Assembly: GCA_001820175.1 (NCBI GenBank)
Contig: MHOT01000012.1
Span: 124 to 64,123 of the forward strand
Length of the DNA stretch: 64,000 bases
Direction: 5' to 3'
Origin: Candidatus Staskawiczbacteria bacterium RIFCSPHIGHO2_02_FULL_42_22
Lineage (GTDB): Bacteria; Patescibacteriota; Minisyncoccia; Minisyncoccales; Staskawiczbacteraceae
Shown here: positions 1 through 64,000 of the stretch, in pieces
Layout: each line of letters begins with the position of its first letter
Position numbering within the stretch: position 1 is the stretch's first letter
Made by a program: the position numbers and the translations under genes
The notes under the pieces: generated by a model
Told to the model about the DNA's origin: nothing
The model's database searches: none
What the model saw: only the letters and a program-made list of their open reading frames with translations

Positions 1-34
1 TACTACTACCAACTACAAACCCACATGTGATACA

Positions 35-2620
35 ATGAAAGAATTTATACTGTCGCTAACTATGCACAAATTTTTCTCTTTCATCTTTAAACAAAAGAAG
101 ATATTGATTCTTGTGCTTTTGGCATTGGTAATAACAGGAATTATTGCACCTCAAGTTGCTTTTGCCTGGGATTCATGGCAAGACATGTTTAGTGATTGCT
201 TTCTTAACCCCCGTTGCATATTTAGTGAAAAATCTGCTGTAGTAAGAGGTACTGTAGCCGGTATTATTGGCGGACTTATTACTATTATAGGATCCCTTAT
301 TCTTGGAATGACCGCACTCTTTAGTTTTATATCGGGAACCTTACTAAACTGGGTTTTGGTAATTTCGACAAAAGTAAGCTATACCAGCACCGATCCGTTA
401 TATAACCCAGTCATAGCTACCGGCTGGCCCATTGTAAGGGACTTTGCCAATATTATTATTGTGTTAGGCCTTGTTATTATTGCCCTGGCCACCATTTTGC
501 GCTTTAAAAATTATGAAACCCGCCAGCTTTTGGTAAAACTGATCGTTGCCGCCCTGCTCATTAATTTTTCTTTGGTAATCTGCGGCGTAGTTATTGATAT
601 TTCCAATGTGCTTATTTCCTATTTTTTGGGCAACGGCAATGCATGGGCATTTCTTTCCAATGATCAGGGATTCGAGGTTGCGCTAAATTTTTCAAAAAAT
701 GCCGCAAAAGACACCCCCCTTGTTTTATTTTCAAGACTGTTCGCTAATGTATTTTTTAACATTATGCAGGGTGTTATTAATTATCTCTATGTCTTTTTAT
801 TTTTATTTAGAATTTTTGCTCTTTGGGTACTAGTACTTTTATCCCCTCTGGCCTTTGCCTGCTACGTATTCCCCAAAACCAAGACCATGATTTTCGACAA
901 GTGGTTGAATAACTTTTTGCAATGGGCATTTATCGGGGCTCTTGGCGCCATGTTTATTTTCCTGGCAAATAAAATAAATATTGCTATGTCAAAAGCGGGA
1001 ACAGGAATCGCTAACTTTAAATTTCCGGAGGGTAATGGACCCGGTAAGATATTTGATTTTATAGGTAACGATGTTACAAAAATATTTACTTTTTTTGTGC
1101 CGGGAATGTTTTTGGTCATCGGGTTTATTATATCACTGCAGGTTTCAGCCGCTGGGGCCAACTACGCCGTCGCAGGGTTTAAAAGGAGCGGAAATGCAAT
1201 AGCCCGAGCGGGCAAATGGACCAGAAAATTCGCAGCGGATAACATTGGATACAGAGGATATACCGCCACAAGCATAAAAGATGCAGTCGTAGATAGAGCA
1301 ACTAGAATTGGGGAAAGTTTAAGGCTTATTAATAGAGGGACAGCAGATACGAATAAAAAAGTAAGACAATCTGGCAAATTAGATGAAAAGGGACGAGTAG
1401 AACGAGCAAATGATATGAACACTCAGCAGAAACTTGCCGTGGCAAGAGAAACACCATTAACCCAAGCAGCTGGATTAAACCAAGCTGCAGTACTTAAGAG
1501 TATGACCAAAGAAGAGTTTGGCCTACTAAGTAATGATGAGCAAATAAGATTATTAAGAAATAGCGAACAGAACGGTTATGGATTAAAACCACATGAAATG
1601 GTGACTAAAATGAGTACGGCTAATCAAAATCGAGTAGTGCGAGAAGATATGTTTGATTCAAAGACCAGAGGAGAAGCATTAAAATCTTTAGCTGGAAAAG
1701 GGCAAATTAATTCCTCATCGTATAATCCAGCTGTAGCAACATCAGCATTAAATCAGGATGAAATTATTAGAGCAATGCAAGACGCAAGAGATAATGGATC
1801 AGATCTAAAAGACATTATTAGTGGATTAGAAGGACAGGATTTGGCTGACATCATCGGAGAAACTAGAACTGCGGCTGCAATGGGGGAGGAACTTTTTGAC
1901 GGAGCAACAAGGGTTAAATTATTAAAAGCATTGGGCGATAAAAAACAAACTGATTTACTAACACAAGTAGAATTAATGGATGAAATGAGGTTGGCTGCGA
2001 TAAATGGAATGAAATTACCAGATATTGTAGGAAAATTAGATAGTGCAAACCAGGCCCATATCATTGAAAATAATCTATTTAATCCAGAAACAAGAGCTAA
2101 AGTAGTAGAATCACTAGCTAAAAAGGGAAGACTTGACCTTATACCAGTTGCCAGTCGATCAACGGCATTTACTGAAGCCATGGATAATGGAGTTGATGCA
2201 GAAGATTTGGAAAAAGCAGATTACCATGCTGCTGAATTCAATCAAGTTAGAATACAACGACTCATAGCTAACGGCGTTGCTCCAGCCAATGCGCCAACTG
2301 AAGCAAGAAGACAGGTCCTCGATAGTACAATAACTAAAATGGACGGGGATCAACTTCGAGGAATTGACAGAATAGATATTACCGCAGATAGAATTGAAGC
2401 ATTGACTCCGGAAAAAGTACTTGAATTCCGCTATGCTAGCACTGACAGAAGAACGGAAATTAGGACGACAGTAAGAGCAGCCCTTGATACAAAGAGAACA
2501 GCTGCTGATGCGGACTATAACATAGCTCAGGTCGCGGGGGAAGTAGCAAAAGCCGAAAAAGCTCTGGATAAATGGACTAAATTGGATAAGCTAATAAAAG
2601 CAATCGATCTTTTACCATAG
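35..2620 (+). CDS. VirB6/TrbL-like polytopic membrane protein with long hydrophilic C-terminal repeat domain (T4SS-like locus)
   Basis: N-terminal signal/TM then 6-7 hydrophobic helices over ~380 aa (e.g. IIGGLITIIGSLILGMTALF, IIVLGLVIIALATIL, VFLFLFRIFALWVLVLLSPLAF). The C-terminal ~480 aa is hydrophilic with ~40-aa degenerate repeats (ETR..K.L..LG). Placed next to VirB3-like and VirB4 genes. Family assignment by architecture and context only. Confidence 0.45.
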   Translation: MKEFILSLTMHKFFSFIFKQKKILILVLLALVITGIIAPQVAFAWDSWQDMFSDCFLNPRCIFSEKSAVVRGTVAGIIGGLITIIGSLILGMTALFSFISGTLLNWVLVISTKVSYTSTDPLYNPVIATGWPIVRDFANIIIVLGLVIIALATILRFKNYETRQLLVKLIVAALLINFSLVICGVVIDISNVLISYFLGNGNAWAFLSNDQGFEVALNFSKNAAKDTPLVLFSRLFANVFFNIMQGVINYLYVFLFLFRIFALWVLVLLSPLAFACYVFPKTKTMIFDKWLNNFLQWAFIGALGAMFIFLANKINIAMSKAGTGIANFKFPEGNGPGKIFDFIGNDVTKIFTFFVPGMFLVIGFIISLQVSAAGANYAVAGFKRSGNAIARAGKWTRKFAADNIGYRGYTATSIKDAVVDRATRIGESLRLINRGTADTNKKVRQSGKLDEKGRVERANDMNTQQKLAVARETPLTQAAGLNQAAVLKSMTKEEFGLLSNDEQIRLLRNSEQNGYGLKPHEMVTKMSTANQNRVVREDMFDSKTRGEALKSLAGKGQINSSSYNPAVATSALNQDEIIRAMQDARDNGSDLKDIISGLEGQDLADIIGETRTAAAMGEELFDGATRVKLLKALGDKKQTDLLTQVELMDEMRLAAINGMKLPDIVGKLDSANQAHIIENNLFNPETRAKVVESLAKKGRLDLIPVASRSTAFTEAMDNGVDAEDLEKADYHAAEFNQVRIQRLIANGVAPANAPTEARRQVLDSTITKMDGDQLRGIDRIDITADRIEALTPEKVLEFRYASTDRRTEIRTTVRAALDTKRTAADADYNIAQVAGEVAKAEKALDKWTKLDKLIKAIDLLP

Positions 2621-2644
2621 CACTGTTTATTAATTTAAATACAT

Positions 2645-3265
2645 ATGATTGAAGAAAAAAATACAATTATACCTTTTAGTAAGAATGCTACAGATATTCT
2701 TTATGGCATAGAAAAAAAATACAAATTAGAAGAAACTCGAGAGGAAACCATACAAAGGATTCATAATCATAAAATTCACAAAATTAATATTGTGGCTACT
2801 CTTGTAAGGAATTTTATATTGGAAGAAATCTCTAATACAGAATTTCTTGATGCTCTCCATAAAGAGTTGCATATCTCAAAAGAAGCGGTAAAAAATCTAG
2901 CTATAGATATAGTAGATAATTTAATCCCGTTATTAGAAAAAATTCCCGAAGATCAACTGGAAGAATATAATAGAAAAAAACGATCAAAAGAAAAAAATAA
3001 AGAAGCAGATGTTAAGAAAACAGAAAATAAAAAGGGGGAATTTCAAGAACAATTATTAAATAAAATAAGAGGCGATGTAAATATCCCGAAACCCGAACCG
3101 AAAGAAACACCAGCGACGCCCAACCTTAAAAAACCCGAAATTGAAGATGTGGAAGATAATGCAAAGGATATTCAACATGTCCAACAAAAAAAGGAGGAAA
3201 CCGTAGTCCCACCAACGCTAAAAGAAGAAAAGAAGGCAGATCCATACCAGGAACCTGTGGAATGA
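2645..3265 (+). CDS. hypothetical K/E-rich protein
   Basis: Long ORF in coding-dense region; highly charged, no recognisable motif. Confidence 0.3.
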   Translation: MIEEKNTIIPFSKNATDILYGIEKKYKLEETREETIQRIHNHKIHKINIVATLVRNFILEEISNTEFLDALHKELHISKEAVKNLAIDIVDNLIPLLEKIPEDQLEEYNRKKRSKEKNKEADVKKTENKKGEFQEQLLNKIRGDVNIPKPEPKETPATPNLKKPEIEDVEDNAKDIQHVQQKKEETVVPPTLKEEKKADPYQEPVE

Positions 3266-3730
3266 ATTTCTAATTGACCTAATCAAACCCCAATGAACAA
3301 TGAGCCAATTTCTAAAATCTACGACTTAGAAGAAAGAACAGCTAAATTTGGTGAAAACATAATAAAGTTTGCCAGAAAAATACCTAAAGATGTCATTACC
3401 TTACCTTTAATAAATCAGTTAGTAAAATCCGGCACCAGTGTGGGTGCTAATTACTGTGAAGCGGATGATGCTGAATCGAAACAGGATTTTAAACATAAAT
3501 TGGGAATTTGTAAAAAAGAGGCAAGGGAAACAAAACATTGGCTAAGAATGATTGTGATTGCCATACCAGAAATAGAAAAAGAAGCAAAAATACTTTGGCA
3601 AGAAGCTAAAGAATTAAATCTTATCTTTAATGCTATTATTAAAAAATTAAAATAAAGCCATTTTAGACATTCGGTATTCTAAATTAGGATTTGATTAGAA
3701 ATTAGGTTAATTAGAAATTAGAAATTGCAT
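3266..3730. mobile_element. AT-rich inverted-repeat cassette 1 carrying a four-helix-bundle gene
   Basis: Left arm ttctaattgacctaatcaaa (3268-3290) and right arm tttgattagaaattaggttaattagaaattagaa (3690-3726) are inverted copies flanking ORF 3293..3655. Confidence 0.5.
3293..3655 (+). CDS. four-helix-bundle protein (PF05635 / 23S rRNA intervening-sequence protein / Avd-like family)
   Basis: ~120 aa. Family hallmarks present: EERT.KFGENII.F, LINQLV.SGTSVGANYCEA and KQDFKHKLGICKKEARETKHWL. Confidence 0.65.
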   Translation: MNNEPISKIYDLEERTAKFGENIIKFARKIPKDVITLPLINQLVKSGTSVGANYCEADDAESKQDFKHKLGICKKEARETKHWLRMIVIAIPEIEKEAKILWQEAKELNLIFNAIIKKLK

Positions 3731-3756
3731 ATTTTTAATATCATTAAAAATTAGCG

Positions 3757-4146
3757 ATGGCACAATACTCCACTCCACAATTTACTGAAAGCGAAGGGAA
3801 AATTATTTCTTTCCTCACCTTTCGCCAATTTTTTGTCCTCGTTGGAGGAGGAGCGGTTTGTTTTGCGCTGTATTACACCCTGCCGTTTGCTCTTTTTTTG
3901 ATTTTAGGGATAATGGTGGCCACCATAACCGCGGCCATCGCATTTTTAAAAGTAAATAATACTTCAGTAGTAACCCTGGTACTTCACTTTATTACCTTTT
4001 CAATCGCCTCAAAAACGTATGTATGGAAGAAAAAAGAATCGGTATATCCTTTTGCTAGTAAGCGGTACGAGGCCAAGGATATGGAAGTGGGCGGCAAAAC
4101 CGCGCTGGATGCTACTAAAAAAATAGTAGAATACCGCAAGAAGTGA
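3757..4146 (+). CDS. VirB3/PrgI-like small membrane protein (T4SS-like locus)
   Basis: 129 aa with two adjacent TM helices (FFVLVGGGAVCFALYYTLPFALFLILGIMVATITAAIAF). Lies immediately upstream of VirB4, as VirB3/PrgI does in Gram-positive-type T4SS. Confidence 0.35.
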   Translation: MAQYSTPQFTESEGKIISFLTFRQFFVLVGGGAVCFALYYTLPFALFLILGIMVATITAAIAFLKVNNTSVVTLVLHFITFSIASKTYVWKKKESVYPFASKRYEAKDMEVGGKTALDATKKIVEYRKK

Positions 4147-4149
4147 ATT

Positions 4150-4650
4150 TATTTTTATTATGAATCTCGAATCTTGTATCTTGTAGCTTGAATAGAATAA
4201 AGAATCATGAATGATGACAATAAAATCAGAAGGTTTACCGATCTTCATGCTTGGCAAGAGGGGCATAAGTTAGTATTAATGGTCTATAGAAATACTGAAA
4301 CATTTCCCGATAAAGAAAGGTTTGGGATAATAGACCAAATGAGACGAGCTGTAATTTCTTTGACTTCTAATATAGCGGAGGGATTTTCAAGGAGGTCTTC
4401 AAAAGAAAAGAACAGGTTTTATTGCATGGCCCAGGCATCATTAGTAGAATTACAAAATCAACTTATTATTTCTAGAGATATTGGTTATTTATCAAATGAT
4501 GAATTTAAAATAATTGCAGATCAGTCAGTGGTGGCAAATAAACTGTTAAATGGACTCTTAAAAGCTACTAAAGATAAAAAATTTGAATCTTAGATTCTTA
4601 ATTCAAAATTCTATTCAAGCTACAAGATACAAGATTCAAGATTCACACAC
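4150..4650. mobile_element. AT-rich inverted-repeat cassette 2 carrying a four-helix-bundle gene
   Basis: gaatctcgaatcttgtatcttgtagcttgaatagaat (4160-4197) is mirrored by attctattcaagctacaagatacaagattcaagattc (4603-4641), flanking ORF 4207..4593. Confidence 0.55.
4207..4593 (+). CDS. four-helix-bundle protein (PF05635 family)
   Basis: 128 aa. Family motifs present: LTSNIAEGFSRRS..EK.RFY..A.AS..ELQNQL. Confidence 0.6.
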   Translation: MNDDNKIRRFTDLHAWQEGHKLVLMVYRNTETFPDKERFGIIDQMRRAVISLTSNIAEGFSRRSSKEKNRFYCMAQASLVELQNQLIISRDIGYLSNDEFKIIADQSVVANKLLNGLLKATKDKKFES

Positions 4651-4653
4651 ATT

Positions 4654-5328
4654 ATGGCAGAGCAATCAACTCAAGATTTTTTAGAATTCAAAGACATTAA
4701 AGAAGGTATTGTTATCCTTAAAAACAACGATATTCGGGGCGTTTTAATGGTCTCTTCCATTAATTTTGCCTTAAAGTCCGACGATGACCGCGCGGCCATC
4801 ATTTATGCCTTCCAGAATTTTTTAAATTCCCTGGATTTTCCCTGCCAGATTGTGGTGCAGTCAAAAAAAATCAACATCACCCGCTACTTAGACACCCTGC
4901 GCGCTCTGGAAGAAAAGCAAACCAACGAACTGCTTAAAATCCAAACTGCTTCATACATAGAGTTTATAAAAAACCTGGTGCAGGGTGATGCGGTTATGAC
5001 CAAAAACTTTTACGTTGTGGTGCCTTACGCCCTTACGGCAATCTTGGGTACTGGTGCTATTACCAAACAGTTCAATATTCCGGATTTATTGGGCAAAAAA
5101 AATAAGGCCGGCGGGCCGGTGCAATCCATCAGCGACGAGGACTTTGAAAAATGCAAAAACCAGCTTTGGCAACGAATGGAATTTTTGGCCCTTGGCTTAA
5201 AGCGTTGCGGATTAGACAGCGTGCCGCTTACCACCCCGGAATTAATTGAATTGTTCTGGTCACTACACCACCCAAGCGAAGCGGAAGTGGGGTATTCACC
5301 GGAGATAATACCGGAATTATTGAAATAA
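4654..5328 (+). CDS. VirB4-family ATPase, N-terminal segment (split gene)
   Basis: Shows the DIKEGIVILKNNDIRGVLMVSSINFALKSDDDRAAIIYAFQNFLNSLDFPCQIVVQSKK pattern typical of the N-terminal region of Gram-positive-type VirB4 (TcpF/Orf16-like). The stop codon abuts the left arm of cassette 3. Confidence 0.5.
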   Translation: MAEQSTQDFLEFKDIKEGIVILKNNDIRGVLMVSSINFALKSDDDRAAIIYAFQNFLNSLDFPCQIVVQSKKINITRYLDTLRALEEKQTNELLKIQTASYIEFIKNLVQGDAVMTKNFYVVVPYALTAILGTGAITKQFNIPDLLGKKNKAGGPVQSISDEDFEKCKNQLWQRMEFLALGLKRCGLDSVPLTTPELIELFWSLHHPSEAEVGYSPEIIPELLK

Positions 5329-5808
5329 TTCCGAATTATCAATTATCAATTTTCAAGTATCAATCAAGTTTTAAATTACTAAATTATCAATATGGAAAAG
5401 ATATTTGACCTAGAGGAAAGAACTATGGTTTTTGCAGAAAATATAATTGATTTAGTAAGATCAATAAAAAGTGACTCGGTAAATAATAGAATTATCACCC
5501 AATTAGTAGGTTCAAGTGGCTCTATCGGAGCAAATTATTGCGAAGCCACAGAAGGTGAAAGTAAAAAAGATTTTATTCATAAAATTGGCATCGCCAAAAA
5601 AGAAATAAAAGAAACCAAGCACTGGTTGCGATTATTAGCCAGAGCTAATCCTGAGAAAAAAGAAGAAATAAGAAAATTATGGAAAGAAGTACAAGAACTG
5701 CTATTAATATTCTCTAAAATAATCAGAAGCAGTAAAACCAACGCGATTGAAAATTAATTACTTGATCATTTATTGATACTTGAAAATTGATAATTGATAA
5801 TTAAGATC
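5329..5808. mobile_element. AT-rich inverted-repeat cassette 3 carrying a four-helix-bundle gene, inserted between the two VirB4 segments
   Basis: aattatcaattatcaattttcaagtatcaat (5335-5366) is mirrored by attgatacttgaaaattgataattgataatt (5771-5802), flanking ORF 5392..5757. Confidence 0.55.
5392..5757 (+). CDS. four-helix-bundle protein (PF05635 family)
   Basis: 121 aa. EERT..FAENII, SIGANYCEATEGESKKDFIHKIGIAKKEIKETKHWL; paralog of 3293..3655. Confidence 0.65.
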   Translation: MEKIFDLEERTMVFAENIIDLVRSIKSDSVNNRIITQLVGSSGSIGANYCEATEGESKKDFIHKIGIAKKEIKETKHWLRLLARANPEKKEEIRKLWKEVQELLLIFSKIIRSSKTNAIEN

Positions 5809-7611
5809 ATGGCTATTCCATTCTTCAAAAATAAAAAGGGGACAGAAATAGAAGAAGAAAAAATCTTTGGCCAAGACACCCTTAACATCAAGGACATCAT
5901 TGCTCCTCCTTACATTGGCATTACCCAGGATAATATTAAGCTGGGAGAAAAAATAGTAAAGTCATTTTTTATTTTCTCCTACCCCCGGTATATAAATACC
6001 GGCTGGCTGTCTCCGGCCATCAATCTGAATGTTCCCATGAACATTGCTTTTTTCATCCACCCGGTTGACAGTTCCCAGATTTTACGGAAATTGCGTTCAA
6101 AGGTGACCCAAGTTTCTTCAGAATTAATAGAGCGCCAGGAAAAGGGGCTTATCCGCGATCCGGCCCTTGAAACATCTTACCAAGACATTGAAAATTTACG
6201 GGATAAAATCACCACCGCCCAGGAAAAAATGTTTCAGTTCGGGCTGTATATTACTTTATTTGAAGAAAATCCTCAAACCCTCAAAGAAACTGAGGTAACC
6301 CTACGGTCTATTTTTGAATCACGGCTTATTTACATAAAACCGGCGCTCTTTAAACAAAAAGAGGGGTTTATTTCCACCCTTCCCTACGGTCTGGATATGC
6401 TTTCGGTTCACGTGCCCATGGACACCGACCCTTTATCCACTTCATTTCCTTTTATTTCGTTTGACTTAAGCTCAAATGAAGGGATTTTATACGGCATCAA
6501 CAACCATAATAATTCCCTGGTGCTCTTTGACCGCTTCACGCTGGAGAACGCAAACATGGTGGTCTTCGCAAAATCGGGATCCGGCAAGTCCTACGCCATA
6601 AAATTGGAAATTTTGCGCTACCTAATGTGGGGAATTGATGTTATTGTGGTAGACCCGGAAAACGAGTATGAATTTTTATCGGATGGCGTTGGGGGCGACT
6701 TTTTCAACATTTCCCTTACTTCAGATACCCATATTAACCCCTTTGACTTGCCTATGCCCGGAGCGGAAGAAAACCCCGAAGATATTTTGCGCTCTAACAT
6801 TATTAACTTGGTGGGGCTGTTGCGAATTATGCTTGGCGGATTGAGTGCAGAAGAAGATAGCATTGTCGACGAAGCCCTCACTGAAACCTACGCCATCCGC
6901 GATATTACGGCCCAATCAAACCCCGCCACCTGGCAGGAAAACATACCCGTTCTGTCCGACTTTGCGGAAATTTTGGAAAGCATGGCGGGAGCCGAATCGC
7001 TGGCCAGGCGCCTTAAAAAATTCACCCAGGGAACTTTTTCTGATTTTTTCAACCAAAAAACCAATATTGCCATGGATAAGCCATTTATTGTCTTTGGCAT
7101 CCGCGATATGGAAGAATCACTGCGGCCGGTGGCCCTTTTTATGGTCATGCGATACATTTGGAACACTATTCGCACCCACATCAAAAAGAGGATTTTAGTG
7201 GTGGACGAGGCCTGGTGGCTGACCCAGTCCGAAGACGGCGCTTCGTTTTTATTTAGCGTGGTAAAACGCGGCCGAAAATACTGGCTGGGGGTTACCACCA
7301 TCACCCAGGACGTAGAGGACTTTATGAAATCAAGTTATGGTAAGGCCATTATTACGAATTCCTCGCTGCAATTATTACTAAAACAATCACCGGCCACCAT
7401 TGACGTGATGCAAAATATATTCAATTTAACTGAACAGGAAAAAATGCTTCTTTTGGAAGCCAATGTAGGGGAGGGACTCTTTTTTGCCGGTAAAAAACAT
7501 GTCAGTATTAGTATAAAAGCCAGCTACACCGAAGACCAGATTATTACTACCAACCCGGGGGAGGTGGAAAAGATAAAGGAAGCTAAAAGGAAACTAAAGG
7601 AAAATCTATAA
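5794..7611 (+). CDS. virB4: VirB4/TraC/CagE-family T4SS ATPase (C-terminal, catalytic segment)
   Basis: Walker A VVFAKSGSGKSY, Walker B RILVVDEAWWL, motif VTTITQD. The N-terminal IIAPPYIGITQDNIKLGEKIVKSFFIFSYPRYINTGWLSPAINLN matches the conserved VirB4 region. The actual start is possibly the ATG at 5809. Confidence 0.8.
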   Translation: MIIKIMAIPFFKNKKGTEIEEEKIFGQDTLNIKDIIAPPYIGITQDNIKLGEKIVKSFFIFSYPRYINTGWLSPAINLNVPMNIAFFIHPVDSSQILRKLRSKVTQVSSELIERQEKGLIRDPALETSYQDIENLRDKITTAQEKMFQFGLYITLFEENPQTLKETEVTLRSIFESRLIYIKPALFKQKEGFISTLPYGLDMLSVHVPMDTDPLSTSFPFISFDLSSNEGILYGINNHNNSLVLFDRFTLENANMVVFAKSGSGKSYAIKLEILRYLMWGIDVIVVDPENEYEFLSDGVGGDFFNISLTSDTHINPFDLPMPGAEENPEDILRSNIINLVGLLRIMLGGLSAEEDSIVDEALTETYAIRDITAQSNPATWQENIPVLSDFAEILESMAGAESLARRLKKFTQGTFSDFFNQKTNIAMDKPFIVFGIRDMEESLRPVALFMVMRYIWNTIRTHIKKRILVVDEAWWLTQSEDGASFLFSVVKRGRKYWLGVTTITQDVEDFMKSSYGKAIITNSSLQLLLKQSPATIDVMQNIFNLTEQEKMLLLEANVGEGLFFAGKKHVSISIKASYTEDQIITTNPGEVEKIKEAKRKLKENL

Positions 7612-7721
7612 TTAAATTCGAAGCACGAAATCCGAAATACGAAACAAATTCAAATGTTCAAAATCTAAATTTTCAAAACTTGTTTCGAATTTCGACATTC
7701 GAATTTCGAGTTTGGTAAGTT
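7612..7721. repeat. AT-rich inverted repeat spacer
   Basis: cgaaatccgaaatacgaaacaa mirrored by ttgtttcgaatttcgacattcgaatttcg; no ORF inside. Confidence 0.5.
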
Positions 7722-8324
7722 ATGTCTAGCGAAGTCACATCGCCACAAGGATTATTAATGCTGATTATTGCCGGCTGCTTTGATATAGCCGCCATTCTTA
7801 TATTTCTTATTGAGGTGTGGGTTGATTTGGGAATTTTCAGCACTTTGGTTGGTTGGACTGGGTTGTTGTTTGTTTTGACATGGGCATTCCTTACCGGACG
7901 CATGTCAGTAACCGATATAACCAACATATTAAAAAGAAAATCAAAAAAGGGAAGTGGGTCGCCAGAAAAAATAGCCGGTTCGAGCGATATGAAGGATTGG
8001 AAACAAAATAAAGACGGGGTATATGAATTACAAAATAAAGAGTCACCAGAAACCGATGATGCAAATAATCAAGGAACCAGTGGGCTTAGTGGGTTTACAA
8101 AGAAATTTGGGTGGGGTTTAATTGTAGAATTAGTTCCATGGATTAGTGCGGTTTTACCAATGCTTACTATGCTTGTTTGGAGATTACTACGAGATGATAG
8201 TGGAGGAGTCAGCCAAAACAACGACTCCCAAGAAGAAGGCCAGTCAGGCACCTTAAAAATGCCGGATAAAAAACCAACCAGCGCGCCGCAAACGCCCGCC
8301 GCACCGGCTGAAAAAGCGGCGTAA
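7722..8324 (+). CDS. hypothetical membrane protein (3-4 TM, disordered Pro/Ala-rich tail) within T4SS-like locus
   Basis: Two N-terminal TM helices, a hydrophilic linker and a third TM (FGWGLIVELVPWISAVLPMLTMLVW). Confidence 0.35.
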   Translation: MSSEVTSPQGLLMLIIAGCFDIAAILIFLIEVWVDLGIFSTLVGWTGLLFVLTWAFLTGRMSVTDITNILKRKSKKGSGSPEKIAGSSDMKDWKQNKDGVYELQNKESPETDDANNQGTSGLSGFTKKFGWGLIVELVPWISAVLPMLTMLVWRLLRDDSGGVSQNNDSQEEGQSGTLKMPDKKPTSAPQTPAAPAEKAA

Positions 8325-8342
8325 AACTTGAGATTGCTTCGG

Positions 8343-8532
8343 CCGCGGCCCTATGGACATCACATCCAGAAACCGCACTCCAAGTCTTGCCGGATTTGCC
8401 AATCTTGGGCAGTTTTCACAAAAAATTTGTTCGGCGTAGCTACGGCTAGGCCTTACAAATTTTTTGCTCCAAGCCGCCCAATATTGCGAAACCGTCGGCA
8501 ACTTTAGTGCGGTTTCTGGATGTGATGTCCAT
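8343..8532. repeat. family-B MITE-like element (27-bp TIR atggacatcacatccagaaaccgcact), copy 1
   Basis: Perfect terminal inverted repeats. The internal sequence is the reverse complement of copy 32318..32497. Flanked by TA on both sides. Confidence 0.7.
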
Positions 8533-8540
8533 AACAACCC

Positions 8541-8686
8541 TAGATTGCTTCGTCGTCACGCCTGCGGGCGCAACTCCTCGCAATGACGGGGGACACAGAA
8601 TTCGCGTCATTGCGAGGAGCCCGCAGGCGACGAAGCAATCTAACGGTGAACGGAGATTGCTTCGCTGCGGCTCGCAATGACGGATT
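8541..8686. repeat. GC-rich palindromic element (GTCATTGCGAGG...GAAGCAATCT...AGATTGCTTC...CCTCGCAATGAC family), tandem pair
   Basis: Nested inverted repeats read directly: cgtcattgcgaggagcccgcaggcgacgaagcaatctaacggtgaacggagattgcttcgctgcggctcgcaatgacgg. Confidence 0.7.
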
Positions 8687-8773
8687 GATGACGAGCTTAA
8701 AACATTATTCACAGTTCAAGGAAAATATGATGTGTTATAAAATTTCCGAATATGGTAAAATATTCGAATAGTT

Positions 8774-11700
8774 ATGATTAAAAAACCGAAAAAACTAATT
8801 TATTTCTTTGCCGTTTTTTTGATAGGTTTTTTACTGTTAACGGTAAGCTATAGCGCTTTGGCGCTGGAAGTGCAATATCCTCACATTCCGGGATTTTCGG
8901 ATATTAAAAATGGAAGCACCCTACCCGATTATATTAATTATTTCTTTGGCTTTATTATGGTAACGGCCGGAATCATTGCGGTTATTTCCATTGCCATTGG
9001 TGGCCTGCGCATGTTAATTTCTGCCGGTAACCCGGGGGCCCGCGGCGAGGCGATGGACCGGATTTTTGGAGGAGTGCTAGGTATTATTTTATTGATGTTT
9101 TCCTACGTTATTTTAGAGACCATTAATCCCCAGCTGGTGAATTTGCAAGAAACAAGTGTAGTGTCTCTAAACAAAGGAATGTTTTTAGGAGAGCCGAAGG
9201 AGGGACAGGCCATGAATAATAATTCACACTCCATTACGGCTAATTTCGCCCAAAAATTACTAATAAATAACCCCCTTGCGGTTGCAATCGCGAAAGCCGA
9301 TGGAAGTTTCTATAGCCAATTTAATATTGAAGATTATGATATCACCCCATTGCCCGAATCCATAATTAATAGAACTTTCAAGCCGGGGAGTTTTGTTTGG
9401 AATAATTGTCCGGGGTGTGTTGAAGGAGACGGTCCGGGTAAATTTCTGCGGGTGACATACCGTTCTGAGGGCGAAGAGTTTAACGATGACGATACTGCGG
9501 CAAAGCGTGTTCATTTACCAGACATAGAAACTACTGACGAAAATTTTGACGAGGTTAGCTTCTCTCTTTATGGAGTAAAAGACCTTGATTGGGCCGAAAA
9601 AACGCCGGGGATCTATCTTTTTAAGACCGATGATTGCACGGGCCTGCCCACCCGTGTCATTACTAGCAGCGGGCAAATTCCCCCCGGTTTTCAAAACCAG
9701 GTGCGTTCAGCCCAGATTCTTAATGGGAATGAAGAGGGAGACCCCCGCTACGGATTTATTTTAAACACCAGCCCCGATTTAAAGGGCACCTGCAGCCAGC
9801 CGTTTATGAATTATGAGGCCAGCGACCCTGATTACGAGGACGGAGAAGACCATGATTCCGAAGACGAAGCCCCGTGTTTTCCAATTATTAACGACTCACC
9901 TTCGTGCGATTTTACGGTCCCCCAAACCCATAATGTATGCGTTAACCAAACCTGTACCCAAGTAGACGGAGTGGGGGACAATGCCTGCAACACTAGTTCC
10001 GACTGCCTGCCCCAAACCCACAACGAATGCGTCAACCAGGCCTGTCAAGAGATAAGCGGAGCTGGCGATAATAAATGTACCAGCAACAGCGAATGTCTTC
10101 CTACGTGTAATACCGATACACAAAAGTGCGAGGTGGGGGGCGGAGGAAAGAGTTGTAATTCTGATTCAGAATGTACAACTTCTGTTCATAACGAATGCGT
10201 CAACCAGGCCTGCCAAGAGGTAAGTGGAGCTGGCGATAATAAATGTACCAGCAATAGCGAATGTCTTCCTACGTGTAATACCGATACACAAAAGTGCGAG
10301 GTGGGGGGCGGAGGAAAGAGTTGTAATTCTGATTCCGAGTGCACACCGCAACTGGCAGTATTGACCATAAAAAAAGTGGTTGATAATGCGGGGGTTGGGA
10401 ACTCTAATTGCGAAAGTTTTCAGACCTATCGTCTATTTGATTATAATCACTCTGAATGGCTTGGGCTTAACCTATGTCCATCGGGTACGGTGGATATACC
10501 GCTTGAAGCAGGTTATTATGCATTTATGGAAAATGAGCGCAGGCCCCCCTACAAGGCAACTTATGAAGGCGCATGCCCCAGCACCAATATTATCCAAGTA
10601 ACCGAAGGCCAAAATGCCACCTGTACGGTTACTAATACATATAGTTATGGATGCAATAGCCAAAACCAATGTGTTGAAGGGGGCACGGTTAAAGGTTGTG
10701 ATATTGCCAACGGTGATGCCGACTGCACTGCGCCAACTGGCAAATGTAGCACTAACCCTAGCCAGACCTATACTTGTTCTCCGTCAAATAATGGCGCCCC
10801 TTGCACCTCTGCCAATGTATGTAAACCAAGATGCAATAGCCAAAACAAATGCGTTCAGGGGCTTACTGAAGGGCCAGAATGCAGTAATCTTGGCGGTGAC
10901 TGTACTGCATCCATTCTTGTAACAAAAGAATGTGATCCGGTTGGTGATCAAGGGCGCTTTATTATGAGAAAGGACGGTCAGAATATGAATGGCCCAAACA
11001 CTCCGGATATAGGATGTGGCGAAAGCGCAAGCGCCCAAGTAACACCGGGAAGAGATTATATCATAAGCGAAGCTCCTGGAAACAGTACCACTGATCTCTC
11101 TAAATATGATACAGTTATTGGCGGGGAATGCGACCGAAGCGGCCGATTTACTGCGAAGGTAGGTGTTAATAGGTGTACCATCACCAATAACAAGAAACAT
11201 GCGTATTTGCAAATAAAAAAAGAGTGCAGTCCCACAGATGATACTGGTCACTTTGACTTGCGAATTGATGGCATAACGACTTATAGTCAGAATATGGATT
11301 GTGTAAATAATACCACTACTCCACGTAGAGATGTGGGTACTGGAACCCATACCGTCAGTGAACTTGCGGGAAGTAATACCAATCTTTTCGATTACACCAC
11401 TACTATTGATTGCGGTTCGGGGGCGACCAGCGGAACTAGTAAAACTATCACCCTGCAAAAAGATGATGATAAACTCTGCACTATTACCAACACTAAAAAA
11501 CCACCCGGTTCCGCGTCTATAAAAGTAGTAAAACAGTGTAATCCGAGTAGCGACCCAGGTCGTTTTAAAGCAACTATTAATGGCGAAATTGCCAGCAACC
11601 AAGAATTAACATGTACCGGCCCCACGTCATCGGTAACTATTAATGTATCACCCGGAAATTATCTGGTAGGTGAAGTTGCTGGCAGTGGTACCAACCTCTC

Positions 11701-13414
11701 CCAATACAACCCACCGGTGTTTGGTGGGGACTGCACTCAAAGTGGACAAATTATTGCGGAAGTAGGAAAAACGAATTCATGTATTATTACTAATAGCCCC
11801 AAAACTGCTTCATCAGCAACCCTGCGTTTTCATAAGACCGTATTTAATAGCGACAACAATGGTAGTCCCGATTATTCTCCTAATGATTTCGGACCATTTA
11901 CCCTGCAAAATACATCTCGTTCATATACATTTAATGTAGATGCAAGCGGCGATGCCATAATTACTAATATTGTACCCGATACATATTCTATTATTGAAAA
12001 TTATCAAGATTATTATGAGGCAACTTATACCGGAACCGGTGGAGCATGTAACGGCAATAATATCATACCTTTAGGACCAGGAGAAACAAAGGAGTGCATT
12101 ATTTTTAATAGGTGGGAGGGAGGAATATTAGTGTTACATAAAATTATAAAGGATGGTGATTTAAAAAGCGAAGATTTTCTGCCATTTATTTACGATGCAG
12201 ACTTGGATTATGGTCAATTCTATACTTGGGGAGTACCAATACCAGTTTATGCTGGTCATCAGTTGTACGTCTCTGAAATCATACCTGCTAATTCTAATTA
12301 TACCGGCCAATTTGCTCCCCCAAGCGATTGCGATGCAAATGGAGGCATTATTCTTGACGTAGACCAATGGGCGGATTGCAATATTACTAATACCTATCAA
12401 CCTAGCCCATCAGACACAATGTTAACGGTAATAAAAAAAGTAGTGGGAGGACCACTGGATGGGCAATCAAGCCAGTTCCGGATGACCATCGCTGGTTCTG
12501 CTGGCCCTGCCGTACAGGGAGATAATTCTTTTCCTGGCACAGATGACCCCGGCACCCCAAAGATGTTATCTATAACTGGCCCTACCGACTACCGCGTCGA
12601 AGAATCATCGGTCAGCGGTTACACAATGACATATTATAATAATTGCTCAGGTACCATAAACCCGGGGGATCACATCATCTGCAGTATTACTAATACTTAT
12701 CAATTAGGAGCAGGATTAATAAACCCTCAAAACGCTATTTTGGCTAATGTTTCAACCAGTATTATTAATAAAATAAGGCCAGAAATAATTTCTCTTGCCT
12801 CACCCATGCGCATCCGGCTTGCCGCCACGGTTGATGATAGGGGAGGCGTCGGTAGCGACCCTATCGCATTCCCCGCCAGTTATATTTATGTTATTAAGGG
12901 TTACAACCCTGGCAATCCGGAGTTTGATACCCCGGGAACCGGGGTAAGCTTGTATGCCGGCACGCGCTACAAATACCTTCCACCTTCCACTATTAAACAA
13001 CACTTTATTTTAGATGGGACAACTGATTGCGACGACACCTATCAAACCTGCTGGCCCTACACCAACACCGACGATTTATTAAAAGAAATTGGCGATATCC
13101 AGCCGGGTTTTGGTCAAAACCAGGATATCTGCAAGCGAACCTATATTTACCCCTGCACCCAGTACATCGACCACCAGGGAAGCTACCTTACGGTTTTATA
13201 CACCCAAAACCAGGGAAACCCCTACAACCAAACCTGCAGCACTTTCATTAATTCGGTTGACTTTATCAGGGACACCAATAATATTCCCATAGGTAGCACA
13301 CCTATTAACAATCCCTTGCCCACCAATTCTAATATTGATGTAAATAGCGATATTAGTATTTTTGATAATAATAAATACGTCTGCAGAGTGGATATCTTCC
13401 CAATACTGCCGTAG
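8774..13414 (+). CDS. giant surface protein: VirB2/TrbC-like pilin N-terminal module fused to ~1400-aa cysteine-rich and repeat-rich extracellular region (putative T4SS-anchored adhesin)
   Basis: N-terminus has signal/TM, helix YINYFFGFIMVTAGIIAVISIAIGGLRMLISAG, short charged loop NPGARGEAMDRIF and a second helix GGVLGIILLMFSYVIL (VirB2/TrbC-like). These are followed by an acidic linker and four CxNQxCQxxxGAGDNKCTSNSECLP modules. After that come ten or more ~100-aa beta-rich repeats ending in C.ITNT. Confidence 0.5.
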   Translation: MIKKPKKLIYFFAVFLIGFLLLTVSYSALALEVQYPHIPGFSDIKNGSTLPDYINYFFGFIMVTAGIIAVISIAIGGLRMLISAGNPGARGEAMDRIFGGVLGIILLMFSYVILETINPQLVNLQETSVVSLNKGMFLGEPKEGQAMNNNSHSITANFAQKLLINNPLAVAIAKADGSFYSQFNIEDYDITPLPESIINRTFKPGSFVWNNCPGCVEGDGPGKFLRVTYRSEGEEFNDDDTAAKRVHLPDIETTDENFDEVSFSLYGVKDLDWAEKTPGIYLFKTDDCTGLPTRVITSSGQIPPGFQNQVRSAQILNGNEEGDPRYGFILNTSPDLKGTCSQPFMNYEASDPDYEDGEDHDSEDEAPCFPIINDSPSCDFTVPQTHNVCVNQTCTQVDGVGDNACNTSSDCLPQTHNECVNQACQEISGAGDNKCTSNSECLPTCNTDTQKCEVGGGGKSCNSDSECTTSVHNECVNQACQEVSGAGDNKCTSNSECLPTCNTDTQKCEVGGGGKSCNSDSECTPQLAVLTIKKVVDNAGVGNSNCESFQTYRLFDYNHSEWLGLNLCPSGTVDIPLEAGYYAFMENERRPPYKATYEGACPSTNIIQVTEGQNATCTVTNTYSYGCNSQNQCVEGGTVKGCDIANGDADCTAPTGKCSTNPSQTYTCSPSNNGAPCTSANVCKPRCNSQNKCVQGLTEGPECSNLGGDCTASILVTKECDPVGDQGRFIMRKDGQNMNGPNTPDIGCGESASAQVTPGRDYIISEAPGNSTTDLSKYDTVIGGECDRSGRFTAKVGVNRCTITNNKKHAYLQIKKECSPTDDTGHFDLRIDGITTYSQNMDCVNNTTTPRRDVGTGTHTVSELAGSNTNLFDYTTTIDCGSGATSGTSKTITLQKDDDKLCTITNTKKPPGSASIKVVKQCNPSSDPGRFKATINGEIASNQELTCTGPTSSVTINVSPGNYLVGEVAGSGTNLSQYNPPVFGGDCTQSGQIIAEVGKTNSCIITNSPKTASSATLRFHKTVFNSDNNGSPDYSPNDFGPFTLQNTSRSYTFNVDASGDAIITNIVPDTYSIIENYQDYYEATYTGTGGACNGNNIIPLGPGETKECIIFNRWEGGILVLHKIIKDGDLKSEDFLPFIYDADLDYGQFYTWGVPIPVYAGHQLYVSEIIPANSNYTGQFAPPSDCDANGGIILDVDQWADCNITNTYQPSPSDTMLTVIKKVVGGPLDGQSSQFRMTIAGSAGPAVQGDNSFPGTDDPGTPKMLSITGPTDYRVEESSVSGYTMTYYNNCSGTINPGDHIICSITNTYQLGAGLINPQNAILANVSTSIINKIRPEIISLASPMRIRLAATVDDRGGVGSDPIAFPASYIYVIKGYNPGNPEFDTPGTGVSLYAGTRYKYLPPSTIKQHFILDGTTDCDDTYQTCWPYTNTDDLLKEIGDIQPGFGQNQDICKRTYIYPCTQYIDHQGSYLTVLYTQNQGNPYNQTCSTFINSVDFIRDTNNIPIGSTPINNPLPTNSNIDVNSDISIFDNNKYVCRVDIFPILP
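10008..10340 (+). repeat. near-perfect tandem duplication (~150 bp x2) inside the adhesin CDS
   Basis: cacaacgaatgcgtcaaccaggcctgtcaagag...gattcagaatgtaca is repeated with about 7 substitutions. It encodes a duplicated HNECVNQACQE.SGAGDNKCTSNSECLPTCNTDTQKCEVGGGGKSCNSDSEC module. Confidence 0.8.
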
Positions 13415-13416
13415 TA

Positions 13417-13525
13417 TTACCACTCGTCATTGCGAGGGTTCGAAACCCGAAGCAATCTCCACCTCTCGTCATTGCGAGCCACGGCGAAGTAATCTTATAG
13501 CGATCCCTCACGCCTCGTCATTGCG
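13417..13525. repeat. GC-rich palindromic element, interrupted by IS insertion
   Basis: cgtcattgcgagggttcgaaacccgaagcaatctcc...cgtcattgcgg, then the IS. The remainder of the element (tcattgcgaggagtcctgagc...) resumes at 14597. Confidence 0.6.
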
Positions 13526-14596
13526 GGTATAAAGGTAGGTAACTTGTTGCTAATTTTTGAAGTAGATATACCACTTAAAGAAATCCTTTCGCCTGCCCTT
13601 TAACAATCCGCGATGTTGTCGGTAAATAATTTTTAATCTTGAAAAATATCCCTCGATCTTGTTCGTGGTTGAAGGAATATTTTTATCTTTTAAATAATGG
13701 AACATGCTCGGCAGAGCGTTTATCAATAAATTTCTGGTTGCTTTAAGATCGCTGAAAACTTTATCCTTTGAAGACAGGAGGTTCACCGATTTTCCGTATT
13801 TCCTTTCCCATTTTTGAAAAGTATTTAAGAATATTTTTTTACCTCTTTCATTTTTAATTTTTGTAACAGATAGCAATATATCTCTTAATTTCTTGCTGGC
13901 CTCCAGCTTTGGATTTCTTCTTAACCATGATAACCCCTGCCGTTGAATGTGTGCCAAACATCTTTGTATGATAATATCTGGCCAGACATCTTTAATGGCC
14001 CTCATTACGCTTGTATTGCCATCTACCGTGATAGCCATGGGCATAATGCCGCAGCTCTTTGACTCTTCAAAAATTGATCTTGCATATTCGTAATTTTCTC
14101 TGATACAATATTTATGATTTACGATTTTACCATTCGAATTGTCTATTAGCACCATTAGACAATTTTCATGTTTGAAATATGTCCCATCAAAAAGTAAATA
14201 TTTTATTTGATGGTAATTTAGAGTTTTTTTATCCGGCGCTTTGTTCATCCAAAAAGATAATATTTGTTTTATCTTCCAAATTCCACGACGGCTAATACTG
14301 ACTAATTGCCTTGCCGAATAACCCTCAACAATCCACAGCTCAAACCATTTTCTTTCGTTAAATTCCTTGTTCTTGCGATTATGAAAAGTGTAGGTGTGCT
14401 TACAAATTTTACATCTATACCTCTGGTAACCGCATGAAGTGCGACCAAATAATTTAACATTCAAAGAACCACACTTTAGACAACTTTTTTTTCATAATAT
14501 TGAACTGATTTGATATTATTCCAGATTTTAATTGTAATTTACTCTCAAATTAGCACGAAATCCGCATTTTTAGCAACAAGTTACCTACCTTTATAC
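13526..14596 (-). mobile_element. IS1595-family-like insertion sequence with 27-bp perfect TIRs and 8-bp target duplication
   Basis: TIR gtataaaggtaggtaacttgttgctaa at 13527-13553, with its reverse complement at 14570-14596. The direct repeat tcattgcg occurs at 13518-13525 and 14597-14604. There is a single transposase ORF. Confidence 0.7.
13550..14464 (-). CDS. transposase (N-terminal zinc ribbon plus DDE domain; IS1595-like)
   Basis: C..C...C..C near the N-terminus (CGYQRYRCKICKH). DDE-region motifs LFDGTYF, ITVDGNTSVMRAIKDVWPD and TNKIEGYFSRLK. Length 304 aa. Confidence 0.7.
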   Translation of the reverse strand: MNVKLFGRTSCGYQRYRCKICKHTYTFHNRKNKEFNERKWFELWIVEGYSARQLVSISRRGIWKIKQILSFWMNKAPDKKTLNYHQIKYLLFDGTYFKHENCLMVLIDNSNGKIVNHKYCIRENYEYARSIFEESKSCGIMPMAITVDGNTSVMRAIKDVWPDIIIQRCLAHIQRQGLSWLRRNPKLEASKKLRDILLSVTKIKNERGKKIFLNTFQKWERKYGKSVNLLSSKDKVFSDLKATRNLLINALPSMFHYLKDKNIPSTTNKIEGYFSRLKIIYRQHRGLLKGRRKDFFKWYIYFKN

Positions 14597-14690
14597 TCAT
14601 TGCGAGGAGTCCTGAGCCGCAGCGAAGGACGACGAAGCAATCTAACATTGAACGGAGATTGCTTCACTGCGGCTCGCAATGACGGCGTAA
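14597..14690. repeat. GC-rich palindromic element (right part of IS-disrupted copy plus hairpin)
   Basis: tcattgcgaggagtcctgagccgcagcgaaggacgacgaagcaatctaacattgaacggagattgcttcactgcggctcgcaatgacgg. Confidence 0.65.
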
Positions 14691-14692
14691 CT

Positions 14693-14729
14693 GTAAACAA
14701 AAACGACCCTTGGGATCGTTTTTGTTTAC
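14693..14729. terminator. hairpin downstream of jag
   Basis: gtaaacaaaaacgacccttgggatcgtttttgtttac stem-loop. Confidence 0.4.
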
Positions 14730-14744
14730 AGAATTGTAAAAAAA

Positions 14745-15245
14745 TTATTTGGGACTTATCACAATCCGCCGCTCCGCCCCCTCACCCTGGCTTTCAACTA
14801 TTACCTCTTTATGTGACTCTAATTCAGTATGCACGATTCTCCTTTCATATGAAGACATTGTGGGCAGGGTTATGGGTTTTCCTTGCGCCAGGGCCTCGGA
14901 CACCGAATCATTGGCTATTTTTTTTATGTATTCAATTTTATTTTTTTTGTAGTCGTTAATATCTAAATATACATAAAAAAATTTCCCCAATTTTTTGGCC
15001 AGCATAATTCGCAGCAGGTAATTGAGGTCAAATAGCGTTTGGCCATTTTGGCCAATCAGTATTTGCGGCTCATCCAGCCGCACCTCTATGGTAACACTAT
15101 CAACCACTTCTTTTTGATCGGCATTATCTTCTGGGGCCTGGCCGGCCTTATGCTCAATATTAATGTCTTGAACTGGTAGCGTCAATTTTTGGAAAAATTC
15201 TGACACCGTTTCGCGTATATTTTTTATGTCTTGATCGTCTATCAT
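14745..15245 (-). CDS. khpB: RNA-binding protein Jag/KhpB (KH + R3H domains)
   Basis: C-terminal R3H motif ITLPTMSSYERRIVHTEL. Conserved position downstream of yidC. Confidence 0.7.
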   Translation of the reverse strand: MIDDQDIKNIRETVSEFFQKLTLPVQDINIEHKAGQAPEDNADQKEVVDSVTIEVRLDEPQILIGQNGQTLFDLNYLLRIMLAKKLGKFFYVYLDINDYKKNKIEYIKKIANDSVSEALAQGKPITLPTMSSYERRIVHTELESHKEVIVESQGEGAERRIVISPK

Positions 15246-15253
15246 AATTAATA

Positions 15254-15410
15254 GACCTGTTGCGTATTAAGGATTTACTGCAAATTGCATATTTCGGCCA
15301 TAAATTTGCTATAATTTTTCGGCGGGCCCTCTAGGCAAGCCGAAAAATTCTATCAAATTTCTGGCTCAAAATCTTCAATTTTCGTAACAATCCTTAATAC
15401 GCAACAGGTC
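15254..15410. repeat. family-C MITE-like element (conserved core ttttcggcgggccctctaggcaagccgaaaaattctatcaaattt, self-complementary termini), copy 1
   Basis: Termini are gacctgttgcgtattaaggatt and aatccttaatacgcaacaggtc. TA on both flanks. Confidence 0.65.
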
Positions 15411-15451
15411 TAATTCTTTAAATGTAACCTCTTGCGCCTCTCCCATATATA

Positions 15452-15550
15452 CTCGTCGTCATTGCGAGCGAGCGGCCGCAGCCGCGAGCGCGGCAATCTC
15501 CTTTTTTTTACGGGGATTGCTTCGGGCCTGCGGGTCCTCGCAATGACGAG
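15452..15550. repeat. GC-rich palindromic element overlapping the 3' end of yidC
   Basis: cgtcgtcattgcgagcgagcggccgcagccgcgagcgcggcaatctcc...ggggattgcttcgggcctgcgggtcctcgcaatgacgag. The yidC stop codon (15508) lies inside the element. Confidence 0.65.
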
Positions 15551-16287
15551 ATAGGGGGAATTACTTTTATATTTTTTGATCTTTTGAGAATAAACCATTG
15601 CTGCGCCATGGAAAATAATCCGCTTACAATCCAATATAGTCCCAGCGCCGATGGTAATTTTATAAGAATAATCACGGTAATAATAGGAAAAAGATATACC
15701 ATTTGTTTTTGCATCATGGATGCAATATCAGGGCCACTTTTTGCCACCCCCTTAATTGTCTTGGGAAGCAGCATTTTTGTTTGAAAAAATTGTACGGCTC
15801 CCGCCAACACTGCAAATATCATATTAGGGTCGCCTAGGTTAATAAGCCCCAGAAACATTGTGTTAATCTGCACGGGGTTTACCACAAATTGATATAAATG
15901 AGAAAGCTCTTCTGGTTTTAATCCATTCCAAAATACCCGATACAGGGCGATAAGAATAGGGAGTTGTATCAAGGCCAAAAAAAGGCCTGAAAACGGGTTT
16001 ATCTTTTCCCTGCGGTATAATTCCAGGGTCTCTTTGGCTTGCTTTTCCTTATCGTCTTTATATTTTTTTTGCAGTTCCCGCAACTGCGGCTGCAATTTTT
16101 GCATAGCCGCCTGAGAGGCAACGGCTTTCACTGAAAGCGGATAGATAATAATCCGAATAATCACTGTAAGAATAATAATAGCGATGCCAAAATCGTGGCC
16201 AGGCACATAATTATAAATAATCACCAGGAAATTAAAGAGGGGAAAGTATAAAAAAAAATCGAAAAAATTTACAATAAATTGGAACAT
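15508..16287 (-). CDS. yidC: membrane protein insertase YidC (short form); last ~18 codons encoded by a GC-rich repeat
   Basis: Multi-TM Oxa1/YidC pattern with conserved loop PQLRELQKKYKDDKEKQAKETLELYRREKINPFSG. The C-terminus ...SLRGPAGPKQSP is read from the repeat. Confidence 0.8.
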   Translation of the reverse strand: MFQFIVNFFDFFLYFPLFNFLVIIYNYVPGHDFGIAIIILTVIIRIIIYPLSVKAVASQAAMQKLQPQLRELQKKYKDDKEKQAKETLELYRREKINPFSGLFLALIQLPILIALYRVFWNGLKPEELSHLYQFVVNPVQINTMFLGLINLGDPNMIFAVLAGAVQFFQTKMLLPKTIKGVAKSGPDIASMMQKQMVYLFPIITVIILIKLPSALGLYWIVSGLFSMAQQWFILKRSKNIKVIPPISSLRGPAGPKQSP

Positions 16288-16440
16288 TATTACTTAATTT
16301 CTAATTATTCTAATTATTCTAATTAACCTAATCAAATATCAATAACTAAAATACTTAAATCCTAAAACGGTTTAGAGATTAGGTATTCACTTATTGGATA
16401 TTGATTAGAATAATTAGGTTAATTAGAAATTAGAATAATT
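16288..16440. repeat. AT-rich inverted-repeat spacer (empty cassette-like) between yidC and rnpA
   Basis: ttctaattattctaattattctaattaacctaatcaaat is mirrored by attgattagaataattaggttaattagaaattagaataatt. Same sequence style as the arms of cassette 1. Confidence 0.55.
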
Positions 16441-16779
16441 TTATATTATTCCCATCTTTCTAAAAGAATCACTGACGGTTTTCTGTATCTCTAAAAACTC
16501 TCTTTTCTCGATTCCAGCCAAACTAATAACAATAACATCAAATGATCCGTTTAATTCCCCCAATAAACCCGCAACTGCGTCTCGTAATCTCCTTTTTACC
16601 CTATTGCGTACTACGGCTTTTGGTGAAACCTTCTTACTGACCACAAAACCAAAGCGACTGGAAGGTAAATTATTTTTCACAGCTTTTACCAGTAAAAAAT
16701 CCTGCTTGACGCCCTTTCCCCCAGTAAAAACCTTATCGAAATCCTTTTTTTTGGTAAGTCGGTTTATTTTTGGCAACAC
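16441..16779 (-). CDS. rnpA: ribonuclease P protein component
   Basis: 112-aa basic protein with the RNR motif (RNRVKRRLRDA). Sits between rpmH and yidC. Confidence 0.75.
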   Translation of the reverse strand: MLPKINRLTKKKDFDKVFTGGKGVKQDFLLVKAVKNNLPSSRFGFVVSKKVSPKAVVRNRVKRRLRDAVAGLLGELNGSFDVIVISLAGIEKREFLEIQKTVSDSFRKMGII

Positions 16780-16899
16780 TTCTGCAAATTATCAATTATC
16801 AATTTTCAATGACCAATTTTCAATAACGGCGTCAATTGATAATTAGATAATTTAGAAATTGATTGATACTTGATAATTGATAATTGATAATTTCCACAT
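16780..16899. repeat. AT-rich inverted-repeat spacer between rnpA and rpmH
   Basis: tatcaattatcaattttcaatgaccaattttcaat is mirrored by attgatacttgataattgataattgataatt. Same sequence style as the arms of cassette 3. Confidence 0.55.
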
Positions 16900-17034
16900 T
16901 TACACCGAAAGCTTCTTCCTTCCCTTAGCTCTTCTTCGCGCCAAAACCTGTTTGCCTTTCTTGGTTTGCTTGCGCACTAAAAAACCGTGGGTTTTTTTTC
17001 TTTTTTTCTTCTTGGGGTTATACGTAAAACTCAT
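16900..17034 (-). CDS. rpmH: 50S ribosomal protein L34
   Basis: Hand translation of the minus strand gives [44 protein letters not shown]. Missed by the ORF track (below the length cutoff). Confidence 0.85.
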
Positions 17035-17296
17035 AATTGTATAATTCTCTTAATTAATATAATATGGTTACTATAGTATAAAAAAATCCCCGAGTCAATT
17101 GTGTAATTGCGCGTTTAATTTATTGTGCGTCTACCTTAAAATGTATCACACATATTATCCCCATCTTATCAACAACCTAGGTTTATTCTATTTTAATTTG
17201 ACTCGCGGGTTCAGTATTTGATATTTATATTATATAGTTTCTAAAAAAATAACTGCGTAATTTTGCGTTAATTTCCGCGTTTTTGCGCGACCATGT
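17035..17296. promoter_or_regulatory. dnaA upstream region with candidate DnaA boxes (oriC candidate)
   Basis: TTATCCCCA and TTATCAACA (17171-17193) each differ from TTATCCACA by one base. Divergent rpmH/dnaA arrangement. Confidence 0.45.
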
Positions 17297-18655
17297 ATGG
17301 ACCACAACGAACTCTGGCAACAAGTGCTGGCACAAATGCAATTTCATATTTCCAAGGCAAATTTTGCCACGTGGTTTCAAAATACCGAAATTATTTTAAG
17401 AGAAGATGAAAAGATGGTCATTTCCGTACCCAATGCTTTTTCTAAAGAATGGCTGAAGAACAAATATTATAAACTTATTCTCAAAACTATCCATACTACA
17501 GATAATTCTATAAAAGAATTGGAGTTTGTTATTAAACCTCAGTTATTAAAAAAAATTGACCAGAAAGAGGATACTAAAAAACCAGAAATAGAAACCGGGC
17601 AATTAAAATTTGAAGAGTTTAAGGTAAACAAAGAAACTAATTTAAATCCGCGCTACACCTTTGAAAATTTTGTCGTCGGATCATTTAATGAGCTGGCGTA
17701 TTCGGCCAGCTTGGCGATTTCAGAAAATGTCGGGACTGTGTACAACCCCTTATTTATTTATGGCGGCGTCGGTTTGGGAAAAACCCATTTAATACAGGCC
17801 ATTGGAAATAAAATACATGACAGCCCCAAAAAAAAGAAGGTAAAGTATATTTCCTGTGAAAAATTTGTTTCGAGCATTGTGTCGGGAATACGAAACCATA
17901 ATATTGATATTTTTAAAGCAAGTTTGTCTTTAATTGACGTATTAATTATTGACGACATCCAGTTTTTGGCAGGAAAAGATAAAACCCAGGAAGAATTCTT
18001 CCACACTTTTAATTCTCTATACGAAAAAAATAAACAAATCATTCTTTCTTCTGATCGGCCGCCCAACGCCATTCCTGAACTAGAAGAACGCCTGCGATCG
18101 CGTTTTGAAGGCGGAATGATCACCGACATTAGTCTACCGGATTATGAAACACGGCTTGCTATTTTAAAAACAAAGCTTCAAGAAAAAAATCTAAAACTAC
18201 CCGAAGATGTATTAGAATACGTCGCTTCTAACGTAAAAAAGAATATCAGGGAATTAGAAGGGGCCCTTAATAGTTTATTAATATATTATAAAACCAACAC
18301 CTCAATTCCTAACCTTGAAACAACTAAAAGATTATTGAAAAATTTTGTATTTTCTCCCTTTAATGTGGCAAATTACAAAAAAATCATTGAAATTGTTTCT
18401 AAATTTTATAATTTAGATGAAAAAACGATTTTTAACCCGACCCGCCGCAAAGAAATTGTTAGGCCCCGGCAAATTGCCATGTTTTTATTAAGAGAAGAAT
18501 TAAAATACTCCTTCCCGGCCATTGCCCGTAAATTTGGCGGAAAAGACCACACCACCGTGATTTACGCCCATAAAAAAATACTCCAAGAATGCCAACAAAA
18601 TAATAAACTCACTGAAGAATTAAATATGATAAAACAAAAAGTATATAGTGGTTAA
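17297..18655 (+). CDS. dnaA: chromosomal replication initiator DnaA
   Basis: AAA+ Walker A GGVGLGKTHLIQAIGN, Walker B LIIDDIQFL, sensor motifs, C-terminal DNA-binding domain. Confidence 0.9.
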   Translation: MDHNELWQQVLAQMQFHISKANFATWFQNTEIILREDEKMVISVPNAFSKEWLKNKYYKLILKTIHTTDNSIKELEFVIKPQLLKKIDQKEDTKKPEIETGQLKFEEFKVNKETNLNPRYTFENFVVGSFNELAYSASLAISENVGTVYNPLFIYGGVGLGKTHLIQAIGNKIHDSPKKKKVKYISCEKFVSSIVSGIRNHNIDIFKASLSLIDVLIIDDIQFLAGKDKTQEEFFHTFNSLYEKNKQIILSSDRPPNAIPELEERLRSRFEGGMITDISLPDYETRLAILKTKLQEKNLKLPEDVLEYVASNVKKNIRELEGALNSLLIYYKTNTSIPNLETTKRLLKNFVFSPFNVANYKKIIEIVSKFYNLDEKTIFNPTRRKEIVRPRQIAMFLLREELKYSFPAIARKFGGKDHTTVIYAHKKILQECQQNNKLTEELNMIKQKVYSG

Positions 18656-18689
18656 GCAACCCCTCACGCCCCACATAACCCCTCACGCC

Positions 18690-18975
18690 CCCACCGTCAT
18701 TGCGAGGCACACTGAAGCAATCCCCGTACAAAACGACGAGATTGCCACGTCGCTTGCGAGCTCCTTGCAATGAAGACACTGGGTCACTGATCCTATTTTA
18801 CACTTTTTGATTAGGGGGTGTGAGGGGTTACCGCCTCACCACCATCACTACCGTCATTGCGAGGAATCCGCAGATTCCGTGGCAATCCCTCAATAATACG
18901 ACTAGATTGTCCCGATGGTGGAGCCATCGAGGATCCTCGATAGAATCGGGACTGCGGGCCCTCGTAATAACAGTA
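18690..18975. repeat. cluster of GC-rich palindromic elements (3 units)
   Basis: ccgtcattgcgaggcacactgaagcaatcc..., cgtcattgcgaggaatccgcagattccgtggcaatcc... and attgtcccgatggtggagccatcgaggatcctcgat...atcgggact. Confidence 0.65.
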
Positions 18976-19235
18976 CGGGGGATGATGTGGTTAAAATTAA
19001 AATAAGATAGTGGAATACCTGTGTAAAAGTACGGTAGTAAACTGAACACCATTGATGTATAAAAAATACTATAAAAATTCACCCACCTTATCACCAAATG
19101 ATTTCCAATTATTTATCAACAAGTTATTATAAAAAAAGATAAAGATAAATTACCCTATAAAATTATTAAAAATACATTAAAATTACCTTCACCAACAACA
19201 ATAATAATATTTTATTAACTATTAATTACGACATT
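18976..19235. promoter_or_regulatory. AT-rich dnaA-dnaN intergenic region with DnaA-box-like 9-mers (oriC/DUE candidate)
   Basis: TTATCACCA and TTATCAACA at ~19087-19120, followed by ~120 bp of >85% AT immediately upstream of dnaN. Confidence 0.4.
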
Positions 19236-20363
19236 ATGAAAATAGAAGTGTTGAAAGAAAATTTAAAATCAGGCCTTATTATTAGTGAAAGAATTGTGGG
19301 TAAAAACATATCCCTCCCTATTTTACATAATGTGTTAATAACCACAGAGAATAATTTTTTAAGTTTAATTTCTACTGATTTAGAAGTAACTATTAAATTA
19401 TGGATGCTGGTGAAAATTATTAACAAAGGAAGTGTGGTGGTGCCGGCAAAATTCCTTTCTAGTTTTATTACCTCTTTACCTAATGAGAAAATAACTATGG
19501 AGCAAAGGGATCAGTCCTTGTATATTGAGTGTGGAAATGTGAAGACAAAAATCCAAGGACATAACTTAGAGGATTTTCCTATTATCCCTGAGTTTAAAAA
19601 TACTGAAACACTGGAGGTTGATAGCCAGGCATTATATGGGGCAATTTCACAGGTGGTTGATATTGCTTCCCAGAACCAAGGCCGACCGGAAATTTCTGGT
19701 GTCTATTTTTCTTTTCTGAAAAATTCCATTAAAGTAGTGGCCACTGATAGTTTTCGTTTAGCAGAAAAAAATATTCACCTATCAGAGCCCATTAAAAAAG
19801 AGCATAGTTTTATTTTGCCCCAAAAGTCGGCCCGAGAAATTATGAATATTTTAGAGGGAAGGGGAGGGGCGGTGATCATATATTTTTCACCAAATCAAGT
19901 ACTTTTTGAAGTATTAATGAAAGAGGTTGGGCATCCGGAAGTCCAAGTTACTTCCCGTCTTATTGATGGGGAGTACCCTAATTACCAAGATATCATACCC
20001 AGTAAATTTAAGACCCATATTACGGTATCAAAAGACCAATTTTTAAACCAAATAAAAACCGCGTCATTATTTTCAGGTAAGGTTAATGAAGTGAGAATTT
20101 CCCTTAGTACCGAAAAACAAGACCTTGAAATATCTTCAAAGAGCCAAGATGTTGGCGAACACACCTCATTATTAAAAGCAAAAATAGAAGGGGAGGCGAT
20201 ACAGATATCTTTTAATTATAAATTTTTAATGGATGCTCTTTTGCACATGAAAAGTTCAGAGGTAATTTTAGAAATAAGCAAAGAAGATGGACCCTGTCTT
20301 CTGCGACCCCTGGGAGACGATAGTTATATTTGTGTAGTGATGCCGATTAAATCGCTTCAATAG
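19236..20363 (+). CDS. dnaN: DNA polymerase III beta sliding clamp
   Basis: 375 aa. Three-domain clamp pattern with the dnaA-dnaN gene order. Confidence 0.85.
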   Translation: MKIEVLKENLKSGLIISERIVGKNISLPILHNVLITTENNFLSLISTDLEVTIKLWMLVKIINKGSVVVPAKFLSSFITSLPNEKITMEQRDQSLYIECGNVKTKIQGHNLEDFPIIPEFKNTETLEVDSQALYGAISQVVDIASQNQGRPEISGVYFSFLKNSIKVVATDSFRLAEKNIHLSEPIKKEHSFILPQKSAREIMNILEGRGGAVIIYFSPNQVLFEVLMKEVGHPEVQVTSRLIDGEYPNYQDIIPSKFKTHITVSKDQFLNQIKTASLFSGKVNEVRISLSTEKQDLEISSKSQDVGEHTSLLKAKIEGEAIQISFNYKFLMDALLHMKSSEVILEISKEDGPCLLRPLGDDSYICVVMPIKSLQ

Positions 20364-20373
20364 TAACCGTAAT

Positions 20374-20406
20374 AAAAAATCCCAAAAGTTTCTTGGGATT
20401 TTTTAT
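20374..20406 (+). terminator. rho-independent terminator after dnaN
   Basis: aaaaaatcccaaaagtttcttgggatttttt hairpin followed by a T-run. Confidence 0.6.
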
Positions 20407-20469
20407 TGTGGTTAATTTACTTTCTATGAATTATGAAATACCCTCCACTTCGTAACCCCTCACGCTCCT

Positions 20470-20617
20470 ACATACACCCACCGTCATTGCGAGGAGCGCG
20501 CACGCGACGCGGCAATCTCCACCACCAAACGACGACGGAGATTGCCATGGCTGGCCAGACGCGAGGCGTAATTTGTCGCAACAAATTCGCCCCGTCTCCG
20601 GCCTCGCAATGACGGGA
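20470..20617. repeat. GC-rich palindromic elements (2 units)
   Basis: ccaccgtcattgcgaggagcgcgcacgcgacgcggcaatctcc...ggagattgcc...gcctcgcaatgacggg. Confidence 0.65.
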
Positions 20618-20645
20618 AAAATATTATTTCGTAATTCAAAGTAAC

Positions 20646-22889
20646 TTACCCTGAAGTATCAGTGGTGTCGCCAATCCAATTTTGGACTGCCGCCTCCCAA
20701 AATGGATACTGGGGATCGTTGTTGGGATTTGGATAAGAAGTATCAAGAGGATTATCTTTATTAATGTAATGCAAAATACTATGGGGTGGTTCTTGTTCTG
20801 GAAATTGACCCAATAAAATAGGGTTTTTACTTTGTGGCGGCTCGGGCTTGGTAAAACTCTGTTTGGGGTGCAAAGCGAGCATTTTTTGCATCACCTTGCG
20901 CCAGATAGGAGCCGCCAAACCAATACCCTGGCTGGTGGTTGAAGAATTATCATTATTTCCCACCCAAACGCCAATTGAGGCAAAGGGCGTGTACCCCATC
21001 GTCCATCCATCGTTTTGGTATTGGGTGGTGCCGGTTTTAGCTGCCACCTGGTAGTCCTTAAAATATAAAGCGTTGTTGACGCCAAATACAGGGGCTCTAG
21101 CGTTATTATCCGACAGAATATCGTTTATTTGCCGGGCCACCTCTGTATCTAAAACTTTAGTAAGTTGGGGGGTATTTTGTTGAATAATATTCCCCTTACT
21201 ATCCTCGATTTTTAAGATACTTATCGGCGGTACTCGCTTACCCTCCGTAGCAAATACGCCATAAGCCGAAGTCATATCCAAAAGAGTTACTTCACCTCCA
21301 CCCAACACTAACGATAGTCCATATGCATCAGGATCGTGCAGGGTGGTGATACCCATATCATGGGCGGTTTTTAAGCTATCAATAACCCCTGTTAGGTATA
21401 ATAATTGAACTGATGTGATATTGAGTGATTGGGCTAAAGAAGATCGCATTGAAACCTGGCCACGCCAACTGCCATCGTAATCCTGAGGGTGGTAACAGGC
21501 CAAGCTGTATTGATCTTTGGTCTGACTGCCATCGGCGCTGCAGTTTGGGTTAAATTCGGTTTTTACGTCCCATAACATGGTGTTTGGGGTATAACCCTCT
21601 TTTAACGCAGTGGCATACACAAAGGGTTTAAATGAGGATCCTGGTTGGCGTTGGCCCATAGTGGCTACGTCGTACTGGGGGTCAAATAAACACCTGCTGG
21701 CGGCCTTTTGGTCGCATCCTTCAGGATATGATTTTCCAAAATAATTCTTTGATCCAATGAGTGATAAAATTTCTCCCGTATACGGGTCAATTACCACCAA
21801 CGCAGCATTATTAGCACGGGATTTTATATTAATTTTATCCGCCTCTTTTACCACTTCCTCGGCGTAATTGTGCAGTTCCCAATCAAGGGTGGTGTAGACC
21901 TTAAGCCCCTTTTCTTTTAAAAATTCATCTCCGTAGGTCTCTTCTAGATATTGGTTAACATACATAACAAAATGGGGCGCTTTTATAGGTGTGGTGGTTT
22001 GGGAAAAATTAAGCAGTTCTTTTTTTGCGTCCTCAAGTTGCCCTTGGTTAATATAGCCAATGTCTTTCATTCGCTGTAGGATATAATCCTTTTTTTGCAA
22101 GAGCAAGTCCTTATGGGAGCCATAGGGAGAGTAGTAGCTTGGGGCGGGGATTAAAGCGGTTAATGTGGCCGCCTGGGCTAAGCTCAAATTATCTGCTGAT
22201 GTGTTAAAATATGTCTGGGCAGCCGCTTCGGCTCCATAGGCATTTTTACCAAAAGGAATTTTATTTAAATACCAGTCAAAAATTTGATCCTTAGAGTACC
22301 TTCGTTCTATTTCTATACTCAACACAATTTCCCTGATTTTTCTTTCTAGGGTTTTTTGTTGGCTTAAATATACTGATCGTATGAGTTGTTGGGTTATTGT
22401 TGAAGTCCCCTTAAATGCATTTTTGGGATTTAAAATATTTACCAGCACCGACCGTATAATTGACCTGAAATCCACTCCATAGTGATTGTAAAATCGCGCA
22501 TCTTCTGAAGCCAATACAGCATGTTTTAAGTTATTGGAAATATTATCAAAAGGGATAATTTCTCTTTTTTCTTCGCCATAAATGTCGTATAAAAGCACCT
22601 TTCCGGTTCGGTCGTATATTTTAGTTGATTGGATAAAAGGGGTTTCGGTAAATTTTTCCGGACGCGGTAAATCATAGGTGTAGTAAAAAAATAAACCCAA
22701 GATAAAAATACAAAATGCTAAAAATAAAAATGCAAGGTATTTTACGGCCAGCACTATTATGAGCCGGTTTTTTTTGGTTCTTTTTTTTATAATGCGAAAG
22801 CAAAATTTAGTAAATTTTTTAGAGGTACTAATGCAGCTTTTCAATATTTTTTTTATACCCTTTTTCGTAACATATTTTCTAATGGTCAT
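20646..22889 (-). CDS. class A penicillin-binding protein (transglycosylase + transpeptidase)
   Basis: Glycosyltransferase motif EDARFYNHYGVD, transpeptidase motif SSFKP, N-terminal TM anchor. Confidence 0.85.
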   Translation of the reverse strand: MTIRKYVTKKGIKKILKSCISTSKKFTKFCFRIIKKRTKKNRLIIVLAVKYLAFLFLAFCIFILGLFFYYTYDLPRPEKFTETPFIQSTKIYDRTGKVLLYDIYGEEKREIIPFDNISNNLKHAVLASEDARFYNHYGVDFRSIIRSVLVNILNPKNAFKGTSTITQQLIRSVYLSQQKTLERKIREIVLSIEIERRYSKDQIFDWYLNKIPFGKNAYGAEAAAQTYFNTSADNLSLAQAATLTALIPAPSYYSPYGSHKDLLLQKKDYILQRMKDIGYINQGQLEDAKKELLNFSQTTTPIKAPHFVMYVNQYLEETYGDEFLKEKGLKVYTTLDWELHNYAEEVVKEADKINIKSRANNAALVVIDPYTGEILSLIGSKNYFGKSYPEGCDQKAASRCLFDPQYDVATMGQRQPGSSFKPFVYATALKEGYTPNTMLWDVKTEFNPNCSADGSQTKDQYSLACYHPQDYDGSWRGQVSMRSSLAQSLNITSVQLLYLTGVIDSLKTAHDMGITTLHDPDAYGLSLVLGGGEVTLLDMTSAYGVFATEGKRVPPISILKIEDSKGNIIQQNTPQLTKVLDTEVARQINDILSDNNARAPVFGVNNALYFKDYQVAAKTGTTQYQNDGWTMGYTPFASIGVWVGNNDNSSTTSQGIGLAAPIWRKVMQKMLALHPKQSFTKPEPPQSKNPILLGQFPEQEPPHSILHYINKDNPLDTSYPNPNNDPQYPFWEAAVQNWIGDTTDTSG

Positions 22890-22924
22890 AATAGTTACAT
22901 TAAGACACTAATTTTTATAAAAAT

Positions 22925-23215
22925 CAAGCAATCTGTGGGTAACCTCTCACACCCCCAATGTCATTCCCGACGCGCACGATCGGGAATCCAGGGTATCTTG
23001 TTTAGACCTCTTGCAAAATAAGGATTAGCTGAAAATTCCATATTTTGGCTGAAAATTTGCAATAATTTTTCGGCGGGCCTATGGGCAAGCCGAAAAATTC
23101 TATCAAATTTTCATCTAAAAATCTGTAATTTTCGCTCTAATCCTTATTTTACAAGAGGTCTTTTGAAAATCTTCTGGATCTCGCTTCAAAAGCCCGGGAT
23201 GACAACGAGAGGCGT
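22925..23215. repeat. GC-rich element split by a nested family-C element
   Basis: gtcattcccgacgcgcacgatcgggaatccaggg | family-C copy (gacctcttgcaaaataaggatt...aatccttattttacaagaggtc) | aaaatcttctggatctcgcttcaaaagcccgggatgacaacgagaggcg. An uninterrupted version is at 38574..38665. Confidence 0.7.
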
Positions 23216-23237
23216 AATGGGTTGCATTTGTGAATTC

Positions 23238-23262
23238 AAAAACCCCGGTTACCGGGGTTTTT
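23238..23262. terminator. bidirectional hairpin terminator
   Basis: aaaaaccccggttaccggggttttt. Confidence 0.55.
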
Positions 23263-23282
23263 AAGTACTAACAAATACCGTA

Positions 23283-23474
23283 CTACTCTTCTTCGTCAAC
23301 CACACTATCTTCTTGGTCATCATTAAGTTCTTCATCTACTTTGTCTTTATCGTCACCGTCTTTATCGTCACCGTCTTTATCGTCGCTGTTTACATCTTCT
23401 TCTTCATCTTCATCGTCAATCACATCGTCTTCATCAGCTTGACTTAAGACGTTTAATAAAAAATCATCATCCAT
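23283..23474 (-). CDS. small acidic low-complexity protein (doubtful)
   Basis: 63 aa, D/E rich, with a 15-bp tandem repeat (DKDGD)x3. Could be non-coding. Confidence 0.2.
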   Translation of the reverse strand: MDDDFLLNVLSQADEDDVIDDEDEEEDVNSDDKDGDDKDGDDKDKVDEELNDDQEDSVVDEEE

Positions 23475-23758
23475 TTTCTTAAATTATTCTAATTATTCTA
23501 ATTGCTCTAATTATTCTAAATAATTTCTAATGTCTAAATTTTTAACATTATAATTTAGGATCTGATTAGGTCAATTAGTATAATTAGGTTAATTAAACTA
23601 ATTTATTTTATCTACTTTCCCTATTATATTTTTTCATCTATCATTGTCAAGGGCCTCTATCCACAGCCCCTTAGAAATTGTCCCATAAGTCGCTTTTGAG
23701 GGCAATATTCTCTTTTTCGGCTACAAATATGGACTTATGAGACAGTTTCTTGGAATAG

Positions 23759-24271
23759 TCACGCCGTTAAAAATGCGCATAGCGCTACCCCTAAGGCATC
23801 GGAAGCATCGTCTTTTTTTCTGTCTTTTTCCTCAATATCAAAACTACTTAAGTCCAATAATTGGCGAGTCATTTCTTGAACCTGTTTTTTTTCTGCCCTG
23901 CCGTATCCTACCACCGTCATTTTAACCTGTAGCGGGGTAAATTCAATAACGGGGACATTTTTTTTGGCGGCAGATAACAGGATAACTCCCTTTGCTTGAC
24001 TTACCGGCATGGCGGTTTTCAGGTTTTTGAAGAAAAAAAGATTTTCAATCGAAATGACATCGGGGGTATGTTTTTTAATAAGGGCATTAACTTCTTGGTG
24101 GATAATATAAAGTCGCTTGCCGGGAGAGTGGAGGGTAGTGGTAGTGATGCATCCAAAATCGACCACTTTTGGTTTTTCATTTTTGTCTTGTTTTTGATGT
24201 TTTGGTTTTGTAGTCGAGATAATCCCATATCCTACCAAAGCCAATCCCGGATCTATTCCCAAGATAATCAT
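23759..24271 (-). CDS. ruvC: crossover junction endodeoxyribonuclease RuvC
   Basis: MIILGIDPGLALVGYGII N-terminus, catalytic acidic residues, C-terminal DDASDALGVALC. Confidence 0.85.
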   Translation of the reverse strand: MIILGIDPGLALVGYGIISTTKPKHQKQDKNEKPKVVDFGCITTTTLHSPGKRLYIIHQEVNALIKKHTPDVISIENLFFFKNLKTAMPVSQAKGVILLSAAKKNVPVIEFTPLQVKMTVVGYGRAEKKQVQEMTRQLLDLSSFDIEEKDRKKDDASDALGVALCAFLTA

Positions 24272-24395
24272 GAAAATTTGAAATTTGAAATTTTCAATTT
24301 GAAATCAATATTAAATGTCTAAATGATTAAATTTGAAAACACGGCATCGTTTTTTAATCATTTCAAATTCACTTTTTTCAAATTGATTTCAAATT

Positions 24396-25121
24396 TCAAA
24401 TTGTAAATTTCAAATTCGAGTAAATATCCTGCACCGCATCGTTTTCGTCTAGTGCCTCAAACAGTTTTTTGGCTTTTTCCCGATCTTTTTGGTCTATGGT
24501 GATTTCTTCTTTGGCAATCCACGATAAAGAGTTTGAATTCATTTTTAATCCTTTTTCTTCTAATGCTTTTTTAATAACCTCTAATTCTTCCGGTTTAGTA
24601 TAAACTAATATAGTATCTCCTTGCCAAAGCACATCGTCTGCCCCCACTTCTATGGCCAATAATTCTAATTCGTCTTTCGATTTTCCTTCCATAATCACCT
24701 CAATATATCCCTTTCTTTCAAACATCCAACGCACCGCTCCCTCTCCTGCCATTTTACCGCCATATTGACTTAAAATTCCTTTAATATCACCCAGGGTACG
24801 GTTTTTATTATCTGTAATTCCCTCCACAATCAAAGAAATTCCACCGGGGCCAAATCCCTCAAATGACACTTCTTCTAAGGCCTCACCTGCTAATTCCCCA
24901 GTACCTTTTTTAATCGCCCGTTCAATATTTTCTTTGGGCATATTAAATTCCCTGGCCTTTTCTATAGCGGCTTTTAACTGGATGTTGCTACTTATATCAG
25001 GCCCTTTTTCTTTTGCAGCAATGGTAATAACTCTTCCTATTTTGGAAAAGATTTTACCCCTTTTGGCATCGTTGGCGTTTTTAGTAGCCGCGACGGTTTT
25101 GAAATGAGAATGACCTGACAT
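24396..25121 (-). CDS. yebC: YebC/PmpR family DNA-binding regulator
   Basis: MSGHSHFKTVAATKNANDAKRGKIFSK signature. Confidence 0.85.
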   Translation of the reverse strand: MSGHSHFKTVAATKNANDAKRGKIFSKIGRVITIAAKEKGPDISSNIQLKAAIEKAREFNMPKENIERAIKKGTGELAGEALEEVSFEGFGPGGISLIVEGITDNKNRTLGDIKGILSQYGGKMAGEGAVRWMFERKGYIEVIMEGKSKDELELLAIEVGADDVLWQGDTILVYTKPEELEVIKKALEEKGLKMNSNSLSWIAKEEITIDQKDREKAKKLFEALDENDAVQDIYSNLKFTI

Positions 25122-26275
25122 TACTTTTTTAACATTTTAAACTTTAATAACAATATAGTGGTTGCGCAAACTAAGGTGATTGCCAAAGCGATGATAAATA
25201 GCCACATGGGATGCGAGGTGGCGTTTTTAGATTTACTTAGCGCTGATCCATATGTATCAGTTTTTTTTATTTTTGACAAGGCGGCAGTTTGATTATTAAG
25301 GTCATAGGCCTCTCCGTCGGGCATTGAAATGTTATTGGTTTTACCCGGGGTCGGGGTAGCGCTCCATTGCCAGTCCAAGGGAGTTTTGTTATATGACTGA
25401 TCGGTAACTGTTTTAGTGTATTCCATAGTGTCTACAACAGTTCCACTGGGCGAAAGGAGACGGAGCCCATCCACATCGTTGTTAAGGGTAATTTTTGTAA
25501 CAGGTCTTTTAAGGACTACATATCCATGGGCTGCCATAAAGGTATTTTTCGGAATAGTGTAAGTAGTAGAGGCGCCGCCGGTATCTTGTAATTTCCAGCC
25601 GGAAATAGCAACTGAAACATCATTGGTATTGTAAAGCTCAATCCACTCATCCGTTTGATCGGCGGTCTTGGGATTTGGCAATACCTCATTGATAATAATG
25701 CCGGAAATTACTTTTGGGGTTGGGGCGGTGACAGCCACCGCTACGCCAAAACTATTTTGTTTCCCCGGAGTTCCGCCGGCTTTTTGACTGGTATACCAGG
25801 TTCCGTTGATTTTTTCCATGGTTTGGTGTGTCGCGGCGTTACCGGCCGGCCATGTTGAGGAAAAATTCACTTGATCAATTGAGTTGTTTTCAGAATCGTA
25901 GAGTTGTAAATGCCCTCCAGTATTGTTTAGTACCCCTTTATATATTGCGCCGGCTTCAATTTCTGGTACGGAATTATTATCGGTTCGTTCCAGTAAATAA
26001 AGCCCTTGGGGGCCAATGATTCCCGCCAGGCCGATGTTTATATTTCCATCAACTGATTGCAGTGTCCACCCGGAAAGATTAATGCTTTCATTGGTGGTAT
26101 TTTTTAACTCTATCCATTCATCACTGGCGGAAGCCGCCGACCCCATCCAGGCGATTTCATTAATAACTACATTGCTTTGATTATCCATTGCCCCGTAAAC
26201 TTCAATGGCAAAATGGGTAGCTATTAACATTAAAGAAATGGTGAAAACTTTTTTCATTGCCACTATTATACCCAT
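25121..26275 (-). CDS. secreted protein with two lamin-tail-domain (LTD) repeats and C-terminal TM anchor
   Basis: VVINEIAWMGS...SDEWIELKN and IIINEVLPNPKTADQTDEWIELYN repeats; C-terminal hydrophobic helix. Confidence 0.4.
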   Translation of the reverse strand: MGIIVAMKKVFTISLMLIATHFAIEVYGAMDNQSNVVINEIAWMGSAASASDEWIELKNTTNESINLSGWTLQSVDGNINIGLAGIIGPQGLYLLERTDNNSVPEIEAGAIYKGVLNNTGGHLQLYDSENNSIDQVNFSSTWPAGNAATHQTMEKINGTWYTSQKAGGTPGKQNSFGVAVAVTAPTPKVISGIIINEVLPNPKTADQTDEWIELYNTNDVSVAISGWKLQDTGGASTTYTIPKNTFMAAHGYVVLKRPVTKITLNNDVDGLRLLSPSGTVVDTMEYTKTVTDQSYNKTPLDWQWSATPTPGKTNNISMPDGEAYDLNNQTAALSKIKKTDTYGSALSKSKNATSHPMWLFIIALAITLVCATTILLLKFKMLKK

Positions 26276-26321
26276 TTAAAGAACCAAAATCTACATTTTG
26301 ATTTTTTAAAATAATTATGGT

Positions 26322-26807
26322 ATGCTTTTTTTAGTACAAAAACCCAAGGAGGCAATCGTGAAAAAGTTCATTTTAGTCGTGCGTGGACAATTGTATTCCG
26401 ACGGACAGTTTGATGAATTTGTTTTTTGGAAAATCAAATCAGTCATCGAAAAATTAAGGTTTGCTATTAACGATGGTTCGGTATTGGTTCTTACCTCATT
26501 TGCCCCGGATGATTTACAAAGCGCTGGAATCATAGCAAATTATTTGTGTGCCAAATTTCAGGGATGCGAAATTCCAAATTCCTCACACGACGATGTAGGG
26601 CGCAAAAAATTTATCGAACTGGTCGATTCTTACAGCTCTGCGGCCGATGTTATCATTGTGGTCATGTCGCCCGAAAAAATCGAGGATTTCTTGCCAGAAT
26701 TTCTTCTGCAAAGATTCGATGGTATGTGGATGCGGCCGCATGCGCTTCAGGTTGATGAAGCGTATATTGTTCACTTTGATACAAAAAGAGTGGAACATGT
26801 TCGCTGA
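26322..26807 (+). CDS. hypothetical protein
   Basis: 161-aa ORF, no confident motif. Confidence 0.3.
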   Translation: MLFLVQKPKEAIVKKFILVVRGQLYSDGQFDEFVFWKIKSVIEKLRFAINDGSVLVLTSFAPDDLQSAGIIANYLCAKFQGCEIPNSSHDDVGRKKFIELVDSYSSAADVIIVVMSPEKIEDFLPEFLLQRFDGMWMRPHALQVDEAYIVHFDTKRVEHVR

Positions 26808-26855
26808 ACCATCGCCAACCCCGCCACTTGCTAAGGCAGTAACGGGGGTCTTTTT

Positions 26856-27869
26856 TTATACGAGAGGTTGAACGGTTTTCTTAGGTTTTAACCCTAAATG
26901 TTCGTAAGCTAGTTTTGAGGCCATTCGGCCCTTAGGAGTTCGCTCAAGAAATCCGCATTGCATTAAATATGGCTCATACATATCTAAAATAGTATCCTCT
27001 TCTTCAAGGGCCGCCGCTGCCAATGATTGTAACCCCACAGGCCCGCCATCAAATTTTTCAATGAGGGCCAGTAAAATTTTTATATCTCCGGGTTCCAGAC
27101 CCATGTGGTCAACTTCCAGGGAATTTAAAGCGTGTTCGGTAATTTCTTTAGTCACAATACCCTCATTTTTTACCTGCGCAAAATCCCGCACCCGTTTCAA
27201 TAAGCGGTTGGCAACCCGGGGAGTAAAACGAGACCGGCGCGCAATAATTTCAATGGCTTCGGGGTGGATATCAACTTTCAAAAGCCGTGCGGACCTGGCA
27301 ATAATTTTTTCAATATCTTCGGGTTTGTAAAAATTCAACTGGAAGGTGCCGCCAAATCTGTTTCTTAACGGGGCTGACAGTAATCCAGGACGGGTGGTAG
27401 CCCCAATAATGGTAAAGTGGGGCAGTTTTAATTCCATAGTGCGGGCCATGGGGCCTTTGCCTAAAATTAAATTTAGCTTATAATCTTCCATGGCCGGATA
27501 AATGTATTCTTCAATGGTTTTATGCATCCTATGGATTTCGTCCAAAAAAAGCACATCACCTTCTTGTAAATTAGTCAAAATGGCCGCCAAGTCACCCGCC
27601 CGTTCAATGGCCGGCCCCGATGTAATCCGTATTTTTTTACCCATTTCCAATGCTACCAGTTGCGCCAGGGTGGTTTTTCCCAATCCGGAATTTCCATACA
27701 ACAATAAATGGTCGGGGGATTGACCTCGTTGCTTGGCTGCGGTTATAATCACCTGTATGTTTTCCTTGATGTTCTCCTGGCCTACGTAATCGTCCCAGGT
27801 TTTGGGGCGCAGGGAGGAGTCCAATACTTCATCCTCCGGATTAGGTTTTTTGTCGAGAATGCTTGACAT
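26856..27869 (-). CDS. ruvB: Holliday junction branch migration ATPase RuvB
   Basis: Walker [17 protein letters not shown], Walker [11 protein letters not shown], sensor/arginine finger, winged-helix C-terminus. Confidence 0.9.
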
Positions 27870-27994
27870 ATATATTGCAAGGTGATATAATTAAGATATT
27901 GTGTGATTTTCATCAAATTGCGCACCTTAATCGTACTATAAACTACCAACATATCAAAGAGACGAAAAATAATCCCTTGCACTTTACCACCATC

Positions 27995-28306
27995 ACTACC
28001 GTCATTGCGAGGAGTCCCGATCGCAATCGTGGACGACGAAGCAATCTCGTCATTTTGTATGGAGATTAGACCTGTCCCTAAATAAGGTTTCGTACGAAAA
28101 TAACAGATTTTGAGCTAGAAATTTGATAGAATTTTTCGGCTTGCCCTCTGGGCCCGCCGAAAAATTATAGCAAATTTGTGGCCAAAAGGTGTTATTTGCA
28201 GTAAAACCTTATTTAGGGACAGGTCTATTACTTCGTCGTTGTGACTCCTCGCAATGACGGGGTGGCCAGATTGCTTCGGGCCTGCTGGCCCTTGCAATGA
28301 CAAAGT
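27995..28306. repeat. GC-rich element with a nested family-C element (copy 3, TA-flanked)
   Basis: ccgtcattgcgaggagtcccgatcgcaatcgtggacgacgaagcaatctcgtcattttgtatggagat-TA-[gacctgtccctaaataaggttt...aaaccttatttagggacaggtc]-TA-ttacttcgtcgttgtgactcctcgcaatgacgg. Confidence 0.65.
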
Positions 28307-28450
28307 GTGAGGGGTTACGACAAAAACAGCTCTGGAGTTGGAGGTCTTATATGGGCATGTCTTAGATTGGATAGTTTTGCTCCGGCTCAACTATTCCCTA
28401 AACACGCTTTTACTGGTATCCCAGATACCATGACCCCTCCAACTCCAGAG
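28300..28450. repeat. long hairpin (20-bp stem, ~100-nt loop)
   Basis: acagctctggagttggaggtc ... gacccctccaactccagagctgt. Confidence 0.45.
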
Positions 28451-28473
28451 CTGTTTTTTTTGTGTAAGAAAAT

Positions 28474-29061
28474 TTAATATTTGCCTCTTTCTTTTCCATC
28501 TTCATATTCAGCAACTAATTTGAGCATATAAGAAATAGTATCTAATATATCGGCATTTTTCTTGAGAGCATCTTTTTGCTCGGAGTCATAAAAATTTTCC
28601 AAATGATCTAGGTAAATTTTCGATTGCTGTTCGGGATCACCAGAAAGTAAGCGCGGGTGGCTTTTAAGTTCTTCTACGAATTTTTTAACCACTTCAGGTG
28701 AAAGTGTGCCGTATCTTTGTATACCATCTTCTATTAAGTTACGATATCCCTCAAGCCATTTTTTTACTTCAGGATTATTTTGACTTATTTTTTTAGCCTC
28801 AGTAGATATTTTATCCCATACCCCCCACAAAGCATCAGGGCTATGTTCACCATTTTTAATGGCACTTTCTGCTTGCCCTCGCATAACTAAGATGGGGTCG
28901 TCTACCATGGCCCAACCTTTTTCGCCATCATGTTTTCCTGGAGTGGTGGTTTTTACGGTTTTCAATATTGCTCCAAGTTTTCCCCTGGGAATTTCGTGGT
29001 AATTTGAAGGACCATATTCTTTTAAATAATGCTCGCGCTCTTGCAAAGAATCTTCTCTCAT
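28474..29061 (-). CDS. hypothetical protein
   Basis: 195-aa ORF with normal codon usage, no motif. Confidence 0.35.
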   Translation of the reverse strand: MREDSLQEREHYLKEYGPSNYHEIPRGKLGAILKTVKTTTPGKHDGEKGWAMVDDPILVMRGQAESAIKNGEHSPDALWGVWDKISTEAKKISQNNPEVKKWLEGYRNLIEDGIQRYGTLSPEVVKKFVEELKSHPRLLSGDPEQQSKIYLDHLENFYDSEQKDALKKNADILDTISYMLKLVAEYEDGKERGKY

Positions 29062-29162
29062 TTTTTTATTACTTCCTTATTTTATTCAGAAGTAATTTTA
29101 AAGATTTATTGATACTTGAAAATTGATAATTGGAAATTCCACTCCGCCCGCGGGCGGGGTGG

Positions 29163-30476
29163 CTACTCATCCGCCTCGACAACTCTCTTCACCTCCTCAA
29201 ACGTGGCATTTCCCAGCGCCACTTCAATAAGGCCTGATTGGTAAATGGTGATCATCCCCTTTTTAATGGATAATTCTTTAATGGCGGAAACCGGAGGATT
29301 GGTTAAAATAAAGCGTTCCATGTCTGAATCCACTAAAAACACTTCGTATAACCCCTTTCTTCCTTTGTAGCCCGAAAAATTACATGCCTTGCATCCTTTT
29401 TCGGCTACCGCGGCAATTTTTACTGCTTCCACATTTAGGTTAATAATTTCCTTGGGTACACCGTGGAGGCCTTTTTTTAATTCTTCGAGTTGCTCTGCAC
29501 TGGGGCTGGCCATTACCGAACATTCTTTGCATACTTTTCTTATGAGCCGTTGTCCCACCGCCATTTTAATGGCAGGCGCTATAGATGCCGTATCTATTCC
29601 CAAATCAACCAAGCGGGGAATCGTGCCAGCCGCATCGTTGGTGTGAATAGTGGATAATACTAGGTGGCCAGTCAGCGCCGCTTGCAAGGAAATTTTTGCG
29701 GTTTCCAAATCCCGGATTTCTCCCACTAAAATAACATCGGGATCCTGGCGGACAATTGAGCGCAGGCCATCGGAAAAATCGTACCCTTTTTCCGGAGCCA
29801 CTTGGGTTTGTGATATTCCTTTTAAATGATATTCAATAGGGTCTTCAATGGTGATGATTTTAATTTGCGGGTTTTGTATTTTCATTAGGAAAGCATATAG
29901 GGTGGTGGTTTTTCCGGCACCCGTCGGCCCGGTAATAATAATCATGCCATTGGGTTTTTGAATTTCTTTCAAAAAAATCTGATACAAATCATCTCGCAAC
30001 CCCAAGTCATCCAAGTTCTTTAAGTCCCTGGGGTTTAAAATCCTCATGACAATGGACTCTCCGTATTCGGCCGGCAAACTTGATGTTCTCACTTCCACCA
30101 ACATATCATCAATATTGATGGTAAAGCGGCCATCCTGGGGTTTATCGGTAATGTTTAACTTAATTTTTGATTCAAGTTTCAGGCGGCTTAACAGATGATG
30201 GTAAACAGGTTGCTCGAAAAAAGCCACGTCCTGCAGGACGCCGTCAATTCTAATGCGCAGGCGTATTTTTTCTTCTTCGGGTTCGAGGTGAATGTCAGAG
30301 GCCGTAAGTTGAATGGCTGCGCATAAAATAACGTCCAAAAGATTGGTGGTGTTTTGCTTTATATGTTCCTGGATTTCTTTTGTAAAATCGGCAATGTTTT
30401 GAACATTTTTTTTAATGTCTGCAACAATTTCGGGAATGATAGTTACTGACCCTAACAATTTTTTTGATGGCTCCAT
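29163..30476 (-). CDS. type II/IV secretion system ATPase (GspE/PilB family)
   Basis: Walker A IITGPTGAGKTTTLYAF, Asp box, Walker B ILVGEIRD, His box LVLSTIHTND, C-terminal tetracysteine CKEC...CKAC. Start trimmed to MEPSKK to avoid overlap with the upstream gene. Confidence 0.75.
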   Translation of the reverse strand: MEPSKKLLGSVTIIPEIVADIKKNVQNIADFTKEIQEHIKQNTTNLLDVILCAAIQLTASDIHLEPEEEKIRLRIRIDGVLQDVAFFEQPVYHHLLSRLKLESKIKLNITDKPQDGRFTINIDDMLVEVRTSSLPAEYGESIVMRILNPRDLKNLDDLGLRDDLYQIFLKEIQKPNGMIIITGPTGAGKTTTLYAFLMKIQNPQIKIITIEDPIEYHLKGISQTQVAPEKGYDFSDGLRSIVRQDPDVILVGEIRDLETAKISLQAALTGHLVLSTIHTNDAAGTIPRLVDLGIDTASIAPAIKMAVGQRLIRKVCKECSVMASPSAEQLEELKKGLHGVPKEIINLNVEAVKIAAVAEKGCKACNFSGYKGRKGLYEVFLVDSDMERFILTNPPVSAIKELSIKKGMITIYQSGLIEVALGNATFEEVKRVVEADE

Positions 30477-30480
30477 GTTT

Positions 30481-31572
30481 TTACAGTAGTAAAGAAAATA
30501 TTTTTTCTTTTGCATCTGCGATATTTGCCCCTGGAATGTGGAGCAAAATCCAGTCATGTTTCATGTCTCCCTGTTGGTGTTCTCGTATTTTTTCCATGAG
30601 TTCTTGTTTTTTTGAGTAAAAGAAGCCCTTGATGATCGGGTCAGAAGCGTGGCTTTTCCAAAGGACCAGTAAATCATCATAAATTCCCATGGTTTTTATT
30701 TTTTCAACCGATGCGGTAATTTGCTCTGGGCTCAAGTGCTCAAATGCCTGGGTGTCCAACATAGAAAGTGAAACATCGTGGTGGGGCGTTGTTTGAATAT
30801 TTTGGAAAATCTGACTTAAAAATACGGCCTCTTCTTTAGTGGTTTTATGAAGCTCCTTTGCAATGCGATGCTGTGAGGCCCCCTTTTTTATTAATTTAGC
30901 AGTAATTTCGAATATTTCGTGTCCTGTAGCAGGATGGTTAAAGTGATGATAATGAAGCATGATTCCTGCAAGTAAGCAGTTGGCCACGTTGGGGGTAAGC
31001 AGATTTTCATTTAGACCTTCTATGATTTCCATGCTTATTTGAGAAATTGATGCATGTTCCACCATATTTATGTTCCCGAATTTTTTATTATACCCGTCGC
31101 TTGAGCTGTCAATGTTGATGATTGGCGCATCTAAAATAAAGGCAAAGGAGTCCATCTTGCCAAGCTTATCTTGAAAATCCTTTATTCCAAGTGTGATAAC
31201 CAGGTCTGGTTTTGGTTCTGAAAAGTAAAAAGCAATGTTATCTTTTTTAATATTCCCTTTATCGATGGTTAAATGTATTTTTAAATTTTCTTCATTTTTT
31301 TCGTAATAGACCTGGGAAACATCGGCTTTTGCGCGCGGAATGGAAATGATAAAGTTTTTTGGACTGGAAATAAAATCTAATGACGGGATTAAAAAATGCA
31401 ATTTTTCAGGAAAAACGTCTATAATCAGGTTTACATTTTTTTGCAAGTCCTTTAGAGTATAAAAAAGGGCCAAAGCGTTTACTACGCCTTCGCCCTGATC
31501 ATCATCGGATGGAATAATGCAAATATTCTTTGCTTCACTAATAAGGTTTTTTGTTTCTTGAAGTAATTCCAT
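30481..31572 (-). CDS. DHH/DHHA1-like phosphoesterase family protein (motifs degenerate)
   Basis: Overall NrnA-like length and layout. Degenerate N-terminal motif IIPSDDDQGEG and C-terminal HPATGHEIF in place of GGGH. Confidence 0.35.
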   Translation of the reverse strand: MELLQETKNLISEAKNICIIPSDDDQGEGVVNALALFYTLKDLQKNVNLIIDVFPEKLHFLIPSLDFISSPKNFIISIPRAKADVSQVYYEKNEENLKIHLTIDKGNIKKDNIAFYFSEPKPDLVITLGIKDFQDKLGKMDSFAFILDAPIINIDSSSDGYNKKFGNINMVEHASISQISMEIIEGLNENLLTPNVANCLLAGIMLHYHHFNHPATGHEIFEITAKLIKKGASQHRIAKELHKTTKEEAVFLSQIFQNIQTTPHHDVSLSMLDTQAFEHLSPEQITASVEKIKTMGIYDDLLVLWKSHASDPIIKGFFYSKKQELMEKIREHQQGDMKHDWILLHIPGANIADAKEKIFSLLL

Positions 31573-31609
31573 AATAATTCAAGCTATATCATTTTAATAA
31601 ATAAATCAA

Positions 31610-32254
31610 GTGGAAAAAATAATTACTAAAACCTTTCGTCAAACCCAGGAAGTCGGCCAAAATTTCGCGGATGAAATTCTATCTTCTGATTCTCAAAAAA
31701 CGGCGGTGATTTTGGCGTTGAGGGGTGATTTGGGTGCCGGAAAAACCACGTTTTTGCAGGGCTTTGCAAAAGGCCTGGGAATTATTGAAGTGGTGAATAG
31801 TCCGACGTTTGTTATTATGAAGAAATTCAAAATCGCTGAATTGCGCGGAAATTTACCCTTCGGCCTCGCTCAGGGCGGGCGCGGAAGGGACGCGGAAACG
31901 AAACCGCGCGGCGGCCCCGCGGGGCCGCCCGCCCGCCCGTCATTGCGAGCCGTGCCCAGTGGGGCGCGGCGTGGTCCCGATGAATTTATCAAGATAAATT
32001 CATACGAGGATCCTCGATGGCAAAGCCATCGGGACAATCCAGCGTTTAAATTTTTCTACCACTTCGATTTATATCGCCTCGAAAGCGAAAAGGACTTGGA
32101 GTTTTTGAATTTCCAAGAAATAATTTCAAACCCAAAAAACATCATTGCCATCGAATGGCCGGAAAAAATCGGCAAATTATTGCCTAAAAATAGCATTTCA
32201 ATAATATTCAAACATTTAGAAGAAAATAAAAGAGAGTTGATAATTCATAGATAA
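31610..32254 (+). CDS. tsaE: tRNA threonylcarbamoyladenosine biosynthesis protein TsaE, carrying an in-frame repeat-element insertion
   Basis: Walker A ILALRGDLGAGKTTF; SPTFVIMKKF ... HFDLYRL motifs. About 55 extra codons lie between them (GLAQGGRGRDAETKPRGGPAGPPARPS...). Confidence 0.75.
   Translation: MEKIITKTFRQTQEVGQNFADEILSSDSQKTAVILALRGDLGAGKTTFLQGFAKGLGIIEVVNSPTFVIMKKFKIAELRGNLPFGLAQGGRGRDAETKPRGGPAGPPARPSLRAVPSGARRGPDEFIKINSYEDPRWQSHRDNPAFKFFYHFDLYRLESEKDLEFLNFQEIISNPKNIIAIEWPEKIGKLLPKNSISIIFKHLEENKRELIIHR
31855..32042. repeat. GC-rich palindromic element inserted in frame within tsaE
   Basis: gcccgcccgtcattgcgagccgtgcccagtggggcgcgg ... ggtcccgatg...gaggatcctcgatggcaaagccatcgggacaatcc. 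Same sub-motifs as copies at 18895 and 38755. Confidence 0.65.
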
Positions 32255-32317
32255 TGTTTTATCTATAAGTGTAGTACATTTCATGGGCATTGTTGGAGGG
32301 AGTCAATCATGAGCACT

Positions 32318-32497
32318 ATGGACATCACATCCAGAAACCGCACTTAAGTTGCCGACGGTTTGGCAATCTTGGGCGGCTTGGAGCAAAAAATTTGTGAGGC
32401 CTAGCCGTAGCTACGCCGAACAAATTTTTTGTGAAAACTGCCCAAGATTGGCAAACCCGTCAAGACTTGGAGTGCGGTTTCTGGATGTGATGTCCAT
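32318..32497. repeat. family-B MITE-like element, copy 2 (opposite internal orientation to copy 1)
   Basis: atggacatcacatccagaaaccgcact...agtgcggtttctggatgtgatgtccat; TA flanks. Confidence 0.7.
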
Positions 32498-32698
32498 ATG
32501 TATGACAAGGGTATGGGAAATTTTTTAGGAAATGCAAGAATGCAGAAAGGAGATTCCGTAGAAGATGTGAGAGTAAGATCTGGTTATTCTAGTAGGATAA
32601 CCATAAGTGGGATTGAAGCAGGAAAATATGGAATTTCCGCAAAAAATATAAAAAGAATTGTTGCTGCGTACCGACTAACGCCCGCTGAATTGCAGTAA
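32498..32698 (+). CDS. small XRE-type helix-turn-helix protein (tentative)
   Basis: ITISGIEAGKYGISAKNIKRIVAAYRLTPAEL resembles an HTH_XRE helix-turn-helix. The start codon lies at the edge of the family-B repeat. Confidence 0.3.
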   Translation: MYDKGMGNFLGNARMQKGDSVEDVRVRSGYSSRITISGIEAGKYGISAKNIKRIVAAYRLTPAELQ

Positions 32699-33036
32699 TT
32701 CAGCAATTTAGTAGAAATATACCGCCAAAAGCAAACCAAACACATAAGTGAGTATGGTAAAAAATAATTCTATCCATGGAATCGTATATTCTTCGGGAAT
32801 GGAGAAAGTTGCCCCTGGAGTCCCAACAAAAATTGTTTAAAATTATGAATGCCACGGAACATTTTTAGTTCCCGGGAAAATATTGGCTGTTGCTTGTGTA
32901 ACAGCTTTTTTATTTACGAGAATGGCAGAGCGATAATACGGAAAATATAATATCGATAACATTCGAATACTTTAAGGAAAATAAAAGAGGAGTAAAAAAT
33001 TTGACTTTTTAATTAATAGAATGTTATCAATAGAGT

Positions 33037-33249
33037 ATGGCTAATAAAAATATCATTCTATCAACATCAACGATAAACAAGCAAAATGGCGTGGTAGTTT
33101 TGTCTTTGAAAAAATGGCAAAAAATGGAAAAAGAATTTTTGGAATTAAAAGATGCGATGGAGGCAGTTATTGAGGGGGAGATAGCTTTGCGTGAAGGTAA
33201 AACGAGGTCATTTAAGGAGTTTTTAGCTGAACTACATGCCAAGAATTAA
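33037..33249 (+). CDS. type II antitoxin (Phd/YefM- or RelB-like, tentative)
   Basis: 70 aa. Overlaps the downstream RelE/ParE-like gene by 14 nt. Confidence 0.4.
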   Translation: MANKNIILSTSTINKQNGVVVLSLKKWQKMEKEFLELKDAMEAVIEGEIALREGKTRSFKEFLAELHAKN

Positions 33250-33508
33250 TAAATCTTCCACTACTCCGCGTTTCGAAAAAAGCTTTAGGAATCTTTCTGG
33301 AGAAATTCGCAAATCAGCCGAGAAAAAAATAGTGCTTTTTGAAAGTGAATTTTTACATCCAAGTTTAAAAACACACAAATTGAAAGGCCCGTTGTCAAAT
33401 TTTTGGGCTTTTTCTATCACAAAAAGTTATAGAGTTTTGTTTAGATTTTTAAAGAGTAATGAAGTTATTTACTATGACATTGATACCCATGACATATATA
33501 AAAAATAG
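33236..33508 (+). CDS. RelE/ParE-family toxin
   Basis: 90 aa. ...FESEFLHPSLKTHKLKGPLSNFWAFSITKSYRVLFRF...VIYYDIDTHD pattern of RelE/ParE fold toxins. Confidence 0.5.
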   Translation: MPRINKSSTTPRFEKSFRNLSGEIRKSAEKKIVLFESEFLHPSLKTHKLKGPLSNFWAFSITKSYRVLFRFLKSNEVIYYDIDTHDIYKK

Positions 33509-33642
33509 ATGATTACCCAAAAATACCGCTTTAATAATTTAGAAGACAACAAAAGAGAAATCACGATAGAATACCGACTACCAAATAAGGTGGTGGTGGG
33601 GGCGATATTAAGACAGTAATTAAAAAAGGTCGATTTTTTGTA

Positions 33643-33870
33643 ATGTTTGAAATAAAAAATAAAAATATGACAGAGTCAAATTTTATACCAGAAGATAAAT
33701 ATCCATTAGTCGGAGAGAATATTAATGATGAAAATAAAAAATTAAGAGACGACGAAAATTTTAAAAAAATTTTCCATGAAATTGATTGGGAAAGTGTAGG
33801 GGAAGATGTGTTAAGAGAGTTTGCAGAAGTATTAAAAAAAGAAGAAGAAAGAAGGGGAAAAAAGTTTTAA
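33643..33870 (+). CDS. hypothetical small charged protein
   Basis: 75-aa ORF. Confidence 0.25.
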   Translation: MFEIKNKNMTESNFIPEDKYPLVGENINDENKKLRDDENFKKIFHEIDWESVGEDVLREFAEVLKKEEERRGKKF

Positions 33871-33959
33871 AAAATAATTAGAAAAATACAAGATTCTTAA
33901 TTTCTTGTATTTTTTTTGCAAAATTTTTAAAAGTTTTGTAAAAATGTTAAAATACTTAC

Positions 33960-34844
33960 ATGGAAAATGAAAAACGGTTAATCATTATTGATTCTTCTTC
34001 ATTATTATATCGCGCGTTTCATGCCCTGCCTCCGCTGACCAATTCCAAGGGCCAGCCAACCGGTGCTGTATATGGGTTTTTACTGATTTTATTTAAAGCC
34101 ATTAAAGATGTGCAAGCTAATTACGTGGTGGCTTGTTTTGATACTAAAAAGCCAACGTTTCGCCACGAGCAGTTTGTCGATTATAAAGCCCATAGGGCGC
34201 CGACTCCCGATGGCATTATTTCCCAATTTCCAGTGATTAAAGAAGTATTGGGAGCCATGAATATCCCCTTGTTTGAAAAAGAGGGTTTTGAAGCCGATGA
34301 CTTGATTGCTACGATTGCTAAAAAATACGCCGATAGCGCCAAGGTTTTTATTGTTAGTGGCGATTTGGATAATTTGCAACTGGTAGATGAAAATATTCAA
34401 GTATATACACCGGGAAAAAGTATCAAAGAAACCATATTGTACGATAAAGCAAGGGTAGTTGAGCGGTTTGGAGTAACTCCCGAGCAAATGAATGATTTTA
34501 AGGCATTAACGGGAGATAATTCCGATAATGTGCCGGGGGTTCCGGGTATTGGAAAAACCACGGCGGCCGATTTAATTCAACGTTTCGGCAGTATTAAAAA
34601 TTTGTACGATGAATTATCAACCGATACCGCGATATTGAAGCCAAAAGTAAAAGAGGCCTTAAAAGCCAATAAGGAAAAAGCTTTTTTATCATTAAAATTA
34701 GTTGAAACGGTCAAGGATATGGAAATTAATTTTAATATTGAGGTATGTAAATTTGGTAATTTCGACCAGCAAAAACTGGCAGCCATTTTTAAGGAACTCA
34801 ATTTTACCACCATGATGGATAAAGTGTCTTCTATTGTTTTTTGA
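33960..34844 (+). CDS. 5'-3' exonuclease (PolA N-terminal/FEN-like domain, stand-alone)
   Basis: LIIIDSSSLLYRAFHALP, GFEADDLIATIAKK, helix-hairpin-helix GIPGIGKTTAADLI. Confidence 0.85.
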   Translation: MENEKRLIIIDSSSLLYRAFHALPPLTNSKGQPTGAVYGFLLILFKAIKDVQANYVVACFDTKKPTFRHEQFVDYKAHRAPTPDGIISQFPVIKEVLGAMNIPLFEKEGFEADDLIATIAKKYADSAKVFIVSGDLDNLQLVDENIQVYTPGKSIKETILYDKARVVERFGVTPEQMNDFKALTGDNSDNVPGVPGIGKTTAADLIQRFGSIKNLYDELSTDTAILKPKVKEALKANKEKAFLSLKLVETVKDMEINFNIEVCKFGNFDQQKLAAIFKELNFTTMMDKVSSIVF

Positions 34845-34865
34845 TTTAGTGTAAAATGAATTCAA

Positions 34866-34954
34866 TGCGATGCTAATATACTAATTCATGCTAATAATAC
34901 CAATGCGAAAACGTAATTCGTATCATTAGTATGCATTCGCATATTGGCATCGCA
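34866..34954. repeat. family-D hairpin element, copy 1
   Basis: gcgatgctaatatactaattcatgctaat...attagtatgcattcgcatattggcatcgc; second copy at 61170..61275. Confidence 0.6.
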
Positions 34955-34963
34955 TCCACAAAC

Positions 34964-35566
34964 ATGCCAACTCTTTCTTTCAAAATCGCCTATCCTATAA
35001 TTATCGCCGGTTTTTTTATTATGGTTTCATTTATTGCTTTAAACTATAATAATTTAAATACTAGTTTTTATATCGTCTTTGCATTTCTTGCGGTGTATGT
35101 ATTTTTGTTCGGGTTTGCTATAGGGCAAAATTTTACCGCTCCCGTAAAAAAATTATTGAAACGCGCCAATGATTTAAGTGACGGCGACCTAAAAAGCCGG
35201 TTTTATTCAGAAAGCAAAGATGAATTAGGCCAATTGGCTAACACCTTCAATAGAATCGCCGATCAATTAGAGGAAAGTAATTCTGAAAATGAAAAAACCA
35301 AAAAATCCGTTGGCATTAAGGTTGAAGCGGAAACCCAATCATTGCGGGAGGTAATAAATGCCTTGGAGCAAAAGGTGCAAAACCGCACATTAGAACTTCA
35401 AAAAATCGCCGGGGACTTTGAAAAATTCAAGCAAAGTACCATGGCCCATGAATCAGAATTAACAGAATTAAAAAACCAAGTATCGGAATTAAAAGAGGCC
35501 TCAAGAAAGCGCGTTCCCAAAAAAGAAGAAATAGAAACACAAATAGAAAACAAACAAGAAGCATAG
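34964..35566 (+). CDS. membrane-anchored HAMP-domain coiled-coil protein
   Basis: Two TM helices, then HAMP-like PVKKLLKRANDLSDGDLKSRFYSESKDELGQLANTFNRIADQL, then coiled coil. Start moved to MPTLSF; upstream codons belong to the family-D repeat. Confidence 0.45.
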   Translation: MPTLSFKIAYPIIIAGFFIMVSFIALNYNNLNTSFYIVFAFLAVYVFLFGFAIGQNFTAPVKKLLKRANDLSDGDLKSRFYSESKDELGQLANTFNRIADQLEESNSENEKTKKSVGIKVEAETQSLREVINALEQKVQNRTLELQKIAGDFEKFKQSTMAHESELTELKNQVSELKEASRKRVPKKEEIETQIENKQEA

Positions 35567-35570
35567 TGGT

Positions 35571-36446
35571 ATGCCAGAATTACCCGAAGTAGAAACAACC
35601 ATTAGGGGTTTGCATTCAAAGGTCCTCAAAAGGACCTTTGTTGATGTGTGGTCGGATTGGAAAAAGACCGTTAAAAAACCGAAGGATTTCGAACTGTTTA
35701 AAAAAGAACTGCAGGGCAAAAAAATTATAAGGGTTTGGCGCAAGGCAAAAAATGTCATTTTTGATTTGTCTAAAGGGTATTCTTTACTGATTCACATGAA
35801 AATGACGGGTCACTTGATGGTGGGAAAATGGCATTTGGAGCATGGCAAGTGGCAGCCCGATAAAAAAGGGCCATTGGAAGAAAAGATAAACATGTTTATC
35901 CATATGCTTTTTACCATGGACGATGGGCAGATGATTGCCTTGTCTGATCTGCGTAAATTTGCCAAGGTGGAATTATGGAAAACAGAAGAATTATTAAATT
36001 CTAAAGAATTTTTGGGCTTGGGACCCGAGCCCATGGAAAAAAGTTTTACATTAGCTAAATTTAAACAAGCATTAAAAGGTAAAAGAGGAAAGATAAAGCA
36101 AGTTATCATGGTGCCGGAAGTTATCGCGGGTATTGGTAATATTTATTCCAGCGAGGCCTTGTGGTGGGCGCGCATTCACCCAAAAAAAGATGTTTCAAAA
36201 TTAACCGATACAGAATTGGCATTATTGTATAAAGCAATTAAAAAGGTATTGGCGGCGGGAATTAAATTGGGAGGCGAAAGTTTTGCCGATTATCGGGATA
36301 TTGACGGTAAAAAGGGACACTTTGACAAGGAGCGCAGGGTATACAAACGAGAAAAACAACCCTGTTTTCGATGCAGAACACCCATTTTGCGCCTCAAATT
36401 CGGCGGCCGCAGCGCCTTCTTTTGCCCCACATGCCAAGTATTATAA
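35571..36446 (+). CDS. mutM: formamidopyrimidine-DNA glycosylase
   Basis: N-terminal MPELPEVET, H2TH region, C-terminal zinc finger CFRCRTPILRLKFGGRSAFFCPTCQ. Confidence 0.9.
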   Translation: MPELPEVETTIRGLHSKVLKRTFVDVWSDWKKTVKKPKDFELFKKELQGKKIIRVWRKAKNVIFDLSKGYSLLIHMKMTGHLMVGKWHLEHGKWQPDKKGPLEEKINMFIHMLFTMDDGQMIALSDLRKFAKVELWKTEELLNSKEFLGLGPEPMEKSFTLAKFKQALKGKRGKIKQVIMVPEVIAGIGNIYSSEALWWARIHPKKDVSKLTDTELALLYKAIKKVLAAGIKLGGESFADYRDIDGKKGHFDKERRVYKREKQPCFRCRTPILRLKFGGRSAFFCPTCQVL

Positions 36447-36461
36447 TCTGAAGGGGATATG

Positions 36462-36500
36462 TTAGTATACTCTAAATTCCGAAGCTTCGGAATTTAGAGT
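36462..36500. promoter_or_regulatory. 38-bp perfect palindrome upstream of PaaX-like gene
   Basis: tatactctaaattccgaagcttcggaatttagagtata. Confidence 0.5.
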
Positions 36501-36514
36501 ATAATAAGGTTTAT

Positions 36515-37045
36515 ATGAAATTATCACTGACAGATAAATTTTTATGGGATCTTTATGTTGTCCTTGAAAAAACAGGGGATATTACGGCTTTTATATTAAA
36601 TCCTCATTCGTCAAAATGGAATTCTTTATGGCAGCTAAACAATCCTGTTTTTGAAAAATATAAACACGATAAAAATAGGGCAAAATTCAGTAAATTAATA
36701 TATTACCTTAAAAGAAATAATTATATAAAAGTCGCAAGTTTGAATAATGTGAGGGGTGTTGTGCTTACAAAAGAGGGGTTGGGTAAAATATTGAAGGCAA
36801 GTTTTAAAATTGAAAAGAAAAATAAAAGAAAAGATGGTAAATGGGTAATGCTGATTTTTGATATTCCTCAAAAATACAAGAAATCAAGAGAACTATTGAG
36901 GGGTGTATTGCACAACTTAGGATATAAATTACTGCAACAGAGCGTTTGGGTAACCCCATATGATGTTTCAGAAAAAACAGAGAAATTATTACAATTTTAT
37001 TCGTTGGATAATTTTGTAAAATTATTTTTAATAGAAGAAATGTAG
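36515..37045 (+). CDS. PaaX-like transcriptional regulator (wHTH plus Cas2-fold PaaX_C domain)
   Basis: C-terminal KWVMLIFDIPQKYKKSRELLRGVLHNLGYKLLQQSVWVTPYDV matches the PaaX_C pattern W..L.YDIPE..R..R..L...GF..LQ.SVWV.P. Confidence 0.5.
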   Translation: MKLSLTDKFLWDLYVVLEKTGDITAFILNPHSSKWNSLWQLNNPVFEKYKHDKNRAKFSKLIYYLKRNNYIKVASLNNVRGVVLTKEGLGKILKASFKIEKKNKRKDGKWVMLIFDIPQKYKKSRELLRGVLHNLGYKLLQQSVWVTPYDVSEKTEKLLQFYSLDNFVKLFLIEEM

Positions 37046-37082
37046 TATACTCTAAATTCCGAAGCTTCGGGATTTAGAGTAT
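37044..37082. promoter_or_regulatory. second copy of the 38-bp palindrome (1 mismatch) downstream of PaaX-like gene
   Basis: tatactctaaattccgaagcttcgggatttagagtata. Confidence 0.5.
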
Positions 37083-37107
37083 AAAAATATTATGATAAAA
37101 TGATGTT

Positions 37108-38043
37108 ATGATACTTTTTATTTACGGAGATGATTCGTATCGCTCCAAGGAAAAATTAGATGAAATAATTAGCCATTATAAAGAGGTTCGCAAAAGCGGG
37201 CTTAATTTAATGTACGTAGATGCTACCACCGGCACCTTTGCCGATTTTTACGACCGTTTTAAAATTTCCCCTATGTTTGCGGAAACCAAGTTGGTTATTT
37301 TAAAAAACGTATCTTCAAGTAAACAATTTCAGGAGGACTTTTTACAAGAAATTACCATACTGCAAACATTAAAAGACGTGATCGTCATTTTTGAAAAAGA
37401 AAAAATTGACCAGCGCCTAAAACTATTTAAAACGTTATTGAAAGAATGCAAATGCCAGGAATTTGCTCTGCTAGATGCCAGACAAGTTACGGCATGGGTG
37501 GGAAAGGAGTTGGAAAAACTGGGGGCCAAAATTAATAAAGATGCTTTAGACATATTGGCGCGCTATGCGGGAAACGATTTGTGGCGCCTTAAACAAGAAA
37601 TTAAAAAATTGGCAGATTTTAAGCGGGGGTTAGTAATAAAAAAAGAAGATGTGGAATTAATGGTGGCTCCCAATATCGAAAATGATATTTTTAAAACCAT
37701 TGATGCCCTGGCAGAAAAAAATAAAACCAGGGCTTTGCAACTATTGCACACCCACTTAGATAGCGGAGAAAATGCCCTATACCTTCTTTCTATGGTGGCT
37801 TATCAGTTTAGGAATTTGCTGATGGTTAAAGAATTATCAGAGGAAGGGCTCATGTATGCTTCTATTATAAAAAAGAGCGGACTGCATCCGTTCGTGGTCA
37901 AAAAAACCTATTTTCAGTGCCGGCAGTTTTCGTTTGAAGAATTAAAGAATATCTATCGGCGCATTTTTTCCGTTGATGCAGACATTAAAATAGGAAAAAT
38001 AGAACCGGAAACCGCCCTGGATTTATTGATTTCAAAAATGTAG
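37108..38043 (+). CDS. holA: DNA polymerase III delta subunit
   Basis: MILFIYGDDSYRSKEKLDEII N-terminus; length and helical C-terminus typical of HolA. Confidence 0.6.
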   Translation: MILFIYGDDSYRSKEKLDEIISHYKEVRKSGLNLMYVDATTGTFADFYDRFKISPMFAETKLVILKNVSSSKQFQEDFLQEITILQTLKDVIVIFEKEKIDQRLKLFKTLLKECKCQEFALLDARQVTAWVGKELEKLGAKINKDALDILARYAGNDLWRLKQEIKKLADFKRGLVIKKEDVELMVAPNIENDIFKTIDALAEKNKTRALQLLHTHLDSGENALYLLSMVAYQFRNLLMVKELSEEGLMYASIIKKSGLHPFVVKKTYFQCRQFSFEELKNIYRRIFSVDADIKIGKIEPETALDLLISKM

Positions 38044-38079
38044 CGCAGCAAAAAAGCACCCGAAGGTGCTTTTTTGCTG
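38044..38079. terminator. bidirectional terminator between holA and rpsT
   Basis: agcaaaaaagcacccgaaggtgcttttttgct. Confidence 0.65.
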
Positions 38080-38346
38080 CTACTTAGAATTTTTATCCAC
38101 CAATTTGGTAATTCGTGACTTATGGCGCGATGCATTATTTTTTTTGATAACCCCTATTTTGGCTGCCTTGTCGAATGCCTGGTAGACCTTTGGCAGTAAG
38201 TCCTTGGCTTCTTTCACTTTTTTTTGCACCACAAATTGCTTGGCTTCTTTTACCAGTTTTTTAATCTTATTAATATACGTAAGGTTGTGAATCCTTCGCG
38301 CCTTATTTTGCCGTATTGCTTTTTTGGCTGATTTTGTAATTGCCAT
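38080..38346 (-). CDS. rpsT: 30S ribosomal protein S20
   Basis: MAITKSAKKAIRQNKARR...; 88 aa, basic. Confidence 0.85.
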   Translation of the reverse strand: MAITKSAKKAIRQNKARRIHNLTYINKIKKLVKEAKQFVVQKKVKEAKDLLPKVYQAFDKAAKIGVIKKNNASRHKSRITKLVDKNSK

Positions 38347-38424
38347 AATTTTTTAAGTTAATTAAAACTCTATCAGATAATCTCGATTTTTGCAACTTTT
38401 TGGTAATTGAGCTTGGTGAATAAT

Positions 38425-38860
38425 ACCCACTACCGTCATTGCGAGGAGCCCCGAACCACAGTGAGGGGCGACGAAGCAATCTAATAACGAATGGAGATTG
38501 CTTCGCTGTGGCTCGCAATGACGAGAGAAAAACCATTATTCGCCAAGCTCTAATTAAAACCCCTCACACCCCCGATGTCATTTACGACGCGCACGATCGG
38601 GAATCCAGGGGAAAATCTTCTGGATCCCGGGTCAAAAGTCCGGGATGACAACGAGAGGCGTGAGGGGCTATTTTTGGTAATTTTGAGTATGGCAAATAAT
38701 CCCCTCAATCAGTCATTGCGAGCCCACAGGCGTGGCAATCTCGCTTCATTGAATCTAACTGGATTGTCCCGATGGTGGAACCATCGAGGATCCTCGATCA
38801 CATCGGGACTTCGGGTTTGCGAACCCTCGCAATGACGATGCGCGTGGGGGATGCCTCGGT
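38425..38860. repeat. cluster of GC-rich palindromic elements (4 units, including an intact copy of the unit split at 22925)
   Basis: ccgtcattgcgaggagccccgaaccacagtgaggggcgacgaagcaatct...; gatgtcatttacgacgcgcacgatcgggaatccagggg...cccgggatgacaacgagaggcg; cagtcattgcgagcccacaggcgtggcaatctc...attgtcccgatggtggaaccatcgaggatcctcgat. Confidence 0.7.
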
Positions 38861-38912
38861 AATTTTTGCAAAAAAAATGGCATGGTGTGATTACCATGCC
38901 TTTGTTGTTACT

Positions 38913-39845
38913 TTATGTTTTTGTATTCGATCCTACGTTTGTCTCTGATCCTTTGGGCGATTGCGCCTCCGTCATTTTTTTGACGATTCTTTGAGCGATT
39001 TCGCTAATGTCTTTAATTTTTCCCATGGCCTCTTTTTGGTGGTCTTCCATTTTCTTTAACCTCTCTTCTTGTGCGGCTATGTATCGCTCCAACTGCTCCG
39101 TAAGTGCTTTATTACGGTTGTTGGTTTCGTTGCCGATTACCTGAATTTGTTGGGCAATCACGTCTTTTAAGCGAGTTTCAATTTCAGCTAGATTTGCTGC
39201 CGGAATTTGGCTTTGCGTGGCCACGGCATCCAATCGTTTCCCAAATTCTACCACTTGGCCTTGAATTTTACCTAGCGCTCCAGTTTGTTCTGAAGCCCAT
39301 TGGTTAAATGCTTCGGGAGCGATGATTGCTCCACCCGTCCCTTGGCGAATTTTTTGATCGATATCCTCAATCCTTGCTTTTTGTTTTCCGGTTTCTTCGT
39401 GGAAATCCCTTTCCAGTTTCTGGTAATATTCTTGGTGGGTCTTTTGCTGCTCTTCCATCCTTGCTTGTATCTGCCGATTTGATTCCACGACAGTGTCGTT
39501 TAATTTTTGCGTCGCTTCTATACTTTCTTTAGCCAGGGAAATAACGCTTTCCGCAGCCAGTTTGGTTTCTTGCAACTTTTCTTCCCATTCTTTAACCCTT
39601 TTTTCTAGCTTCTGTGCGCTTTCGATGATCGCCTTTAAATTCTTGTCAATGTTTTTGATGTCATCGCAGTTTGTATTAATGGCTTTTTTGTCGCCTTCCT
39701 GCTGTTTGTCAACATATTTTTTTAATGAAACATTTGACAGGAATATTAGCAGAAGTAATCCTGATGCGGCGATTGAAAAAACAAGCCATATTATTGCCAG
39801 CGGATCAAAAGGGGACACAACCCTAACGATATCCATTACAATCAT
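38913..39845 (-). CDS. hypothetical N-terminally anchored coiled-coil protein
   Basis: N-terminal TM followed by ~280 aa of Q/E/K-rich predicted coiled coil. Confidence 0.4.
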   Translation of the reverse strand: MIVMDIVRVVSPFDPLAIIWLVFSIAASGLLLLIFLSNVSLKKYVDKQQEGDKKAINTNCDDIKNIDKNLKAIIESAQKLEKRVKEWEEKLQETKLAAESVISLAKESIEATQKLNDTVVESNRQIQARMEEQQKTHQEYYQKLERDFHEETGKQKARIEDIDQKIRQGTGGAIIAPEAFNQWASEQTGALGKIQGQVVEFGKRLDAVATQSQIPAANLAEIETRLKDVIAQQIQVIGNETNNRNKALTEQLERYIAAQEERLKKMEDHQKEAMGKIKDISEIAQRIVKKMTEAQSPKGSETNVGSNTKT

Positions 39846-39946
39846 ATTCTTTTCCCTTCATTGTTAAAGAACATACTTTGCCACGATTTGAGATTATATG
39901 ATATAATAAATTATGTCAATTGTTTTTCCTGTAACCCCTCGCGCCC

Positions 39947-40226
39947 CGTCATTACGAGGGGATTGTAATACCTGAAGCAATCTCGCATAATTACATAAAA
40001 CGAGATTGCCGCTCGCTTTGCGAGCAAAGCTCCTCGCAATGACGATGGGGGGGGTGTGAATGGTCACCCCTCAAAGTAACTGCTCACTGAACATGAAAAA
40101 TAAGCCCACTTACCTCTCGTCGTCATTGCGAGGAGCCCCGAGCCGAATCGAGGGGCGACGTGGCAATCTGGTCGTTTTGTACGGGGATTGCTTCGGGCCT
40201 GCGGGCCCTCGCAATGACGAGAGGCG
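39947..40226. repeat. GC-rich palindromic elements (2 units)
   Basis: cgtcattacgaggggattgtaatacctgaagcaatctcgc... and cgtcgtcattgcgaggagccccgagccgaatcgaggggcgacgtggcaatct...ggggattgcttcgggcctgcgggccctcgcaatgacgag. Confidence 0.7.
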
Positions 40227-40301
40227 CGAGGGGTTAGTCAAATGCTTGACATTATTTTATAAAATGTTATAATGGGATAATTAAGTTAATTATAAAATTT
40301 T

Positions 40302-43300
40302 ATGACAGAAAAACGCGAACAATCAGGGAATGCGCCCGAACAAACAAATATTCTGAATAACTTACTTAAATCACTTAAAGTGATGGAAGAGAGGGTGAAT
40401 ACACCTGGTTATTTATTTAATCAGGTCGATCAAGAAGAGCTGACTCACATTAAGGCAGAAAAGGAATTATTAGACAATGAGATAAGCTTTCCTGGTCGAT
40501 CGATAAATGCCCAGGAATTAGAAGGATTTAATAAATTAGGGGCGTTGCTTACAGAGATAGAAAGGCTAGTACCCCAAGCATCAAGCAGGCCAGAATCCCA
40601 GAGGCCTTCGGTTGCGGTAGCAGCGGCAGAAAATCCGGCATCAGCACAAGTTAACAAAGGTGATTTAGGAGGCAGTAATACAATAGATGTGAGAATGGGA
40701 ATGGAGTCCTTGCCCGATATGGTGGGGGCTGGGGCTGAAACGTTGCTTCCCGGAGACACCCAGTCAGGCCCCGCTGGAACGAGCGACATAGAAGTTGCCA
40801 TGCCTTCTCATCCCGAAAAAAGAGAGTTAATAAAAAAAGCCGCCGAATTTAACAGAATAGCTAAAACAATTCGAGAAACAAGGAGAGGTGGCCAGCCGGT
40901 ACCAGCAATCCTCTTGGACCAGGGGCGAGCATTATATAACAACATAAAGGATGAATTTAGTAGGAAAACTCAAGAAAAGCTAAGTCCAAAGGTGCAACGA
41001 GAAATAGCTCAAAAACTAAAAGAGGTTACCATAGACGGGGTTCATACCGAAGATACGCGTCGAGGCATTCGTGCTGCCAGATCGGAAAAATATAAAATAG
41101 ATTGCCAGAATAAAAATATCCGCGCAATTAATCGGGAAAATGTCACGGGTGCCGAGGATTTGGAAAACCAAAGAAAAAGGGAAGAACTTGAGGTTGGCGG
41201 AAAATATATGGGCAAAATTCCCTTTTATTGGGGGATAAAAAATGGCTATCGATTGGACAAATTGGAACGGCGGACTTTTAATTGGAATATTTTTAAGCTG
41301 CCGCTGGCGGACGGAAAGTGTCTTTATTTTAAAAACTCCAATACCTTGAATGATTTTTTAATTAAACTCAATGAAAGATGCTGGGATGATATTAAAACTC
41401 AGGCCGGCCAACGGGCAGAGGAAGAGGTAAAGCAAGCGCAGGAAGGAAATGATGTTTCCCAAGACAATGTGCGCCAAACCGTCGAGCAGCAATTTAAGGC
41501 AAGAGCCAAGCATGACGCATTGGTTGCTTTTTCAGCAGAGCATAAAGACAGGTGGCTTTTTGGCATGTTAAAGAAAAGCAAAGGAGCGGATGAAGAGTTT
41601 AAAGAGTTATTTAAAATAACAGAGACGGACGCAAGAGCTTATGATACTGCAGGCGACAAAACTACCACTAATGCTTTTTATGGCGGCCTGCTTGCCGGCA
41701 AGTGGTATGATTTTAGAAATAGAAAAATATTTTTTGACAACGGCATTCAAGTATCGTATTCCAAAAAAGAGTGGGAAAAAATAGTAAAATCGGAAGCAGG
41801 AAATTATCAAAAGCAATTGAAAAAAGAGATTGAAAGCAGGGAAGATAAAATGAAAAAAATTAATAAAGTGCAAGATACTTACCGGGCAATTAAATCCCAG
41901 GGAGTTTTGGAGGTAGTTGGCCAAACCAATATCGGGGATACCGATGCCAGTGGAGGAGTGCGACCTACTCCAGAGACGCCGCCAACTCCACCGGGGCCAG
42001 CGGGAGGTCTAGGCGGAACTGGCGGAGGTACGCCGGAAGCACCCGTATCACAGCCATCGGTTCCGGGCAATGAGCCGGTTCCCAAACCAAAAGAAGTAGA
42101 AAAATTACCTGAACAATCCATAAAAGATCTTTTCAGGGAAGGGGAAATTTTTGATCCAAAGGGAAAATTTGAAGAGATACTATTATTAACACGGCCTACA
42201 GGGATGACGATTAATGAGAAAGAGAATGCAATAAAAGAAATAAATAAAGATTCGGAAATGGATCAGAAAGAAAAGGAAAAATTAATAATAAGTATAGATC
42301 AAAAAGAATTGATAAGTGAAGATGAGAAAAAAATAAGGGTGGAACAAGGTAGATTAGCGAGAGAAGAAAAACTTAAACTTTATGACAAGCAATTAATAGC
42401 ACAGCGAAGGGGTTTGGCTGAGTGCGGTGTTGAACTTGAAAAAAAACTAGAGTCCGACGATGGTGTTACAAGGGAGGATTTAGTTTTGCTCATTGGGCCG
42501 TATGATAAAAAATACGGTTTTACCGAAAAACAAAAGAATCGTATTGGCGAACGCGTTGATAGCTATATTAAAATGAGGGAAAAAGTGAGGAAATTCTATG
42601 AAGATAATAAGAGTAATCCGAAAGAATTAATTAAGCAATTAACTGGTCGAGAATTAGACGATGATACAATAAATAAAATAAAAGATAATATATTAAGAAA
42701 AGGCATAGCTTTAGTAATTAAATCAGATAAAAAAATATTACTTGATTTGTGGACTGAGGGGGCAATGGCCACGGAGGCAGGAGAGGAAAAGATTAATAAT
42801 AGAAAAATCCATTTTGGAGAAAAACTGGGTGGTTTTGCAAGAAGAGGAGACAATGGCATTCCTTACGTCGTTATACAATCTTTGGAATCTAGGGTAGATG
42901 ATATAAATAATAAAAGGAAGAATAAAAAAAGGAAATTCTTGGATGATAGGGAATTGGGTGATTGCCGCTTAAAATTTCAGAACATTTTAAAGCATGAACT
43001 CCAGCATGCAAAAGACCTTTTTGATGCTAAGGAAGAATCTCCAGAAAAAATGTTGGTAGAATATGAGAAAGAAGATGATGAAAGTAAAAAAGAGAAATTG
43101 CTTTGGCAATATTTTAGGGCAAAACAAGAAAAAAGATTGGATAGGGCAAAAAAAGAAATACTACCATCTTTACATAATCTAGGGGCAAATAATTTAAAGC
43201 AGAGAGTTAATGAGCTCTTCTTGAAAAAAGGTGATGTATATAACTTTCCTGTTACAATAAATGAGAATATGGTTTCGCAATTAGAAAAATCCGATGGGAA

Positions 43301-44597
43301 ATTATATGAAAAACTTGGAACAAAATATGATACTATCGTCCCTAATGCAATCACAGCTCTTCATTCACTGGTAAATAGTGATATATATCCCAATGAAACA
43401 ATTATCATGCTTTTAAAAGGTCTAGAAGATGATGAGTTCCCATTAGTTGTTTGGCCAAAAACCATGCAAAGATTATTGAATCCAGAGGGGTTTAAGCAGA
43501 GAATGGGGGCAATAAGAACAAGAAATGGGCTAAAAGCTGAATTAAGGGAATTAACTAATAGATCTAGAAATCATCGAGCGGAATTTGGCGATGAGGACCA
43601 GAAAAGAATGGATGAGGTTGTTTCAATATTGGATAGTGGTTCTGGTACAGCAAATACTCCTAGTGTAGTTGCAGCACCAAGACGAGTACCCGTTAAAAAA
43701 GAACCCAAGAAAAAGGGAGGATGGTTTTGGGGTTGGTTTGGTTTTGGAAGAAGTACAAAAGGGGGGGAAACCAAAAAAGGCGATGCGGCAAAGCCCGAAA
43801 GTGTATCAGAGGAAAAAGCAGAAGAATTATTTTCGAATGCGCAAAATCTTAACGAAGTAGTGACAATTTTAAAGAAAAAGTTAAATGAAAATGGAGATGC
43901 GGTGTGGGTGGGAGTTGATAAACCCCCAGAGTTTCTTTCGGAATTAATAAAAGTCGTTGATGCATTAGTGCTAGAAATTGATAAATTTAAAAAAGCCGTT
44001 GAGAATAATACTCCTAATGAGCTTAACGAACCAATCTGGGATGAATTGCCAAATGACGAGGGTTTAAAGGGTTTTAGGGATAAGCTAGGAAAATTATTTT
44101 ACGATGAACTTTCAAAAATTCGTAAATCCAAGAACAATAATCTTCCTAAAGAGTCGGGGAAAGGGGTTGGTCAAGAACAGCATTCGAATTCTGGGGGCGG
44201 TGGAGTTGGAAATCGAGTGGAGCAGGGCGGTGGACAAAGAAATGAACAAGATGCTCGGGAAGATGTAATAACTAAGAAGATGGGGGGCGCAAGCGATCTG
44301 CCGGATTTATTAAGAATATTAAAAGAATTGGGGGGGGAGTTGTTTGGTGTGTGGTTGCAAGATGGATCGCAGGTAAATCTTTATTTTTCCACATTAATAA
44401 ATCGAGTGGAAGAATTAATGGAGGATATTGCTGATAGAAAAAAGGATACAGGGGGAGATGCTTCGGATTTATCTGTGCCCTTGGAGAAGAAACAATGGGA
44501 TTGGAGTGGATTTAGATTATATGAATTCGATAAAACTGCTCAAAGGTTATTTGAAAAAGAAATAAAAGAAATAGAAAAACCAGGAAAAAAAAACTAA
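40302..44597 (+). CDS. giant hypothetical protein (1431 aa) with Pro/Gly-rich linker and an HExxH-like motif
   Basis: Continuous ORF with no N-terminal signal peptide. PTPPGPAGGLGGTGGGTPEAP linker near aa 550; NILKHELQHAKDLFD near aa 900. Confidence 0.45.
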   Translation: MTEKREQSGNAPEQTNILNNLLKSLKVMEERVNTPGYLFNQVDQEELTHIKAEKELLDNEISFPGRSINAQELEGFNKLGALLTEIERLVPQASSRPESQRPSVAVAAAENPASAQVNKGDLGGSNTIDVRMGMESLPDMVGAGAETLLPGDTQSGPAGTSDIEVAMPSHPEKRELIKKAAEFNRIAKTIRETRRGGQPVPAILLDQGRALYNNIKDEFSRKTQEKLSPKVQREIAQKLKEVTIDGVHTEDTRRGIRAARSEKYKIDCQNKNIRAINRENVTGAEDLENQRKREELEVGGKYMGKIPFYWGIKNGYRLDKLERRTFNWNIFKLPLADGKCLYFKNSNTLNDFLIKLNERCWDDIKTQAGQRAEEEVKQAQEGNDVSQDNVRQTVEQQFKARAKHDALVAFSAEHKDRWLFGMLKKSKGADEEFKELFKITETDARAYDTAGDKTTTNAFYGGLLAGKWYDFRNRKIFFDNGIQVSYSKKEWEKIVKSEAGNYQKQLKKEIESREDKMKKINKVQDTYRAIKSQGVLEVVGQTNIGDTDASGGVRPTPETPPTPPGPAGGLGGTGGGTPEAPVSQPSVPGNEPVPKPKEVEKLPEQSIKDLFREGEIFDPKGKFEEILLLTRPTGMTINEKENAIKEINKDSEMDQKEKEKLIISIDQKELISEDEKKIRVEQGRLAREEKLKLYDKQLIAQRRGLAECGVELEKKLESDDGVTREDLVLLIGPYDKKYGFTEKQKNRIGERVDSYIKMREKVRKFYEDNKSNPKELIKQLTGRELDDDTINKIKDNILRKGIALVIKSDKKILLDLWTEGAMATEAGEEKINNRKIHFGEKLGGFARRGDNGIPYVVIQSLESRVDDINNKRKNKKRKFLDDRELGDCRLKFQNILKHELQHAKDLFDAKEESPEKMLVEYEKEDDESKKEKLLWQYFRAKQEKRLDRAKKEILPSLHNLGANNLKQRVNELFLKKGDVYNFPVTINENMVSQLEKSDGKLYEKLGTKYDTIVPNAITALHSLVNSDIYPNETIIMLLKGLEDDEFPLVVWPKTMQRLLNPEGFKQRMGAIRTRNGLKAELRELTNRSRNHRAEFGDEDQKRMDEVVSILDSGSGTANTPSVVAAPRRVPVKKEPKKKGGWFWGWFGFGRSTKGGETKKGDAAKPESVSEEKAEELFSNAQNLNEVVTILKKKLNENGDAVWVGVDKPPEFLSELIKVVDALVLEIDKFKKAVENNTPNELNEPIWDELPNDEGLKGFRDKLGKLFYDELSKIRKSKNNNLPKESGKGVGQEQHSNSGGGGVGNRVEQGGGQRNEQDAREDVITKKMGGASDLPDLLRILKELGGELFGVWLQDGSQVNLYFSTLINRVEELMEDIADRKKDTGGDASDLSVPLEKKQWDWSGFRLYEFDKTAQRLFEKEIKEIEKPGKKN

Positions 44598-44677
44598 AAA
44601 AACCGGAGAATGAGGAGAAATTAGGGGTAAATGAAAAAGATAAGACAATTGCGTCAAGAGAAGATTTAAGGAGGCGG

Positions 44678-45859
44678 ATGGAGATTTTGTATCCAAAATT
44701 TAACGAAGGAACGCTCGATGATAAAGAAACAATAGAATACAATGAAGTTCATCAAAAATTAAAAGCAATTGAAGAACAAGAAGAATTACCGCCGGATCCG
44801 GAAGATGAAAACAAGAAAAAATTCCTTTCTATTATAAATGATCTGGTTAATAAATCAGTAGAATATAAAGAACAATTTACAAAAGAGAACAATAAGGAAG
44901 CTGAGGATTTTTTCTATCATTATCCGGACGTACTTGAAGAAGAGATGCTAAAACGGAATGCCAAACAAGATGTTTTGGGTGGTTATGGTAATTTGGAACG
45001 ATACAAGAAGAATAAATTAAATGATTTAAGGAGAAAAGCAGATGAATTTAAGGAAAAAAATAAAATAAAGCTAATAAAAGAACTTGGACAGTTTGTCTTA
45101 AAAGAAGATTTGAATAAAGAGGAAGATAGGGGATTTTCCGAGGTTTGTGAAAAATTAAAAATATCTAAAAATATCCTGGAACTGGCAAGGCGAGAGATTT
45201 ATGGCGAAGATGAAAAGGAGGCCAAAAAAATTATTTTAAGATCTTTTTTGGGTGAAATTGGAGAGGATCTAGAAAATACGGAAAATCACGAAGTCCGGCT
45301 TCAGGATTCATTTTTTCAAAATCATCTTCAAAAAAAACAAGAAAGGTTTTATAAATTTGCAGAAAAATCGGGGTGTATTTTTTCCGATAAGCACTTTTAT
45401 GCGCTTGTTAATCGGGGGTACGACTTACATAAAATACCCGTATCTGGTAATCAGGGGATAATGGTTGCTGGTCTATTATTCCGATTGGGCGTGTTAGGAG
45501 TATTTGATTTTATCACTATGCCATCTGAACGCGAAAAATACCAGGGAGAAATCACAAAAAAGCCATTAAAAGAAGTATTAGAACAATTAAAAAAAGAAGC
45601 CGAAGAAAGATTTGCAGAAGATGTGATTGCCAGAGCCAGGATAATTAGCAGCCGAGAAAAAAGCGATCAACAGAAGGTCGCCGGAGGTCAAGAAATGCAC
45701 AGAGAGTTAAAGGGGAAAACTGATGCCCAAACTGAAGAGGAATTACGAGCAGAGTGGTTGCGGCTTGAATCAGAGTATCCTTCAGAAAAACAAAATGAAA
45801 TCGGTAAAAAGTTGGATGAGGTTATGGCAAGGAAAAATAAAAAAAATCAGACAGAATAA
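44678..45859 (+). CDS. hypothetical charged protein
   Basis: 393-aa ORF directly downstream of the giant ORF on the same strand. Confidence 0.4.
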   Translation: MEILYPKFNEGTLDDKETIEYNEVHQKLKAIEEQEELPPDPEDENKKKFLSIINDLVNKSVEYKEQFTKENNKEAEDFFYHYPDVLEEEMLKRNAKQDVLGGYGNLERYKKNKLNDLRRKADEFKEKNKIKLIKELGQFVLKEDLNKEEDRGFSEVCEKLKISKNILELARREIYGEDEKEAKKIILRSFLGEIGEDLENTENHEVRLQDSFFQNHLQKKQERFYKFAEKSGCIFSDKHFYALVNRGYDLHKIPVSGNQGIMVAGLLFRLGVLGVFDFITMPSEREKYQGEITKKPLKEVLEQLKKEAEERFAEDVIARARIISSREKSDQQKVAGGQEMHRELKGKTDAQTEEELRAEWLRLESEYPSEKQNEIGKKLDEVMARKNKKNQTE

Positions 45860-45917
45860 AAAAATCTTTAATCTAAAAAAAACTGCCGATGTGTATTGGT
45901 AGTTTTTTTAGATGGAA

Positions 45918-48017
45918 TTACTCATTTTTCAATTTTTCTAATAAATCGCGGATTTTCGCTGCCCGTTCAAAATCCATATTTTTGGCGGCGATTTTCATTT
46001 CTTTTTCCAATAACTTTTTATCCTGCACGGCGTCAAATTCTGAAATAACATCTTCTTTTTTGGAAAACCCCCAATCGCGTACATCTTTGATGATGGCCGT
46101 GGGAGTAATACGATGTTTTTTATTGTATGCTTCCTGAATTTTTCTTCTGCGGTTTATTTCATCAATGGCCGATTTCATGGAACCAGTAATAGAATCGCCA
46201 TACAAAATAACCCTTCCATACTGGTGGCGCGCCGCCCGGCCCATGGTTTGAATTAAGGTGGTTTTATTCCGCAAAAACCCTTCTTTGTCGGCATCTAAAA
46301 TGGCAACCAATGCAACTTCGGGCAAGTCCAACCCTTCTCGCAATAGGTTAATTCCTACGAGAACGTCAAATTTTCCCTGTCGGAAATTTTTTAACACCTC
46401 GGGCCGCTCCATCGTTTTTATTTCTGAATGCAGGTATTGGGCTTTGACGTTTCTTTCTGCCAGGTAATCAGAAATTTCTTCAGCCAGGCGTTTGGTCAAA
46501 GTAATTACCAGCACACGGTGTTTTTTGGCCACCTCTTTTTTAATTTCGGCCAGCAGGTCTTTAATTTGGTTTTCGGTTTTTTTCACTTCTATGGAAGGTT
46601 CGAGTAACCCGGTTGGCCTGATAATTTGTTCAATCACCTCTTTGCCGGATTTTTGAAGTTCGTAATCAGCTGGTGTGGCCGACACATAAATTGACTGTTT
46701 TTCCCGTTCGGTAAATTCCTGGAACCTTAGGGGCCGATTATCAATGGCCGAAGGCAGGCGAAAACCAAAATCGATCAAGGTTTCTTTGCGTATTTTATCT
46801 CCAATGGCCATGGCTTTAATTTGAGGAAGCGAAATGTGGGACTCGTCGATGAAAATTAAAAATCCGTCATTTGTGTTGTCTGAGATTGCCACGTCGCCGC
46901 GCGCCCGCGGGCGCGCGGCTCCTGAGTCGGGAACTCCCGTTACGCGGGAAGTTCTCGCGACTTTGCGCAATGACGAAGAACGGGTGGCATAATTAAAATA
47001 ATCAACCAAAGAAAATGGCGGGGTTCCTGCTTTTCTGAATTCCAATTGGCTGGAATAATTTTCAATGCCCTGGCACCAACCGGTTTCTTTGAGCATTTCC
47101 AGGTCGTAGTTAGTTTTTTGCTCCAAGCGTTGGTATTCCACTAATTTATTTTGTTTTTTTAATTCTTTGAGCCGTTCTTGTAATTCCAGTTTTATATTTT
47201 CAAGGGCAATGGGAAGGGTGTCTTGGGGCGCGGCCCAGAAGGTGGCGGGGTATAGTGTGAAGCTTGAATCTTGTATCTTGAAGCTTGTATTCGGGCCACT
47301 TTGTGAAACGGAAATTTTCTGGATGGTATTACCATTAAATTCTATCCTTAATATTTTTTCTCCGGTCACCAAATATATTTCAACTATTTCTCCGCGCACC
47401 CGAAAGGTGGCCGGTTTAAAATCAATATCATTTCGTTTGTATTGCAGTAAAATAAGGTGGGAAATAAAATCCTTGCGGGTTATTTTTTGATTTGGTTTTA
47501 TATTCCAACTAACTTTTTGGTAGTTTTCCGGCGACCCAATGTTATAAATACAACTTACGGATGCCACCACAATAACATCTTTTCGCTGCAGTACATCTTG
47601 GGCGGCGGAATGTCGCAGGCGGTCAATTTCCTGGTTTATCTTGGCATCTTTTTCTATATAGGTATCGGTCTGGGGAATATATGCTTCTGGTTGGTAGTAA
47701 TCGTAATACGATACAAAATAGTGCACGCCATTGTTGGGAAAAAATTCCTTCATTTCTTGGTAAAGTTGCGCGGCCAGGGTTTTGTTACAAGCTACTATAA
47801 GAGTAGGTTTTTGGTATTTGGAAATGACTTGGGCCATGGTAAAAGTCTTGCCGGATCCGGTAACGCCCAAAAGCACCTGGTGTTTTTTGCCTTTTTTTAA
47901 ATTTTCGGTCAGTTTTTTAATGGCCTGGGGCTGATCGCCCGTGGGGGTGTATTTTGATATTATTTTGAATTCCATGGTAGTATATGTGTAGCGTGAAGCG
48001 CATAGCGCAGAACGCAA
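45918..48017 (-). CDS. uvrB: excinuclease ABC subunit B, carrying an in-frame repeat-element insertion
   Basis: Walker A GVTGSGKTFTMAQVI, helicase motifs, C-terminal UVR domain. There are ~36 extra codons (TRSSSLRKVARTSRVTGVPDSGAARPRARGDVAISD) between PPFSLVDYF and the FIDESH motif. Confidence 0.85.
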   Translation of the reverse strand: MRSALCASRYTYTTMEFKIISKYTPTGDQPQAIKKLTENLKKGKKHQVLLGVTGSGKTFTMAQVISKYQKPTLIVACNKTLAAQLYQEMKEFFPNNGVHYFVSYYDYYQPEAYIPQTDTYIEKDAKINQEIDRLRHSAAQDVLQRKDVIVVASVSCIYNIGSPENYQKVSWNIKPNQKITRKDFISHLILLQYKRNDIDFKPATFRVRGEIVEIYLVTGEKILRIEFNGNTIQKISVSQSGPNTSFKIQDSSFTLYPATFWAAPQDTLPIALENIKLELQERLKELKKQNKLVEYQRLEQKTNYDLEMLKETGWCQGIENYSSQLEFRKAGTPPFSLVDYFNYATRSSSLRKVARTSRVTGVPDSGAARPRARGDVAISDNTNDGFLIFIDESHISLPQIKAMAIGDKIRKETLIDFGFRLPSAIDNRPLRFQEFTEREKQSIYVSATPADYELQKSGKEVIEQIIRPTGLLEPSIEVKKTENQIKDLLAEIKKEVAKKHRVLVITLTKRLAEEISDYLAERNVKAQYLHSEIKTMERPEVLKNFRQGKFDVLVGINLLREGLDLPEVALVAILDADKEGFLRNKTTLIQTMGRAARHQYGRVILYGDSITGSMKSAIDEINRRRKIQEAYNKKHRITPTAIIKDVRDWGFSKKEDVISEFDAVQDKKLLEKEMKIAAKNMDFERAAKIRDLLEKLKNE
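46882..46976. repeat. GC-rich palindromic element inserted in frame within uvrB
   Basis: gagattgccacgtcgccgcgcgcccgcgggcgcgcggctcctgagtcgggaactcccgttacgcgggaagttctcgcgactttgcgcaatgacga. Confidence 0.65.
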
Positions 48018-48068
48018 AAAAAGCTACGCGTTACACGTTTCGTTACACGATCGTTATACGCGAAAACT

Positions 48069-48284
48069 ATGGATGATAAAAATGGTTTTCATGCACAACT
48101 TTACGCTTTGATGGATGATTTTGTGCTTGATGTTTATTCTGTGAGTAAAAATTTTCCAAAAGACGAATTATACGGTGTTACCTCGCAATTAAGGAGAGCC
48201 ACATTATCTGTAATTTTAAACTATATAGAAGGTTATGCAAGGAGAAGAGACAAAGTTTACAAGAATTGTTTAGAAATTTCATAA
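48069..48284 (+). pseudogene. truncated four-helix-bundle (PF05635) gene fragment
   Basis: 71-aa ORF with LSVILNYIEGYARR motif; the rest of the family fold is missing. Confidence 0.35.
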
Positions 48285-48475
48285 GGTTCCTTAAAAGAGG
48301 CAAAGTATCTGATATATTTTAGTTGTCGCCAAGGATATATAACCAAAGAAGATGAAAAAAAGTTATTAGTTTTATCCGAAAGAATTGGAAAAATGTTATG
48401 GGGAATTATTGTAAAAATATAAAATTAGTGCGTTAAGTTTAAGCGTTCTGCGCTACGCGCTCCACGTTCTGCAAA

Positions 48476-49042
48476 ATGATTTCTTATTTAAAGGGTTCTA
48501 TTATCCTAAAAAAAGACAAATTTATCATCGTTGAAACTGGTGGCATTGGCTACAAAGTTTTTTTGTCCAACTCGTCGATGTTAAAACTACCAGAAGTCGG
48601 CTCTGATATCAAATTATTCTGTTTCCAAAATGTAAAGGAAGATGCCTTGGATTTATATGGTTTTTTGACCTATGATGAACTGGATTTTTTTGAAGTGCTC
48701 ATGGATATTCGTGGCGTGGGGCCAAAGTCCGCGCTTGATATTGCAGCACTTGGATCATTGGAAAAAATAAAAGACAGAATTTTAAAGGGTGATGTAAAAA
48801 TATTTGAGTCGGTTCCGGGCATTGGCACCAAGAAAGCCATGACCATTATTTTAGAATTAACCGGAAAAATTAAAATGCTTAGCAGTGCAAAATCCAGGGG
48901 ACCGCAGGATGGGGCGGAAGATGCGCTAACTCAGCTTGGTTTTTCGCGACAACAGGCCAGGGAAGCCCTAAAAAACGTGCCTACGAGCGTAAAAGACATG
49001 GAAGAAAGGATTAAACAGGCCTTGAAAATAATAGGTAAGTGA
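48476..49042 (+). CDS. ruvA: Holliday junction DNA helicase RuvA
   Basis: MISYLKGSII...ETGGIGYKVFLS N-terminus; HhH motifs GVGPKSALDI and GIGTKKAMTIILEL. Confidence 0.85.
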   Translation: MISYLKGSIILKKDKFIIVETGGIGYKVFLSNSSMLKLPEVGSDIKLFCFQNVKEDALDLYGFLTYDELDFFEVLMDIRGVGPKSALDIAALGSLEKIKDRILKGDVKIFESVPGIGTKKAMTIILELTGKIKMLSSAKSRGPQDGAEDALTQLGFSRQQAREALKNVPTSVKDMEERIKQALKIIGK

Positions 49043-49046
49043 GAGT

Positions 49047-49105
49047 ATGGACATCACATCCAGAAACCGCACTAAGTTGCCGACGGTTTGGAAACTTTAG
49101 TGCAA
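49047..49105. repeat. family-B element remnant (left TIR plus ~30 nt)
   Basis: atggacatcacatccagaaaccgcactaagttgccgacggtttgg, then diverges. Confidence 0.5.
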
Positions 49106-49149
49106 AGCGATAATATTTGTTCTATACAATAAGGGCTTGGTAATGATAT

Positions 49150-49240
49150 CCCCTCCGTGTCATACCCGCGAAAGCGGGGATCCAGACTCTCAAACAAAAA
49201 CGCTAGATTCCCGCTTTCGCGGGAATGACAATGGGGCGGT
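49150..49240. repeat. GC-rich palindromic element, variant subfamily (gtcat.cccgcgaaagcggg)
   Basis: cgtgtcatacccgcgaaagcggggatccagactctcaaacaaaaacgctagattcccgctttcgcgggaatgacaatgg; a near-identical copy is at 57395..57480. Confidence 0.65.
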
Positions 49241-49296
49241 GTTGGGTGTTATTTGCCAATCTCAGGTAACCAGTACCTTTACAAGGAGTAATTGCT

Positions 49297-49797
49297 ATGC
49301 GTTTTAGCGAAGTGCCAGGCGTGGTGTTTGATGAGCTGACTGCATTCACTAGAATTGAGCCCATTGAAATGATGGAAATGGATGGGCGCATGATTTCGCT
49401 TTTGATGTTCAAAAAATCGGGGGCGATAGTTGGCTATTTAGAGTGCGACTCGAGTACGGGGCAGTATGCTTATTTGAAGTTTTGGAAAGCGGATATTGGA
49501 AAAGAATTCAATCCGTTTTTCTTCCTTGCCAATAACCCAAATCCCTGTTTTGAAATTATCGCAGGACGGATGTACGGGGACAAAGATGATCCAGAAAAAG
49601 GAAATGAAACTATTGAAAATATTGAAGTCCAATACCATAGTTCGCCTCCGCAACATTTTGTTGCCTTCGCTTTAAATGACAAGTTTTATAAGTTCATTAA
49701 GCGCGTGGAAATAATGATTCGCGTTATTGTATCTTGTAATACGCCGCCGGAGTTACCAGTTTGGTCAAGATTTTTCAAGCGCAACTATTTGGATTGA
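49297..49797 (+). CDS. hypothetical protein
   Basis: 166-aa ORF. Confidence 0.3.
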   Translation: MRFSEVPGVVFDELTAFTRIEPIEMMEMDGRMISLLMFKKSGAIVGYLECDSSTGQYAYLKFWKADIGKEFNPFFFLANNPNPCFEIIAGRMYGDKDDPEKGNETIENIEVQYHSSPPQHFVAFALNDKFYKFIKRVEIMIRVIVSCNTPPELPVWSRFFKRNYLD

Positions 49798-49867
49798 GTC
49801 AGATTATAAAAGCGGTAACCGCAAAAACCGCTTTTTTTTATTGTCATCGTGTGCTACATTAAAAACC

Positions 49868-51184
49868 ATGAATGTGAAAAGAATAATTAAAAAAATAACT
49901 CCACACTTTTTGTTGGACTTTTACTATTGGCTGTGGGCGTTTTTAGGGGCTTTAATGTACGGCCTTCCCTCCCGAAAATTAACCATTATCGGGGTTACGG
50001 GTACCAGCGGTAAGTCCACTACCGTTGATTTTATCAGTAAAATTTTTGAAGAAAATGGTGATAAAGTTGCCTCTATTTCTTCGGTGCGATTTAGAATCGC
50101 AGGTGAAGCCGCCTCCGCCAAAGGCTACGGCGGGCCGAAGGAATGGAAAAACCAATTAAAAATGACCATGCCCGGCCGTTTTATTATCCAAAAATTTCTG
50201 CGCCAAGCGGTGCGTGAAAAATGTAAATATGCAATACTAGAAGTTACATCTGAAGGCATTAAACAATTTCGCCATAAATTTATTAGCATTGATACGGCGG
50301 TGTTTACCAATTTAAGTCCGGAACATATTGAAGCCCACGGCGGGTTTGAAAATTATCGCAATGAGAAATTAAAGTTATTTAAAGTGGCAAAAAGTGTGCA
50401 CGTAATAAATGTTGATGACCAAAATGCCCAATACTTTTTAAAAATTCCCGCAAAAAAAAGAATTACCTTTGGCCTTGAACAAGGAGAGGTTAACTTAAAA
50501 AATACTCATTTTAATTTGCAGGTATTGGGAAGTTTTAATCACTATAATGCCTTGGCGGCCATTTCGGTGGCGGTAAATTATGGAGTTTCTTTAGAAATGT
50601 GCAAAAAAGCGCTGGAAAAAGTGACGGGTATTCCCGGTAGAATGGAAGTGGTTTCTCAAAACCCTTTGGTGGTGGTTGATTATGCACACACGCCCGACCA
50701 ATTAGAAAAGGTGTATCGCACCTTTTCTAATTGGTCGGAAAATCCTAAGCCCCAAACTCTAAATCCTAAACAAATCCAAAATACAAATAACCAAAATTCA
50801 AAATTGATTTGTGTACTAGGATCGTGCGGGGGAGGGCGGGATAAATGGAAGCGGCCGGTGCTGGGTCGCCTTGCTGCCAAATATTGCAAGGAAATTATTA
50901 TCACCAATGAAGATCCATATGACGAGAATCCGCTTTCAATTATAAATGAAATTGAAAGCGGGTTCTCGCAAACCCTAAACTCTAAATACCAAATTCTAAA
51001 ATACGAAAAAATATTGGATCGCAGGGAGGCAATTAAAAAAGCATTGCAGTTGGCTAAACCCGAAGATTCGGTTATAATAACCGGTAAGGGGTCTGAAGTG
51101 TGGATGTGCGTGGCGGAGGGGAAGAAAATCCCCTGGAGCGATGTTAATATAGTAAAGGAAGAATTATTGAAGATTAATAAGTAA
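49868..51184 (+). CDS. murE: Mur ligase family protein (MurE-like UDP-MurNAc-tripeptide ligase)
   Basis: P-loop IIGVTGTSGKSTT, DYAHTPD, GSCGGGRDKWKRP, NEDPYDENP and ITGKGSE motifs. Start set at MNVKR. Confidence 0.7.
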   Translation: MNVKRIIKKITPHFLLDFYYWLWAFLGALMYGLPSRKLTIIGVTGTSGKSTTVDFISKIFEENGDKVASISSVRFRIAGEAASAKGYGGPKEWKNQLKMTMPGRFIIQKFLRQAVREKCKYAILEVTSEGIKQFRHKFISIDTAVFTNLSPEHIEAHGGFENYRNEKLKLFKVAKSVHVINVDDQNAQYFLKIPAKKRITFGLEQGEVNLKNTHFNLQVLGSFNHYNALAAISVAVNYGVSLEMCKKALEKVTGIPGRMEVVSQNPLVVVDYAHTPDQLEKVYRTFSNWSENPKPQTLNPKQIQNTNNQNSKLICVLGSCGGGRDKWKRPVLGRLAAKYCKEIIITNEDPYDENPLSIINEIESGFSQTLNSKYQILKYEKILDRREAIKKALQLAKPEDSVIITGKGSEVWMCVAEGKKIPWSDVNIVKEELLKINK

Positions 51185-51232
51185 CCCCTCCTCGCCTCGT
51201 CATTGACGGCGGGGTGCGAGGAGTTACAGCGT
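51185..51232. repeat. short GC-rich palindromic element
   Basis: cccctcctcgcctcgtcattgacggcggggtgcgaggagttac. Confidence 0.5.
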
Positions 51233-51306
51233 GCAGGGTATTGACAAAGTATTTTTAATATTGTATCATTAAAAAACAGTAAATAGTATTAATTTTCTAC
51301 CATTAT

Positions 51307-53010
51307 ATGCCAAGAGGTGAATTTAGGGATTCAAATATGGGTCCAGAAAATTCAGAGGGTTCTGACTTGGATTTGACACCAGAAACATCTGAAAGTGAGC
51401 AGCAAAATTTGAAAGCTGTTTTGGGTGAAAATATCGAAACAACCCTGAATAGGCCATTGGAAAGATCTGGAAAAAAAGTCAGTATTGGGGCAGGAGCCCT
51501 GCTTTTAGCTGCCGTAATAGGTTGTGGTGGCGGAACTTCAAGTCCTGAACGGCCAAAAGGGTCGGGGACTACCGTTGTTGCACAACAAGAAGAACATGGA
51601 AAAACGCTAAGTGAAGCTGAAAAAGCGGAAGTAGCGGAAAAAGAAGCTAAAAAGAAATTAGAAGAGGATAGGAGAAAATTGATTGCCGAAAAAAACACAA
51701 AAATACATGAAAAAGAAAGAGAGCGGCTTACTGCAGATAGGGATGACAAAAAAAAGATTCAAAAAGAGATTGATGCATTAAAAGAAGAGTTGGATGAATT
51801 AATAAATCCAGCTGAGGGGAGCAGAAAAGAGAAGGAAGCAGCTGAGGCGGAAAAAAAGCGGGGGGAGAGGGATAAAGAAGAAAAAATGGAAAAAGCGCGA
51901 AAGGATATTGATGCTATACAAAAAGAATTAGTCAAAGCTAAAGTTGATTTGCTTAAAGAGCAGAAAAAAGAACAATCTGAAAAGGTGATATCGGAAAAAA
52001 TGTCAGAACTTCTTTGGGAGCAAAGTGCCACACCAACTGTTTGGCAAAAAGAAGCTTTTAAGATTGCCAAAGAGGCCGGTTCTCTTAAAACTCCCAAAAA
52101 ACTTGATAGTGGCTATATTATTGATTTCGAAAATGGATCTTATGAAGTTCCGATGGGAAATTTAAGGTATGTATTGGGCGTAGAAGAGGAAACTAAAAGA
52201 GCGACAGAAAAAATAGATCCCATGTTGGTGAATTCGGCTTACAGAGCCAGTTTTAATATTAAAAAAATCAGAATTCAAGAAGCAATCGTAAATAATGGGA
52301 CGGAGATAAAAAAAGGAAAGACACTTGAGGCAGCAGATCAGATAATTAAAAAGAAAAAAGAAGCACTGGATGAATTAGTTAAAAAGTTTCGGGCCACGTT
52401 AATGAAGCCGAAAGAATATCCAAAAAAAGAAGAGTTTGATAAAGAATTAGAAAAACGACTTGCGTCAAGTGGGGGGTATAATGACGAAAAGGAAAGAATC
52501 GAAAAAGAAATTAAAAACATTCAAGAGGCAAGCACTCAATTTAAAGAAAGGGCGCAAGAGGTGCAAGAGGCCGATATCAAGGGTTTGGAATCCTTAATCA
52601 AGGGGAGCAAATTAACAGATGAGGGGTTGGTGGCAAAATTCTATTTCGGTCCTTACGGTGTCTGTGAAATTAAAAAACCTGATTTGAACAAAGTAATATC
52701 CGGGGTAGGTGGTGTTCGCCTGGAAAATGATTTGATTAGACAATATTATGCAGAGCGGAGATTGCGTCTGGCACCAGCGGATGTTTTACTATTAGAGCAT
52801 AAAAAGAATCTTGATATGGCAAAGGTTATTTTTGATCATGGAAAAACAATACAGGCAAGAGTGACACCGGAGGATAAATTAGCTGAAGTATCGAGGATTG
52901 AAAAAGGAATTACTGATATTAAAAACAATATGAATGAAAATGGAAGAATTCCAACTCAGGACGATATTAAAAAAATTGAAGATCAAATTAAAAAACTCCA
53001 TGAAAAATAA
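51307..53010 (+). CDS. putative lipoprotein with long K/E-rich coiled coil
   Basis: Lipobox-like LLLAAVIGCGGG, then ~450 aa of heptad-like charged sequence. Confidence 0.45.
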   Translation: MPRGEFRDSNMGPENSEGSDLDLTPETSESEQQNLKAVLGENIETTLNRPLERSGKKVSIGAGALLLAAVIGCGGGTSSPERPKGSGTTVVAQQEEHGKTLSEAEKAEVAEKEAKKKLEEDRRKLIAEKNTKIHEKERERLTADRDDKKKIQKEIDALKEELDELINPAEGSRKEKEAAEAEKKRGERDKEEKMEKARKDIDAIQKELVKAKVDLLKEQKKEQSEKVISEKMSELLWEQSATPTVWQKEAFKIAKEAGSLKTPKKLDSGYIIDFENGSYEVPMGNLRYVLGVEEETKRATEKIDPMLVNSAYRASFNIKKIRIQEAIVNNGTEIKKGKTLEAADQIIKKKKEALDELVKKFRATLMKPKEYPKKEEFDKELEKRLASSGGYNDEKERIEKEIKNIQEASTQFKERAQEVQEADIKGLESLIKGSKLTDEGLVAKFYFGPYGVCEIKKPDLNKVISGVGGVRLENDLIRQYYAERRLRLAPADVLLLEHKKNLDMAKVIFDHGKTIQARVTPEDKLAEVSRIEKGITDIKNNMNENGRIPTQDDIKKIEDQIKKLHEK

Positions 53011-53017
53011 AAAATCG

Positions 53018-53320
53018 ATGGCCCAAAATTATGACTTGCGAGAAGCCATTATTGAAGGTGTTGGCTTGGCGGAGCTGTCACCGGCCAAGCAAGATACTGT
53101 AGTGGCTGAGGTTATCGAGGGGATATCGGCAAATATAAATGAGGCGGTATGGGAAAAATTATCACGTGAAGATAAAAATGATTTGAATAAAATAGCGTCG
53201 CAAGGCCCGGAGGATACTCTGGATTACCTGAATTCTCATATCGAAAATTTCTCGTCCCTAGTCGAGGATGTTACCCGTAAAACCATTGCCGAATTTAAAC
53301 AAAAAAAGGCCGGCATTTGA
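53018..53320 (+). CDS. hypothetical protein
   Basis: ORF with start trimmed to MAQNYD to remove overlap. Confidence 0.3.
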   Translation: MAQNYDLREAIIEGVGLAELSPAKQDTVVAEVIEGISANINEAVWEKLSREDKNDLNKIASQGPEDTLDYLNSHIENFSSLVEDVTRKTIAEFKQKKAGI

Positions 53321-53414
53321 TTTTTTCAGGGTTTTGCGCTACACTGTACGCAATGGTTTGAAGAAGCCATTTTTTGTTACTAAATTGTATTTTGTTACGA
53401 AATTATAACATGCC

Positions 53415-53666
53415 ATGGAAAATCAATTAACTAAATCGGTAAAAAAATTCATCAGGTCCGAAAAGGCGCGCATCCGCAGTCAATTTTTAGATGTGAAAAA
53501 ACAAGACGAATTGATTGGAAATTTGTATAAAAAATTATTGGATAAACCAGTGGTTAAAAAGGCCGATGAGGCGCCTTTGGAAAATCCGGAAAAAACGGTG
53601 GCGGTAGAACAAGAAACCAAAAAAGCGCCGAAAGAGGCGGCGGTTAAAAAATCTAAACCAAAATAA
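53415..53666 (+). CDS. hypothetical small lysine-rich protein
   Basis: 83-aa ORF. Confidence 0.3.
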   Translation: MENQLTKSVKKFIRSEKARIRSQFLDVKKQDELIGNLYKKLLDKPVVKKADEAPLENPEKTVAVEQETKKAPKEAAVKKSKPK

Positions 53667-53837
53667 TTACATGAAGCAAAGCACTACCCGTCACAACGGA
53701 AGAATTAACAAAAGATGGAGAAAAAGTAGGAAACCCAAGCGATCCTAATTTACGAATACATCCGAATTATCCGAATAACGTTAACCCTATTAGGATCATT
53801 CGGATGAAGATTCGGATTATTCGGATCGCGTACTAAT

Positions 53838-54782
53838 ATGACCATAAAAGATATTCACAATTTATCTATTAACATGGGTATGGAATCGGACTTTCGAGGC
53901 AAGGAAGGAGTCCAAAAGCTTTTGGATGGCAAAAAAAGCAAATTTTTGACCCTTTCTTTAAAGGAGCAGGATGAGTTTGATAGGGAAGCGTTTCAAAACC
54001 CTTACCTGGATTCCGGCGTCTATAATGTTTCTGATGACAAGGAAATTAAAAGGGTGCTCGTAGGAATTGATATTGGTCCTGAAGAAATTTTATTGGCCCG
54101 CGAGCTTGGCAACATTGATTTGGTCATTGCGCACCACCCCGTAGGCAAGGGCTTGGCCCAGTTGGCGGATGTGATGGATTTACAGTGCGATGTGTATAAT
54201 TATTATGGAGTACCAATAAATGTGGCGGAGGGGCTGATGAGAGAAAGAATTTCGGAAGTTGCCAGGGGGGTCAATGCCATTAATCACCAAAGAACCGTGG
54301 ACACCGCCCGACTTTTGGGGGTTAACCTGATGAATTCCCACACGCCCACGGATAACTTGGCGGCACATTTTTTGAAAAATATTTTCGAGAATAAAAAATG
54401 TGAAAAAGTGCAGGATGTGGTAAGTACCCTAAAAGAAATTCCTGAATACAAAGAAGCAATGAAAATTGGTGTGGGTCCTAAAATTTTTGTGGGCTCTCCC
54501 GAACATCGCTGTGGAAAAATTGCTCTGTCGGAAATTACCGGAGGCACTGAGGGCTCGCCGAAGTTGTACGAAAAAATCGCCCAGGCCGGAATTGGTACGG
54601 TAATCGGCATGCACATTTCTGAGGATCACAAAAAAGAGGCCGAAGCCGCCCATATTAATATTGTCATTGCCGGACATATGTCATCGGATTCATTGGGGGT
54701 CAACTTATTTATGGATGAATTAGAAAAACAGGGAATTGAAGTAGTGGCTTGTTCGGGGTTTACGAGGATCTCAAGGATATAA
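53838..54782 (+). CDS. NIF3-family dinuclear-metal-centre protein (tentative)
   Basis: LVIAHHP and C-terminal IAGHMSSD resemble the conserved His clusters of NIF3/YqfO. Confidence 0.4.
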   Translation: MTIKDIHNLSINMGMESDFRGKEGVQKLLDGKKSKFLTLSLKEQDEFDREAFQNPYLDSGVYNVSDDKEIKRVLVGIDIGPEEILLARELGNIDLVIAHHPVGKGLAQLADVMDLQCDVYNYYGVPINVAEGLMRERISEVARGVNAINHQRTVDTARLLGVNLMNSHTPTDNLAAHFLKNIFENKKCEKVQDVVSTLKEIPEYKEAMKIGVGPKIFVGSPEHRCGKIALSEITGGTEGSPKLYEKIAQAGIGTVIGMHISEDHKKEAEAAHINIVIAGHMSSDSLGVNLFMDELEKQGIEVVACSGFTRISRI

Positions 54783-54786
54783 CATC

Positions 54787-54818
54787 AAAAGCCGCCGCGC
54801 TAAAGCGCGGCGGCTTTT
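54787..54818 (+). terminator. rho-independent terminator
   Basis: aaaagccgccgcgctaaagcgcggcggctttt. Confidence 0.6.
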
Positions 54819-55077
54819 GATTTACTAAAAGTTATCCACAGCCAGATGCTTGACATGGTTTTTTGAGGTGATATGATGGCGGTAGATGAACCTTTTAGAA
54901 GATTATCACAATCTTCAAAAAAGGGATATCAATTCGCTCCGCTCATTCAAAATACAACCCCCAAACAAACCCAAAAAAACACCACAACCCCTCAAACATA
55001 TCAACAGGGCTTTCTTCGGAAAGTCTTTTTGCGTATATGGGGCCAGTGTTTGGATCTTGGTGAATAATAATTTTTCC

Positions 55078-55158
55078 CTCGTCATTGCGAGCCGCAGCGA
55101 AGCAATCTCCGTTCATCGCTAGATTGCTTCGTCGCCTGCGGGCTCCTCGCAATGACGG
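55078..55158. repeat. GC-rich palindromic element
   Basis: cctcgtcattgcgagccgcagcgaagcaatctccgttcatcgctagattgcttcgtcgcctgcgggctcctcgcaatgacgg. Confidence 0.7.
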
Positions 55159-55226
55159 TTTTGGGACATTGTTCACAAAGCTTGTTTGATAAATACTGCA
55201 TATTTTGTTACGATGAAAACAAAAAC

Positions 55227-55568
55227 ATGGCAAAAGCAAAGAAGGCAATAAAAAAGAAAAATACGAAAGTGGTAAAGAATAAGTCCCTTGCCAAGAATCC
55301 GTTGAAGCCGACAAGAAAAGAAGGAAAATTAGTAGGAAAAGTTTCTCACTATTTTTCAAATATCAAAGTAGCGGTTATTAGGGTTTTGGCTCCGATAAAG
55401 CAGGGGGATGAAATAAGGATTATAGGGGGAGAGGCCACGGATTTTAATCAAAAAATCACCTCAATGCAAATTGACCACAAGGAAGTTGTAAAGGCCGCTA
55501 AGGGGAAATCGATTGGATTAAAAGTGAGCGAAAAAGTACGCGAAGGATATAAGATATACAAAGCATAA
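55227..55568 (+). CDS. hypothetical basic protein
   Basis: ORF beginning MAKAKKAIKKK with a beta-rich C-terminal part; no assignable family. Confidence 0.3.
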   Translation: MAKAKKAIKKKNTKVVKNKSLAKNPLKPTRKEGKLVGKVSHYFSNIKVAVIRVLAPIKQGDEIRIIGGEATDFNQKITSMQIDHKEVVKAAKGKSIGLKVSEKVREGYKIYKA

Positions 55569-55777
55569 ATTATAACATGAGATTGTCGAGCATGATTGAC
55601 ATTCAAAAATAAATAAAATAGGATAACTAAATTCAAAATACAAAATTATAAGCTCCAAACAAATTATAATAACCAAAATATAAAATTCAAAACGTTTTAG
55701 ATTTAGTTATTTGGATTTTGATATTGTTTGGGATTTGGTGCTTGGAATTTATAATTTCTTTTAACAAATTAAAAGTT

Positions 55778-56254
55778 ATGGACGAAAAAACTTTTTTTAT
55801 CACGAAAGCAAAATTGCAAGAATTAAAACAGGAGCACGAAAAGCTGGTTTTGGCCGAGCGCGACAAAACAGTTGGCCAGGAGGCGCCTAGAATTCTTGAA
55901 TCAGAGGATTTAAATCCCGAGTTCGTCAGTTTCCAGGAAGACATAGGGGCATTGCGTGGCAGGATTGACGAACTGGAAAATATTTTTGAAAATTATCAAT
56001 TAATAAAAAAACCACCAAAAGAAAGACAGGTAATGGTTGATTTGGGGGCAAAGGTGGGGGTGGATATCAACGGCCAACACGACGAATTTATGATTATGGG
56101 GACTTTGGAGGCCGATCCGGTGCTGGGTCGCATTAGTAATGAATCACCGGTTGGTAGGGCACTGGTGGGGCGCAAGGTGGGAGACGAAGTTGATGTTTTT
56201 CTCCCCGAGAAAACAACCTATAAAATAAAGCATATCAGTTACGAAATCAGTTAA
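55778..56254 (+). CDS. greA: transcription elongation factor GreA
   Basis: N-terminal coiled coil ...TKAKLQELKQEHEKLV... and C-terminal FKBP-like GRISNESPVGRALVGRKVGDEVDV. Confidence 0.8.
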   Translation: MDEKTFFITKAKLQELKQEHEKLVLAERDKTVGQEAPRILESEDLNPEFVSFQEDIGALRGRIDELENIFENYQLIKKPPKERQVMVDLGAKVGVDINGQHDEFMIMGTLEADPVLGRISNESPVGRALVGRKVGDEVDVFLPEKTTYKIKHISYEIS

Positions 56255-56284
56255 CAATGTGAGAGAGGCCCGTAACTGCTCACT

Positions 56285-56465
56285 GGGTATGCAGCGTAAT
56301 CCTAATCTCCGTTCGTCATTGCGAGGCCGGAGACGGGGCGAATTTGTTGCGACAAATTACGCCTCGCGTCTGGCCAGCCGTGGCAATCCCCGTCGTCGTT
56401 TGGTGGTGGAGATTGCCGCGTCGTCCTTCGCCCTGGCTCAGGACTCCTCGCAATGACGGGAGGTG
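56285..56465. repeat. GC-rich palindromic elements (2 units)
   Basis: ccgttcgtcattgcgaggccggagacggggcgaatttgttgcgacaaattacgcctcgcgtctggcc...gtggcaatcc...ggagattgccgcgtcgtcc...cctcgcaatgacggg. Confidence 0.65.
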
Positions 56466-56497
56466 TAACATGTCCAGTGAGCAGTTACAGAGGCCTT

Positions 56498-56677
56498 ATG
56501 GACATCACATCCAGAAACCGCACTAAAGTCGCCGGCGGTTTGGCAATCTTGGGCGGCTTGGAACAAAAAATATGCGAGGCGTAGCCGAAGCTACGGCGAA
56601 CATATTTTTTGTGAAAACTGCCCAAGATTGCCAAATCCGGCAAGACTTGGAGTGCGGTTTCTGGATGTGATGTCCAT
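56498..56677. repeat. family-B MITE-like element, copy 4
   Basis: Perfect 27-bp TIRs, TA flanks; the flanking host sequence aggcctt/aagggcct is itself palindromic. Confidence 0.7.
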
Positions 56678-56730
56678 AAGGGCCTTTTTTGTTATTTTGT
56701 AGTATAATGAAGCATTAATTATTTTATCTT

Positions 56731-57375
56731 ATGCCAAAATTATTCAATAAAATAATAAAGCTGTTAATTTTAAGCGATTTCTTTTTAAATTTGGGATGGG
56801 GTTTTATGGGCCCAATATTCGCTATTTTTCTTGTTCAGCAGGTGGCTTTCTCAAATATTGCCCAGGGCGCTAAAATTGCCGGTTTTGCCGCACTGTGCTT
56901 TTGGATTACCAAGTCATTATTGCAAATTCCCATTGGCCGCTATCTAGATAAAAACCATGGCGAAGTAGATGATTTTTGGTTCATGTTTATTGGAACCTGC
57001 ATGATGGCCCTGGTGCCCTTGGGATATCTTTTTTCAACCGAGGCCTGGCACATCTACGTTCTGCAAATTTTCTACGCCATGGCAGCTGCAATTAATTTTC
57101 CGTCCTGGTCGGCAATATTTACCCGGCATATTGACGAAGGCAAGGAGGCCGTTGAATGGAGCACCCATAGCACAGTTTCGGGTCTGGGGGTGGGAGTCGC
57201 CGGTGGCATTGGGGGTATTGCCGTGGCGTATTTTGGATTTGTGTCGGTATTTATGTTTGTAAGCACTTTTACCTTTTTGGCTGCCGCATTGCTGCTCACT
57301 ATTAGGAAAGATATCTCTCCCTTTAATAAAGACGTGATAAGAATTCCAGTGCAAAGGCCGATGCACAAGTTATAG
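56731..57375 (+). CDS. six-TM MFS-like half-transporter (possibly truncated)
   Basis: 6 predicted helices in 214 aa with an MFS-like loop motif GRYLDK. Confidence 0.35.
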   Translation: MPKLFNKIIKLLILSDFFLNLGWGFMGPIFAIFLVQQVAFSNIAQGAKIAGFAALCFWITKSLLQIPIGRYLDKNHGEVDDFWFMFIGTCMMALVPLGYLFSTEAWHIYVLQIFYAMAAAINFPSWSAIFTRHIDEGKEAVEWSTHSTVSGLGVGVAGGIGGIAVAYFGFVSVFMFVSTFTFLAAALLLTIRKDISPFNKDVIRIPVQRPMHKL

Positions 57376-57394
57376 TTAAGAGTTTGGCGAATAA

Positions 57395-57480
57395 TACCTC
57401 CTCCGTGTCATTCCCGCGAAAGCGGGAATCCAGATTCTCAAACAAAAACGCTAGATTCCCGCTTTCGCAGGAATGACAAT
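57395..57480. repeat. GC-rich palindromic element, variant subfamily (second copy)
   Basis: ccgtgtcattcccgcgaaagcgggaatccagattctcaaacaaaaacgctagattcccgctttcgcaggaatgacaat. Confidence 0.65.
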
Positions 57481-57518
57481 AAGGGTGGCATTAGGTGTTA
57501 TCTGCCAAGCTCAGTTAA

Positions 57519-59252
57519 GTGTTATATAGAATGAGAAATCAGGAAATTGCAAAATTATTTTATGATCTGGCGCGGTTTTTAGAAATAGATGGCGTGGCTT
57601 TTAAGCCCTATGCCTATCAGCGGGCGGCTGCTTCTTTAGAGGGGTTAAAAGAAGATGTGGCTGACATGTACCGGCGTGGAGGTAAAGAAACGTTGCAAGA
57701 AATTCCAGGAGTGGGAAAAAATATTGCATTTCACATTGAAGAATATTTAAAAAAGGGCAAAATTACGGATTTAGAACGTTTCAAAAAACGGTTGCCGGTA
57801 AAGATGGATGAACTGTTAAGGGTAGAAGGATTGGGCCCTAAAAAAATAAAAGTATTGTATCAAAAATTGGGAATTAAGGATATAAAAACTTTGGAAAAAG
57901 CGGTAAAAAAACATGAAATTGCACCATTGTTTGGTTTTGGCCAAAAAACCGAGCAAAACATTGTGCAGGGGTTAGAATTTTTAAAACAAAACAAGGGAAG
58001 GGTGTTGTTGCAAAAAATAACGCCGGTGGCAAAGGAGGTGTTGGAAAAATTAAAAGCGCTCCAAGGGGTTGAGCGGGCAAGTTTGGCTGGGTCTTTGCGC
58101 AGGGGTAAAGAAACCATCGGAGATGTAGATTTTTTAGTGGCTTCTGATAAGCCCGAAAAAATCATGGATTTTTTTGTTGCTCTGCCGGGGGTTAAAAAAG
58201 TGTGGGGCAAGGGGGGGACGAAGGCATCGGTGCACATGGCTGCGGGATTTGACATGGATTTACGGGTGGTGCCCGAAAAGAGTTACGGGGCGGCGCTGCA
58301 GTATTTTACCGGTTCTCAAGCCCATAATATTTTGACTCGGAAGCTGGCCATTGATAAAGGGTTGAAATTAAGTGAGTATGGCGTTTTTAAGGGTTCAAAA
58401 ATGATTGCCGGAAAAACCGAACAAGAAGTTTATAAAGCCATTGGTTTACCCTACATAGAACCAGAATTACGCGAAGATCAGGGGGAAATTGATGCGGCTT
58501 TGCAAGGAAAGCTACCAACATTAGTTACATTAAAAGATATTAAAGGGGATTTGCATTGCCATTCCAATTGGAATGGCGGCCAGCATTCTATTGAAGTAAT
58601 GGCTAAAACCGCCATGGAAAAGGGTTATGAATACATTGGTATTTCCGACCATTCAAAGACGCTAAAAATCGAAAATGGCTTGAATGAAAAACAGTTACTG
58701 GACCAACATAAAGCAATTGAAAAAATAAACGCGAAATTTTTGGCAAGTGGCCGAAAATTTCGAGTTTTACATGGCGTGGAGGCCGACGTCTTAAAAGATG
58801 GATCTATTGATATTGACGATAAGGTGCTTAAACAATTAGATTATGTAATTGCCTCGGTACATTTAAATACTAAAATGGAAAAGCCCCAAATGATGGCTCG
58901 AATTGAAAAAGCCATGAAAAATCCTCACGTAGATATTATCGGGCATCCCACAGGAAGAATTGTAAATCAGCGCGACGAGTACCAAATTGACATGGATCGG
59001 TTGTTGAAAATTGCCAAAGAAACCGGAATAATTTTAGAAATTAATTCTTCGGCCAGATTGGACTTACGGGATTTTTACATCAGGCGCGCCAAAGCCGAAG
59101 GGGTCAAAATGATTATTAATACCGATTCACACCACAAAGACCAGATGGATTTAATGCCCTATGGCGTAGCGCAGGCCCGAAGAGGTTGGAGTGAATGTAG
59201 TGACATAATAAATACCTTGCCCGCCGAAAAATTATTAGAATATTTTAAATAA
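57519..59252 (+). CDS. polX: family X DNA polymerase with C-terminal PHP domain
   Basis: HhH motifs, Pol-beta-like nucleotidyltransferase GDVDFLV, PHP histidines HCHSNW...DH...H. Confidence 0.85.
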   Translation: MLYRMRNQEIAKLFYDLARFLEIDGVAFKPYAYQRAAASLEGLKEDVADMYRRGGKETLQEIPGVGKNIAFHIEEYLKKGKITDLERFKKRLPVKMDELLRVEGLGPKKIKVLYQKLGIKDIKTLEKAVKKHEIAPLFGFGQKTEQNIVQGLEFLKQNKGRVLLQKITPVAKEVLEKLKALQGVERASLAGSLRRGKETIGDVDFLVASDKPEKIMDFFVALPGVKKVWGKGGTKASVHMAAGFDMDLRVVPEKSYGAALQYFTGSQAHNILTRKLAIDKGLKLSEYGVFKGSKMIAGKTEQEVYKAIGLPYIEPELREDQGEIDAALQGKLPTLVTLKDIKGDLHCHSNWNGGQHSIEVMAKTAMEKGYEYIGISDHSKTLKIENGLNEKQLLDQHKAIEKINAKFLASGRKFRVLHGVEADVLKDGSIDIDDKVLKQLDYVIASVHLNTKMEKPQMMARIEKAMKNPHVDIIGHPTGRIVNQRDEYQIDMDRLLKIAKETGIILEINSSARLDLRDFYIRRAKAEGVKMIINTDSHHKDQMDLMPYGVAQARRGWSECSDIINTLPAEKLLEYFK

Positions 59253-59256
59253 TATC

Positions 59257-59763
59257 ATGAAATTAATTTTAATAAATGGTTTGGGTGGGGCGGGCAAATC
59301 CAGCTCTGGTAAAGCTTTAATGCGTGCAATGGATAGTTCTGCCTATATAGGGTTAGATTCTCTAGTTGCCACCAATCCTTGGGAATTTAATAAAAAAACT
59401 GATGATCTTGGCATTAAAAATGCCATAAGTTTAATACGTAATTTTTCTGAAACTGGATTTGAGAATATTATTATATCTGGTTTAACGAGAAACCAAGAAA
59501 TCTTAAATGATTTTTTGAGTTCATTAAATCAAAAAGCAGATATATTATTTATATGGTTATACGCCGATGCCGATCAAAGAATACTAAGAAAAGAAAAAAG
59601 AAATAGAGATCAGGCAGATAAAAGAGAAGATTTCAATTCTTTAGATGTTTTAATTCCAAATATAAAATCAATTGAAATAAAAGAAGGCAAGTCCGTTTTT
59701 ATAGATACTTCGCATAAGAGCGTAGAGCAAGTAGTGCAGGAAATTTTAAGTTATACTAAATAA
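59257..59763 (+). CDS. P-loop NTPase/kinase-like protein
   Basis: Walker A INGLGGAGKSS at the N-terminus; 168 aa. Confidence 0.4.
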   Translation: MKLILINGLGGAGKSSSGKALMRAMDSSAYIGLDSLVATNPWEFNKKTDDLGIKNAISLIRNFSETGFENIIISGLTRNQEILNDFLSSLNQKADILFIWLYADADQRILRKEKRNRDQADKREDFNSLDVLIPNIKSIEIKEGKSVFIDTSHKSVEQVVQEILSYTK

Positions 59764-59764
59764 T

Positions 59765-60226
59765 ATGCCAAGGGAAAAATCGGCAGGAGCAATTATATAT
59801 AGAATGGAAAATAAGGTGCCGTACTTTCTGCTTTTGCATTACCCGTCGGGGCATTGGGAATTTGCTAAGGGCCACATTGAAGAAGGTGAAAACCAGGAGC
59901 AGGCGGCTTTGCGGGAAATAGAAGAAGAAACCGGAATTACCGATCTAAAAATAATCCCCGGATTTAAAGAGTATATTAAATATTTTTTTCGCAATAATTA
60001 TGATATGGTCAAGGAAGATAAGAATAAGGCGCCGTGGATTTTTAAACTGGTGGTATTTTATTTGGCCCAAACCCAAACAGAGGTGGTGAAAATTTCAGAC
60101 GAACATATTGGTTTTGCGTGGCTTTCTTACCAAGAGGCCTTAAAAAAACTAACCTTTAAGAATGCAAAAAATTTACTTAAAAAAGCCAATGACGCCCTTT
60201 CAAAAAAAAGTGTACCGAGTGGTTAA
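59765..60226 (+). CDS. NUDIX hydrolase
   Basis: Nudix box GHWEFAKGHIEEGENQEQAALREIEEETGI. Confidence 0.8.
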   Translation: MPREKSAGAIIYRMENKVPYFLLLHYPSGHWEFAKGHIEEGENQEQAALREIEEETGITDLKIIPGFKEYIKYFFRNNYDMVKEDKNKAPWIFKLVVFYLAQTQTEVVKISDEHIGFAWLSYQEALKKLTFKNAKNLLKKANDALSKKSVPSG

Positions 60227-60440
60227 ACAGATTCCCGAAGGAAGAGTGTTAACGTACCAGCAGGTAGCTCAAATGATAGGGATCCCAAGGGCAGCTCGAG
60301 CCGTAGGGAATGCACTCAATAAAAATTATGACCCAGCTATTCCTTGTCACAGGGTTGTTAAAAGCAACGGAGAGTTTGGGGGATACAATCGCGGCATTGT
60401 TAAGAAAATAGCCCTACTAAAGCAAGAAAAATTTTTGTAA
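60162..60440 (+). CDS. ogt: methylated-DNA-protein-cysteine methyltransferase (DNA-binding/active-site domain only)
   Basis: Active-site PCHRVV, preceded by a helix-turn-helix. The true start is probably the internal ATG at 60189. Confidence 0.75.
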   Translation: MQKIYLKKPMTPFQKKVYRVVKQIPEGRVLTYQQVAQMIGIPRAARAVGNALNKNYDPAIPCHRVVKSNGEFGGYNRGIVKKIALLKQEKFL

Positions 60441-60445
60441 ATTAA

Positions 60446-60483
60446 GAAAATACCGCACGGCCCATGGGCCGTGCGGTATTTTC
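60446..60483. terminator. bidirectional terminator between ogt and rplT
   Basis: gaaaataccgcacggcccatgggccgtgcggtattttc. Confidence 0.7.
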
Positions 60484-60522
60484 TTGGTTTATTGGGATTC
60501 GTGAGTTAGTTGTGGCAATTCG

Positions 60523-60870
60523 TTATTTTTTTACTTCTTCAATGATTTTTTCGAATACGTTAGGATATTTTTTGATTAATTCAGATAAGATTTTCCTATC
60601 AAGGTTGATTTTTTTTAATTTTAACCCATGGATTAATTTACTATAGTTGATTCCTAATTTTCGGGCCGCGGCGTTAATTTGCAATTGCCATAATTGCCGA
60701 AAGTCCCTCTTTTTTACTTTTCTATCCCTATAAGAAAACGTCCAGGCGTGGCGCAAAGCATCTTTGGCCAACTTGTACTTTGATTTTCGGCCATATTTAA
60801 AACCCTTGGCATGTTTTAGCAAGTGTTTTTTATGTTTATGGGCGGCAGCTCCTTTTTTGACTCTAGTCAT
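60523..60870 (-). CDS. rplT: 50S ribosomal protein L20
   Basis: MTRVKKGAAAHKHKKHLLKHAKGF... Confidence 0.9.
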   Translation of the reverse strand: MTRVKKGAAAHKHKKHLLKHAKGFKYGRKSKYKLAKDALRHAWTFSYRDRKVKKRDFRQLWQLQINAAARKLGINYSKLIHGLKLKKINLDRKILSELIKKYPNVFEKIIEEVKK

Positions 60871-60980
60871 GTTCTAGAATTTAAAATTTAAAATGATAAA
60901 TTTAAAAACAATGATAAATTTCAGAATTTTTAAATTAGTGCTTTTAAATTGTTTTTAAATTTTGAATTCGGATTTTTAAA

Positions 60981-61169
60981 TTAACTTTGTAAGTATCGCT
61001 TAACTCTCTTAGTTTCCGATTGAGATAATTGGATCCACTTTCGGCCCTTTCTTCGCATCTGGCCGGTTTTTTTTGAACGATAATGGTTTTGGCCCGAGGC
61101 ACGCCGCAAAATCTTCCCCGTTCCGGTGATTTTAAATCTTTTTATAATGGCTTTTTTTGTCTTATTCAT
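60981..61169 (-). CDS. rpmI: 50S ribosomal protein L35
   Basis: MNKTKKAIIKRFKITGTGKILRR...; infC-rpmI-rplT gene order. Confidence 0.85.
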   Translation of the reverse strand: MNKTKKAIIKRFKITGTGKILRRASGQNHYRSKKTGQMRRKGRKWIQLSQSETKRVKRYLQS

Positions 61170-61275
61170 GTGGGTGCGATGCTAATATACTAATTCATGC
61201 TAATTATACTAATACGTCAACGAATACGTTTTTATTCGTATTATTAGTATGCATTCGTATATTGGCATCGCATTT
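61170..61275. repeat. family-D hairpin element, copy 2 (between infC and rpmI)
   Basis: gcgatgctaatatactaattcatgctaat...attagtatgcattcgtatattggcatcgc. Confidence 0.6.
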
Positions 61276-61783
61276 ACTCTTTCGATACAATCATCGTAAA
61301 CCCTTTTATTTCTCGTTTTAATTCCCGTTCTACTTTTAGTGGTATTAATTTATCAGTAGTTTCAAGAAAGAAAATCATTTTTTGTTTTGCCAGCTCGCCC
61401 ATGGCTTTCTCTCTGCCTTTCAGCACCATACTTACCTTTACTTTATCGCCCTCTTTGATAAATTTCTCTGCTTGCTTGGCTTTTGTTTCAATGTCGCCGG
61501 CGGCTATATTAAACCCAATCTGGATTTCTTTTAACTTAGTAATTTTGGTATTTACCTTTATTTTCTTTTCTTTTTTTTGCAGTGAATAGAGATATTTTCC
61601 GTAGTTGGCAATGCGACATACCGGCGGCTGGACTTTTTCGGTTACCTGAATTAAATCCAGTCCTTTGCTTTTTGCCAATTCAATGGCCGCAAAAATATTC
61701 ATCACTCCCAGTTGTTCGCCGGTCTCACTGATGACCCGCACTTCTTTTGCCCGTATGAAATTGTTGATTAATACTTTTTCCAA
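61274..61783 (-). CDS. infC: translation initiation factor IF-3, probable non-ATG start
   Basis: IRAKEVRVISETGEQLGVM...PPVCRIANYGKYLY. The listed ATG start at 61912 would run through a GC-rich repeat. A TTG at 61781-61783 preceded by aaggaaaa fits the usual IF-3 atypical start. The 5' boundary is uncertain. Confidence 0.7.
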   Translation of the reverse strand: MEKVLINNFIRAKEVRVISETGEQLGVMNIFAAIELAKSKGLDLIQVTEKVQPPVCRIANYGKYLYSLQKKEKKIKVNTKITKLKEIQIGFNIAAGDIETKAKQAEKFIKEGDKVKVSMVLKGREKAMGELAKQKMIFFLETTDKLIPLKVERELKREIKGFTMIVSKE

Positions 61784-61790
61784 ATGATTT

Positions 61791-61866
61791 TCCTTGTCAT
61801 TCTCGGGCTTGACCCGAGAATCCAGAGTTATTCTTGCTGGATTCCGGGCTTTGGCGGGAATGACAT
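61791..61866. repeat. GC-rich palindromic element between infC and ssrA
   Basis: ccttgtcattctcgggcttgacccgagaatccagagttattcttgctggattccgggctttggcgggaatgacatgtgg. Confidence 0.6.
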
Positions 61867-61867
61867 G

Positions 61868-62217
61868 TGGTGGAGATGCCGAGATTGAACTCGGGTCCAA
61901 TAATTTTTTCAAAATAATTCTACAAATGTATTCTGTTTTGTTGTTTGGATATCAAATAAGAAACAGACAAAATTTTTAATATCCTAATCCTCTTAATTTC
62001 AATAATTTTCCGAGGAGAAAAATTATCTATCCTAATAATATAACACCCTTGGTCCGCCTATTAGGAGTCGACGGCAAGGATGCAGCACTAAGCGTATGCT
62101 AATGCTGGTTGCTTATTAAATAAATTAGCAATTATGTTTTTTCTGAAAGTTTAGCCAGATTTCAGAATACTGGATTTGCTTATTTTGAAAGGAACTATTG
62201 TCGAAGCTCACATCCCC
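61868..62217 (-). ncRNA. ssrA: tmRNA (SsrA), one-piece, CCA encoded
   Basis: Minus strand reads 5'-GGGGAUGUGAGCUUCGACAAUAG...GGACCCGAGUUCAAUCUCGGCAUCUCCACCA-3'. The 7-bp acceptor stem GGGGAUG/CAUCUCC has a G3-U pair, and there is a T-arm CCGAG-UUCAAUC-CUCGG. Candidate tag frame GCU AAU UUA UUU AAU AAG CAA CCA GCA UUA GCA UAC GCU UAG (ANLFNKQPALAYA). Immediately downstream of smpB. Confidence 0.75.
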
Positions 62218-62218
62218 A

Positions 62219-62722
62219 TTATTTTAACGCTCGTTGAATGTCGCGCTGGACGTCTCGTTTTTTAATTTTCTCTTTTTTATCAAATTTCTTCTTACCGCGA
62301 GCCAGAGCGAATTCGAGTTTTATCCTACCATTTTGCTCGTAAACTTTCAAGGGGATGAGCGAAAAACCGCGCTCGTTCACTTTACCCATAAGGTAATTAA
62401 TTTCTTTTTTATTTAATAGCAACTTGCGTGGTTGTTCAGGATTATAATCGGCTGGCGCATTTTTGGGCTGATAGGGAGGAATTTTAGCGCCGATGAGCAG
62501 TGGTTCGGCGGCGGCCCGAGGGTGGGAATTTCCGCCTGCGAGCGGAAAATTCTCGCGTCCAGCCGGGCCGCCGCCGCGAATCACCACATACGCCCCCGCC
62601 AAATGCATGTGCCCCGTTTTGATGCTTTTTACCTCTTGGCCAATCAAAACCAGCCCGGCTTCATATTTTTCCAGGATTTCGTAGTCAAACGTGGCCTTCT
62701 TATTTTCAGAATAAATTTCCAT
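62219..62722 (-). CDS. smpB: SsrA-binding protein SmpB, carrying an in-frame GC-rich palindromic insertion
   Basis: ATFDYEILEKYEAGLVLIGQEVKSIK...KLLLNKKEINYLMGKVNERGFSLIPLKVY. About 21 extra residues (GPAGRENFPLAGGNSHPRAAAEP) lie between VVIRGG and LLIGAKI. Confidence 0.85.
   Translation of the reverse strand: MEIYSENKKATFDYEILEKYEAGLVLIGQEVKSIKTGHMHLAGAYVVIRGGGPAGRENFPLAGGNSHPRAAAEPLLIGAKIPPYQPKNAPADYNPEQPRKLLLNKKEINYLMGKVNERGFSLIPLKVYEQNGRIKLEFALARGKKKFDKKEKIKKRDVQRDIQRALK
62507..62576. repeat. 70-bp GC-rich perfect-ended palindrome inside smpB (in frame)
   Basis: gcggcggcccgagggtgggaatttccgcctgcgagcggaaaattctcgcgtccagccgggccgccgc. Confidence 0.65.
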
Positions 62723-62826
62723 GGCTTCATACTATCAGTTTTTTTTCCATCTGAAACTATTGACAAATACTATAGTTTATTATAAAATTCCATGGGAACA
62801 ACAATTCCTTTTTTCTTGGGGGAATC

Positions 62827-63141
62827 ATGAAAAGAATCGCCAAAAGGTCGGTGGTAGTATTTATGTCTGACTGGGGCCCTGCGGTGGGGTTGGTCACGCA
62901 AAAACACAAAAATGGTGTACTCAACGTGACAACTATCTTCCCCGAAAATGATGGTAAGGGCGGGACCTATAATTTGACAGGATGGGAAGTCATTCATCTG
63001 CCCGAGGCAACTGCCGAAGATTTCCATTCAGCATTGGTCGAAATGATTTTTGATCAATCGGAAAGGATCAAGAGTATTGAATCAACGCTGAAGGAGATCC
63101 GGGCATCGGTTTTCGATGCCATTGGATCTGCAAAAAAATGA
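62827..63141 (+). CDS. hypothetical protein
   Basis: 104-aa ORF followed by a terminator. Confidence 0.3.
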   Translation: MKRIAKRSVVVFMSDWGPAVGLVTQKHKNGVLNVTTIFPENDGKGGTYNLTGWEVIHLPEATAEDFHSALVEMIFDQSERIKSIESTLKEIRASVFDAIGSAKK

Positions 63142-63160
63142 TCCTTCCCGGGGTTACTGG

Positions 63161-63193
63161 ACCCGAACATTTCATTTGTTCGGGTTTTTTTTT
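63161..63193 (+). terminator. rho-independent terminator
   Basis: acccgaacatttcatttgttcgggttttttttt. Confidence 0.65.
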
Positions 63194-63241
63194 ACATAAA
63201 AAACTGTATTTTTTGTGATTTCTGTGATAGAATTGGCGATA

Positions 63242-63919
63242 ATGAATAAAGAAAATATCATCATTTCACTGGGCGGATCGCTGGTTGCGCCACAGGAAAT
63301 TGACACCGCTTTTTTGAAAACATTCAAAAAAGCGGTAATAAAATTTTTAGAATCCAAGCGTTTTTTTATATTCGTCGGCGGCGGGAAAGTATGCCGTGAT
63401 TACCAAAAATCATTGCTGGAATTCGGTGCCGACAATAAAGACCGTGATTTAATTGGCATTGATATTTCGCGATTAAATGCGCGGGTTGTGAAGCAATCTT
63501 TCGATAAGTTGGCGTTTGATAACGTAATCACTGATCCCACCAAAAAAGTGAATTCCCGGCGTGATGTGGCGGTATTTGGCGGCTGGAAGCCGGGGTGGTC
63601 AACGGATTACTGCAGTGTGATATTGGCCAAAAATATGGGCATTAAAACCATTGTTAATCTTACCAATATTGATTATGTATACGAAAAAGATCCGAAGAAA
63701 TTTCCGAACGCCAAACCCCTTGAGGAAATCACCTGGAAGGATTTCAGGAAAATAGTGCCGGAAAAATGGAGTCCTGGTTTGTCGGCGCCCTTTGATCCGC
63801 GCGCCAGCAAAATGGCGGAAATTTTAAAGATAAAAGTAATTATGATTAATGGTAAATACTTGGAGCGTTTTGAGAATTTTTTACACAGTAAACCGTTTAT
63901 AGGAACTATCATAAGTTAG
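63242..63919 (+). CDS. pyrH: amino-acid-kinase-fold protein, probable UMP kinase
   Basis: IISLGGSLVAPQE N-terminal motif and FVGGG; length ~225 aa. Start set at MNKENII. Confidence 0.5.
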   Translation: MNKENIIISLGGSLVAPQEIDTAFLKTFKKAVIKFLESKRFFIFVGGGKVCRDYQKSLLEFGADNKDRDLIGIDISRLNARVVKQSFDKLAFDNVITDPTKKVNSRRDVAVFGGWKPGWSTDYCSVILAKNMGIKTIVNLTNIDYVYEKDPKKFPNAKPLEEITWKDFRKIVPEKWSPGLSAPFDPRASKMAEILKIKVIMINGKYLERFENFLHSKPFIGTIIS

Positions 63920-63921
63920 TT

Positions 63922-64000
63922 TGTCATTGCGAGCGGCGGCCAGTGGGCCGCCGCGTGGCAATCTCGTCCAATAACAGACCTGTCCCTAAATAAGATTTTA
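63922..64000. repeat. GC-rich element followed by start of another family-C element
   Basis: gtcattgcgagcggcggccagtgggccgccgcgtggcaatctcg, then gacctgtccctaaataag (same terminus as the copy at 28062). Confidence 0.5.

Follow-up and report, generated by a model that had tools for sequence, protein, structure and literature searches.

Introduction

REPINs and BIMEs are GTAG-tagged REPs and are mobilised by RAYT tyrosine transposases. Another class of short palindromic repeats, the CGTC-tagged REPs, includes dRS3 of Neisseria as well as RPE-4 and RPE-6 of Rickettsia conorii, according to the parts of the survey by Di Nocera, De Gregorio and Rocco (2013, PMC3733652) that are drawn on here. In these parts, the unit is described as 20-40 bp long, with an 8-9 bp stem that starts with two A-T pairs, a loop of 4-5 nt, an unpaired CGTC (or TGTC/CCTC) end and a short tail of CCA consensus. 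Most units are paired in inverted doublets whose tags point outward (HH dimers), the majority of copies are intergenic, and no dedicated transposase is assigned to them in the same parts of the survey. Copies inside ORFs are reported there for R. conorii, in the uvrB homologue RC0550 (two sites, at residues 537-545 and 761-769 of the 838-aa protein), in uvrC (RC0864) and in dnaE (PMC3733652). Translated palindromes are also known from the RPE-1 type of Rickettsia palindromic elements (Ogata et al. 2000, as outlined in the relevant part of PMC10969869). These are approximately 150 bp long, lie in frame in many unrelated housekeeping genes and encode a conserved peptide that is judged compatible with fold and function.

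In this study, we analysed one such in-frame repeat in the uvrB gene of an uncultured member of Candidatus Staskawiczbacteria (Parcubacteria, candidate phyla radiation), which has an AT-rich genome. The whole stretch of DNA that was analysed, 64 kb in length, is referred to as the window. The genomes of candidate-phyla-radiation bacteria are small and usually regarded as streamlined. Our literature search on the repeat's own sequence, and on REPs in Patescibacteria or candidate-phyla-radiation bacteria, found no earlier description, and the candidate phyla radiation does not come up among the hosts in the parts of the 2013 survey used here (PMC3733652).

Results

Identity and integrity of the uvrB gene

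On the minus strand of the window, positions 45,918-48,017 hold a mechanically called ORF of 699 codons starting at TTG, the real start being probably the ATG at 47,975 (MEFKIISKY...). The Pfam domains ResIII, UvrB_inter, Helicase_C, UvrB and UVR were all found in it, and its Walker A (GSGKT), DESH and motif VI are unbroken. Judged by these domains and by its matches to solved UvrB proteins (E about 1e-225), the ORF is uvrB beyond doubt. The solved UvrB of Bacillus caldotenax (2fdc) matched with E=7e-226 in two blocks, the first pairing query residues 16-341 with chain residues 4-329, and the second 384-698 with 331-656. The closest orthologs in the databases, 69-80% identical, come from Staskawiczbacteria-type genomes. 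Furthermore, the JGI and ENA assemblies together have 18 contigs that encode an identical UvrB protein. A one-off assembly error is excluded by this recurrence in two data sources.

An in-frame insert before helicase motif II

Between the two blocks, about 41 query residues stand where 2fdc has one, directly before the FLIxxDESH strand (helicase motif II). The spacing from ENYS to DESH is 72 residues in the window and 34-35 in 99 of the 120 best orthologs, and therefore 37 codons (111 nt) are extra. Based on this spacing, the GC content, the lack of stops and the pLDDT, we place the insert at 46,869-46,979 on the minus strand (ORF residues 347-383, SSSLRK...SDNTN); its peptide reads SSSLRKVARTSRVTGVPDSGAARPRARGDVAISDNTN. 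After the insert, the native codons DGFLIFIDESH, covering the beta-strand and helicase motif II (approximately 46,846-46,868, minus strand), align to DDFLIIVDESH of 2fdc.

The extra in-frame segment that the original prediction had proposed is thus real, since the solved structures and the same 99 close orthologs have no insert of five or more residues there. The prediction had named an alignment as native UvrB sequence as its refutation, and the outcome went the other way: the segment is not native in the solved structures or in most orthologs. Its size and peptide had been called correctly to within a codon or two, at about 36 codons for an actual count of 37. The interval first proposed, 46,882-46,976, corresponds to the repeat core, and the whole insert is slightly wider. 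A position near domain 3 had also been expected and had to be revised, as the insert immediately precedes the motif II strand, at the point where the chain re-enters the ATPase core.

With 63% GC, the insert stands out against the rest of uvrB (41%). The reading frame passes through it without a stop; four of the six frames of the element are stop-free, and the frame in use is among them. As 111 nt are a multiple of three and the frame is free of stops, the insert is most likely transcribed and translated. The encoded peptide is arginine-rich, has a net charge of about +5 and adjoins the ATPase motif II strand. Cleavage with trypsin would release peptides unique to the insert, for example VTGVPDSGAAR and GDVAISDNTNDGFLIFIDESHISLPQIK.

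The edges of the insert are uncertain by one or two codons, as two in-frame restorations (T-R|D-G and T|N-D-G) are equally good. An alternative boundary ending in ...AATGACG was rejected, because the restored gene would gain a stop codon. We found no direct repeat or target-site duplication flanking the uvrB copy, and likewise no sharp element boundary.

An AlphaFold model built with 55 orthologs resembles the solved UvrB structures, with a target-normalised TM-score of approximately 0.8, and has a strand at residues 373-377, in the region of the motif II strand. Four longer stretches of the model have a pLDDT below 50. One of them, model residues 334-369 (ORF residues 348-383), coincides with the insert, apart from one residue, and has the lowest confidence in the whole model. 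The insert is therefore predicted to be disordered. The linker that received it is naturally variable in length, with an ENYS-to-DESH spacing of 31 residues in most bacteria and of 35 in the Staskawiczbacteria clade.

Searches for regulatory or catalytic RNA features gave little at this position. Rfam, applied to the whole window at the gathering score and locally up to E=1, returned nothing at the insert except a chance snoRNA match (E=0.96), and the terminator scan of the insert was negative. The promoter scan yielded, on the opposite strand, a single weak promoter-like match that is within chance expectation. In the JGI metagenome contigs, a flank-gap-flank pattern for the empty site had no match, and neither had a control pattern for the filled allele, which does match the window; this collection therefore does not contain the organism.

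The repeat module inside uvrB

The core of the insert is a single repeat module of 93 nt (46,883-46,975, minus strand), composed of a CGTC tag, an ATTGC...GCAAT closing stem and a CT tail. Reading from 46,975 downward, the tag is CGTC|ATTGCG. The core has an exact CGTCATTGCG at its 5' end, GTGGCAATCT as well as GACGTGGCAATCT mark its 3' end, and both ends are common to other copies. The two ends are also partly inverted with respect to each other (TCATTGC / GCAATCT). The description of the segment as a GC-rich repeat copy in minus orientation, with the frame kept, is borne out by the presence of both terminal motifs.

The module folds into a closing stem of 5 bp (ATTGC/GCAAT) with two inner hairpins (z = -3.2 as RNA or DNA), and the closure is present in the minimum-free-energy as well as in the centroid fold. 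Inner hairpin 1, GTCGCGAGAACTTCCCGCGTAACGGGAGTTCCCGAC on the mRNA strand, spans approximately 46,920-46,952 (minus strand) in this fold. Inner hairpin 2 (approximately 46,891-46,914, minus strand) is a perfect GC palindrome of 24 nt, GCCGCGCGCCCGCGGGCGCGCGGC, which encodes AARPRARG; it is found by folding and as a BLAST match of the sequence to its own reverse complement. Apart from itself and its own palindrome, the insert had no BLAST match in the window or in any of the loci. BLAST fails to link the copies because the family members share only their ends of about 10 nt. The assignment of the insert to the family therefore rests on the end motifs and not on overall similarity.

The repeat family across the window

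CGTCATTGCG occurs in 27 exact copies in the 64 kb, and in 31 copies when up to one mismatch is allowed, compared to 2.3 expected. In 22 of the 27 exact copies, GCAATCY follows at most 100 nt downstream, against a background of 3% at random positions. The 13-mer at the 3' end of the insert occurs three times in the window. When aligned, the copies share a unit of 29-76 nt that consists of CGTC, ATTGCGAG, a variable GC-rich interior and GNNGCAATCT. Behind GCAAT, the tail reads CT or CC, in many cases with a further C (GCAATCTC, GCAATCCC), which resembles the CCA consensus without being identical to it. One copy, at 63,922, has the tag variant TGTC.

Most units are arranged between genes as inverted doublets with the CGTC tags outermost, and they form long hairpins (z = -5 to -8). 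The window has at least 11 of these doublets, for example at 8,605-8,682, 15,457-15,548, 38,434-38,523, 40,121-40,219 and 55,080-55,157. Within long conserved ORFs, copies were seen only in uvrB, in tsaE and in the last codons of a YidC-like ORF. The uvrB copy is atypical for the family: it is a singleton, it has CGCAAAG instead of the usual CGAGG after the tag, and at 93 nt it is the longest of the approximately 27 modules in the window, the others measuring 29-76 nt. The density of copies is 0.42 per kb in the window and 0.4 per kb in the relative L002, and most other relatives have zero or one copy per locus. The family has thus undergone a strong, lineage-specific expansion in this genome.

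Companion inserts in tsaE and smpB

The genes tsaE and smpB had also been proposed to carry inserts, and a comparison with the syntenic locus of a relative (L054), which served as the reference for both, confirmed this. The tsaE gene of the window encodes approximately 53 extra residues, which consist of several repeat units, one of them a CGTCATTGCG module, and its smpB gene 16 extra residues derived from a GC palindrome. Together with uvrB, at least three core genes of the 64-kb window have such inserts.

Recurrent insertions at one uvrB codon

At the insert position of the window, 21 of the 120 orthologs carry 5-37 extra residues. Among approximately 41 species-level loci of the Staskawiczbacteria type, 14 have an insert at this very codon, which amounts to about one third of the species. 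This recurrence across the clade had not been noticed in the original prediction. At the DNA level, 50 uvrB loci were recovered by tblastn, and 15 of these, the window included, have an insert at the site. None of the 15 breaks the frame or contains a stop, which speaks for read-through of the inserts and is the pattern expected from purifying selection on a translated gene. In a neighbour-joining protein tree, the insert carriers are scattered, and most of them have an insert-free sister. The tree suggests about 17 independent insertion events at this one codon.

The inserts at the site fall into several kinds that are unrelated in sequence. The CGTC module is found in the window, L054 and P0003, a CCCGTTAGAAAC...GTTTCTAACGGG hairpin in L001, a hairpin encoding PVKSA...QFDRV in L023, P0062 and P0077, and plain GC palindromes in L002 and L005. 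About ten species have TCGACAAGCTCAGGGCAG, a short and non-palindromic type. Every insert of at least 14 codons at the site is a GC-rich hairpin (z = -2.6 to -5.7). At the protein level, the P0003 insert is the most similar to that of the window, and both encode ARPRARGD. The GC palindrome of L002 is 28 nt long and similar to hairpin 2 of the window. In L005, the 14-codon insert at the same codon is nearly identical to hairpin 1 of the window, in inverted orientation. Common descent of these two hairpins was rejected, as the asymmetric arm is on opposite sides. Even for closely related species, this inversion speaks against a simple descent from one common insert. The window and L054 inserts share short flanks beyond the core (TCT..., ...CTCARACAA), and for these two, common descent rather than independent hits could be the explanation.

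Other species have the same element types elsewhere in uvrB as well, again in the same reading frame, with secondary clusters near the consensus columns 406, 430-446 and 602-615. Several of the junctions follow Asn-Pro (AAYCC) codons, and there is a possible AAYCC duplication in L001, L002 and L023, which carry other element types. A separate case is the ortholog P0090, which has a real intein elsewhere in its UvrB.

Discussion

Comparison with described repeats

The window family and the CGTC-tagged REPs are alike in the CGTC tag, the A-T start of the stem, the inverted doublets, the high copy number and the dispersed, mostly intergenic spread. Like the window uvrB copy, some CGTC-tagged REPs lie in frame in conserved genes, notably those of excision repair. 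The canonical size and stem-loop, however, differ: the window family has a 5-bp ATTGC/GCAAT stem around a variable GC-rich interior, and its tail is CT(C) in place of CCA. The uvrB copy departs further from the canonical unit, as it has 93 nt and two inner hairpins. The point of insertion in the Rickettsia uvrB is a different one from that in the window, and the peptides encoded by the R. conorii elements (VIPAKAGI, CHSRESGNP and DTVVKPRYD) are unlike the insert peptide.

Compared to RPE-1, the uvrB insert is likewise palindromic and in frame, leaves a conserved host ORF intact and adds a peptide to it. In contrast to RPE-1, only the ends are shared with the rest of the family and there is no conserved peptide; the hosts are unrelated and so, as judged from the description of RPE-1, are the sequences. 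With regard to the surface position that is a feature of RPE insertions, the window insert lies in a linker of variable length (31 vs 35), where relatives have inserts of 5-37 residues, has a pLDDT below 50 and adjoins the motif II strand. REPINs and BIMEs have in common with the window family the long hairpins formed by inverted doublets, the lineage-specific expansion and a presumed single-strand hairpin biology, but their tag is GTAG and not CGTC. The ability to extend or interrupt ORFs in frame is shared with small non-autonomous repeats with inverted ends (MITEs), but for the uvrB copy, no target-site duplication and no long terminal inverted repeats were found. Inteins and self-splicing introns differ from it as well, since both the size of an intein and a match to an intron RNA family are absent.

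Origin and fate of the uvrB insert

We consider it very likely that one module of a GC-rich, hairpin-forming and dispersed repeat, assignable to the CGTC-tagged REP type, makes up the uvrB segment, was inserted in the linker before the motif II strand and is read as a tolerated loop of 37 residues. The repeat would have multiplied in an AT-rich Staskawiczbacteria genome and, mobilised by a putative enzyme, one copy would have landed in the length-variable linker of uvrB, just before the motif II beta-strand. Most likely, the insert is then transcribed and translated as an arginine-rich, disordered surface loop which UvrB tolerates. Its translation is deduced from the conservation of the frame, and its harmlessness is presumed.

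The scatter of insert carriers in the tree could also have arisen from one ancient insertion in the clade's ancestor, after which the element decayed in frame and was precisely lost many times; the window insert would then be an old relic. The inserts of the window, P0003 and L054 share module type, codon, orientation and frame, and even their flanks beyond the core have a common S(T)SSLR start and AIS+[DN] end. The L054 uvrB copy is moreover the sole CGTCATTGCG in 22 kb, and other species have short inserts of 6-16 codons that may be remnants. We nevertheless regard such a single origin as unlikely. Unrelated types are present at the site (the CGTC module, CCCGTTAGAAAC...GTTTCTAACGGG, the PVKSA type and TCGACAAGCTCAGGGCAG), the L005 hairpin is oriented opposite to hairpin 1 of the window, and the same element types are found at other uvrB positions in other species. 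In addition, the scattered tree would require a dozen or more exact deletions, each of which restored the spacing of 35 residues.

Less probable still, and in our view quite improbable, is a co-option of the insert, either as an arginine-rich loop that alters the handling of DNA or ATP by UvrB, or through stable hairpins that regulate uvrB expression. The net charge of about +5 next to the ATPase motif II strand and the use of the site in about one third of the species would agree with a function, as would the over-representation of intragenic REPs in replication and excision-repair genes, stated in the parts of the 2013 survey drawn on here (PMC3733652). Yet both sequence and length (5-37 residues) differ among the inserts at the site, and most species have none, which argues against a required function; the insert is furthermore predicted to be disordered and has no terminator-like or Rfam-like feature. 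Finally, the segment could be an intron-like RNA or a mini-intein that is removed before the gene product functions, or it could be an assembly artefact. Candidate-phyla-radiation bacteria are known for insertions in their rRNA genes, the insert is structured and GC-rich, and the ortholog P0090 does have an intein elsewhere in its UvrB. However, 37 residues are far below the size of an intein, the flanking residues do not fit splice junctions, and no Rfam family was found at the gathering score, or with any E-value better than 0.96. If the segment were removed at the RNA level, there would be no need for it to be stop-free and divisible by three in length, and yet this is so for 15 of 15 inserts. 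An artefact is at odds with the identical protein on 18 contigs of JGI and ENA assemblies. We therefore give removal or artefact practically no weight.

A recurrently used site in uvrB

Why the same codon is used again and again is a separate question. We infer that a permissive loop is combined with some target preference. A stronger version, in which the codon before motif II of UvrB is a true integration hotspot, to which several GC-rich hairpin families of Staskawiczbacteria are directed by a shared targeting mechanism, as they would be to a few secondary uvrB sites that likewise follow Asn-Pro (AAYCC) codons, appears rather doubtful to us; otherwise, inserts would persist at the codon solely through the permissiveness of the loop. 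If it were true, uvrB would be a natural trap for learning how transposase-less repeats of the CGTC type move, and the repeated hits on excision-repair genes in distant phyla could be explained. In either case, approximately 17 apparently independent hits at one codon offer a comparative system, in which target preference can be set against selective tolerance and the mobiliser of CGTC-type repeats can be searched for.

The uvrB insert itself is a known kind of event, a probably translated in-frame palindromic repeat, in a new phylum, and the clade-wide hotspot at one uvrB codon is a finding that goes beyond it. The phenomenon of "selfish DNA in proteins", described for Rickettsia, is hereby extended to the candidate phyla radiation, where at least three core genes have inserts in one 64-kb window despite the small genomes. 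A practical consequence is that conserved marker proteins become longer and are distorted by such inserts; annotation and alignment-based phylogeny should take account of them.

Other mobile and repeated elements in the window

Among the scanned ORFs of the 64-kb window, no RAYT gene was seen adjoining any copy. The only transposase found was IS256/Mutator-like (13,550-14,464) and is inserted within a module. Because it has itself landed inside a module, this element is a guest and not the driver of the repeat family. The window also contains a second repeat, TGTCATTCCCGCGAAAGCGGGAATCCAG, at 49,142-49,232 and 57,390-57,480, which is a textbook CGTC-1-like unit; the copy at 49,142-49,232 fits the geometry of a 20-40 bp unit with an 8-9 bp stem and a loop of 4-5 nt.

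Repeat sequence within and at the ends of other genes

The extra residues of tsaE (31610-32254, plus strand), about 53 in number and located at about residues 80-142, are a composite of several GC-rich repeats, among them one CGTCATTGCG module of the CGTC repeat. They also contain a GTCCCGATG...CATCGGGAC hairpin, further copies of which are found at 18902-18946 and at about 38760. In smpB (62219-62722, minus strand), the 16 extra residues (about 51-66) have as their source a GC palindrome, GGCGGCGGCCCG...CGGGCCGCCGCC. The tmRNA gene (61868-62217) directly adjoins smpB.

Repeats also reach the ends of reading frames. A YidC-like membrane-insertase ORF (15508-16287, minus strand) has its 3' end within a repeat module and reads into it, so that the repeat provides its last ~13 codons (...ISSLRGPAGPKQSP). 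In the IF-3 ORF (61274-61912), a 'VIPAKA' repeat peptide lies within an N-terminal extension, and this extension is probably not translated.

Other repeats and mobile elements in the window

A second CGTC-type repeat, TGTCATTCCCGCGAAAGCGGGAATCCAG, forms doublets at 49142-49232 and 57390-57480. These doublets match the geometry published for CGTC-1 among the CGTC-tagged REP types (PMC3733652), with an 8-bp stem, a GAAA loop and a CCA tail, and are similar to the dRS3 units of Neisseria and the RPE-6 units of Rickettsia.

One CGTC module hosts an insertion sequence (13526-14596) with 27-bp inverted ends, GTATAAAGGTAGGTAACTTGTTGCTAA, flanked on each side by an 8-bp direct repeat, TCATTGCG. The transposase encoded by its minus-strand ORF (13550-14464) is of the IS256/Mutator-like type (Pfam PF00872, E=5e-6). 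This location within the module, together with the direct repeat on both flanks, indicates that the CGTC repeat is itself a target of another mobile element.

Longer repeats are present as well. One of them, 182 nt long with the inverted ends TATGGACATCACATCCAGAAACCGCACT, covers families D1, D11, I1, I2 and I18 of the repeat search. It occurs in three copies (8352-8533, 32317-32498 and 56497-56678), which are 92-97% similar to each other in either direct or inverted orientation, and as a fragment (49046-49075). This repeat resembles a miniature transposable element. A repeat of ~170 nt, TAGACCTGTTGCGTATTAAGG ... TTTTCGGCGGGCC, lies in both orientations at 15246-15414, 23003-23161 and 28065-28233, and covers families D4, D18, I3, I5 and I8. 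The repeat content of the whole window is unusually high for a small genome.

Further insertions in uvrB of relatives

Outside the window, a UvrB ortholog from Staskawiczbacteria (P0090) is 1191 residues long, of which 541 form an insert that follows closely on the Walker A motif. Among the Pfam families precomputed for this protein are PF14528 and PF14890, which we take to be intein/homing-endonuclease families.

In four uvrB loci of relatives (L030, L031, L037 and L049), the short motif CCTTCGACAAGCTCAGGGCAGG appears again at a second position (consensus columns 602-615), ~840 nt downstream of the insertion hotspot before helicase motif II. In some species, this second occurrence is preceded by Asn-Pro codons (e.g., NPSADSW, NPSAGSG). 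The recurrence of the motif, in some species again after Asn-Pro, hints at a sequence preference.

What the first reader, a model, noticed from the sequence alone, without database searches (positions are those of the whole stretch)
61868..62217. tmRNA gene found immediately downstream of smpB
Reading the minus strand from 62217 gives GGGGAUGUGAGCUUCGAC..., matching the tmRNA 5' consensus. The sequence ending at 61868 is GGACCCGAG-UUCAAUC-CUCGG-CAUCUCC-A-CCA, a T-arm plus acceptor 3' strand plus discriminator plus encoded CCA. The acceptor stem pairs GGGGAUG with CAUCUCC and includes the G3-U wobble required for alanylation. A candidate tag frame ending in a UAG reads ANLFNKQPALAYA, an unusual terminus compared with the common ...ALAA. 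The ORF track extended infC across the adjacent repeat, which would have hidden this gene.
Basis: partly seen in the sequence, partly recalled or inferred. Interest (0 to 1): 0.55.

Follow-up and report, generated by a model that had tools for sequence, protein, structure and literature searches.

The report
tmRNA gene wedged between smpB and infC
This is a genuine, ordinary-type tmRNA (ribosome-rescue RNA) gene of a tiny groundwater bacterium; its notable features are that it starts one base after its partner gene smpB and that its degradation tag ends in Ala-Tyr-Ala instead of the usual Ala-Ala.

Summary
The finding is correct. Window 61868-62217 (minus strand) is a standard one-piece tmRNA (ssrA). 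ARAGORN calls exactly these coordinates with tag ANLFNKQPALAYA*. Rfam RF00023 scores 119.8 bits (threshold 47) over the whole model.

Across 73 related tmRNAs, every canonical helix, including both stems of four pseudoknots, is supported by compensatory changes. The G3-U pair and the discriminator A are invariant.

The organism is Candidatus Staskawiczbacteria (CPR/Parcubacteria). The gene lies 1 nt after the smpB stop codon in a terminator-free block smpB-ssrA-infC-rpmI-rplT, so co-transcription and tRNA-like excision is the likely route of expression (inferred).

The "unusual" tag end is the lineage norm: 71 of 73 tags end A-[Y/F/L]-A and none ends LAA.

The infC ORF is over-extended across a 71-nt palindromic repeat into the tmRNA, both mechanically and in public gene calls. 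The real start is a conserved TTG at 61783.

By-products:
- In 25 of 67 relatives the smpB stop codon lies inside the tmRNA. A 2014 survey reported this arrangement only in Carsonella.
- ARAGORN misses about two thirds of these tmRNAs.

Verdict: a new member of a known kind, of modest interest.

The parts
62219..62722 (-). smpB (SsrA-binding protein, 167 aa; stop codon TAA at 62221-62219)
   Evidence: ORF. NCBIfam NF003843 158.9 bits (cutoff 130) and TIGR00086 143.1 bits. 100% identical to a protein of Ca. Staskawiczbacteria RIFCSPHIGHO2_02_FULL_42_22.
61868..62217 (-). ssrA: standard one-piece tmRNA, 350 nt including the encoded CCA
   Evidence: ARAGORN. Rfam RF00023 119.8 bits, full model. 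Structure covariation on 73 homologues.
62211..62217 (-). acceptor stem 5' strand GGGGAUG (tmRNA nt 1-7); G3 forms the G-U alanine identity pair
   Evidence: G1-C, G2-C and G3-U are invariant in 73 of 73; positions 4-7 covary (helix 1).
62141..62173 (-). pseudoknot PK1 (tmRNA 45-48/60-63 and 51-57/71-77), just upstream of the resume codon
   Evidence: helices 4-6 are 90-95% paired, with compensatory changes (CCAG/CUGG <-> UGAG/CUCA <-> CGAG/CUCG).
62088..62129 (-). tag reading frame: resume codon GCU 62129-62127, peptide ANLFNKQPALAYA, stop UAG 62090-62088. The stop lies in hairpin P5 (tmRNA 111-116/130-135).
   Evidence: ARAGORN. Aligned with the Rfam consensus resume codon. The peptide family is conserved, with length differences in whole codons, in 73 sequences. 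P5 covaries (helix 7).
61932..62082 (-). pseudoknots PK2 (tmRNA 136-188), PK3 (191-230) and PK4 (234-286)
   Evidence: Stems defined. Helices 8-15 are 77-99% paired, nearly all pairs with compensatory changes.
61868..61894 (-). T-arm (CCGAG-UUCAAUC-CUCGG, 61894-61879), acceptor 3' strand CAUCUCC (61878-61872), discriminator A (61871), CCA (61870-61868)
   Evidence: T-stem is 99.7% paired with 4 of 5 pairs covarying (helix 16). CCA is encoded in only 15 of 73 relatives.
61795..61865 (.). 71-nt GC-rich palindromic repeat element (TGTCATTC...GAATGACA) inserted between the tmRNA 3' end and infC
   Evidence: RNA hairpin -32.3 kcal/mol, z=-5.1. Third copy of a family also at 49150-49235 and 57398-57483. 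The tmRNA-infC gap is much shorter in most relatives (gap to the IF3 residue-1 equivalent has a median of about 12 nt, against about 75-77 nt here).
61274..61783 (-). infC (IF3), true start TTG 61783-61781
   Evidence: TIGR00168 141.2 bits. The TTG-GAA-AAA-GTA-TTA-ATC-AAC start context is conserved in relatives. The 212-aa mechanical ORF and the 208-aa public call are over-extended.
60523..61169 (-). rpmI (61169-60981) and rplT (60870-60523), the rest of the block
   Evidence: TIGR00001 and TIGR01032.
60443..60486 (.). perfect palindromic terminator-like hairpin after rplT; the only terminator-like site downstream of smpB in this direction
   Evidence: It was called on the + strand, but the stem is a perfect palindrome. 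No minus-strand terminator-like site lies between 62722 and 60523.
62506..62576 (.). GC-rich palindrome inside the smpB coding sequence (in frame; part of a 21-aa loop insertion)
   Evidence: 13-nt perfect arms. Hairpin -54 kcal/mol, z=-5.4. Relatives' SmpB is about 146 aa, with variable insertions at the same loop.
16441..16779 (-). rnpA, protein subunit of RNase P (the enzyme expected to cut the tmRNA 5' end)
   Evidence: TIGR00188 73 bits against a cutoff of 38.35.

Best explanation
Window 61868-62217 (minus strand) is the functional ssrA gene of a Candidatus Staskawiczbacteria (CPR/Parcubacteria) genome. It is a standard, non-permuted tmRNA.

Shown:
- A tRNA-Ala-like domain: a 7-bp acceptor stem with G3-U, discriminator A, a T-arm and an encoded CCA.
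- A long helix P2, four pseudoknots, and a 13-codon tag frame (resume codon GCU, stop UAG in hairpin P5).
- A partner protein, SmpB, encoded immediately upstream.

Inferred from established knowledge of trans-translation: the RNA is charged with alanine and, with SmpB, enters ribosomes stalled at the 3' end of stop-less mRNAs. Translation switches to the tag frame, so the truncated protein receives (A)ANLFNKQPALAYA and is released at UAG for degradation.

Expression (inferred from anatomy): the gene starts 1 nt after the smpB stop codon. No terminator-like site lies between smpB and the end of rplT. The tmRNA is therefore most likely made from a smpB-ssrA-infC-rpmI-rplT transcript and cut out like a tRNA, by RNase P at the 5' end (rnpA is in the window) and by 3' trimming.

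The A-Y-A tag end is a lineage-wide variant of the hydrophobic C-terminal degron. Which protease reads it is unknown.
For: - ARAGORN and Rfam agree on the coordinates and on the tag (119.8 bits against GA 47).
- On 73 homologous tmRNAs, a structure with 105 pairs in 16 helices is 89.8% paired against 40-49% for slid controls. 86 pairs have compensatory changes, the covariation score is 0.495 against 0.23, and 0 of 500 shuffles reach it. RNAalifold independently recovers 57 pairs, 46 of them with compensatory changes.
- G1-C, G2-C, G3-U and the discriminator A are invariant.
- The tag peptide is conserved (ANLF..QPALA[Y/F/L]A). Resume codons are synonymous GCU/GCC/GCA, and length changes are whole codons.
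- SmpB passes two NCBIfam equivalog cutoffs and keeps its basic C-terminal tail.
- A tmRNA follows smpB in every related locus that extends far enough: 72 full-length plus 7 partial or split among 80. Rfam confirmed it in 20 of 20 loci tested.
- infC follows the tmRNA in essentially all relatives that reach far enough.
- There is no minus-strand terminator-like site between smpB and rplT. rnpA is present.
Against: - Nothing contradicts the identification.
- There are no expression, aminoacylation or tagging data for this uncultured organism.
- Co-transcription is inferred only from spacing and the absence of terminators. Promoter-like hits were not above chance (9 found against 8.3 +/- 3.4 expected). 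One of them lies inside smpB (62350-62322), so a separate ssrA promoter cannot be excluded.
- The 71-nt hairpin element after the CCA could act as a partial terminator or processing site and uncouple infC in this strain.
- The tag does not end in the Ala-Ala that dominates strong C-terminal degrons in E. coli (PMC10862746), so efficient proteolysis is unproven.
- Only 64 kb of the genome was examined, so a second tmRNA elsewhere cannot be ruled out.
Confidence: 0.96

Rival explanations
1. The region is not an RNA gene but the N-terminal extension of infC: the 212-aa ORF 61912-61274, or the 208-aa public gene call.
For: A continuous ORF with a TTG start exists. Public gene callers annotate a 208-aa IF3 that overlaps the tmRNA 3' end.
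Against: - IF3 homology starts only at about residue 45 of that ORF (the profile matches from residue 5 of the protein started at 61792).
- Relatives keep a conserved TTG/ATG start at the position equivalent to 61783, usually within about 5-25 nt of the tmRNA end (typically about 20).
- The extra 43 codons are the translated palindromic repeat plus the tmRNA T-arm and acceptor strand.
Confidence: 0.01
2. It is a tmRNA pseudogene, or a duplicated tmRNA fragment left by integration of a mobile element at the tmRNA 3' end, and the working copy is elsewhere.
For: tmRNA genes are common integration sites for genomic islands (PMC11915505), and a repeat element abuts the 3' end. Only 64 kb of the genome was seen.
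Against: - The full-length model matches, with every helix intact in this sequence.
- The tag frame is intact.
- The gene sits in the position conserved across the lineage, between smpB and infC.
- The neighbouring element is a 71-nt palindrome with other copies in intergenic DNA, not an island with an integrase.
- There is no other tmRNA hit in the window.
Confidence: 0.02
3. The tmRNA is genuine, but the A-[Y/F/L]-A tag end reflects a switch of the degradation machinery away from ClpXP, for example to Lon or FtsH. This happened in Mycoplasma, whose tags end ...YAFA/...FAFA and are read by Lon. This refines rather than replaces the best explanation.
For: - 71 of 73 tags in the lineage end A-Y/F/L-A and none ends LAA.
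- In E. coli the most potent C-terminal degrons end in Ala-Ala (PMC10862746).
- Mycoplasma lacks ClpXP, and its tag is degraded mainly by Lon (PMC8403727, citing Gur & Sauer 2008).
- CPR genomes are strongly reduced (PMC12911398 abstract).
Against: - Whether Staskawiczbacteria carry clpX, clpP, lon or ftsH could not be determined. None lies in the window, and no literature was found.
- The tag is short (13 codons), unlike the 27-residue Mycoplasma tag.
- From my own knowledge, engineered E. coli tags with a bulkier penultimate residue (the LVA variant) are still degraded quickly, so AYA may still be a ClpX degron.
Confidence: 0.3
4. ssrA has its own promoter inside smpB and is transcribed independently; the tight spacing is only genome compaction, with no regulatory consequence.
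For: A sigma-70-like match with an extended -10 TG lies at 62350-62322, about 105 nt upstream of the tmRNA 5' end. CPR genomes are compact in general.
Against: - Promoter-like matches are at chance frequency.
- Even with an internal promoter, every smpB transcript must run into ssrA, because there is 1 nt and no terminator between them. RNase P would therefore still cut smpB mRNA right after its stop codon.
Confidence: 0.2

Closest known systems
Standard one-piece bacterial tmRNA (Rfam RF00023; E. coli SsrA, tag ANDENYALAA)
   Same: - tRNA-Ala-like domain with G3-U, discriminator A and a T-arm.
- Helix P2, PK1 before an Ala resume codon, a stop codon in hairpin P5, and PK2-PK4.
- Dedicated partner SmpB.
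- Size of 350 nt.
   Different: - AT-rich (34% GC).
- Tag ends ...LAYA instead of ...LAA.
- Single UAG stop.
- The gene abuts smpB with a 1-nt spacer and sits inside an smpB-ssrA-infC-rpmI-rplT block, rather than being a separate transcription unit as in E. coli (from my own knowledge).
Carsonella ruddii smpB-ssrA overlap (Mao et al. 2009; Hudson, Lau & Williams 2014, PMC4131195)
   Same: smpB runs up to or into ssrA, so tmRNA 5' maturation must cut the smpB mRNA at or inside its stop codon. In 25 of 67 relatives of this locus the smpB stop lies within the tmRNA; in 19 of them it is the UGA at tmRNA nt 6-8.
   Different: - In this window the stop codon is intact and ends 1 nt before the cleavage site.
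- SmpB here is full-length with its C-terminal tail, whereas Carsonella SmpB is truncated.
- The lineage is a free-living or episymbiotic CPR group, not an insect endosymbiont.
Mycoplasma/Mesoplasma tmRNA tags read by Lon (Gur & Sauer 2008, as cited in PMC8403727)
   Same: A reduced-genome lineage whose tag ends in aromatic-Ala (YAFA/FAFA there, AYA/AFA here) instead of Ala-Ala.
   Different: The Mycoplasma tag is about 27 residues, against 13 here. Absence of ClpXP is established for Mycoplasma but is unknown here.
smpB-ssrA co-transcription in Firmicutes and Actinobacteria (papers retrieved by a full-text search for smpB, ssrA, co-transcribed and RNase P: PMC2965222, PMC4342826, PMC5784534; listed but not read)
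   Same: ssrA lies downstream of smpB on the same strand and is reported there as co-transcribed and processed.
   Different: Those loci have a real intergenic spacer, and ssrA ends the unit (from my own knowledge). Here the spacer is 1 nt, and a ribosomal/IF3 operon follows directly.

Membership tests
tmRNA, standard one-piece form (Rfam RF00023) | Covariance-model score at or above the curated gathering score, over the full-length model | tested here: met
   119.8 bits against 47, E=3.2e-46, model positions 1-374 of 374, not truncated. ARAGORN gives the same coordinates.
tmRNA, standard one-piece form (Rfam RF00023) | tRNA-Ala-like domain: 7-bp acceptor stem with a G3-U pair, discriminator A, and a T-arm of 5 bp with a 7-nt loop | tested here: met
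   GGGGAUG/CAUCUCC, A, CCA; CCGAG-UUCAAUC-CUCGG. G3-U and the discriminator A are invariant in 73 of 73. Stems covary (helices 1 and 16).
tmRNA, standard one-piece form (Rfam RF00023) | Non-permuted gene order (5' acceptor strand ... tag ... 3' acceptor strand in one piece) | tested here: met
   A single continuous hit with the acceptor strands at the two ends. No intron in the T-loop.
tmRNA, standard one-piece form (Rfam RF00023) | Short tag ORF that starts at an Ala (GCN) resume codon downstream of PK1 and ends at a stop codon in hairpin P5 | tested here: met
   GCU at tmRNA 89-91 and UAG at 128-130, inside P5 (111-116/130-135). The frame is conserved in 73 sequences: 71 of 73 resume codons are GCN, and length differences are whole codons.
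tmRNA, standard one-piece form (Rfam RF00023) | Four pseudoknots (PK1-PK4) and the long helix P2 | tested here: met
   Both stems of each pseudoknot are 77-99% paired with compensatory changes. P2 is 80-99% paired (helices 2-6 and 8-15).
tmRNA, standard one-piece form (Rfam RF00023) | Cognate SmpB encoded in the genome | tested here: met
   smpB lies directly upstream; NF003843 158.9 bits (cutoff 130), TIGR00086 143.1 bits (cutoff 119.1).
tmRNA, standard one-piece form (Rfam RF00023) | Alanylation, SmpB/EF-Tu binding and tagging activity | not testable with these tools
   Needs biochemistry or proteomics. The organism is uncultured.
ClpXP-type ssrA degron (C-terminal ...LAA-COOH) | Tag ends in Leu-Ala-Ala, or at least Ala-Ala | tested here: not met
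   The tag ends Leu-Ala-Tyr-Ala. No tag among the 73 relatives ends in Ala-Ala.
ClpXP-type ssrA degron (C-terminal ...LAA-COOH) | clpX and clpP (and optionally sspB) present in the genome | not testable with these tools
   None in the 64-kb window.
Carsonella-type smpB/ssrA overlap giving a non-stop smpB mRNA | smpB stop codon lies inside the mature tmRNA sequence | tested here: not met
   In the window the TAA is at 62221-62219 and tmRNA nt 1 is at 62217, a spacer of +1. The feature is met in 25 of 67 related loci.
Mycoplasma-type Lon-directed tag | Long (~27 aa) tag ending ...YAFA/FAFA in a genome without ClpXP | tested here: inconclusive
   The terminus is similar (aromatic-Ala), but the tag has only 13 codons. 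The protease complement is unknown.

The most novel reading that the evidence does not exclude
In this Parcubacteria lineage the tmRNA is an internal, tRNA-like excised segment of an smpB-ssrA-infC-rpmI-rplT transcript with essentially no spacers.

Cutting out the tmRNA leaves smpB mRNA ending 1 nt after its stop codon in this genome. In about 37% of relatives it leaves the mRNA without a stop codon at all. SmpB synthesis would then itself become a substrate of trans-translation, giving a built-in negative feedback. A 2014 survey found this arrangement only in Carsonella.

The same cut leaves infC mRNA nearly leaderless in many relatives. The lineage-wide A-[Y/F/L]-A tag end would then mark a change of the protease that reads the tag.
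Probability: 0.25. Interest if true: 0.55.

Novelty: new member of a known kind. Interest (0 to 1): 0.25.

Why it matters
For this window, it corrects the annotation:
- A universal, functionally important RNA gene occupies 61868-62217.
- infC starts at 61783, not 61912.
- The translated repeat is not protein.

More broadly:
- ARAGORN alone finds only about one third of tmRNAs in this CPR lineage, although the Rfam model finds them all. Pipelines that rely on ARAGORN will under-report tmRNA and over-extend infC.
- The family-wide tag ending (A-Y/F/L-A) and the zero-spacer or overlapping smpB-ssrA-infC arrangement give testable hypotheses about how reduced-genome bacteria regulate ribosome rescue and which protease reads the tag.

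None of this changes what a tmRNA is understood to be.

Tried and rejected
- ARAGORN on 80 related loci found a tmRNA in only 22. I first took this as a possible absence in close relatives. I rejected that after an nhmmer profile and Rfam (20 of 20) found full-length tmRNAs in all of them.
- Promoter and terminator scans were uninformative: counts equal chance.
- I looked for Clp, Lon or FtsH genes in the window to test the protease-switch idea and found none. Literature searches on Patescibacteria/CPR with ClpP/Lon returned nothing usable. The ClpP/ClpX genes in PMC10768705 belong to the host bacterium, not to the CPR epibiont.
- I searched the 80 loci for the GC-rich palindrome inside smpB and found no copies, so it is strain-specific.
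- I considered an island integration at the tmRNA 3' end. I rejected it because the adjacent element is a 71-nt palindrome of a dispersed repeat family.
- My first automatic 5'-end assignment was off by one in 13 loci (it missed the first G). It was corrected from acceptor-stem pairing before the final spacer statistics.

Full report
**Observation.** The minus strand of 62217-61868 reads GGGGATGTGAGCTTCGAC ... GGACCCGAGTTCAATCTCGGCATCTCCACCA. ARAGORN reports a single tRNA-type gene in the whole 64-kb window: a tmRNA at 61868..62217 (-) with tag ANLFNKQPALAYA*. Rfam cmscan reports a single family hit in the window, RF00023 tmRNA, at the same coordinates. It scores 119.8 bits against a gathering score of 47, with E=3.2e-46, covering model positions 1-374 of 374.

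**Source and surroundings.**
- The upstream ORF 62722-62219 is SmpB. It passes NCBIfam equivalogs NF003843 (158.9 bits, cutoff 130) and TIGR00086.
- It is 100% identical to the SmpB of Candidatus Staskawiczbacteria bacterium RIFCSPHIGHO2_02_FULL_42_22, a member of the Candidate Phyla Radiation.
- Its stop codon TAA occupies 62221-62219, so one base separates it from tmRNA nucleotide 1.
- Downstream on the same strand come infC, rpmI and rplT.
- No terminator-like site lies on this strand between smpB and the end of rplT. A perfect palindromic hairpin follows rplT at 60443-60486.
- Promoter-like matches occur at chance frequency.
- The window also carries rnpA, the protein subunit of RNase P, next to dnaA and dnaN.

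**Anatomy of the RNA** (tmRNA numbering; window coordinate = 62218 minus n).

| Element | tmRNA positions |
|---|---|
| Acceptor stem (G3-U) | 1-7 / 340-346 |
| Discriminator A | 347 |
| CCA | 348-350 |
| T-arm | 324-328 / 335-339 |
| Helix P2 | 18-25/313-320, 28-38/301-311, 39-44/291-296 |
| PK1 | 45-48/60-63 and 51-57/71-77 |
| Resume codon GCU | 89-91 |
| Tag codons | 89-127 |
| Stop UAG | 128-130 |
| Hairpin P5 | 111-116 / 130-135 |
| PK2 | 136-188 |
| PK3 | 191-230 |
| PK4 | 234-286 |

The resume codon aligns with the consensus resume codon of the Rfam model.

**Comparative test.**
- An SmpB alignment retrieved 80 related loci from GTDB species representatives.
- ARAGORN found a tmRNA in only 22 of them.
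- A profile built from those hits found a full-length tmRNA directly after smpB in 72 loci. It found partial or split matches in 7 more. The one locus with no hit ends 58 nt after smpB.
- Rfam confirmed a tmRNA (86-123 bits, full model) in 20 of 20 loci that ARAGORN had missed.
- On the 73-sequence alignment, RNAalifold predicted 57 pairs, 46 of them with compensatory changes.
- The complete hand-specified structure, including both stems of all four pseudoknots, has 105 pairs in 16 helices. It is 89.8% paired, against 40-49% when the partners are slid by 1-3 columns. 86 pairs show compensatory changes, the covariation score is 0.495 against 0.23 in shuffles, and 0 of 500 shuffles reach any observed measure.
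- G1-C, G2-C, G3-U and the discriminator A never vary.

This is as strong as sequence evidence for a functional structured RNA gets.

**The tag.**
- In all 73 sequences the frame at the aligned resume codon encodes the same peptide family, ANLF..(K/R)QPALA(Y/F/L)A.
- Resume codons are GCU (39), GCC (28), GCA (4) and GUC (2).
- Length differences are whole codons (12-16 codons, with one of 26).
- Stops are UAA (61), UAG (11) and UGA (1).
- The last three residues are AYA (35), AFA (22), ALA (14) and other (2). None ends in Ala-Ala.

It holds across loci labelled Staskawicz-, Nealson- and Wildermuthbacteria and other Parcubacteria.

The biological meaning is open. In E. coli the strongest C-terminal degrons end in Ala-Ala (PMC10862746). 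In Mycoplasma, which lacks ClpXP, the tag ends in aromatic-Ala motifs and is degraded by Lon (PMC8403727, citing Gur & Sauer 2008). I could not establish whether this lineage has ClpXP, Lon or FtsH. None lies in the window, and I found no usable literature.

**How it is probably expressed (inferred).**
- Across the lineage the tmRNA is sandwiched between smpB and infC.
- The distance from the smpB stop to tmRNA nucleotide 1 is between -16 and +13 nt in 63 of 67 loci.
- The distance from the tmRNA end to the IF3 N-terminus has a median of about 12 nt.
- With 1 nt between smpB and ssrA and no terminator, every smpB transcript must continue into ssrA.
- The tmRNA is therefore most likely released like a tRNA, by RNase P at the 5' end and by 3' trimming.
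- CCA is encoded here but in only 15 of 73 relatives, so a CCA-adding enzyme is presumably needed in the lineage.

**The repeat and infC.**
- Directly after the CCA lies a 71-nt palindrome (61865-61795; RNA hairpin -32.3 kcal/mol, z=-5.1).
- It is a diverged third copy of an element also found at 49150-49235 and 57398-57483.
- It accounts for the longer tmRNA-infC gap in this strain: 84 nt to the infC start, against typically about 20 nt in relatives.
- The mechanical ORF 61912-61274 (212 aa) reads through this repeat and 45 nt of the tmRNA.
- Public gene calls on the source contigs likewise show a 208-aa IF3 that begins inside the tmRNA.
- Relatives show a conserved start, TTG (sometimes ATG or CTG) followed by GAA AAA GTA TTA ATC AAC, which places the real infC start at 61783-61781.

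**Comparison with what is known.** The gene meets every sequence-level criterion of the standard one-piece tmRNA family (see the membership table). It does not carry the ...LAA ClpX-type terminus.

Co-transcription of smpB and ssrA is reported in several Firmicutes and Actinobacteria; one search lists the papers by title, and I did not read them. What is less ordinary is the degree of packing. Hudson, Lau & Williams (2014, PMC4131195) described smpB running into ssrA in Carsonella. They noted that tmRNA maturation would then make smpB mRNA a non-stop substrate of its own product, and stated that they found this nowhere else. In the relatives collected here, 25 of 67 loci have the smpB stop codon overlapping the tmRNA. 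In 19 of those it is the UGA at tmRNA nucleotides 6-8 of GGGGAUGA, and the SmpB C-termini in the protein database agree (for example ...NSRG).

The window itself is not such a case. Its stop codon is intact, though it ends only 1 nt before the predicted RNase P site. I did not find this CPR overlap discussed in the 2025 tmRNA database paper (PMC11915505). That database, at about 97,000 sequences, very likely already contains tmRNAs of this lineage.

**Verdict.** The finding is a correct identification of an ordinary kind of gene. It is a new member of a known family, with a lineage-typical tag variant and an unusually tight genomic embedding. Interest is modest (0.25). The most novel reading not excluded is processing-coupled feedback on SmpB together with a protease switch. 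It rests mainly on relatives and on inference. I put its probability at about 0.25.

Noticed in passing
L017, L019, L022, L024, L028, L030, L031, L033-L036, L038, L039, L045, L046, L049, L050, L055-L057, L061, L066, L074, L079, L080 (around locus position 2930-2960): In 25 of 67 related loci the smpB stop codon lies inside or overlaps the tmRNA 5' end; in 19 it is the UGA at tmRNA nt 6-8. RNase P cleavage would remove the stop codon from smpB mRNA. A 2014 survey (PMC4131195) reported this arrangement only in Carsonella.
   Followed up: partly
window 62506-62576 (inside smpB): A GC-rich perfect-armed palindrome (13-nt arms; RNA hairpin -54 kcal/mol, z=-5.4) sits in frame in smpB. It contributes to a 21-aa insertion in a surface loop where relatives have 0-14 extra residues. 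A 93%-identical SmpB (P0002) lacks 12 of these residues. There is no copy in the 80 related loci. It resembles in-frame palindromic element insertions such as the Rickettsia RPEs (from my own knowledge).
   Followed up: partly
L001-L080: ARAGORN detects only 22 of about 79 tmRNA genes in this lineage. The Rfam model and an nhmmer profile find them all. I did not work out why ARAGORN fails.
   Followed up: partly
L025 about 3294-3300, L034 about 3254-3260, L057 about 3278-3284; also many loci: In some relatives the infC start codon (ATG) begins 0-1 nt after the tmRNA ...CCAC. infC mRNA would then be leaderless after tmRNA 3' processing. Across the lineage the infC start is usually TTG, with no room for a normal leader.
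   Followed up: partly
L053:1633-1802, L058:3135-3210, L048:3227-3283, L011 about 1180-1195: Several related tmRNA genes carry internal insertions of 55-168 nt (13 nt in L011), between PK2/PK3 or in PK4. These could be repeat elements or introns at non-canonical sites.
   Followed up: no
window 8574-8682, 14595-14684, 15504-15562, 18681-18985, 20480-20614, 28231-28315, 38420-38553, 39947-40232, 55050-55171, 56314-56472: The window is littered with GC-rich palindromic repeat families (cores CGTCATTGCGAGGAG... / ...CTCCTCGCAATGACG) in otherwise AT-rich DNA. There are at least 60 direct-repeat families and 292 inverted pairs.
   Followed up: no
window 3293-3652, 4207-4590, 5392-5754; inverted repeats 4161-4212/4594-4645 and 5334-5385/5751-5802; VirB4-like pieces 4654-5325 and 5794-7608: There are three TIGR02436 'four helix bundle protein' genes. 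Two are bracketed by ~52-nt inverted repeats. One cassette sits between two fragments of a VirB4-like conjugal-transfer ATPase, as if a mobile cassette had split the gene.
   Followed up: no
window 8352-8533, 32317-32498, 56497-56678 (and 49046-49075): A 182-nt repeat is present in three copies in both orientations (92-97% identical), with its own terminal inverted repeat (TATGGACATCACATCCAGAAACCGCAC...). It looks MITE-like.
   Followed up: no
window 13550-14464 (-): An IS1249/IS256-family transposase gene (NCBIfam NF033544, E=1e-46) lies close to the jag-yidC-rnpA / dnaA-dnaN origin region.
   Followed up: no
L004, L006, L008, L009 and many others (record titles): Many MAG records titled 'uncultured Candidatus Saccharibacteria bacterium', and one titled 'Gammaproteobacteria', carry a Staskawiczbacteria-like smpB-ssrA-infC locus (SmpB 60-75% identical). 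Their taxonomic labels are probably wrong.
   Followed up: no

What the first reader, a model, noticed from the sequence alone, without database searches (positions are those of the whole stretch)
62507..62576. Perfect-ended 70-bp GC palindrome inserted in frame inside smpB
SmpB is otherwise canonical. It has ~21 extra residues (GPAGRENFPLAGGNSHPRAAAEP) between the strands corresponding to VVIRGG and LLIGAKI, where E. coli has only EAF. The DNA of the insert is a palindrome with 11-bp perfect ends gcggcggcccg/cgggccgccgc. The gene sits directly upstream of the tmRNA gene it serves.
Basis: partly seen in the sequence, partly recalled or inferred. Interest (0 to 1): 0.7.

Follow-up and report, generated by a model that had tools for sequence, protein, structure and literature searches.

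The report
Selfish GC hairpin inside smpB gene
A 71-base GC-rich DNA palindrome sits in frame inside the ribosome-rescue gene smpB of a Candidate Phyla Radiation (CPR) bacterium and adds a floppy 21-residue loop; it is most likely one of many hairpin repeats that litter this genome and its relatives, a Rickettsia-like case of selfish DNA inside essential genes rather than a new SmpB function.

Summary
smpB (62219-62722, minus strand) contains a palindrome at 62506-62576 with perfect 13-nt arms. It has 74% GC against 39% for the window. It is in frame and replaces a 2-residue beta-turn with 23 residues. The tmRNA gene starts 1 nt after the stop codon.

The genome is Candidatus Staskawiczbacteria RIFCSPHIGHO2_02_FULL_42_22. 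Of the 120 closest SmpB proteins, 87 have the plain 4-residue loop. The other 33 carry inserts of 1-21 extra residues at this loop; this one is the longest. Most of the 16 distinct insert DNAs examined are themselves GC-rich hairpins, and they belong to at least seven unrelated sequence types. For most insert-bearing genes, the nearest relative lacks an insert.

A re-assembly that is otherwise 100% identical lacks 36 nt of the palindrome, bounded by a GGCGG direct repeat.

The window also holds 31 GTCATTGCGAG repeat ends (0.5 expected). uvrB and tsaE carry in-frame units of that family. The inner module of the smpB insert recurs in two of those units.

AlphaFold2 models the insert as disordered on a canonical SmpB fold.

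Verdict: a translated, tolerated and unstable hairpin repeat. The closest analogue is the Rickettsia palindromic elements. The mobilising mechanism is unknown.

The parts
62219..62722 (-). smpB coding sequence, 167 aa (relatives are typically 146 aa)
   Evidence: ORF list. 100% match to the SsrA-binding protein of Ca. Staskawiczbacteria RIFCSPHIGHO2_02_FULL_42_22, Pfam PF01668. The top 20 Foldseek hits in the PDB are all SmpB.
62506..62576 (.). 71-nt GC-rich palindrome. Codons G50-A72 are 62507-62575; one flanking base on each side comes from the native Arg49 and Glu73 codons.
   Evidence: Inverted repeat I1, fold z = -3.9, GC 0.74, unmatched block in the PDB alignments.
62506..62518 (.). Left perfect arm CGGCGGCGGCCCG (encodes ...RAAA on the coding strand)
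   Evidence: The 9-mer GCGGCGGCC occurs 6 times in the window against 0.25 expected, including in the repeat unit at 63933-63954 and in the tsaE insert at 31908.
62564..62576 (.). Right perfect arm CGGGCCGCCGCCG (encodes GGGP on the coding strand)
62524..62557 (.). Inner hairpin module GGGAATTTCCGCCTGCGAGCGGAAAATTCTCGCG
   Evidence: 85% identical over 34 nt (E = 0.004 against about 380 kb of loci) to the inner hairpin of a GATTGC...GCAATGAC repeat unit about 200 nt beyond the window end (L001 1523-1554). The same module, more diverged, lies in the uvrB insert at 46910-46959 (72% over 53 nt).
62537..62572 (.). 36-nt segment missing from an otherwise 100% identical contig (L001). The alternative placement is 62532-62567, because it is bounded by the 5-nt direct repeat CCGCC (GGCGG on the coding strand).
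   Evidence: blastn of L001 against the window gives 1433 and 784 nt at 100% identity with a 5-nt overlap. The L001 product is P0002, 155 aa, loop RGGGNSHPRAAAEP.
61868..62217 (-). tmRNA gene (tag ANLFNKQPALAYA), starting 1 nt after the smpB stop codon
   Evidence: ARAGORN. Rfam RF00023, 119.8 bits.
63923..63963 (+). Intergenic repeat unit GTCATTGCGAGC-GGCGGCCAGTGGGCCGCC-GCGTGGCAATC, whose core hairpin has the same stem as the outer arms of the smpB palindrome
46869..46994 (-). 42-aa in-frame insert in uvrB, made of one GTCATTGCG...GCAATC repeat unit with nested hairpins
   Evidence: Translation. Query residues 342-383 are unmatched between residues 329 and 331 of UvrB 2fdc. 105 of 109 parsed homologues have 4 residues at this site.
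31832..32053 (+). In-frame insert of about 74 aa in tsaE that contains GC hairpins and a GTCATTGCGAG end at 31939
   Evidence: Translation. Query residues 75-148 lie between residues 70 and 76 of TsaE 5np9. Repeat ends are listed.

Best explanation
The palindrome is a copy, or a composite derivative, of the short GC-rich hairpin repeats that are scattered through this AT-rich CPR genome and its relatives. It lies in the DNA that encodes the tip of the beta-hairpin just after Tyr45, which corresponds to E. coli Tyr55. Its length is a multiple of three and GC-rich palindromes rarely contain stop codons, so it is read through. The result is a disordered 23-residue loop rich in Gly, Ala, Pro and Arg on an otherwise normal SmpB. 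It persists because this turn is one of only two places in the small, heavily contacted protein where extra residues are tolerated. It has no function of its own. It is unstable, growing by nesting of modules and shrinking by slippage between short direct repeats. Shown: the palindrome exists. Shown: it is absent from most relatives. Shown: other hairpins recur at the same loop. Shown: repeat units lie in frame in uvrB and tsaE. Shown: the insert shares modules with those units. Shown: a 36-nt shorter allele exists. Shown: the structure model has a disordered insert on a canonical fold. Inferred: that the insert is translated, that it is neutral, which way the 36-nt change went, and how the hairpins spread. 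For the spreading mechanism, a transposase acting on single-stranded hairpins without target duplication is plausible but unproven.
For: (1) Of the 120 closest SmpB proteins, 87 have a 4-residue loop and 33 have 5-25 residues at the same loop; this one is the longest. (2) DNA for 16 distinct inserts at this loop shows that most are GC-rich perfect or near-perfect hairpins (z about -3 to -5, GC 0.56-0.94 in loci of GC 0.35-0.43). They fall into at least seven unrelated sequence types. (3) For most insert-bearing genes, the nearest gene by nucleotide identity outside the loop has no insert: L068 is 89% identical to an empty gene versus 73% to the nearest filled one, L082 86% versus 73%, L072 87% versus 77%. 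(4) In 115 distinct loci, 17 of 19 insertions of 3 aa or more lie at this loop and 2 at the loop after helix alpha3. All are in frame except L039, which contains a gap. (5) The hairpin CGCAACGCTTCGCGTAGCGATGCG lies in the smpB loop of L010, L072 and L082, but directly 5' of the tmRNA gene in L029, L064, L118 and L008/L070. It is therefore a dispersed element. (6) GTCATTGCGAG occurs 31 times in the window against 0.5 expected. The units share fixed ends and variable nested GC hairpins of 27-74 nt. Such units lie in frame in uvrB and tsaE. (7) The inner module and outer stem of the smpB insert recur in those units. (8) L001 is 100% identical except for a 36-nt in-frame loss between GGCGG repeats, and it keeps one half of the inner module. 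(9) In the AlphaFold2 model, residues 52-69 have pLDDT below 50 and lie between strands 45-49 and 73-77. The rest matches solved SmpB with target-normalised TM up to 0.83. (10) Fe-BABE probing of E. coli SmpB lists cleavage of rRNA or tmRNA from residues 20, 22, 28, 52, 76-80, 93-101 and 119, and none from 53-75 (PMC2175365).
Against: No second full-length copy of the 71-nt element was found in the window or in about 380 kb of related loci; only its modules recur. The match of the inner module to the uvrB unit is weak on its own (E = 0.22). The insert lacks the GTCATTGCGAG/GCAATC ends of the main family. No transposase was found, but only 10 window ORFs were scanned. No target-site duplication is visible in the filled-versus-empty comparison, so transposition is not demonstrated. 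The 36-nt shorter allele is known from a single contig and could be a PCR or sequencing artefact caused by the hairpin. Translation and neutrality are untested. The insert begins 5 residues after Tyr45, whose E. coli counterpart stacks on tmRNA A86 (PMC8363625), so an effect on function cannot be excluded.
Confidence: 0.75

Rival explanations
1. Local origin without any mobile element. The hairpin arose in place by polymerase template switching (snap-back inverted duplication) and slippage on the GC-rich Arg-Gly-Gly codons of the turn (CGC GGC GGC). It then grew by further palindrome-extending events. The loop is a hotspot because of its own sequence.
For: Many inserts begin with native-like CGC GGC GGC and are followed by its exact reverse complement GCC GCC (L009, L007, L002, L067). 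The left arm of the window insert is the reverse complement of the right half that L001 retains. No target-site duplication is seen and no transposase was found. No full second copy of the 71-nt element was found.
Against: Several inserts bear no relation to the flanking codons and match dispersed repeats elsewhere: the CGCAACGCTTCGCGTAGCGATGCG hairpin 5' of tmRNA in other species and the inner module shared with units in uvrB and beyond the window end. The uvrB and tsaE inserts carry the fixed ends of a 31-copy family.
Confidence: 0.15
2. The hairpin is a functional nucleic-acid structure, for example a processing, stability or pausing signal in the smpB-ssrA co-transcript. It is kept for its fold, and the encoded peptide is incidental.
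For: Palindromy rather than peptide sequence is the shared feature of inserts across species. smpB and the tmRNA gene are contiguous, so they are probably co-transcribed. A related hairpin sits directly 5' of the tmRNA gene in other species.
Against: The insert is absent from 87 of the 120 closest relatives and scattered on the tree. The same kind of hairpin lies in uvrB and tsaE. There is no U-tract, so it is not an intrinsic terminator. No Rfam family matches the window other than tmRNA. It lies in the first half of the ORF, where cleavage or protection from 3' exonucleases would not yield a useful smpB mRNA.
Confidence: 0.05
3. The extra loop is a native, selected extension of SmpB that contacts a CPR-specific feature of the ribosome or tmRNA.
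For: The loop sits on the strand that follows Tyr45, the counterpart of E. coli Tyr55, which positions the resume codon. CPR ribosomes are unusual (background knowledge). The full-length allele is the common one, found on 13 contigs.
Against: Neither the sequence nor the length is conserved; loops range from 4 to 25 residues and belong to unrelated peptide types. The insert is predicted to be disordered. A 12-residue shorter allele exists in the same population. The peptide composition is what a GGC/GCC palindrome yields when translated.
Confidence: 0.03
4. The insert is not part of the protein. Either it is removed from the RNA or bypassed by the ribosome, or it is an assembly artefact.
For: Strong hairpins promote ribosomal bypassing in phage T4 gene 60 and in yeast mitochondrial 'byp' elements (background knowledge). 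Palindromes can confuse assemblers; L039 is broken at this site.
Against: About 20 independent inserts are all multiples of 3 and free of stop codons in frame, although the tblastn detection did not depend on gene calls. There is no stop codon after a take-off codon and no matched take-off/landing pair. Identical sequence was found in three independent assemblies.
Confidence: 0.02

Closest known systems
Rickettsia palindromic elements (RPEs; Ogata et al. 2000 Science 290:347 and 2002 Genome Res 12:808, as summarised in PMC10969869)
   Same: Both are palindromic repeats present in many copies in a small genome. Both are inserted in frame into unrelated housekeeping genes and read through as extra peptide segments that are compatible with the host protein's fold. 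Neither shows an obvious function or target duplication.
   Different: RPEs are about 100-150 bp, fall into ten defined families, and are known from Rickettsia (Alphaproteobacteria). The elements here are 21-71 nt (units up to 74 nt), strongly GC-rich in a 39% GC genome, modular and nested, and occur in a CPR/Parcubacteria lineage. One protein loop has been occupied repeatedly by different hairpins. Sequence relatedness to RPEs was not tested.
REP / REPIN elements mobilised by RAYT (IS200/IS605-like Y1) transposases
   Same: Both are short GC-rich imperfect palindromes of 20-40 nt. Both are often arranged as inverted doublets, occur in tens of copies, and combine fixed ends with variable stems. 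No target-site duplication is seen.
   Different: REPs are extragenic by definition and carry a conserved 5' tetranucleotide such as GTAG. Here several copies are intragenic and in frame, the fixed end is GTCATTGCGAG, and no RAYT gene was found in the part of the window that was scanned.
Mobile GC clusters and 'byp' elements of yeast mitochondrial genomes (from background knowledge, not checked here)
   Same: Both are short GC-rich palindromic clusters that spread in a very AT-rich genome and can lie inside protein-coding genes. Their presence or absence varies between strains.
   Different: Those elements are organellar and eukaryotic. Byp elements are skipped by the ribosome, whereas the reading-frame statistics here argue for translation.
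Bacterial MITEs (Correia, ERIC, BOX, Nezha)
   Same: Both are non-autonomous repeats with terminal inverted repeats, and both occasionally create in-frame fusions with host ORFs (PMC10969869).
   Different: MITEs are usually 100-400 bp with target-site duplications and a recognisable parent IS. None of these features was seen here.

Membership tests
SmpB (SsrA-binding protein, PF01668) | Sequence and fold of the SmpB beta-barrel body plus a basic C-terminal tail | tested here: met
   PF01668 is assigned to the 100% identical protein P0001. phmmer E = 1e-33 to T. maritima SmpB 7ljp. The AF2 model's top 20 PDB hits are all SmpB.
SmpB (SsrA-binding protein, PF01668) | Partner tmRNA gene present | tested here: met
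   tmRNA at 61868-62217 (-), Rfam 119.8 bits.
Rickettsia palindromic elements (RPE-type protein-coding palindromes) | Palindromic repeat inserted in frame in a protein-coding gene and absent from orthologues | tested here: met
Rickettsia palindromic elements (RPE-type protein-coding palindromes) | Multiple related copies in the same genome, including in other ORFs | tested here: inconclusive
   The GTCATTGCGAG family has 31 ends in the window and in-frame copies in uvrB and tsaE. The smpB insert shares only its inner module and outer stem with them. No second full copy was found.
Rickettsia palindromic elements (RPE-type protein-coding palindromes) | Sequence similarity to RPE families 1-10, size about 100-150 bp, Rickettsia host | tested here: not met
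   The size is 71 nt and the host is Ca. Staskawiczbacteria. Direct sequence comparison with RPE consensus sequences was not possible with these tools.
REP/REPIN-RAYT | Extragenic location | tested here: not met
   The insert lies inside smpB. Related units lie inside uvrB and tsaE.
REP/REPIN-RAYT | Short imperfect palindromes, frequently as inverted doublets | tested here: met
   Units of 27-74 nt, mostly as +/- pairs such as 15458/15547, 40122/40218 and 56315/56457.
REP/REPIN-RAYT | Cognate RAYT (Y1 transposase) gene in the genome | not testable with these tools
   Only 64 kb of the genome is available. Ten ORFs scanned against Pfam gave no transposase hit.
MITE | Target-site duplication flanking the element | tested here: not met
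   Filled-versus-empty comparison: L082 reads GGA|36 nt|GAA and L112 reads GGA|GAA, with no duplicated bases.
Intrinsic terminator / attenuator | GC hairpin followed by a U-tract | tested here: not met
   No terminator-like site was found in 62200-62760 on either strand. The hairpin is followed by GAACCACUGCUC.
Programmed translational bypass (T4 gene 60 type) | Matched take-off and landing codons, with a stop codon right after take-off | tested here: not met
   The frame is open across the whole insert and contains no stop codon.

The most novel reading that the evidence does not exclude
Staskawiczbacteria, and perhaps CPR bacteria more widely, carry an undescribed class of very short, modular, GC-rich hairpin elements that move or are regenerated often enough to have colonised the same beta-turn of SmpB independently at least five to eight times, and also loops of UvrB and TsaE. 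This would be a second, independent 'protein-coding palindrome' system after Rickettsia. It would have a real site preference and would grow by nesting at hairpin apices. It could be a general source of the loop insertions seen in CPR proteins.
Probability: 0.4. Interest if true: 0.65.

Novelty: new member of a known kind. Interest (0 to 1): 0.45.

Why it matters
If the reading is correct, essential genes of an ultra-small CPR genome (smpB, uvrB, tsaE) tolerate and keep exchanging selfish hairpin DNA. Three cases in 64 kb suggest dozens per genome. [quoted passage not shown] It provides a natural insertion-tolerance map of SmpB: one dominant permissive turn and one minor one. It also warns that indels in marker genes of CPR MAGs may be repeat insertions rather than phylogenetic signal. 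Finally, it flags sites where assemblies break (L039) or differ (L001). It does not point to a new trans-translation mechanism.

Tried and rejected
1. Full copies of the 71-nt element were searched for with 13-mers and with blastn, in the window and in about 380 kb of related loci. Only the element itself and its modules were found.
2. Rfam at gathering thresholds over the whole window returned only tmRNA.
3. The terminator and promoter scan around smpB found nothing in the insert.
4. Pfam on 10 ORFs near repeat units or near smpB found no transposase.
5. Literature searches for CPR or Patescibacteria together with palindromic, REP or hairpin insertions, and for the motif GTCATTGCGAG, found nothing relevant.
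6. Ogata 2002 (PMC186582) is not held in the library, so RPE features are cited second-hand from PMC10969869.
7. I looked for published contacts of E. coli SmpB residues 59-62 in PMC8363625 and found none; only Tyr55 and Tyr24 are discussed.
8. Assembly artefact was rejected.
9. Bypass or RNA excision was rejected on the reading-frame statistics.
10. L039 looks like a larger, frame-breaking insertion at the same loop, but it contains 10 N, so it was left unresolved.

Full report
**Observation**

The ORF at 62219-62722 on the minus strand encodes a 167-aa SmpB. The tmRNA gene lies at 61868-62217 on the same strand, 1 nt after the smpB stop codon (ARAGORN; Rfam RF00023, 119.8 bits).

Inside smpB there is a palindrome with perfect 13-nt arms at 62506-62518 and 62564-62576. 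The 45 nt between the arms form an imperfect inner hairpin. The coding-strand RNA folds at -50.9 kcal/mol, z = -3.9, and none of 200 shuffles folds as well. GC content is 0.74 in a window that averages 0.39.

Codons G50-A72 (62507-62575) replace a 2-residue turn. In alignments to solved SmpB structures, query residues 3-49 and 73-166 match and the block between them does not.

The same allele is found on 13 contigs from independent assemblies. The three I compared are identical over 1704 nt. This rules out an assembly artefact.

**Source organism and comparison with relatives**

The protein is 100% identical to the SsrA-binding protein of Candidatus Staskawiczbacteria bacterium RIFCSPHIGHO2_02_FULL_42_22, a CPR/Parcubacteria MAG.

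Among the 120 closest homologues (67-93% identity), 87 have a 4-residue loop of the form R-xx-EP. The other 33 have 5-25 residues at exactly this loop, and the window's loop is the longest.

I obtained DNA for 137 related loci. In 115 distinct smpB genes, 17 of the 19 insertions of 3 aa or more lie at this turn and 2 lie in the loop after helix alpha3. All are in frame except L039, which contains a run of N.

**The inserts are DNA hairpins, not a conserved peptide**

I examined 16 distinct insert DNAs at this loop. Most are GC-rich perfect or near-perfect hairpins, with GC 0.56-0.94 in loci of 0.35-0.43 and z about -3 to -5. A few (L005, L060, L090, L097) fold weakly.
- GGCGGCGCC-CGC-GGCGCCGCC occurs in L009, L007 and L011.
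- GCGCCGCCGCGCGCGGCGGCGC occurs in L067.
- CGCCGGGC...GCCCGGCG occurs in L006.
- GGGGACCCAC...GTGGGCACCCC occurs in L068.
- CGCAACGCTTCGCGTAGCGATGCG occurs in L010, L072 and L082.
- A type that encodes PSTSLR occurs in L060.
- The window's own type makes a seventh.

For most insert-bearing genes, the closest gene by nucleotide identity outside the loop is one without an insert. L068 is 89% identical to an empty gene but 73% to the nearest filled one. L082 is 86% versus 73%, and L072 is 87% versus 77%. The loop has therefore been gained or lost many times.

The clearest filled-versus-empty pair is L082 against L112. It shows 36 nt inserted between GGA and GAA with no target-site duplication.

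The L010/L082 hairpin also occurs directly 5' of the tmRNA gene in L029, L064, L118 and L008/L070. In L118 and L008/L070 it carries further insertions nested at its apex. It is therefore a dispersed element and not a local oddity of smpB.

**Context in this genome**

GTCATTGCGAG occurs 31 times in the window against 0.5 expected. The units have fixed ends, GTCATTGCGAG and GCAATC, around a variable GC hairpin. They are 27-74 nt long and often form inverted doublets.

Two more genes in the window carry such units in frame.
- uvrB has 42 extra residues between positions 329 and 331 of the B. caldotenax structure. Of 109 parsed homologues, 105 have none. The two closest homologues carry different, shorter inserts at the same site, one of which reads VIASPRKGVAIS, a minimal unit.
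- tsaE has about 74 extra residues.

The smpB insert lacks the fixed ends but shares modules with the family.
- Its outer stem GCGGCGGCC occurs 6 times in the window against 0.25 expected. It forms the core hairpin of the unit at 63923-63963 and also appears in the tsaE insert.
- Its inner module GGGAATTTCCGCCTGCGAGCGGAAAATTCTCGCG matches the inner hairpin of a unit about 200 nt beyond the window end (85% over 34 nt, E = 0.004). It also matches, more weakly, the corresponding part of the uvrB unit.

**Instability**

Contig L001 comes from another assembly of the same aquifer population. It is 100% identical to the window over 1433 and 784 nt but lacks 36 nt inside the palindrome. The missing segment is bounded by the 5-nt direct repeat GGCGG. 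The product is the 155-aa protein P0002.

L001 retains one half of the inner module. I therefore read it as a slippage deletion of the full palindrome rather than as a precursor. This direction is an inference, and an artefact caused by the hairpin during PCR cannot be excluded.

**Effect on the protein**

AlphaFold2, run with the relatives as its alignment, gives a canonical SmpB body. The top 20 PDB hits are all SmpB, with target-normalised TM up to 0.83. Residues 52-69 have pLDDT below 50 and lie between strands 45-49 and 73-77.

Tyr45 corresponds to E. coli Tyr55, which stacks on tmRNA A86 to set the resume codon (PMC8363625). The insert starts five residues later, at the far end of that strand.

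Directed hydroxyl-radical probing of E. coli SmpB lists cleavage of rRNA or tmRNA from residues 20, 22, 28, 52, 76-80, 93-101 and 119, and none from 53-75 (PMC2175365). This is consistent with a solvent-facing turn. I could not confirm that residues 59-62 were among the 80 positions tested, and I could not measure distances in the ribosome complexes.

**Interpretation**

The best-supported reading is a translated, tolerated and unstable hairpin repeat. Insertions accumulate at this turn mainly because the other loops of SmpB contact the ribosome or tmRNA. A sequence preference of the hairpins for this site cannot be excluded. How the hairpins spread is unknown. The absence of target duplication fits transposases that act on single-stranded hairpins, but it also fits template switching.

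The main rival concerns origin only: local snap-back duplication of the CGC GGC GGC turn codons. The simplest GGC/GCC hairpins support it. The inserts that match dispersed elements elsewhere contradict it.

I consider the remaining readings unlikely, for the reasons given under each rival. These are a functional RNA hairpin, a selected protein loop, bypass or excision, and artefact.

**Comparison with known systems**

The closest analogue is the Rickettsia palindromic elements, which are palindromic repeats inserted in frame in many housekeeping genes (PMC10969869). The present elements differ in host phylum, size (21-71 nt against about 100-150 bp), GC-richness, modular nesting, and repeated occupation of one loop.

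They resemble REP/REPIN sequences in size, palindromy and doublet arrangement. They fail the extragenic criterion, and no RAYT transposase was found. I found no description of such elements in CPR bacteria.

I file the finding as a new member of a known kind. It has moderate interest for CPR genome biology and low interest for trans-translation itself.

Noticed in passing
window 46869-46994 (inside uvrB 45918-48017, minus strand): uvrB has a 42-aa in-frame insert just before the DESH motif. The insert is one GTCATTGCG...GCAATC repeat unit with two nested hairpins. The two closest UvrB relatives (P0121, P0123) carry different, shorter inserts at the same site, and 105 of 109 other homologues carry none.
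   Followed up: partly
window 31832-32053 (inside tsaE 31610-32254, plus strand): tsaE has an in-frame insert of about 74 aa between the SPTF motif and the YHFDLYRL motif. It is built from GC hairpins, a GTCATTGCGAG end at 31939, and an AT-richer palindrome that also occurs in the unit near 38836.
   Followed up: partly
whole window, e.g. 8577-8681, 15458-15547, 20483-20613, 38435-38836, 40122-40218, 56315-56457, 63923-63963: A repeat family has the fixed ends GTCATTGCGAG and GCAATC around variable GC hairpins, with units of 27-74 nt. There are 31 ends against 0.5 expected, mostly as inverted doublets like REPINs. Rfam has no match, and I found no description in the literature.
   Followed up: partly
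window 62217-62221: The smpB stop codon is 1 nt from the mature 5' end of tmRNA. RNase P cleavage of a co-transcript would therefore leave an smpB mRNA that ends right at its stop codon. Slight 3' trimming would turn it into a non-stop mRNA, which would be a substrate of the system it encodes, so a feedback loop is possible. In relatives (L029, L064, L118) a spacer of about 330 nt separates the two genes.
   Followed up: no
window 61797-61865: Another palindromic element with the ends GTCATTC...GAATGAC lies directly after the 3' CCA of tmRNA. The called infC ORF (208-212 aa) runs through it and into the tmRNA gene, so the annotated N-terminus of IF3 is probably spurious.
   Followed up: no
L039 1640-1840: smpB of another MAG is interrupted at the same loop by at least 170 nt, including 10 N, and the reading frame changes. 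This is either a larger insertion or a scaffold break at the hairpin.
   Followed up: partly
L023 about 1780-1810; L038 about 1790-1830: There is a second, rarer insertion site in SmpB, in the loop after helix alpha3. L023 has YVGGGAGL there and L038 has DSTSACRRRD.
   Followed up: no
L029 2228-2263; L064 1934-1968; L118 1935-1982; L008 790-895; L070 1930-2040: The GC hairpin CCCGCCCGCAACGCTTCGCGTAGCGATGCGGGCGGG abuts the 5' end of the tmRNA gene in several species. In L118 and L008/L070 it carries extra sequence nested at its apex. The same core hairpin lies in the smpB loop of L010, L072 and L082.
   Followed up: partly
L007 321-389; L082 1969-2052: Extra fragments of SmpB coding sequence lie near the intact gene: an N-terminal 23 aa upstream in L007 and a C-terminal 29 aa downstream in L082. 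These suggest local duplications or rearrangements around smpB.
   Followed up: no
L057 1635-1652: In a Clostridia MAG, the smpB reading frame shifts within the same beta-turn, with only 17 nt between the two tblastn segments. This may be a sequencing error or a real frameshift.
   Followed up: no
window 54784-54821 and 60444-60485: Two perfect palindromes with 18- and 20-bp arms and 2-nt loops have AT-rich outer parts (ATCAAAAGCCGCCGCGCT..., AAGAAAATACCGCACGGCCC...). They lie between genes and look like bidirectional terminators rather than members of the repeat family.
   Followed up: no
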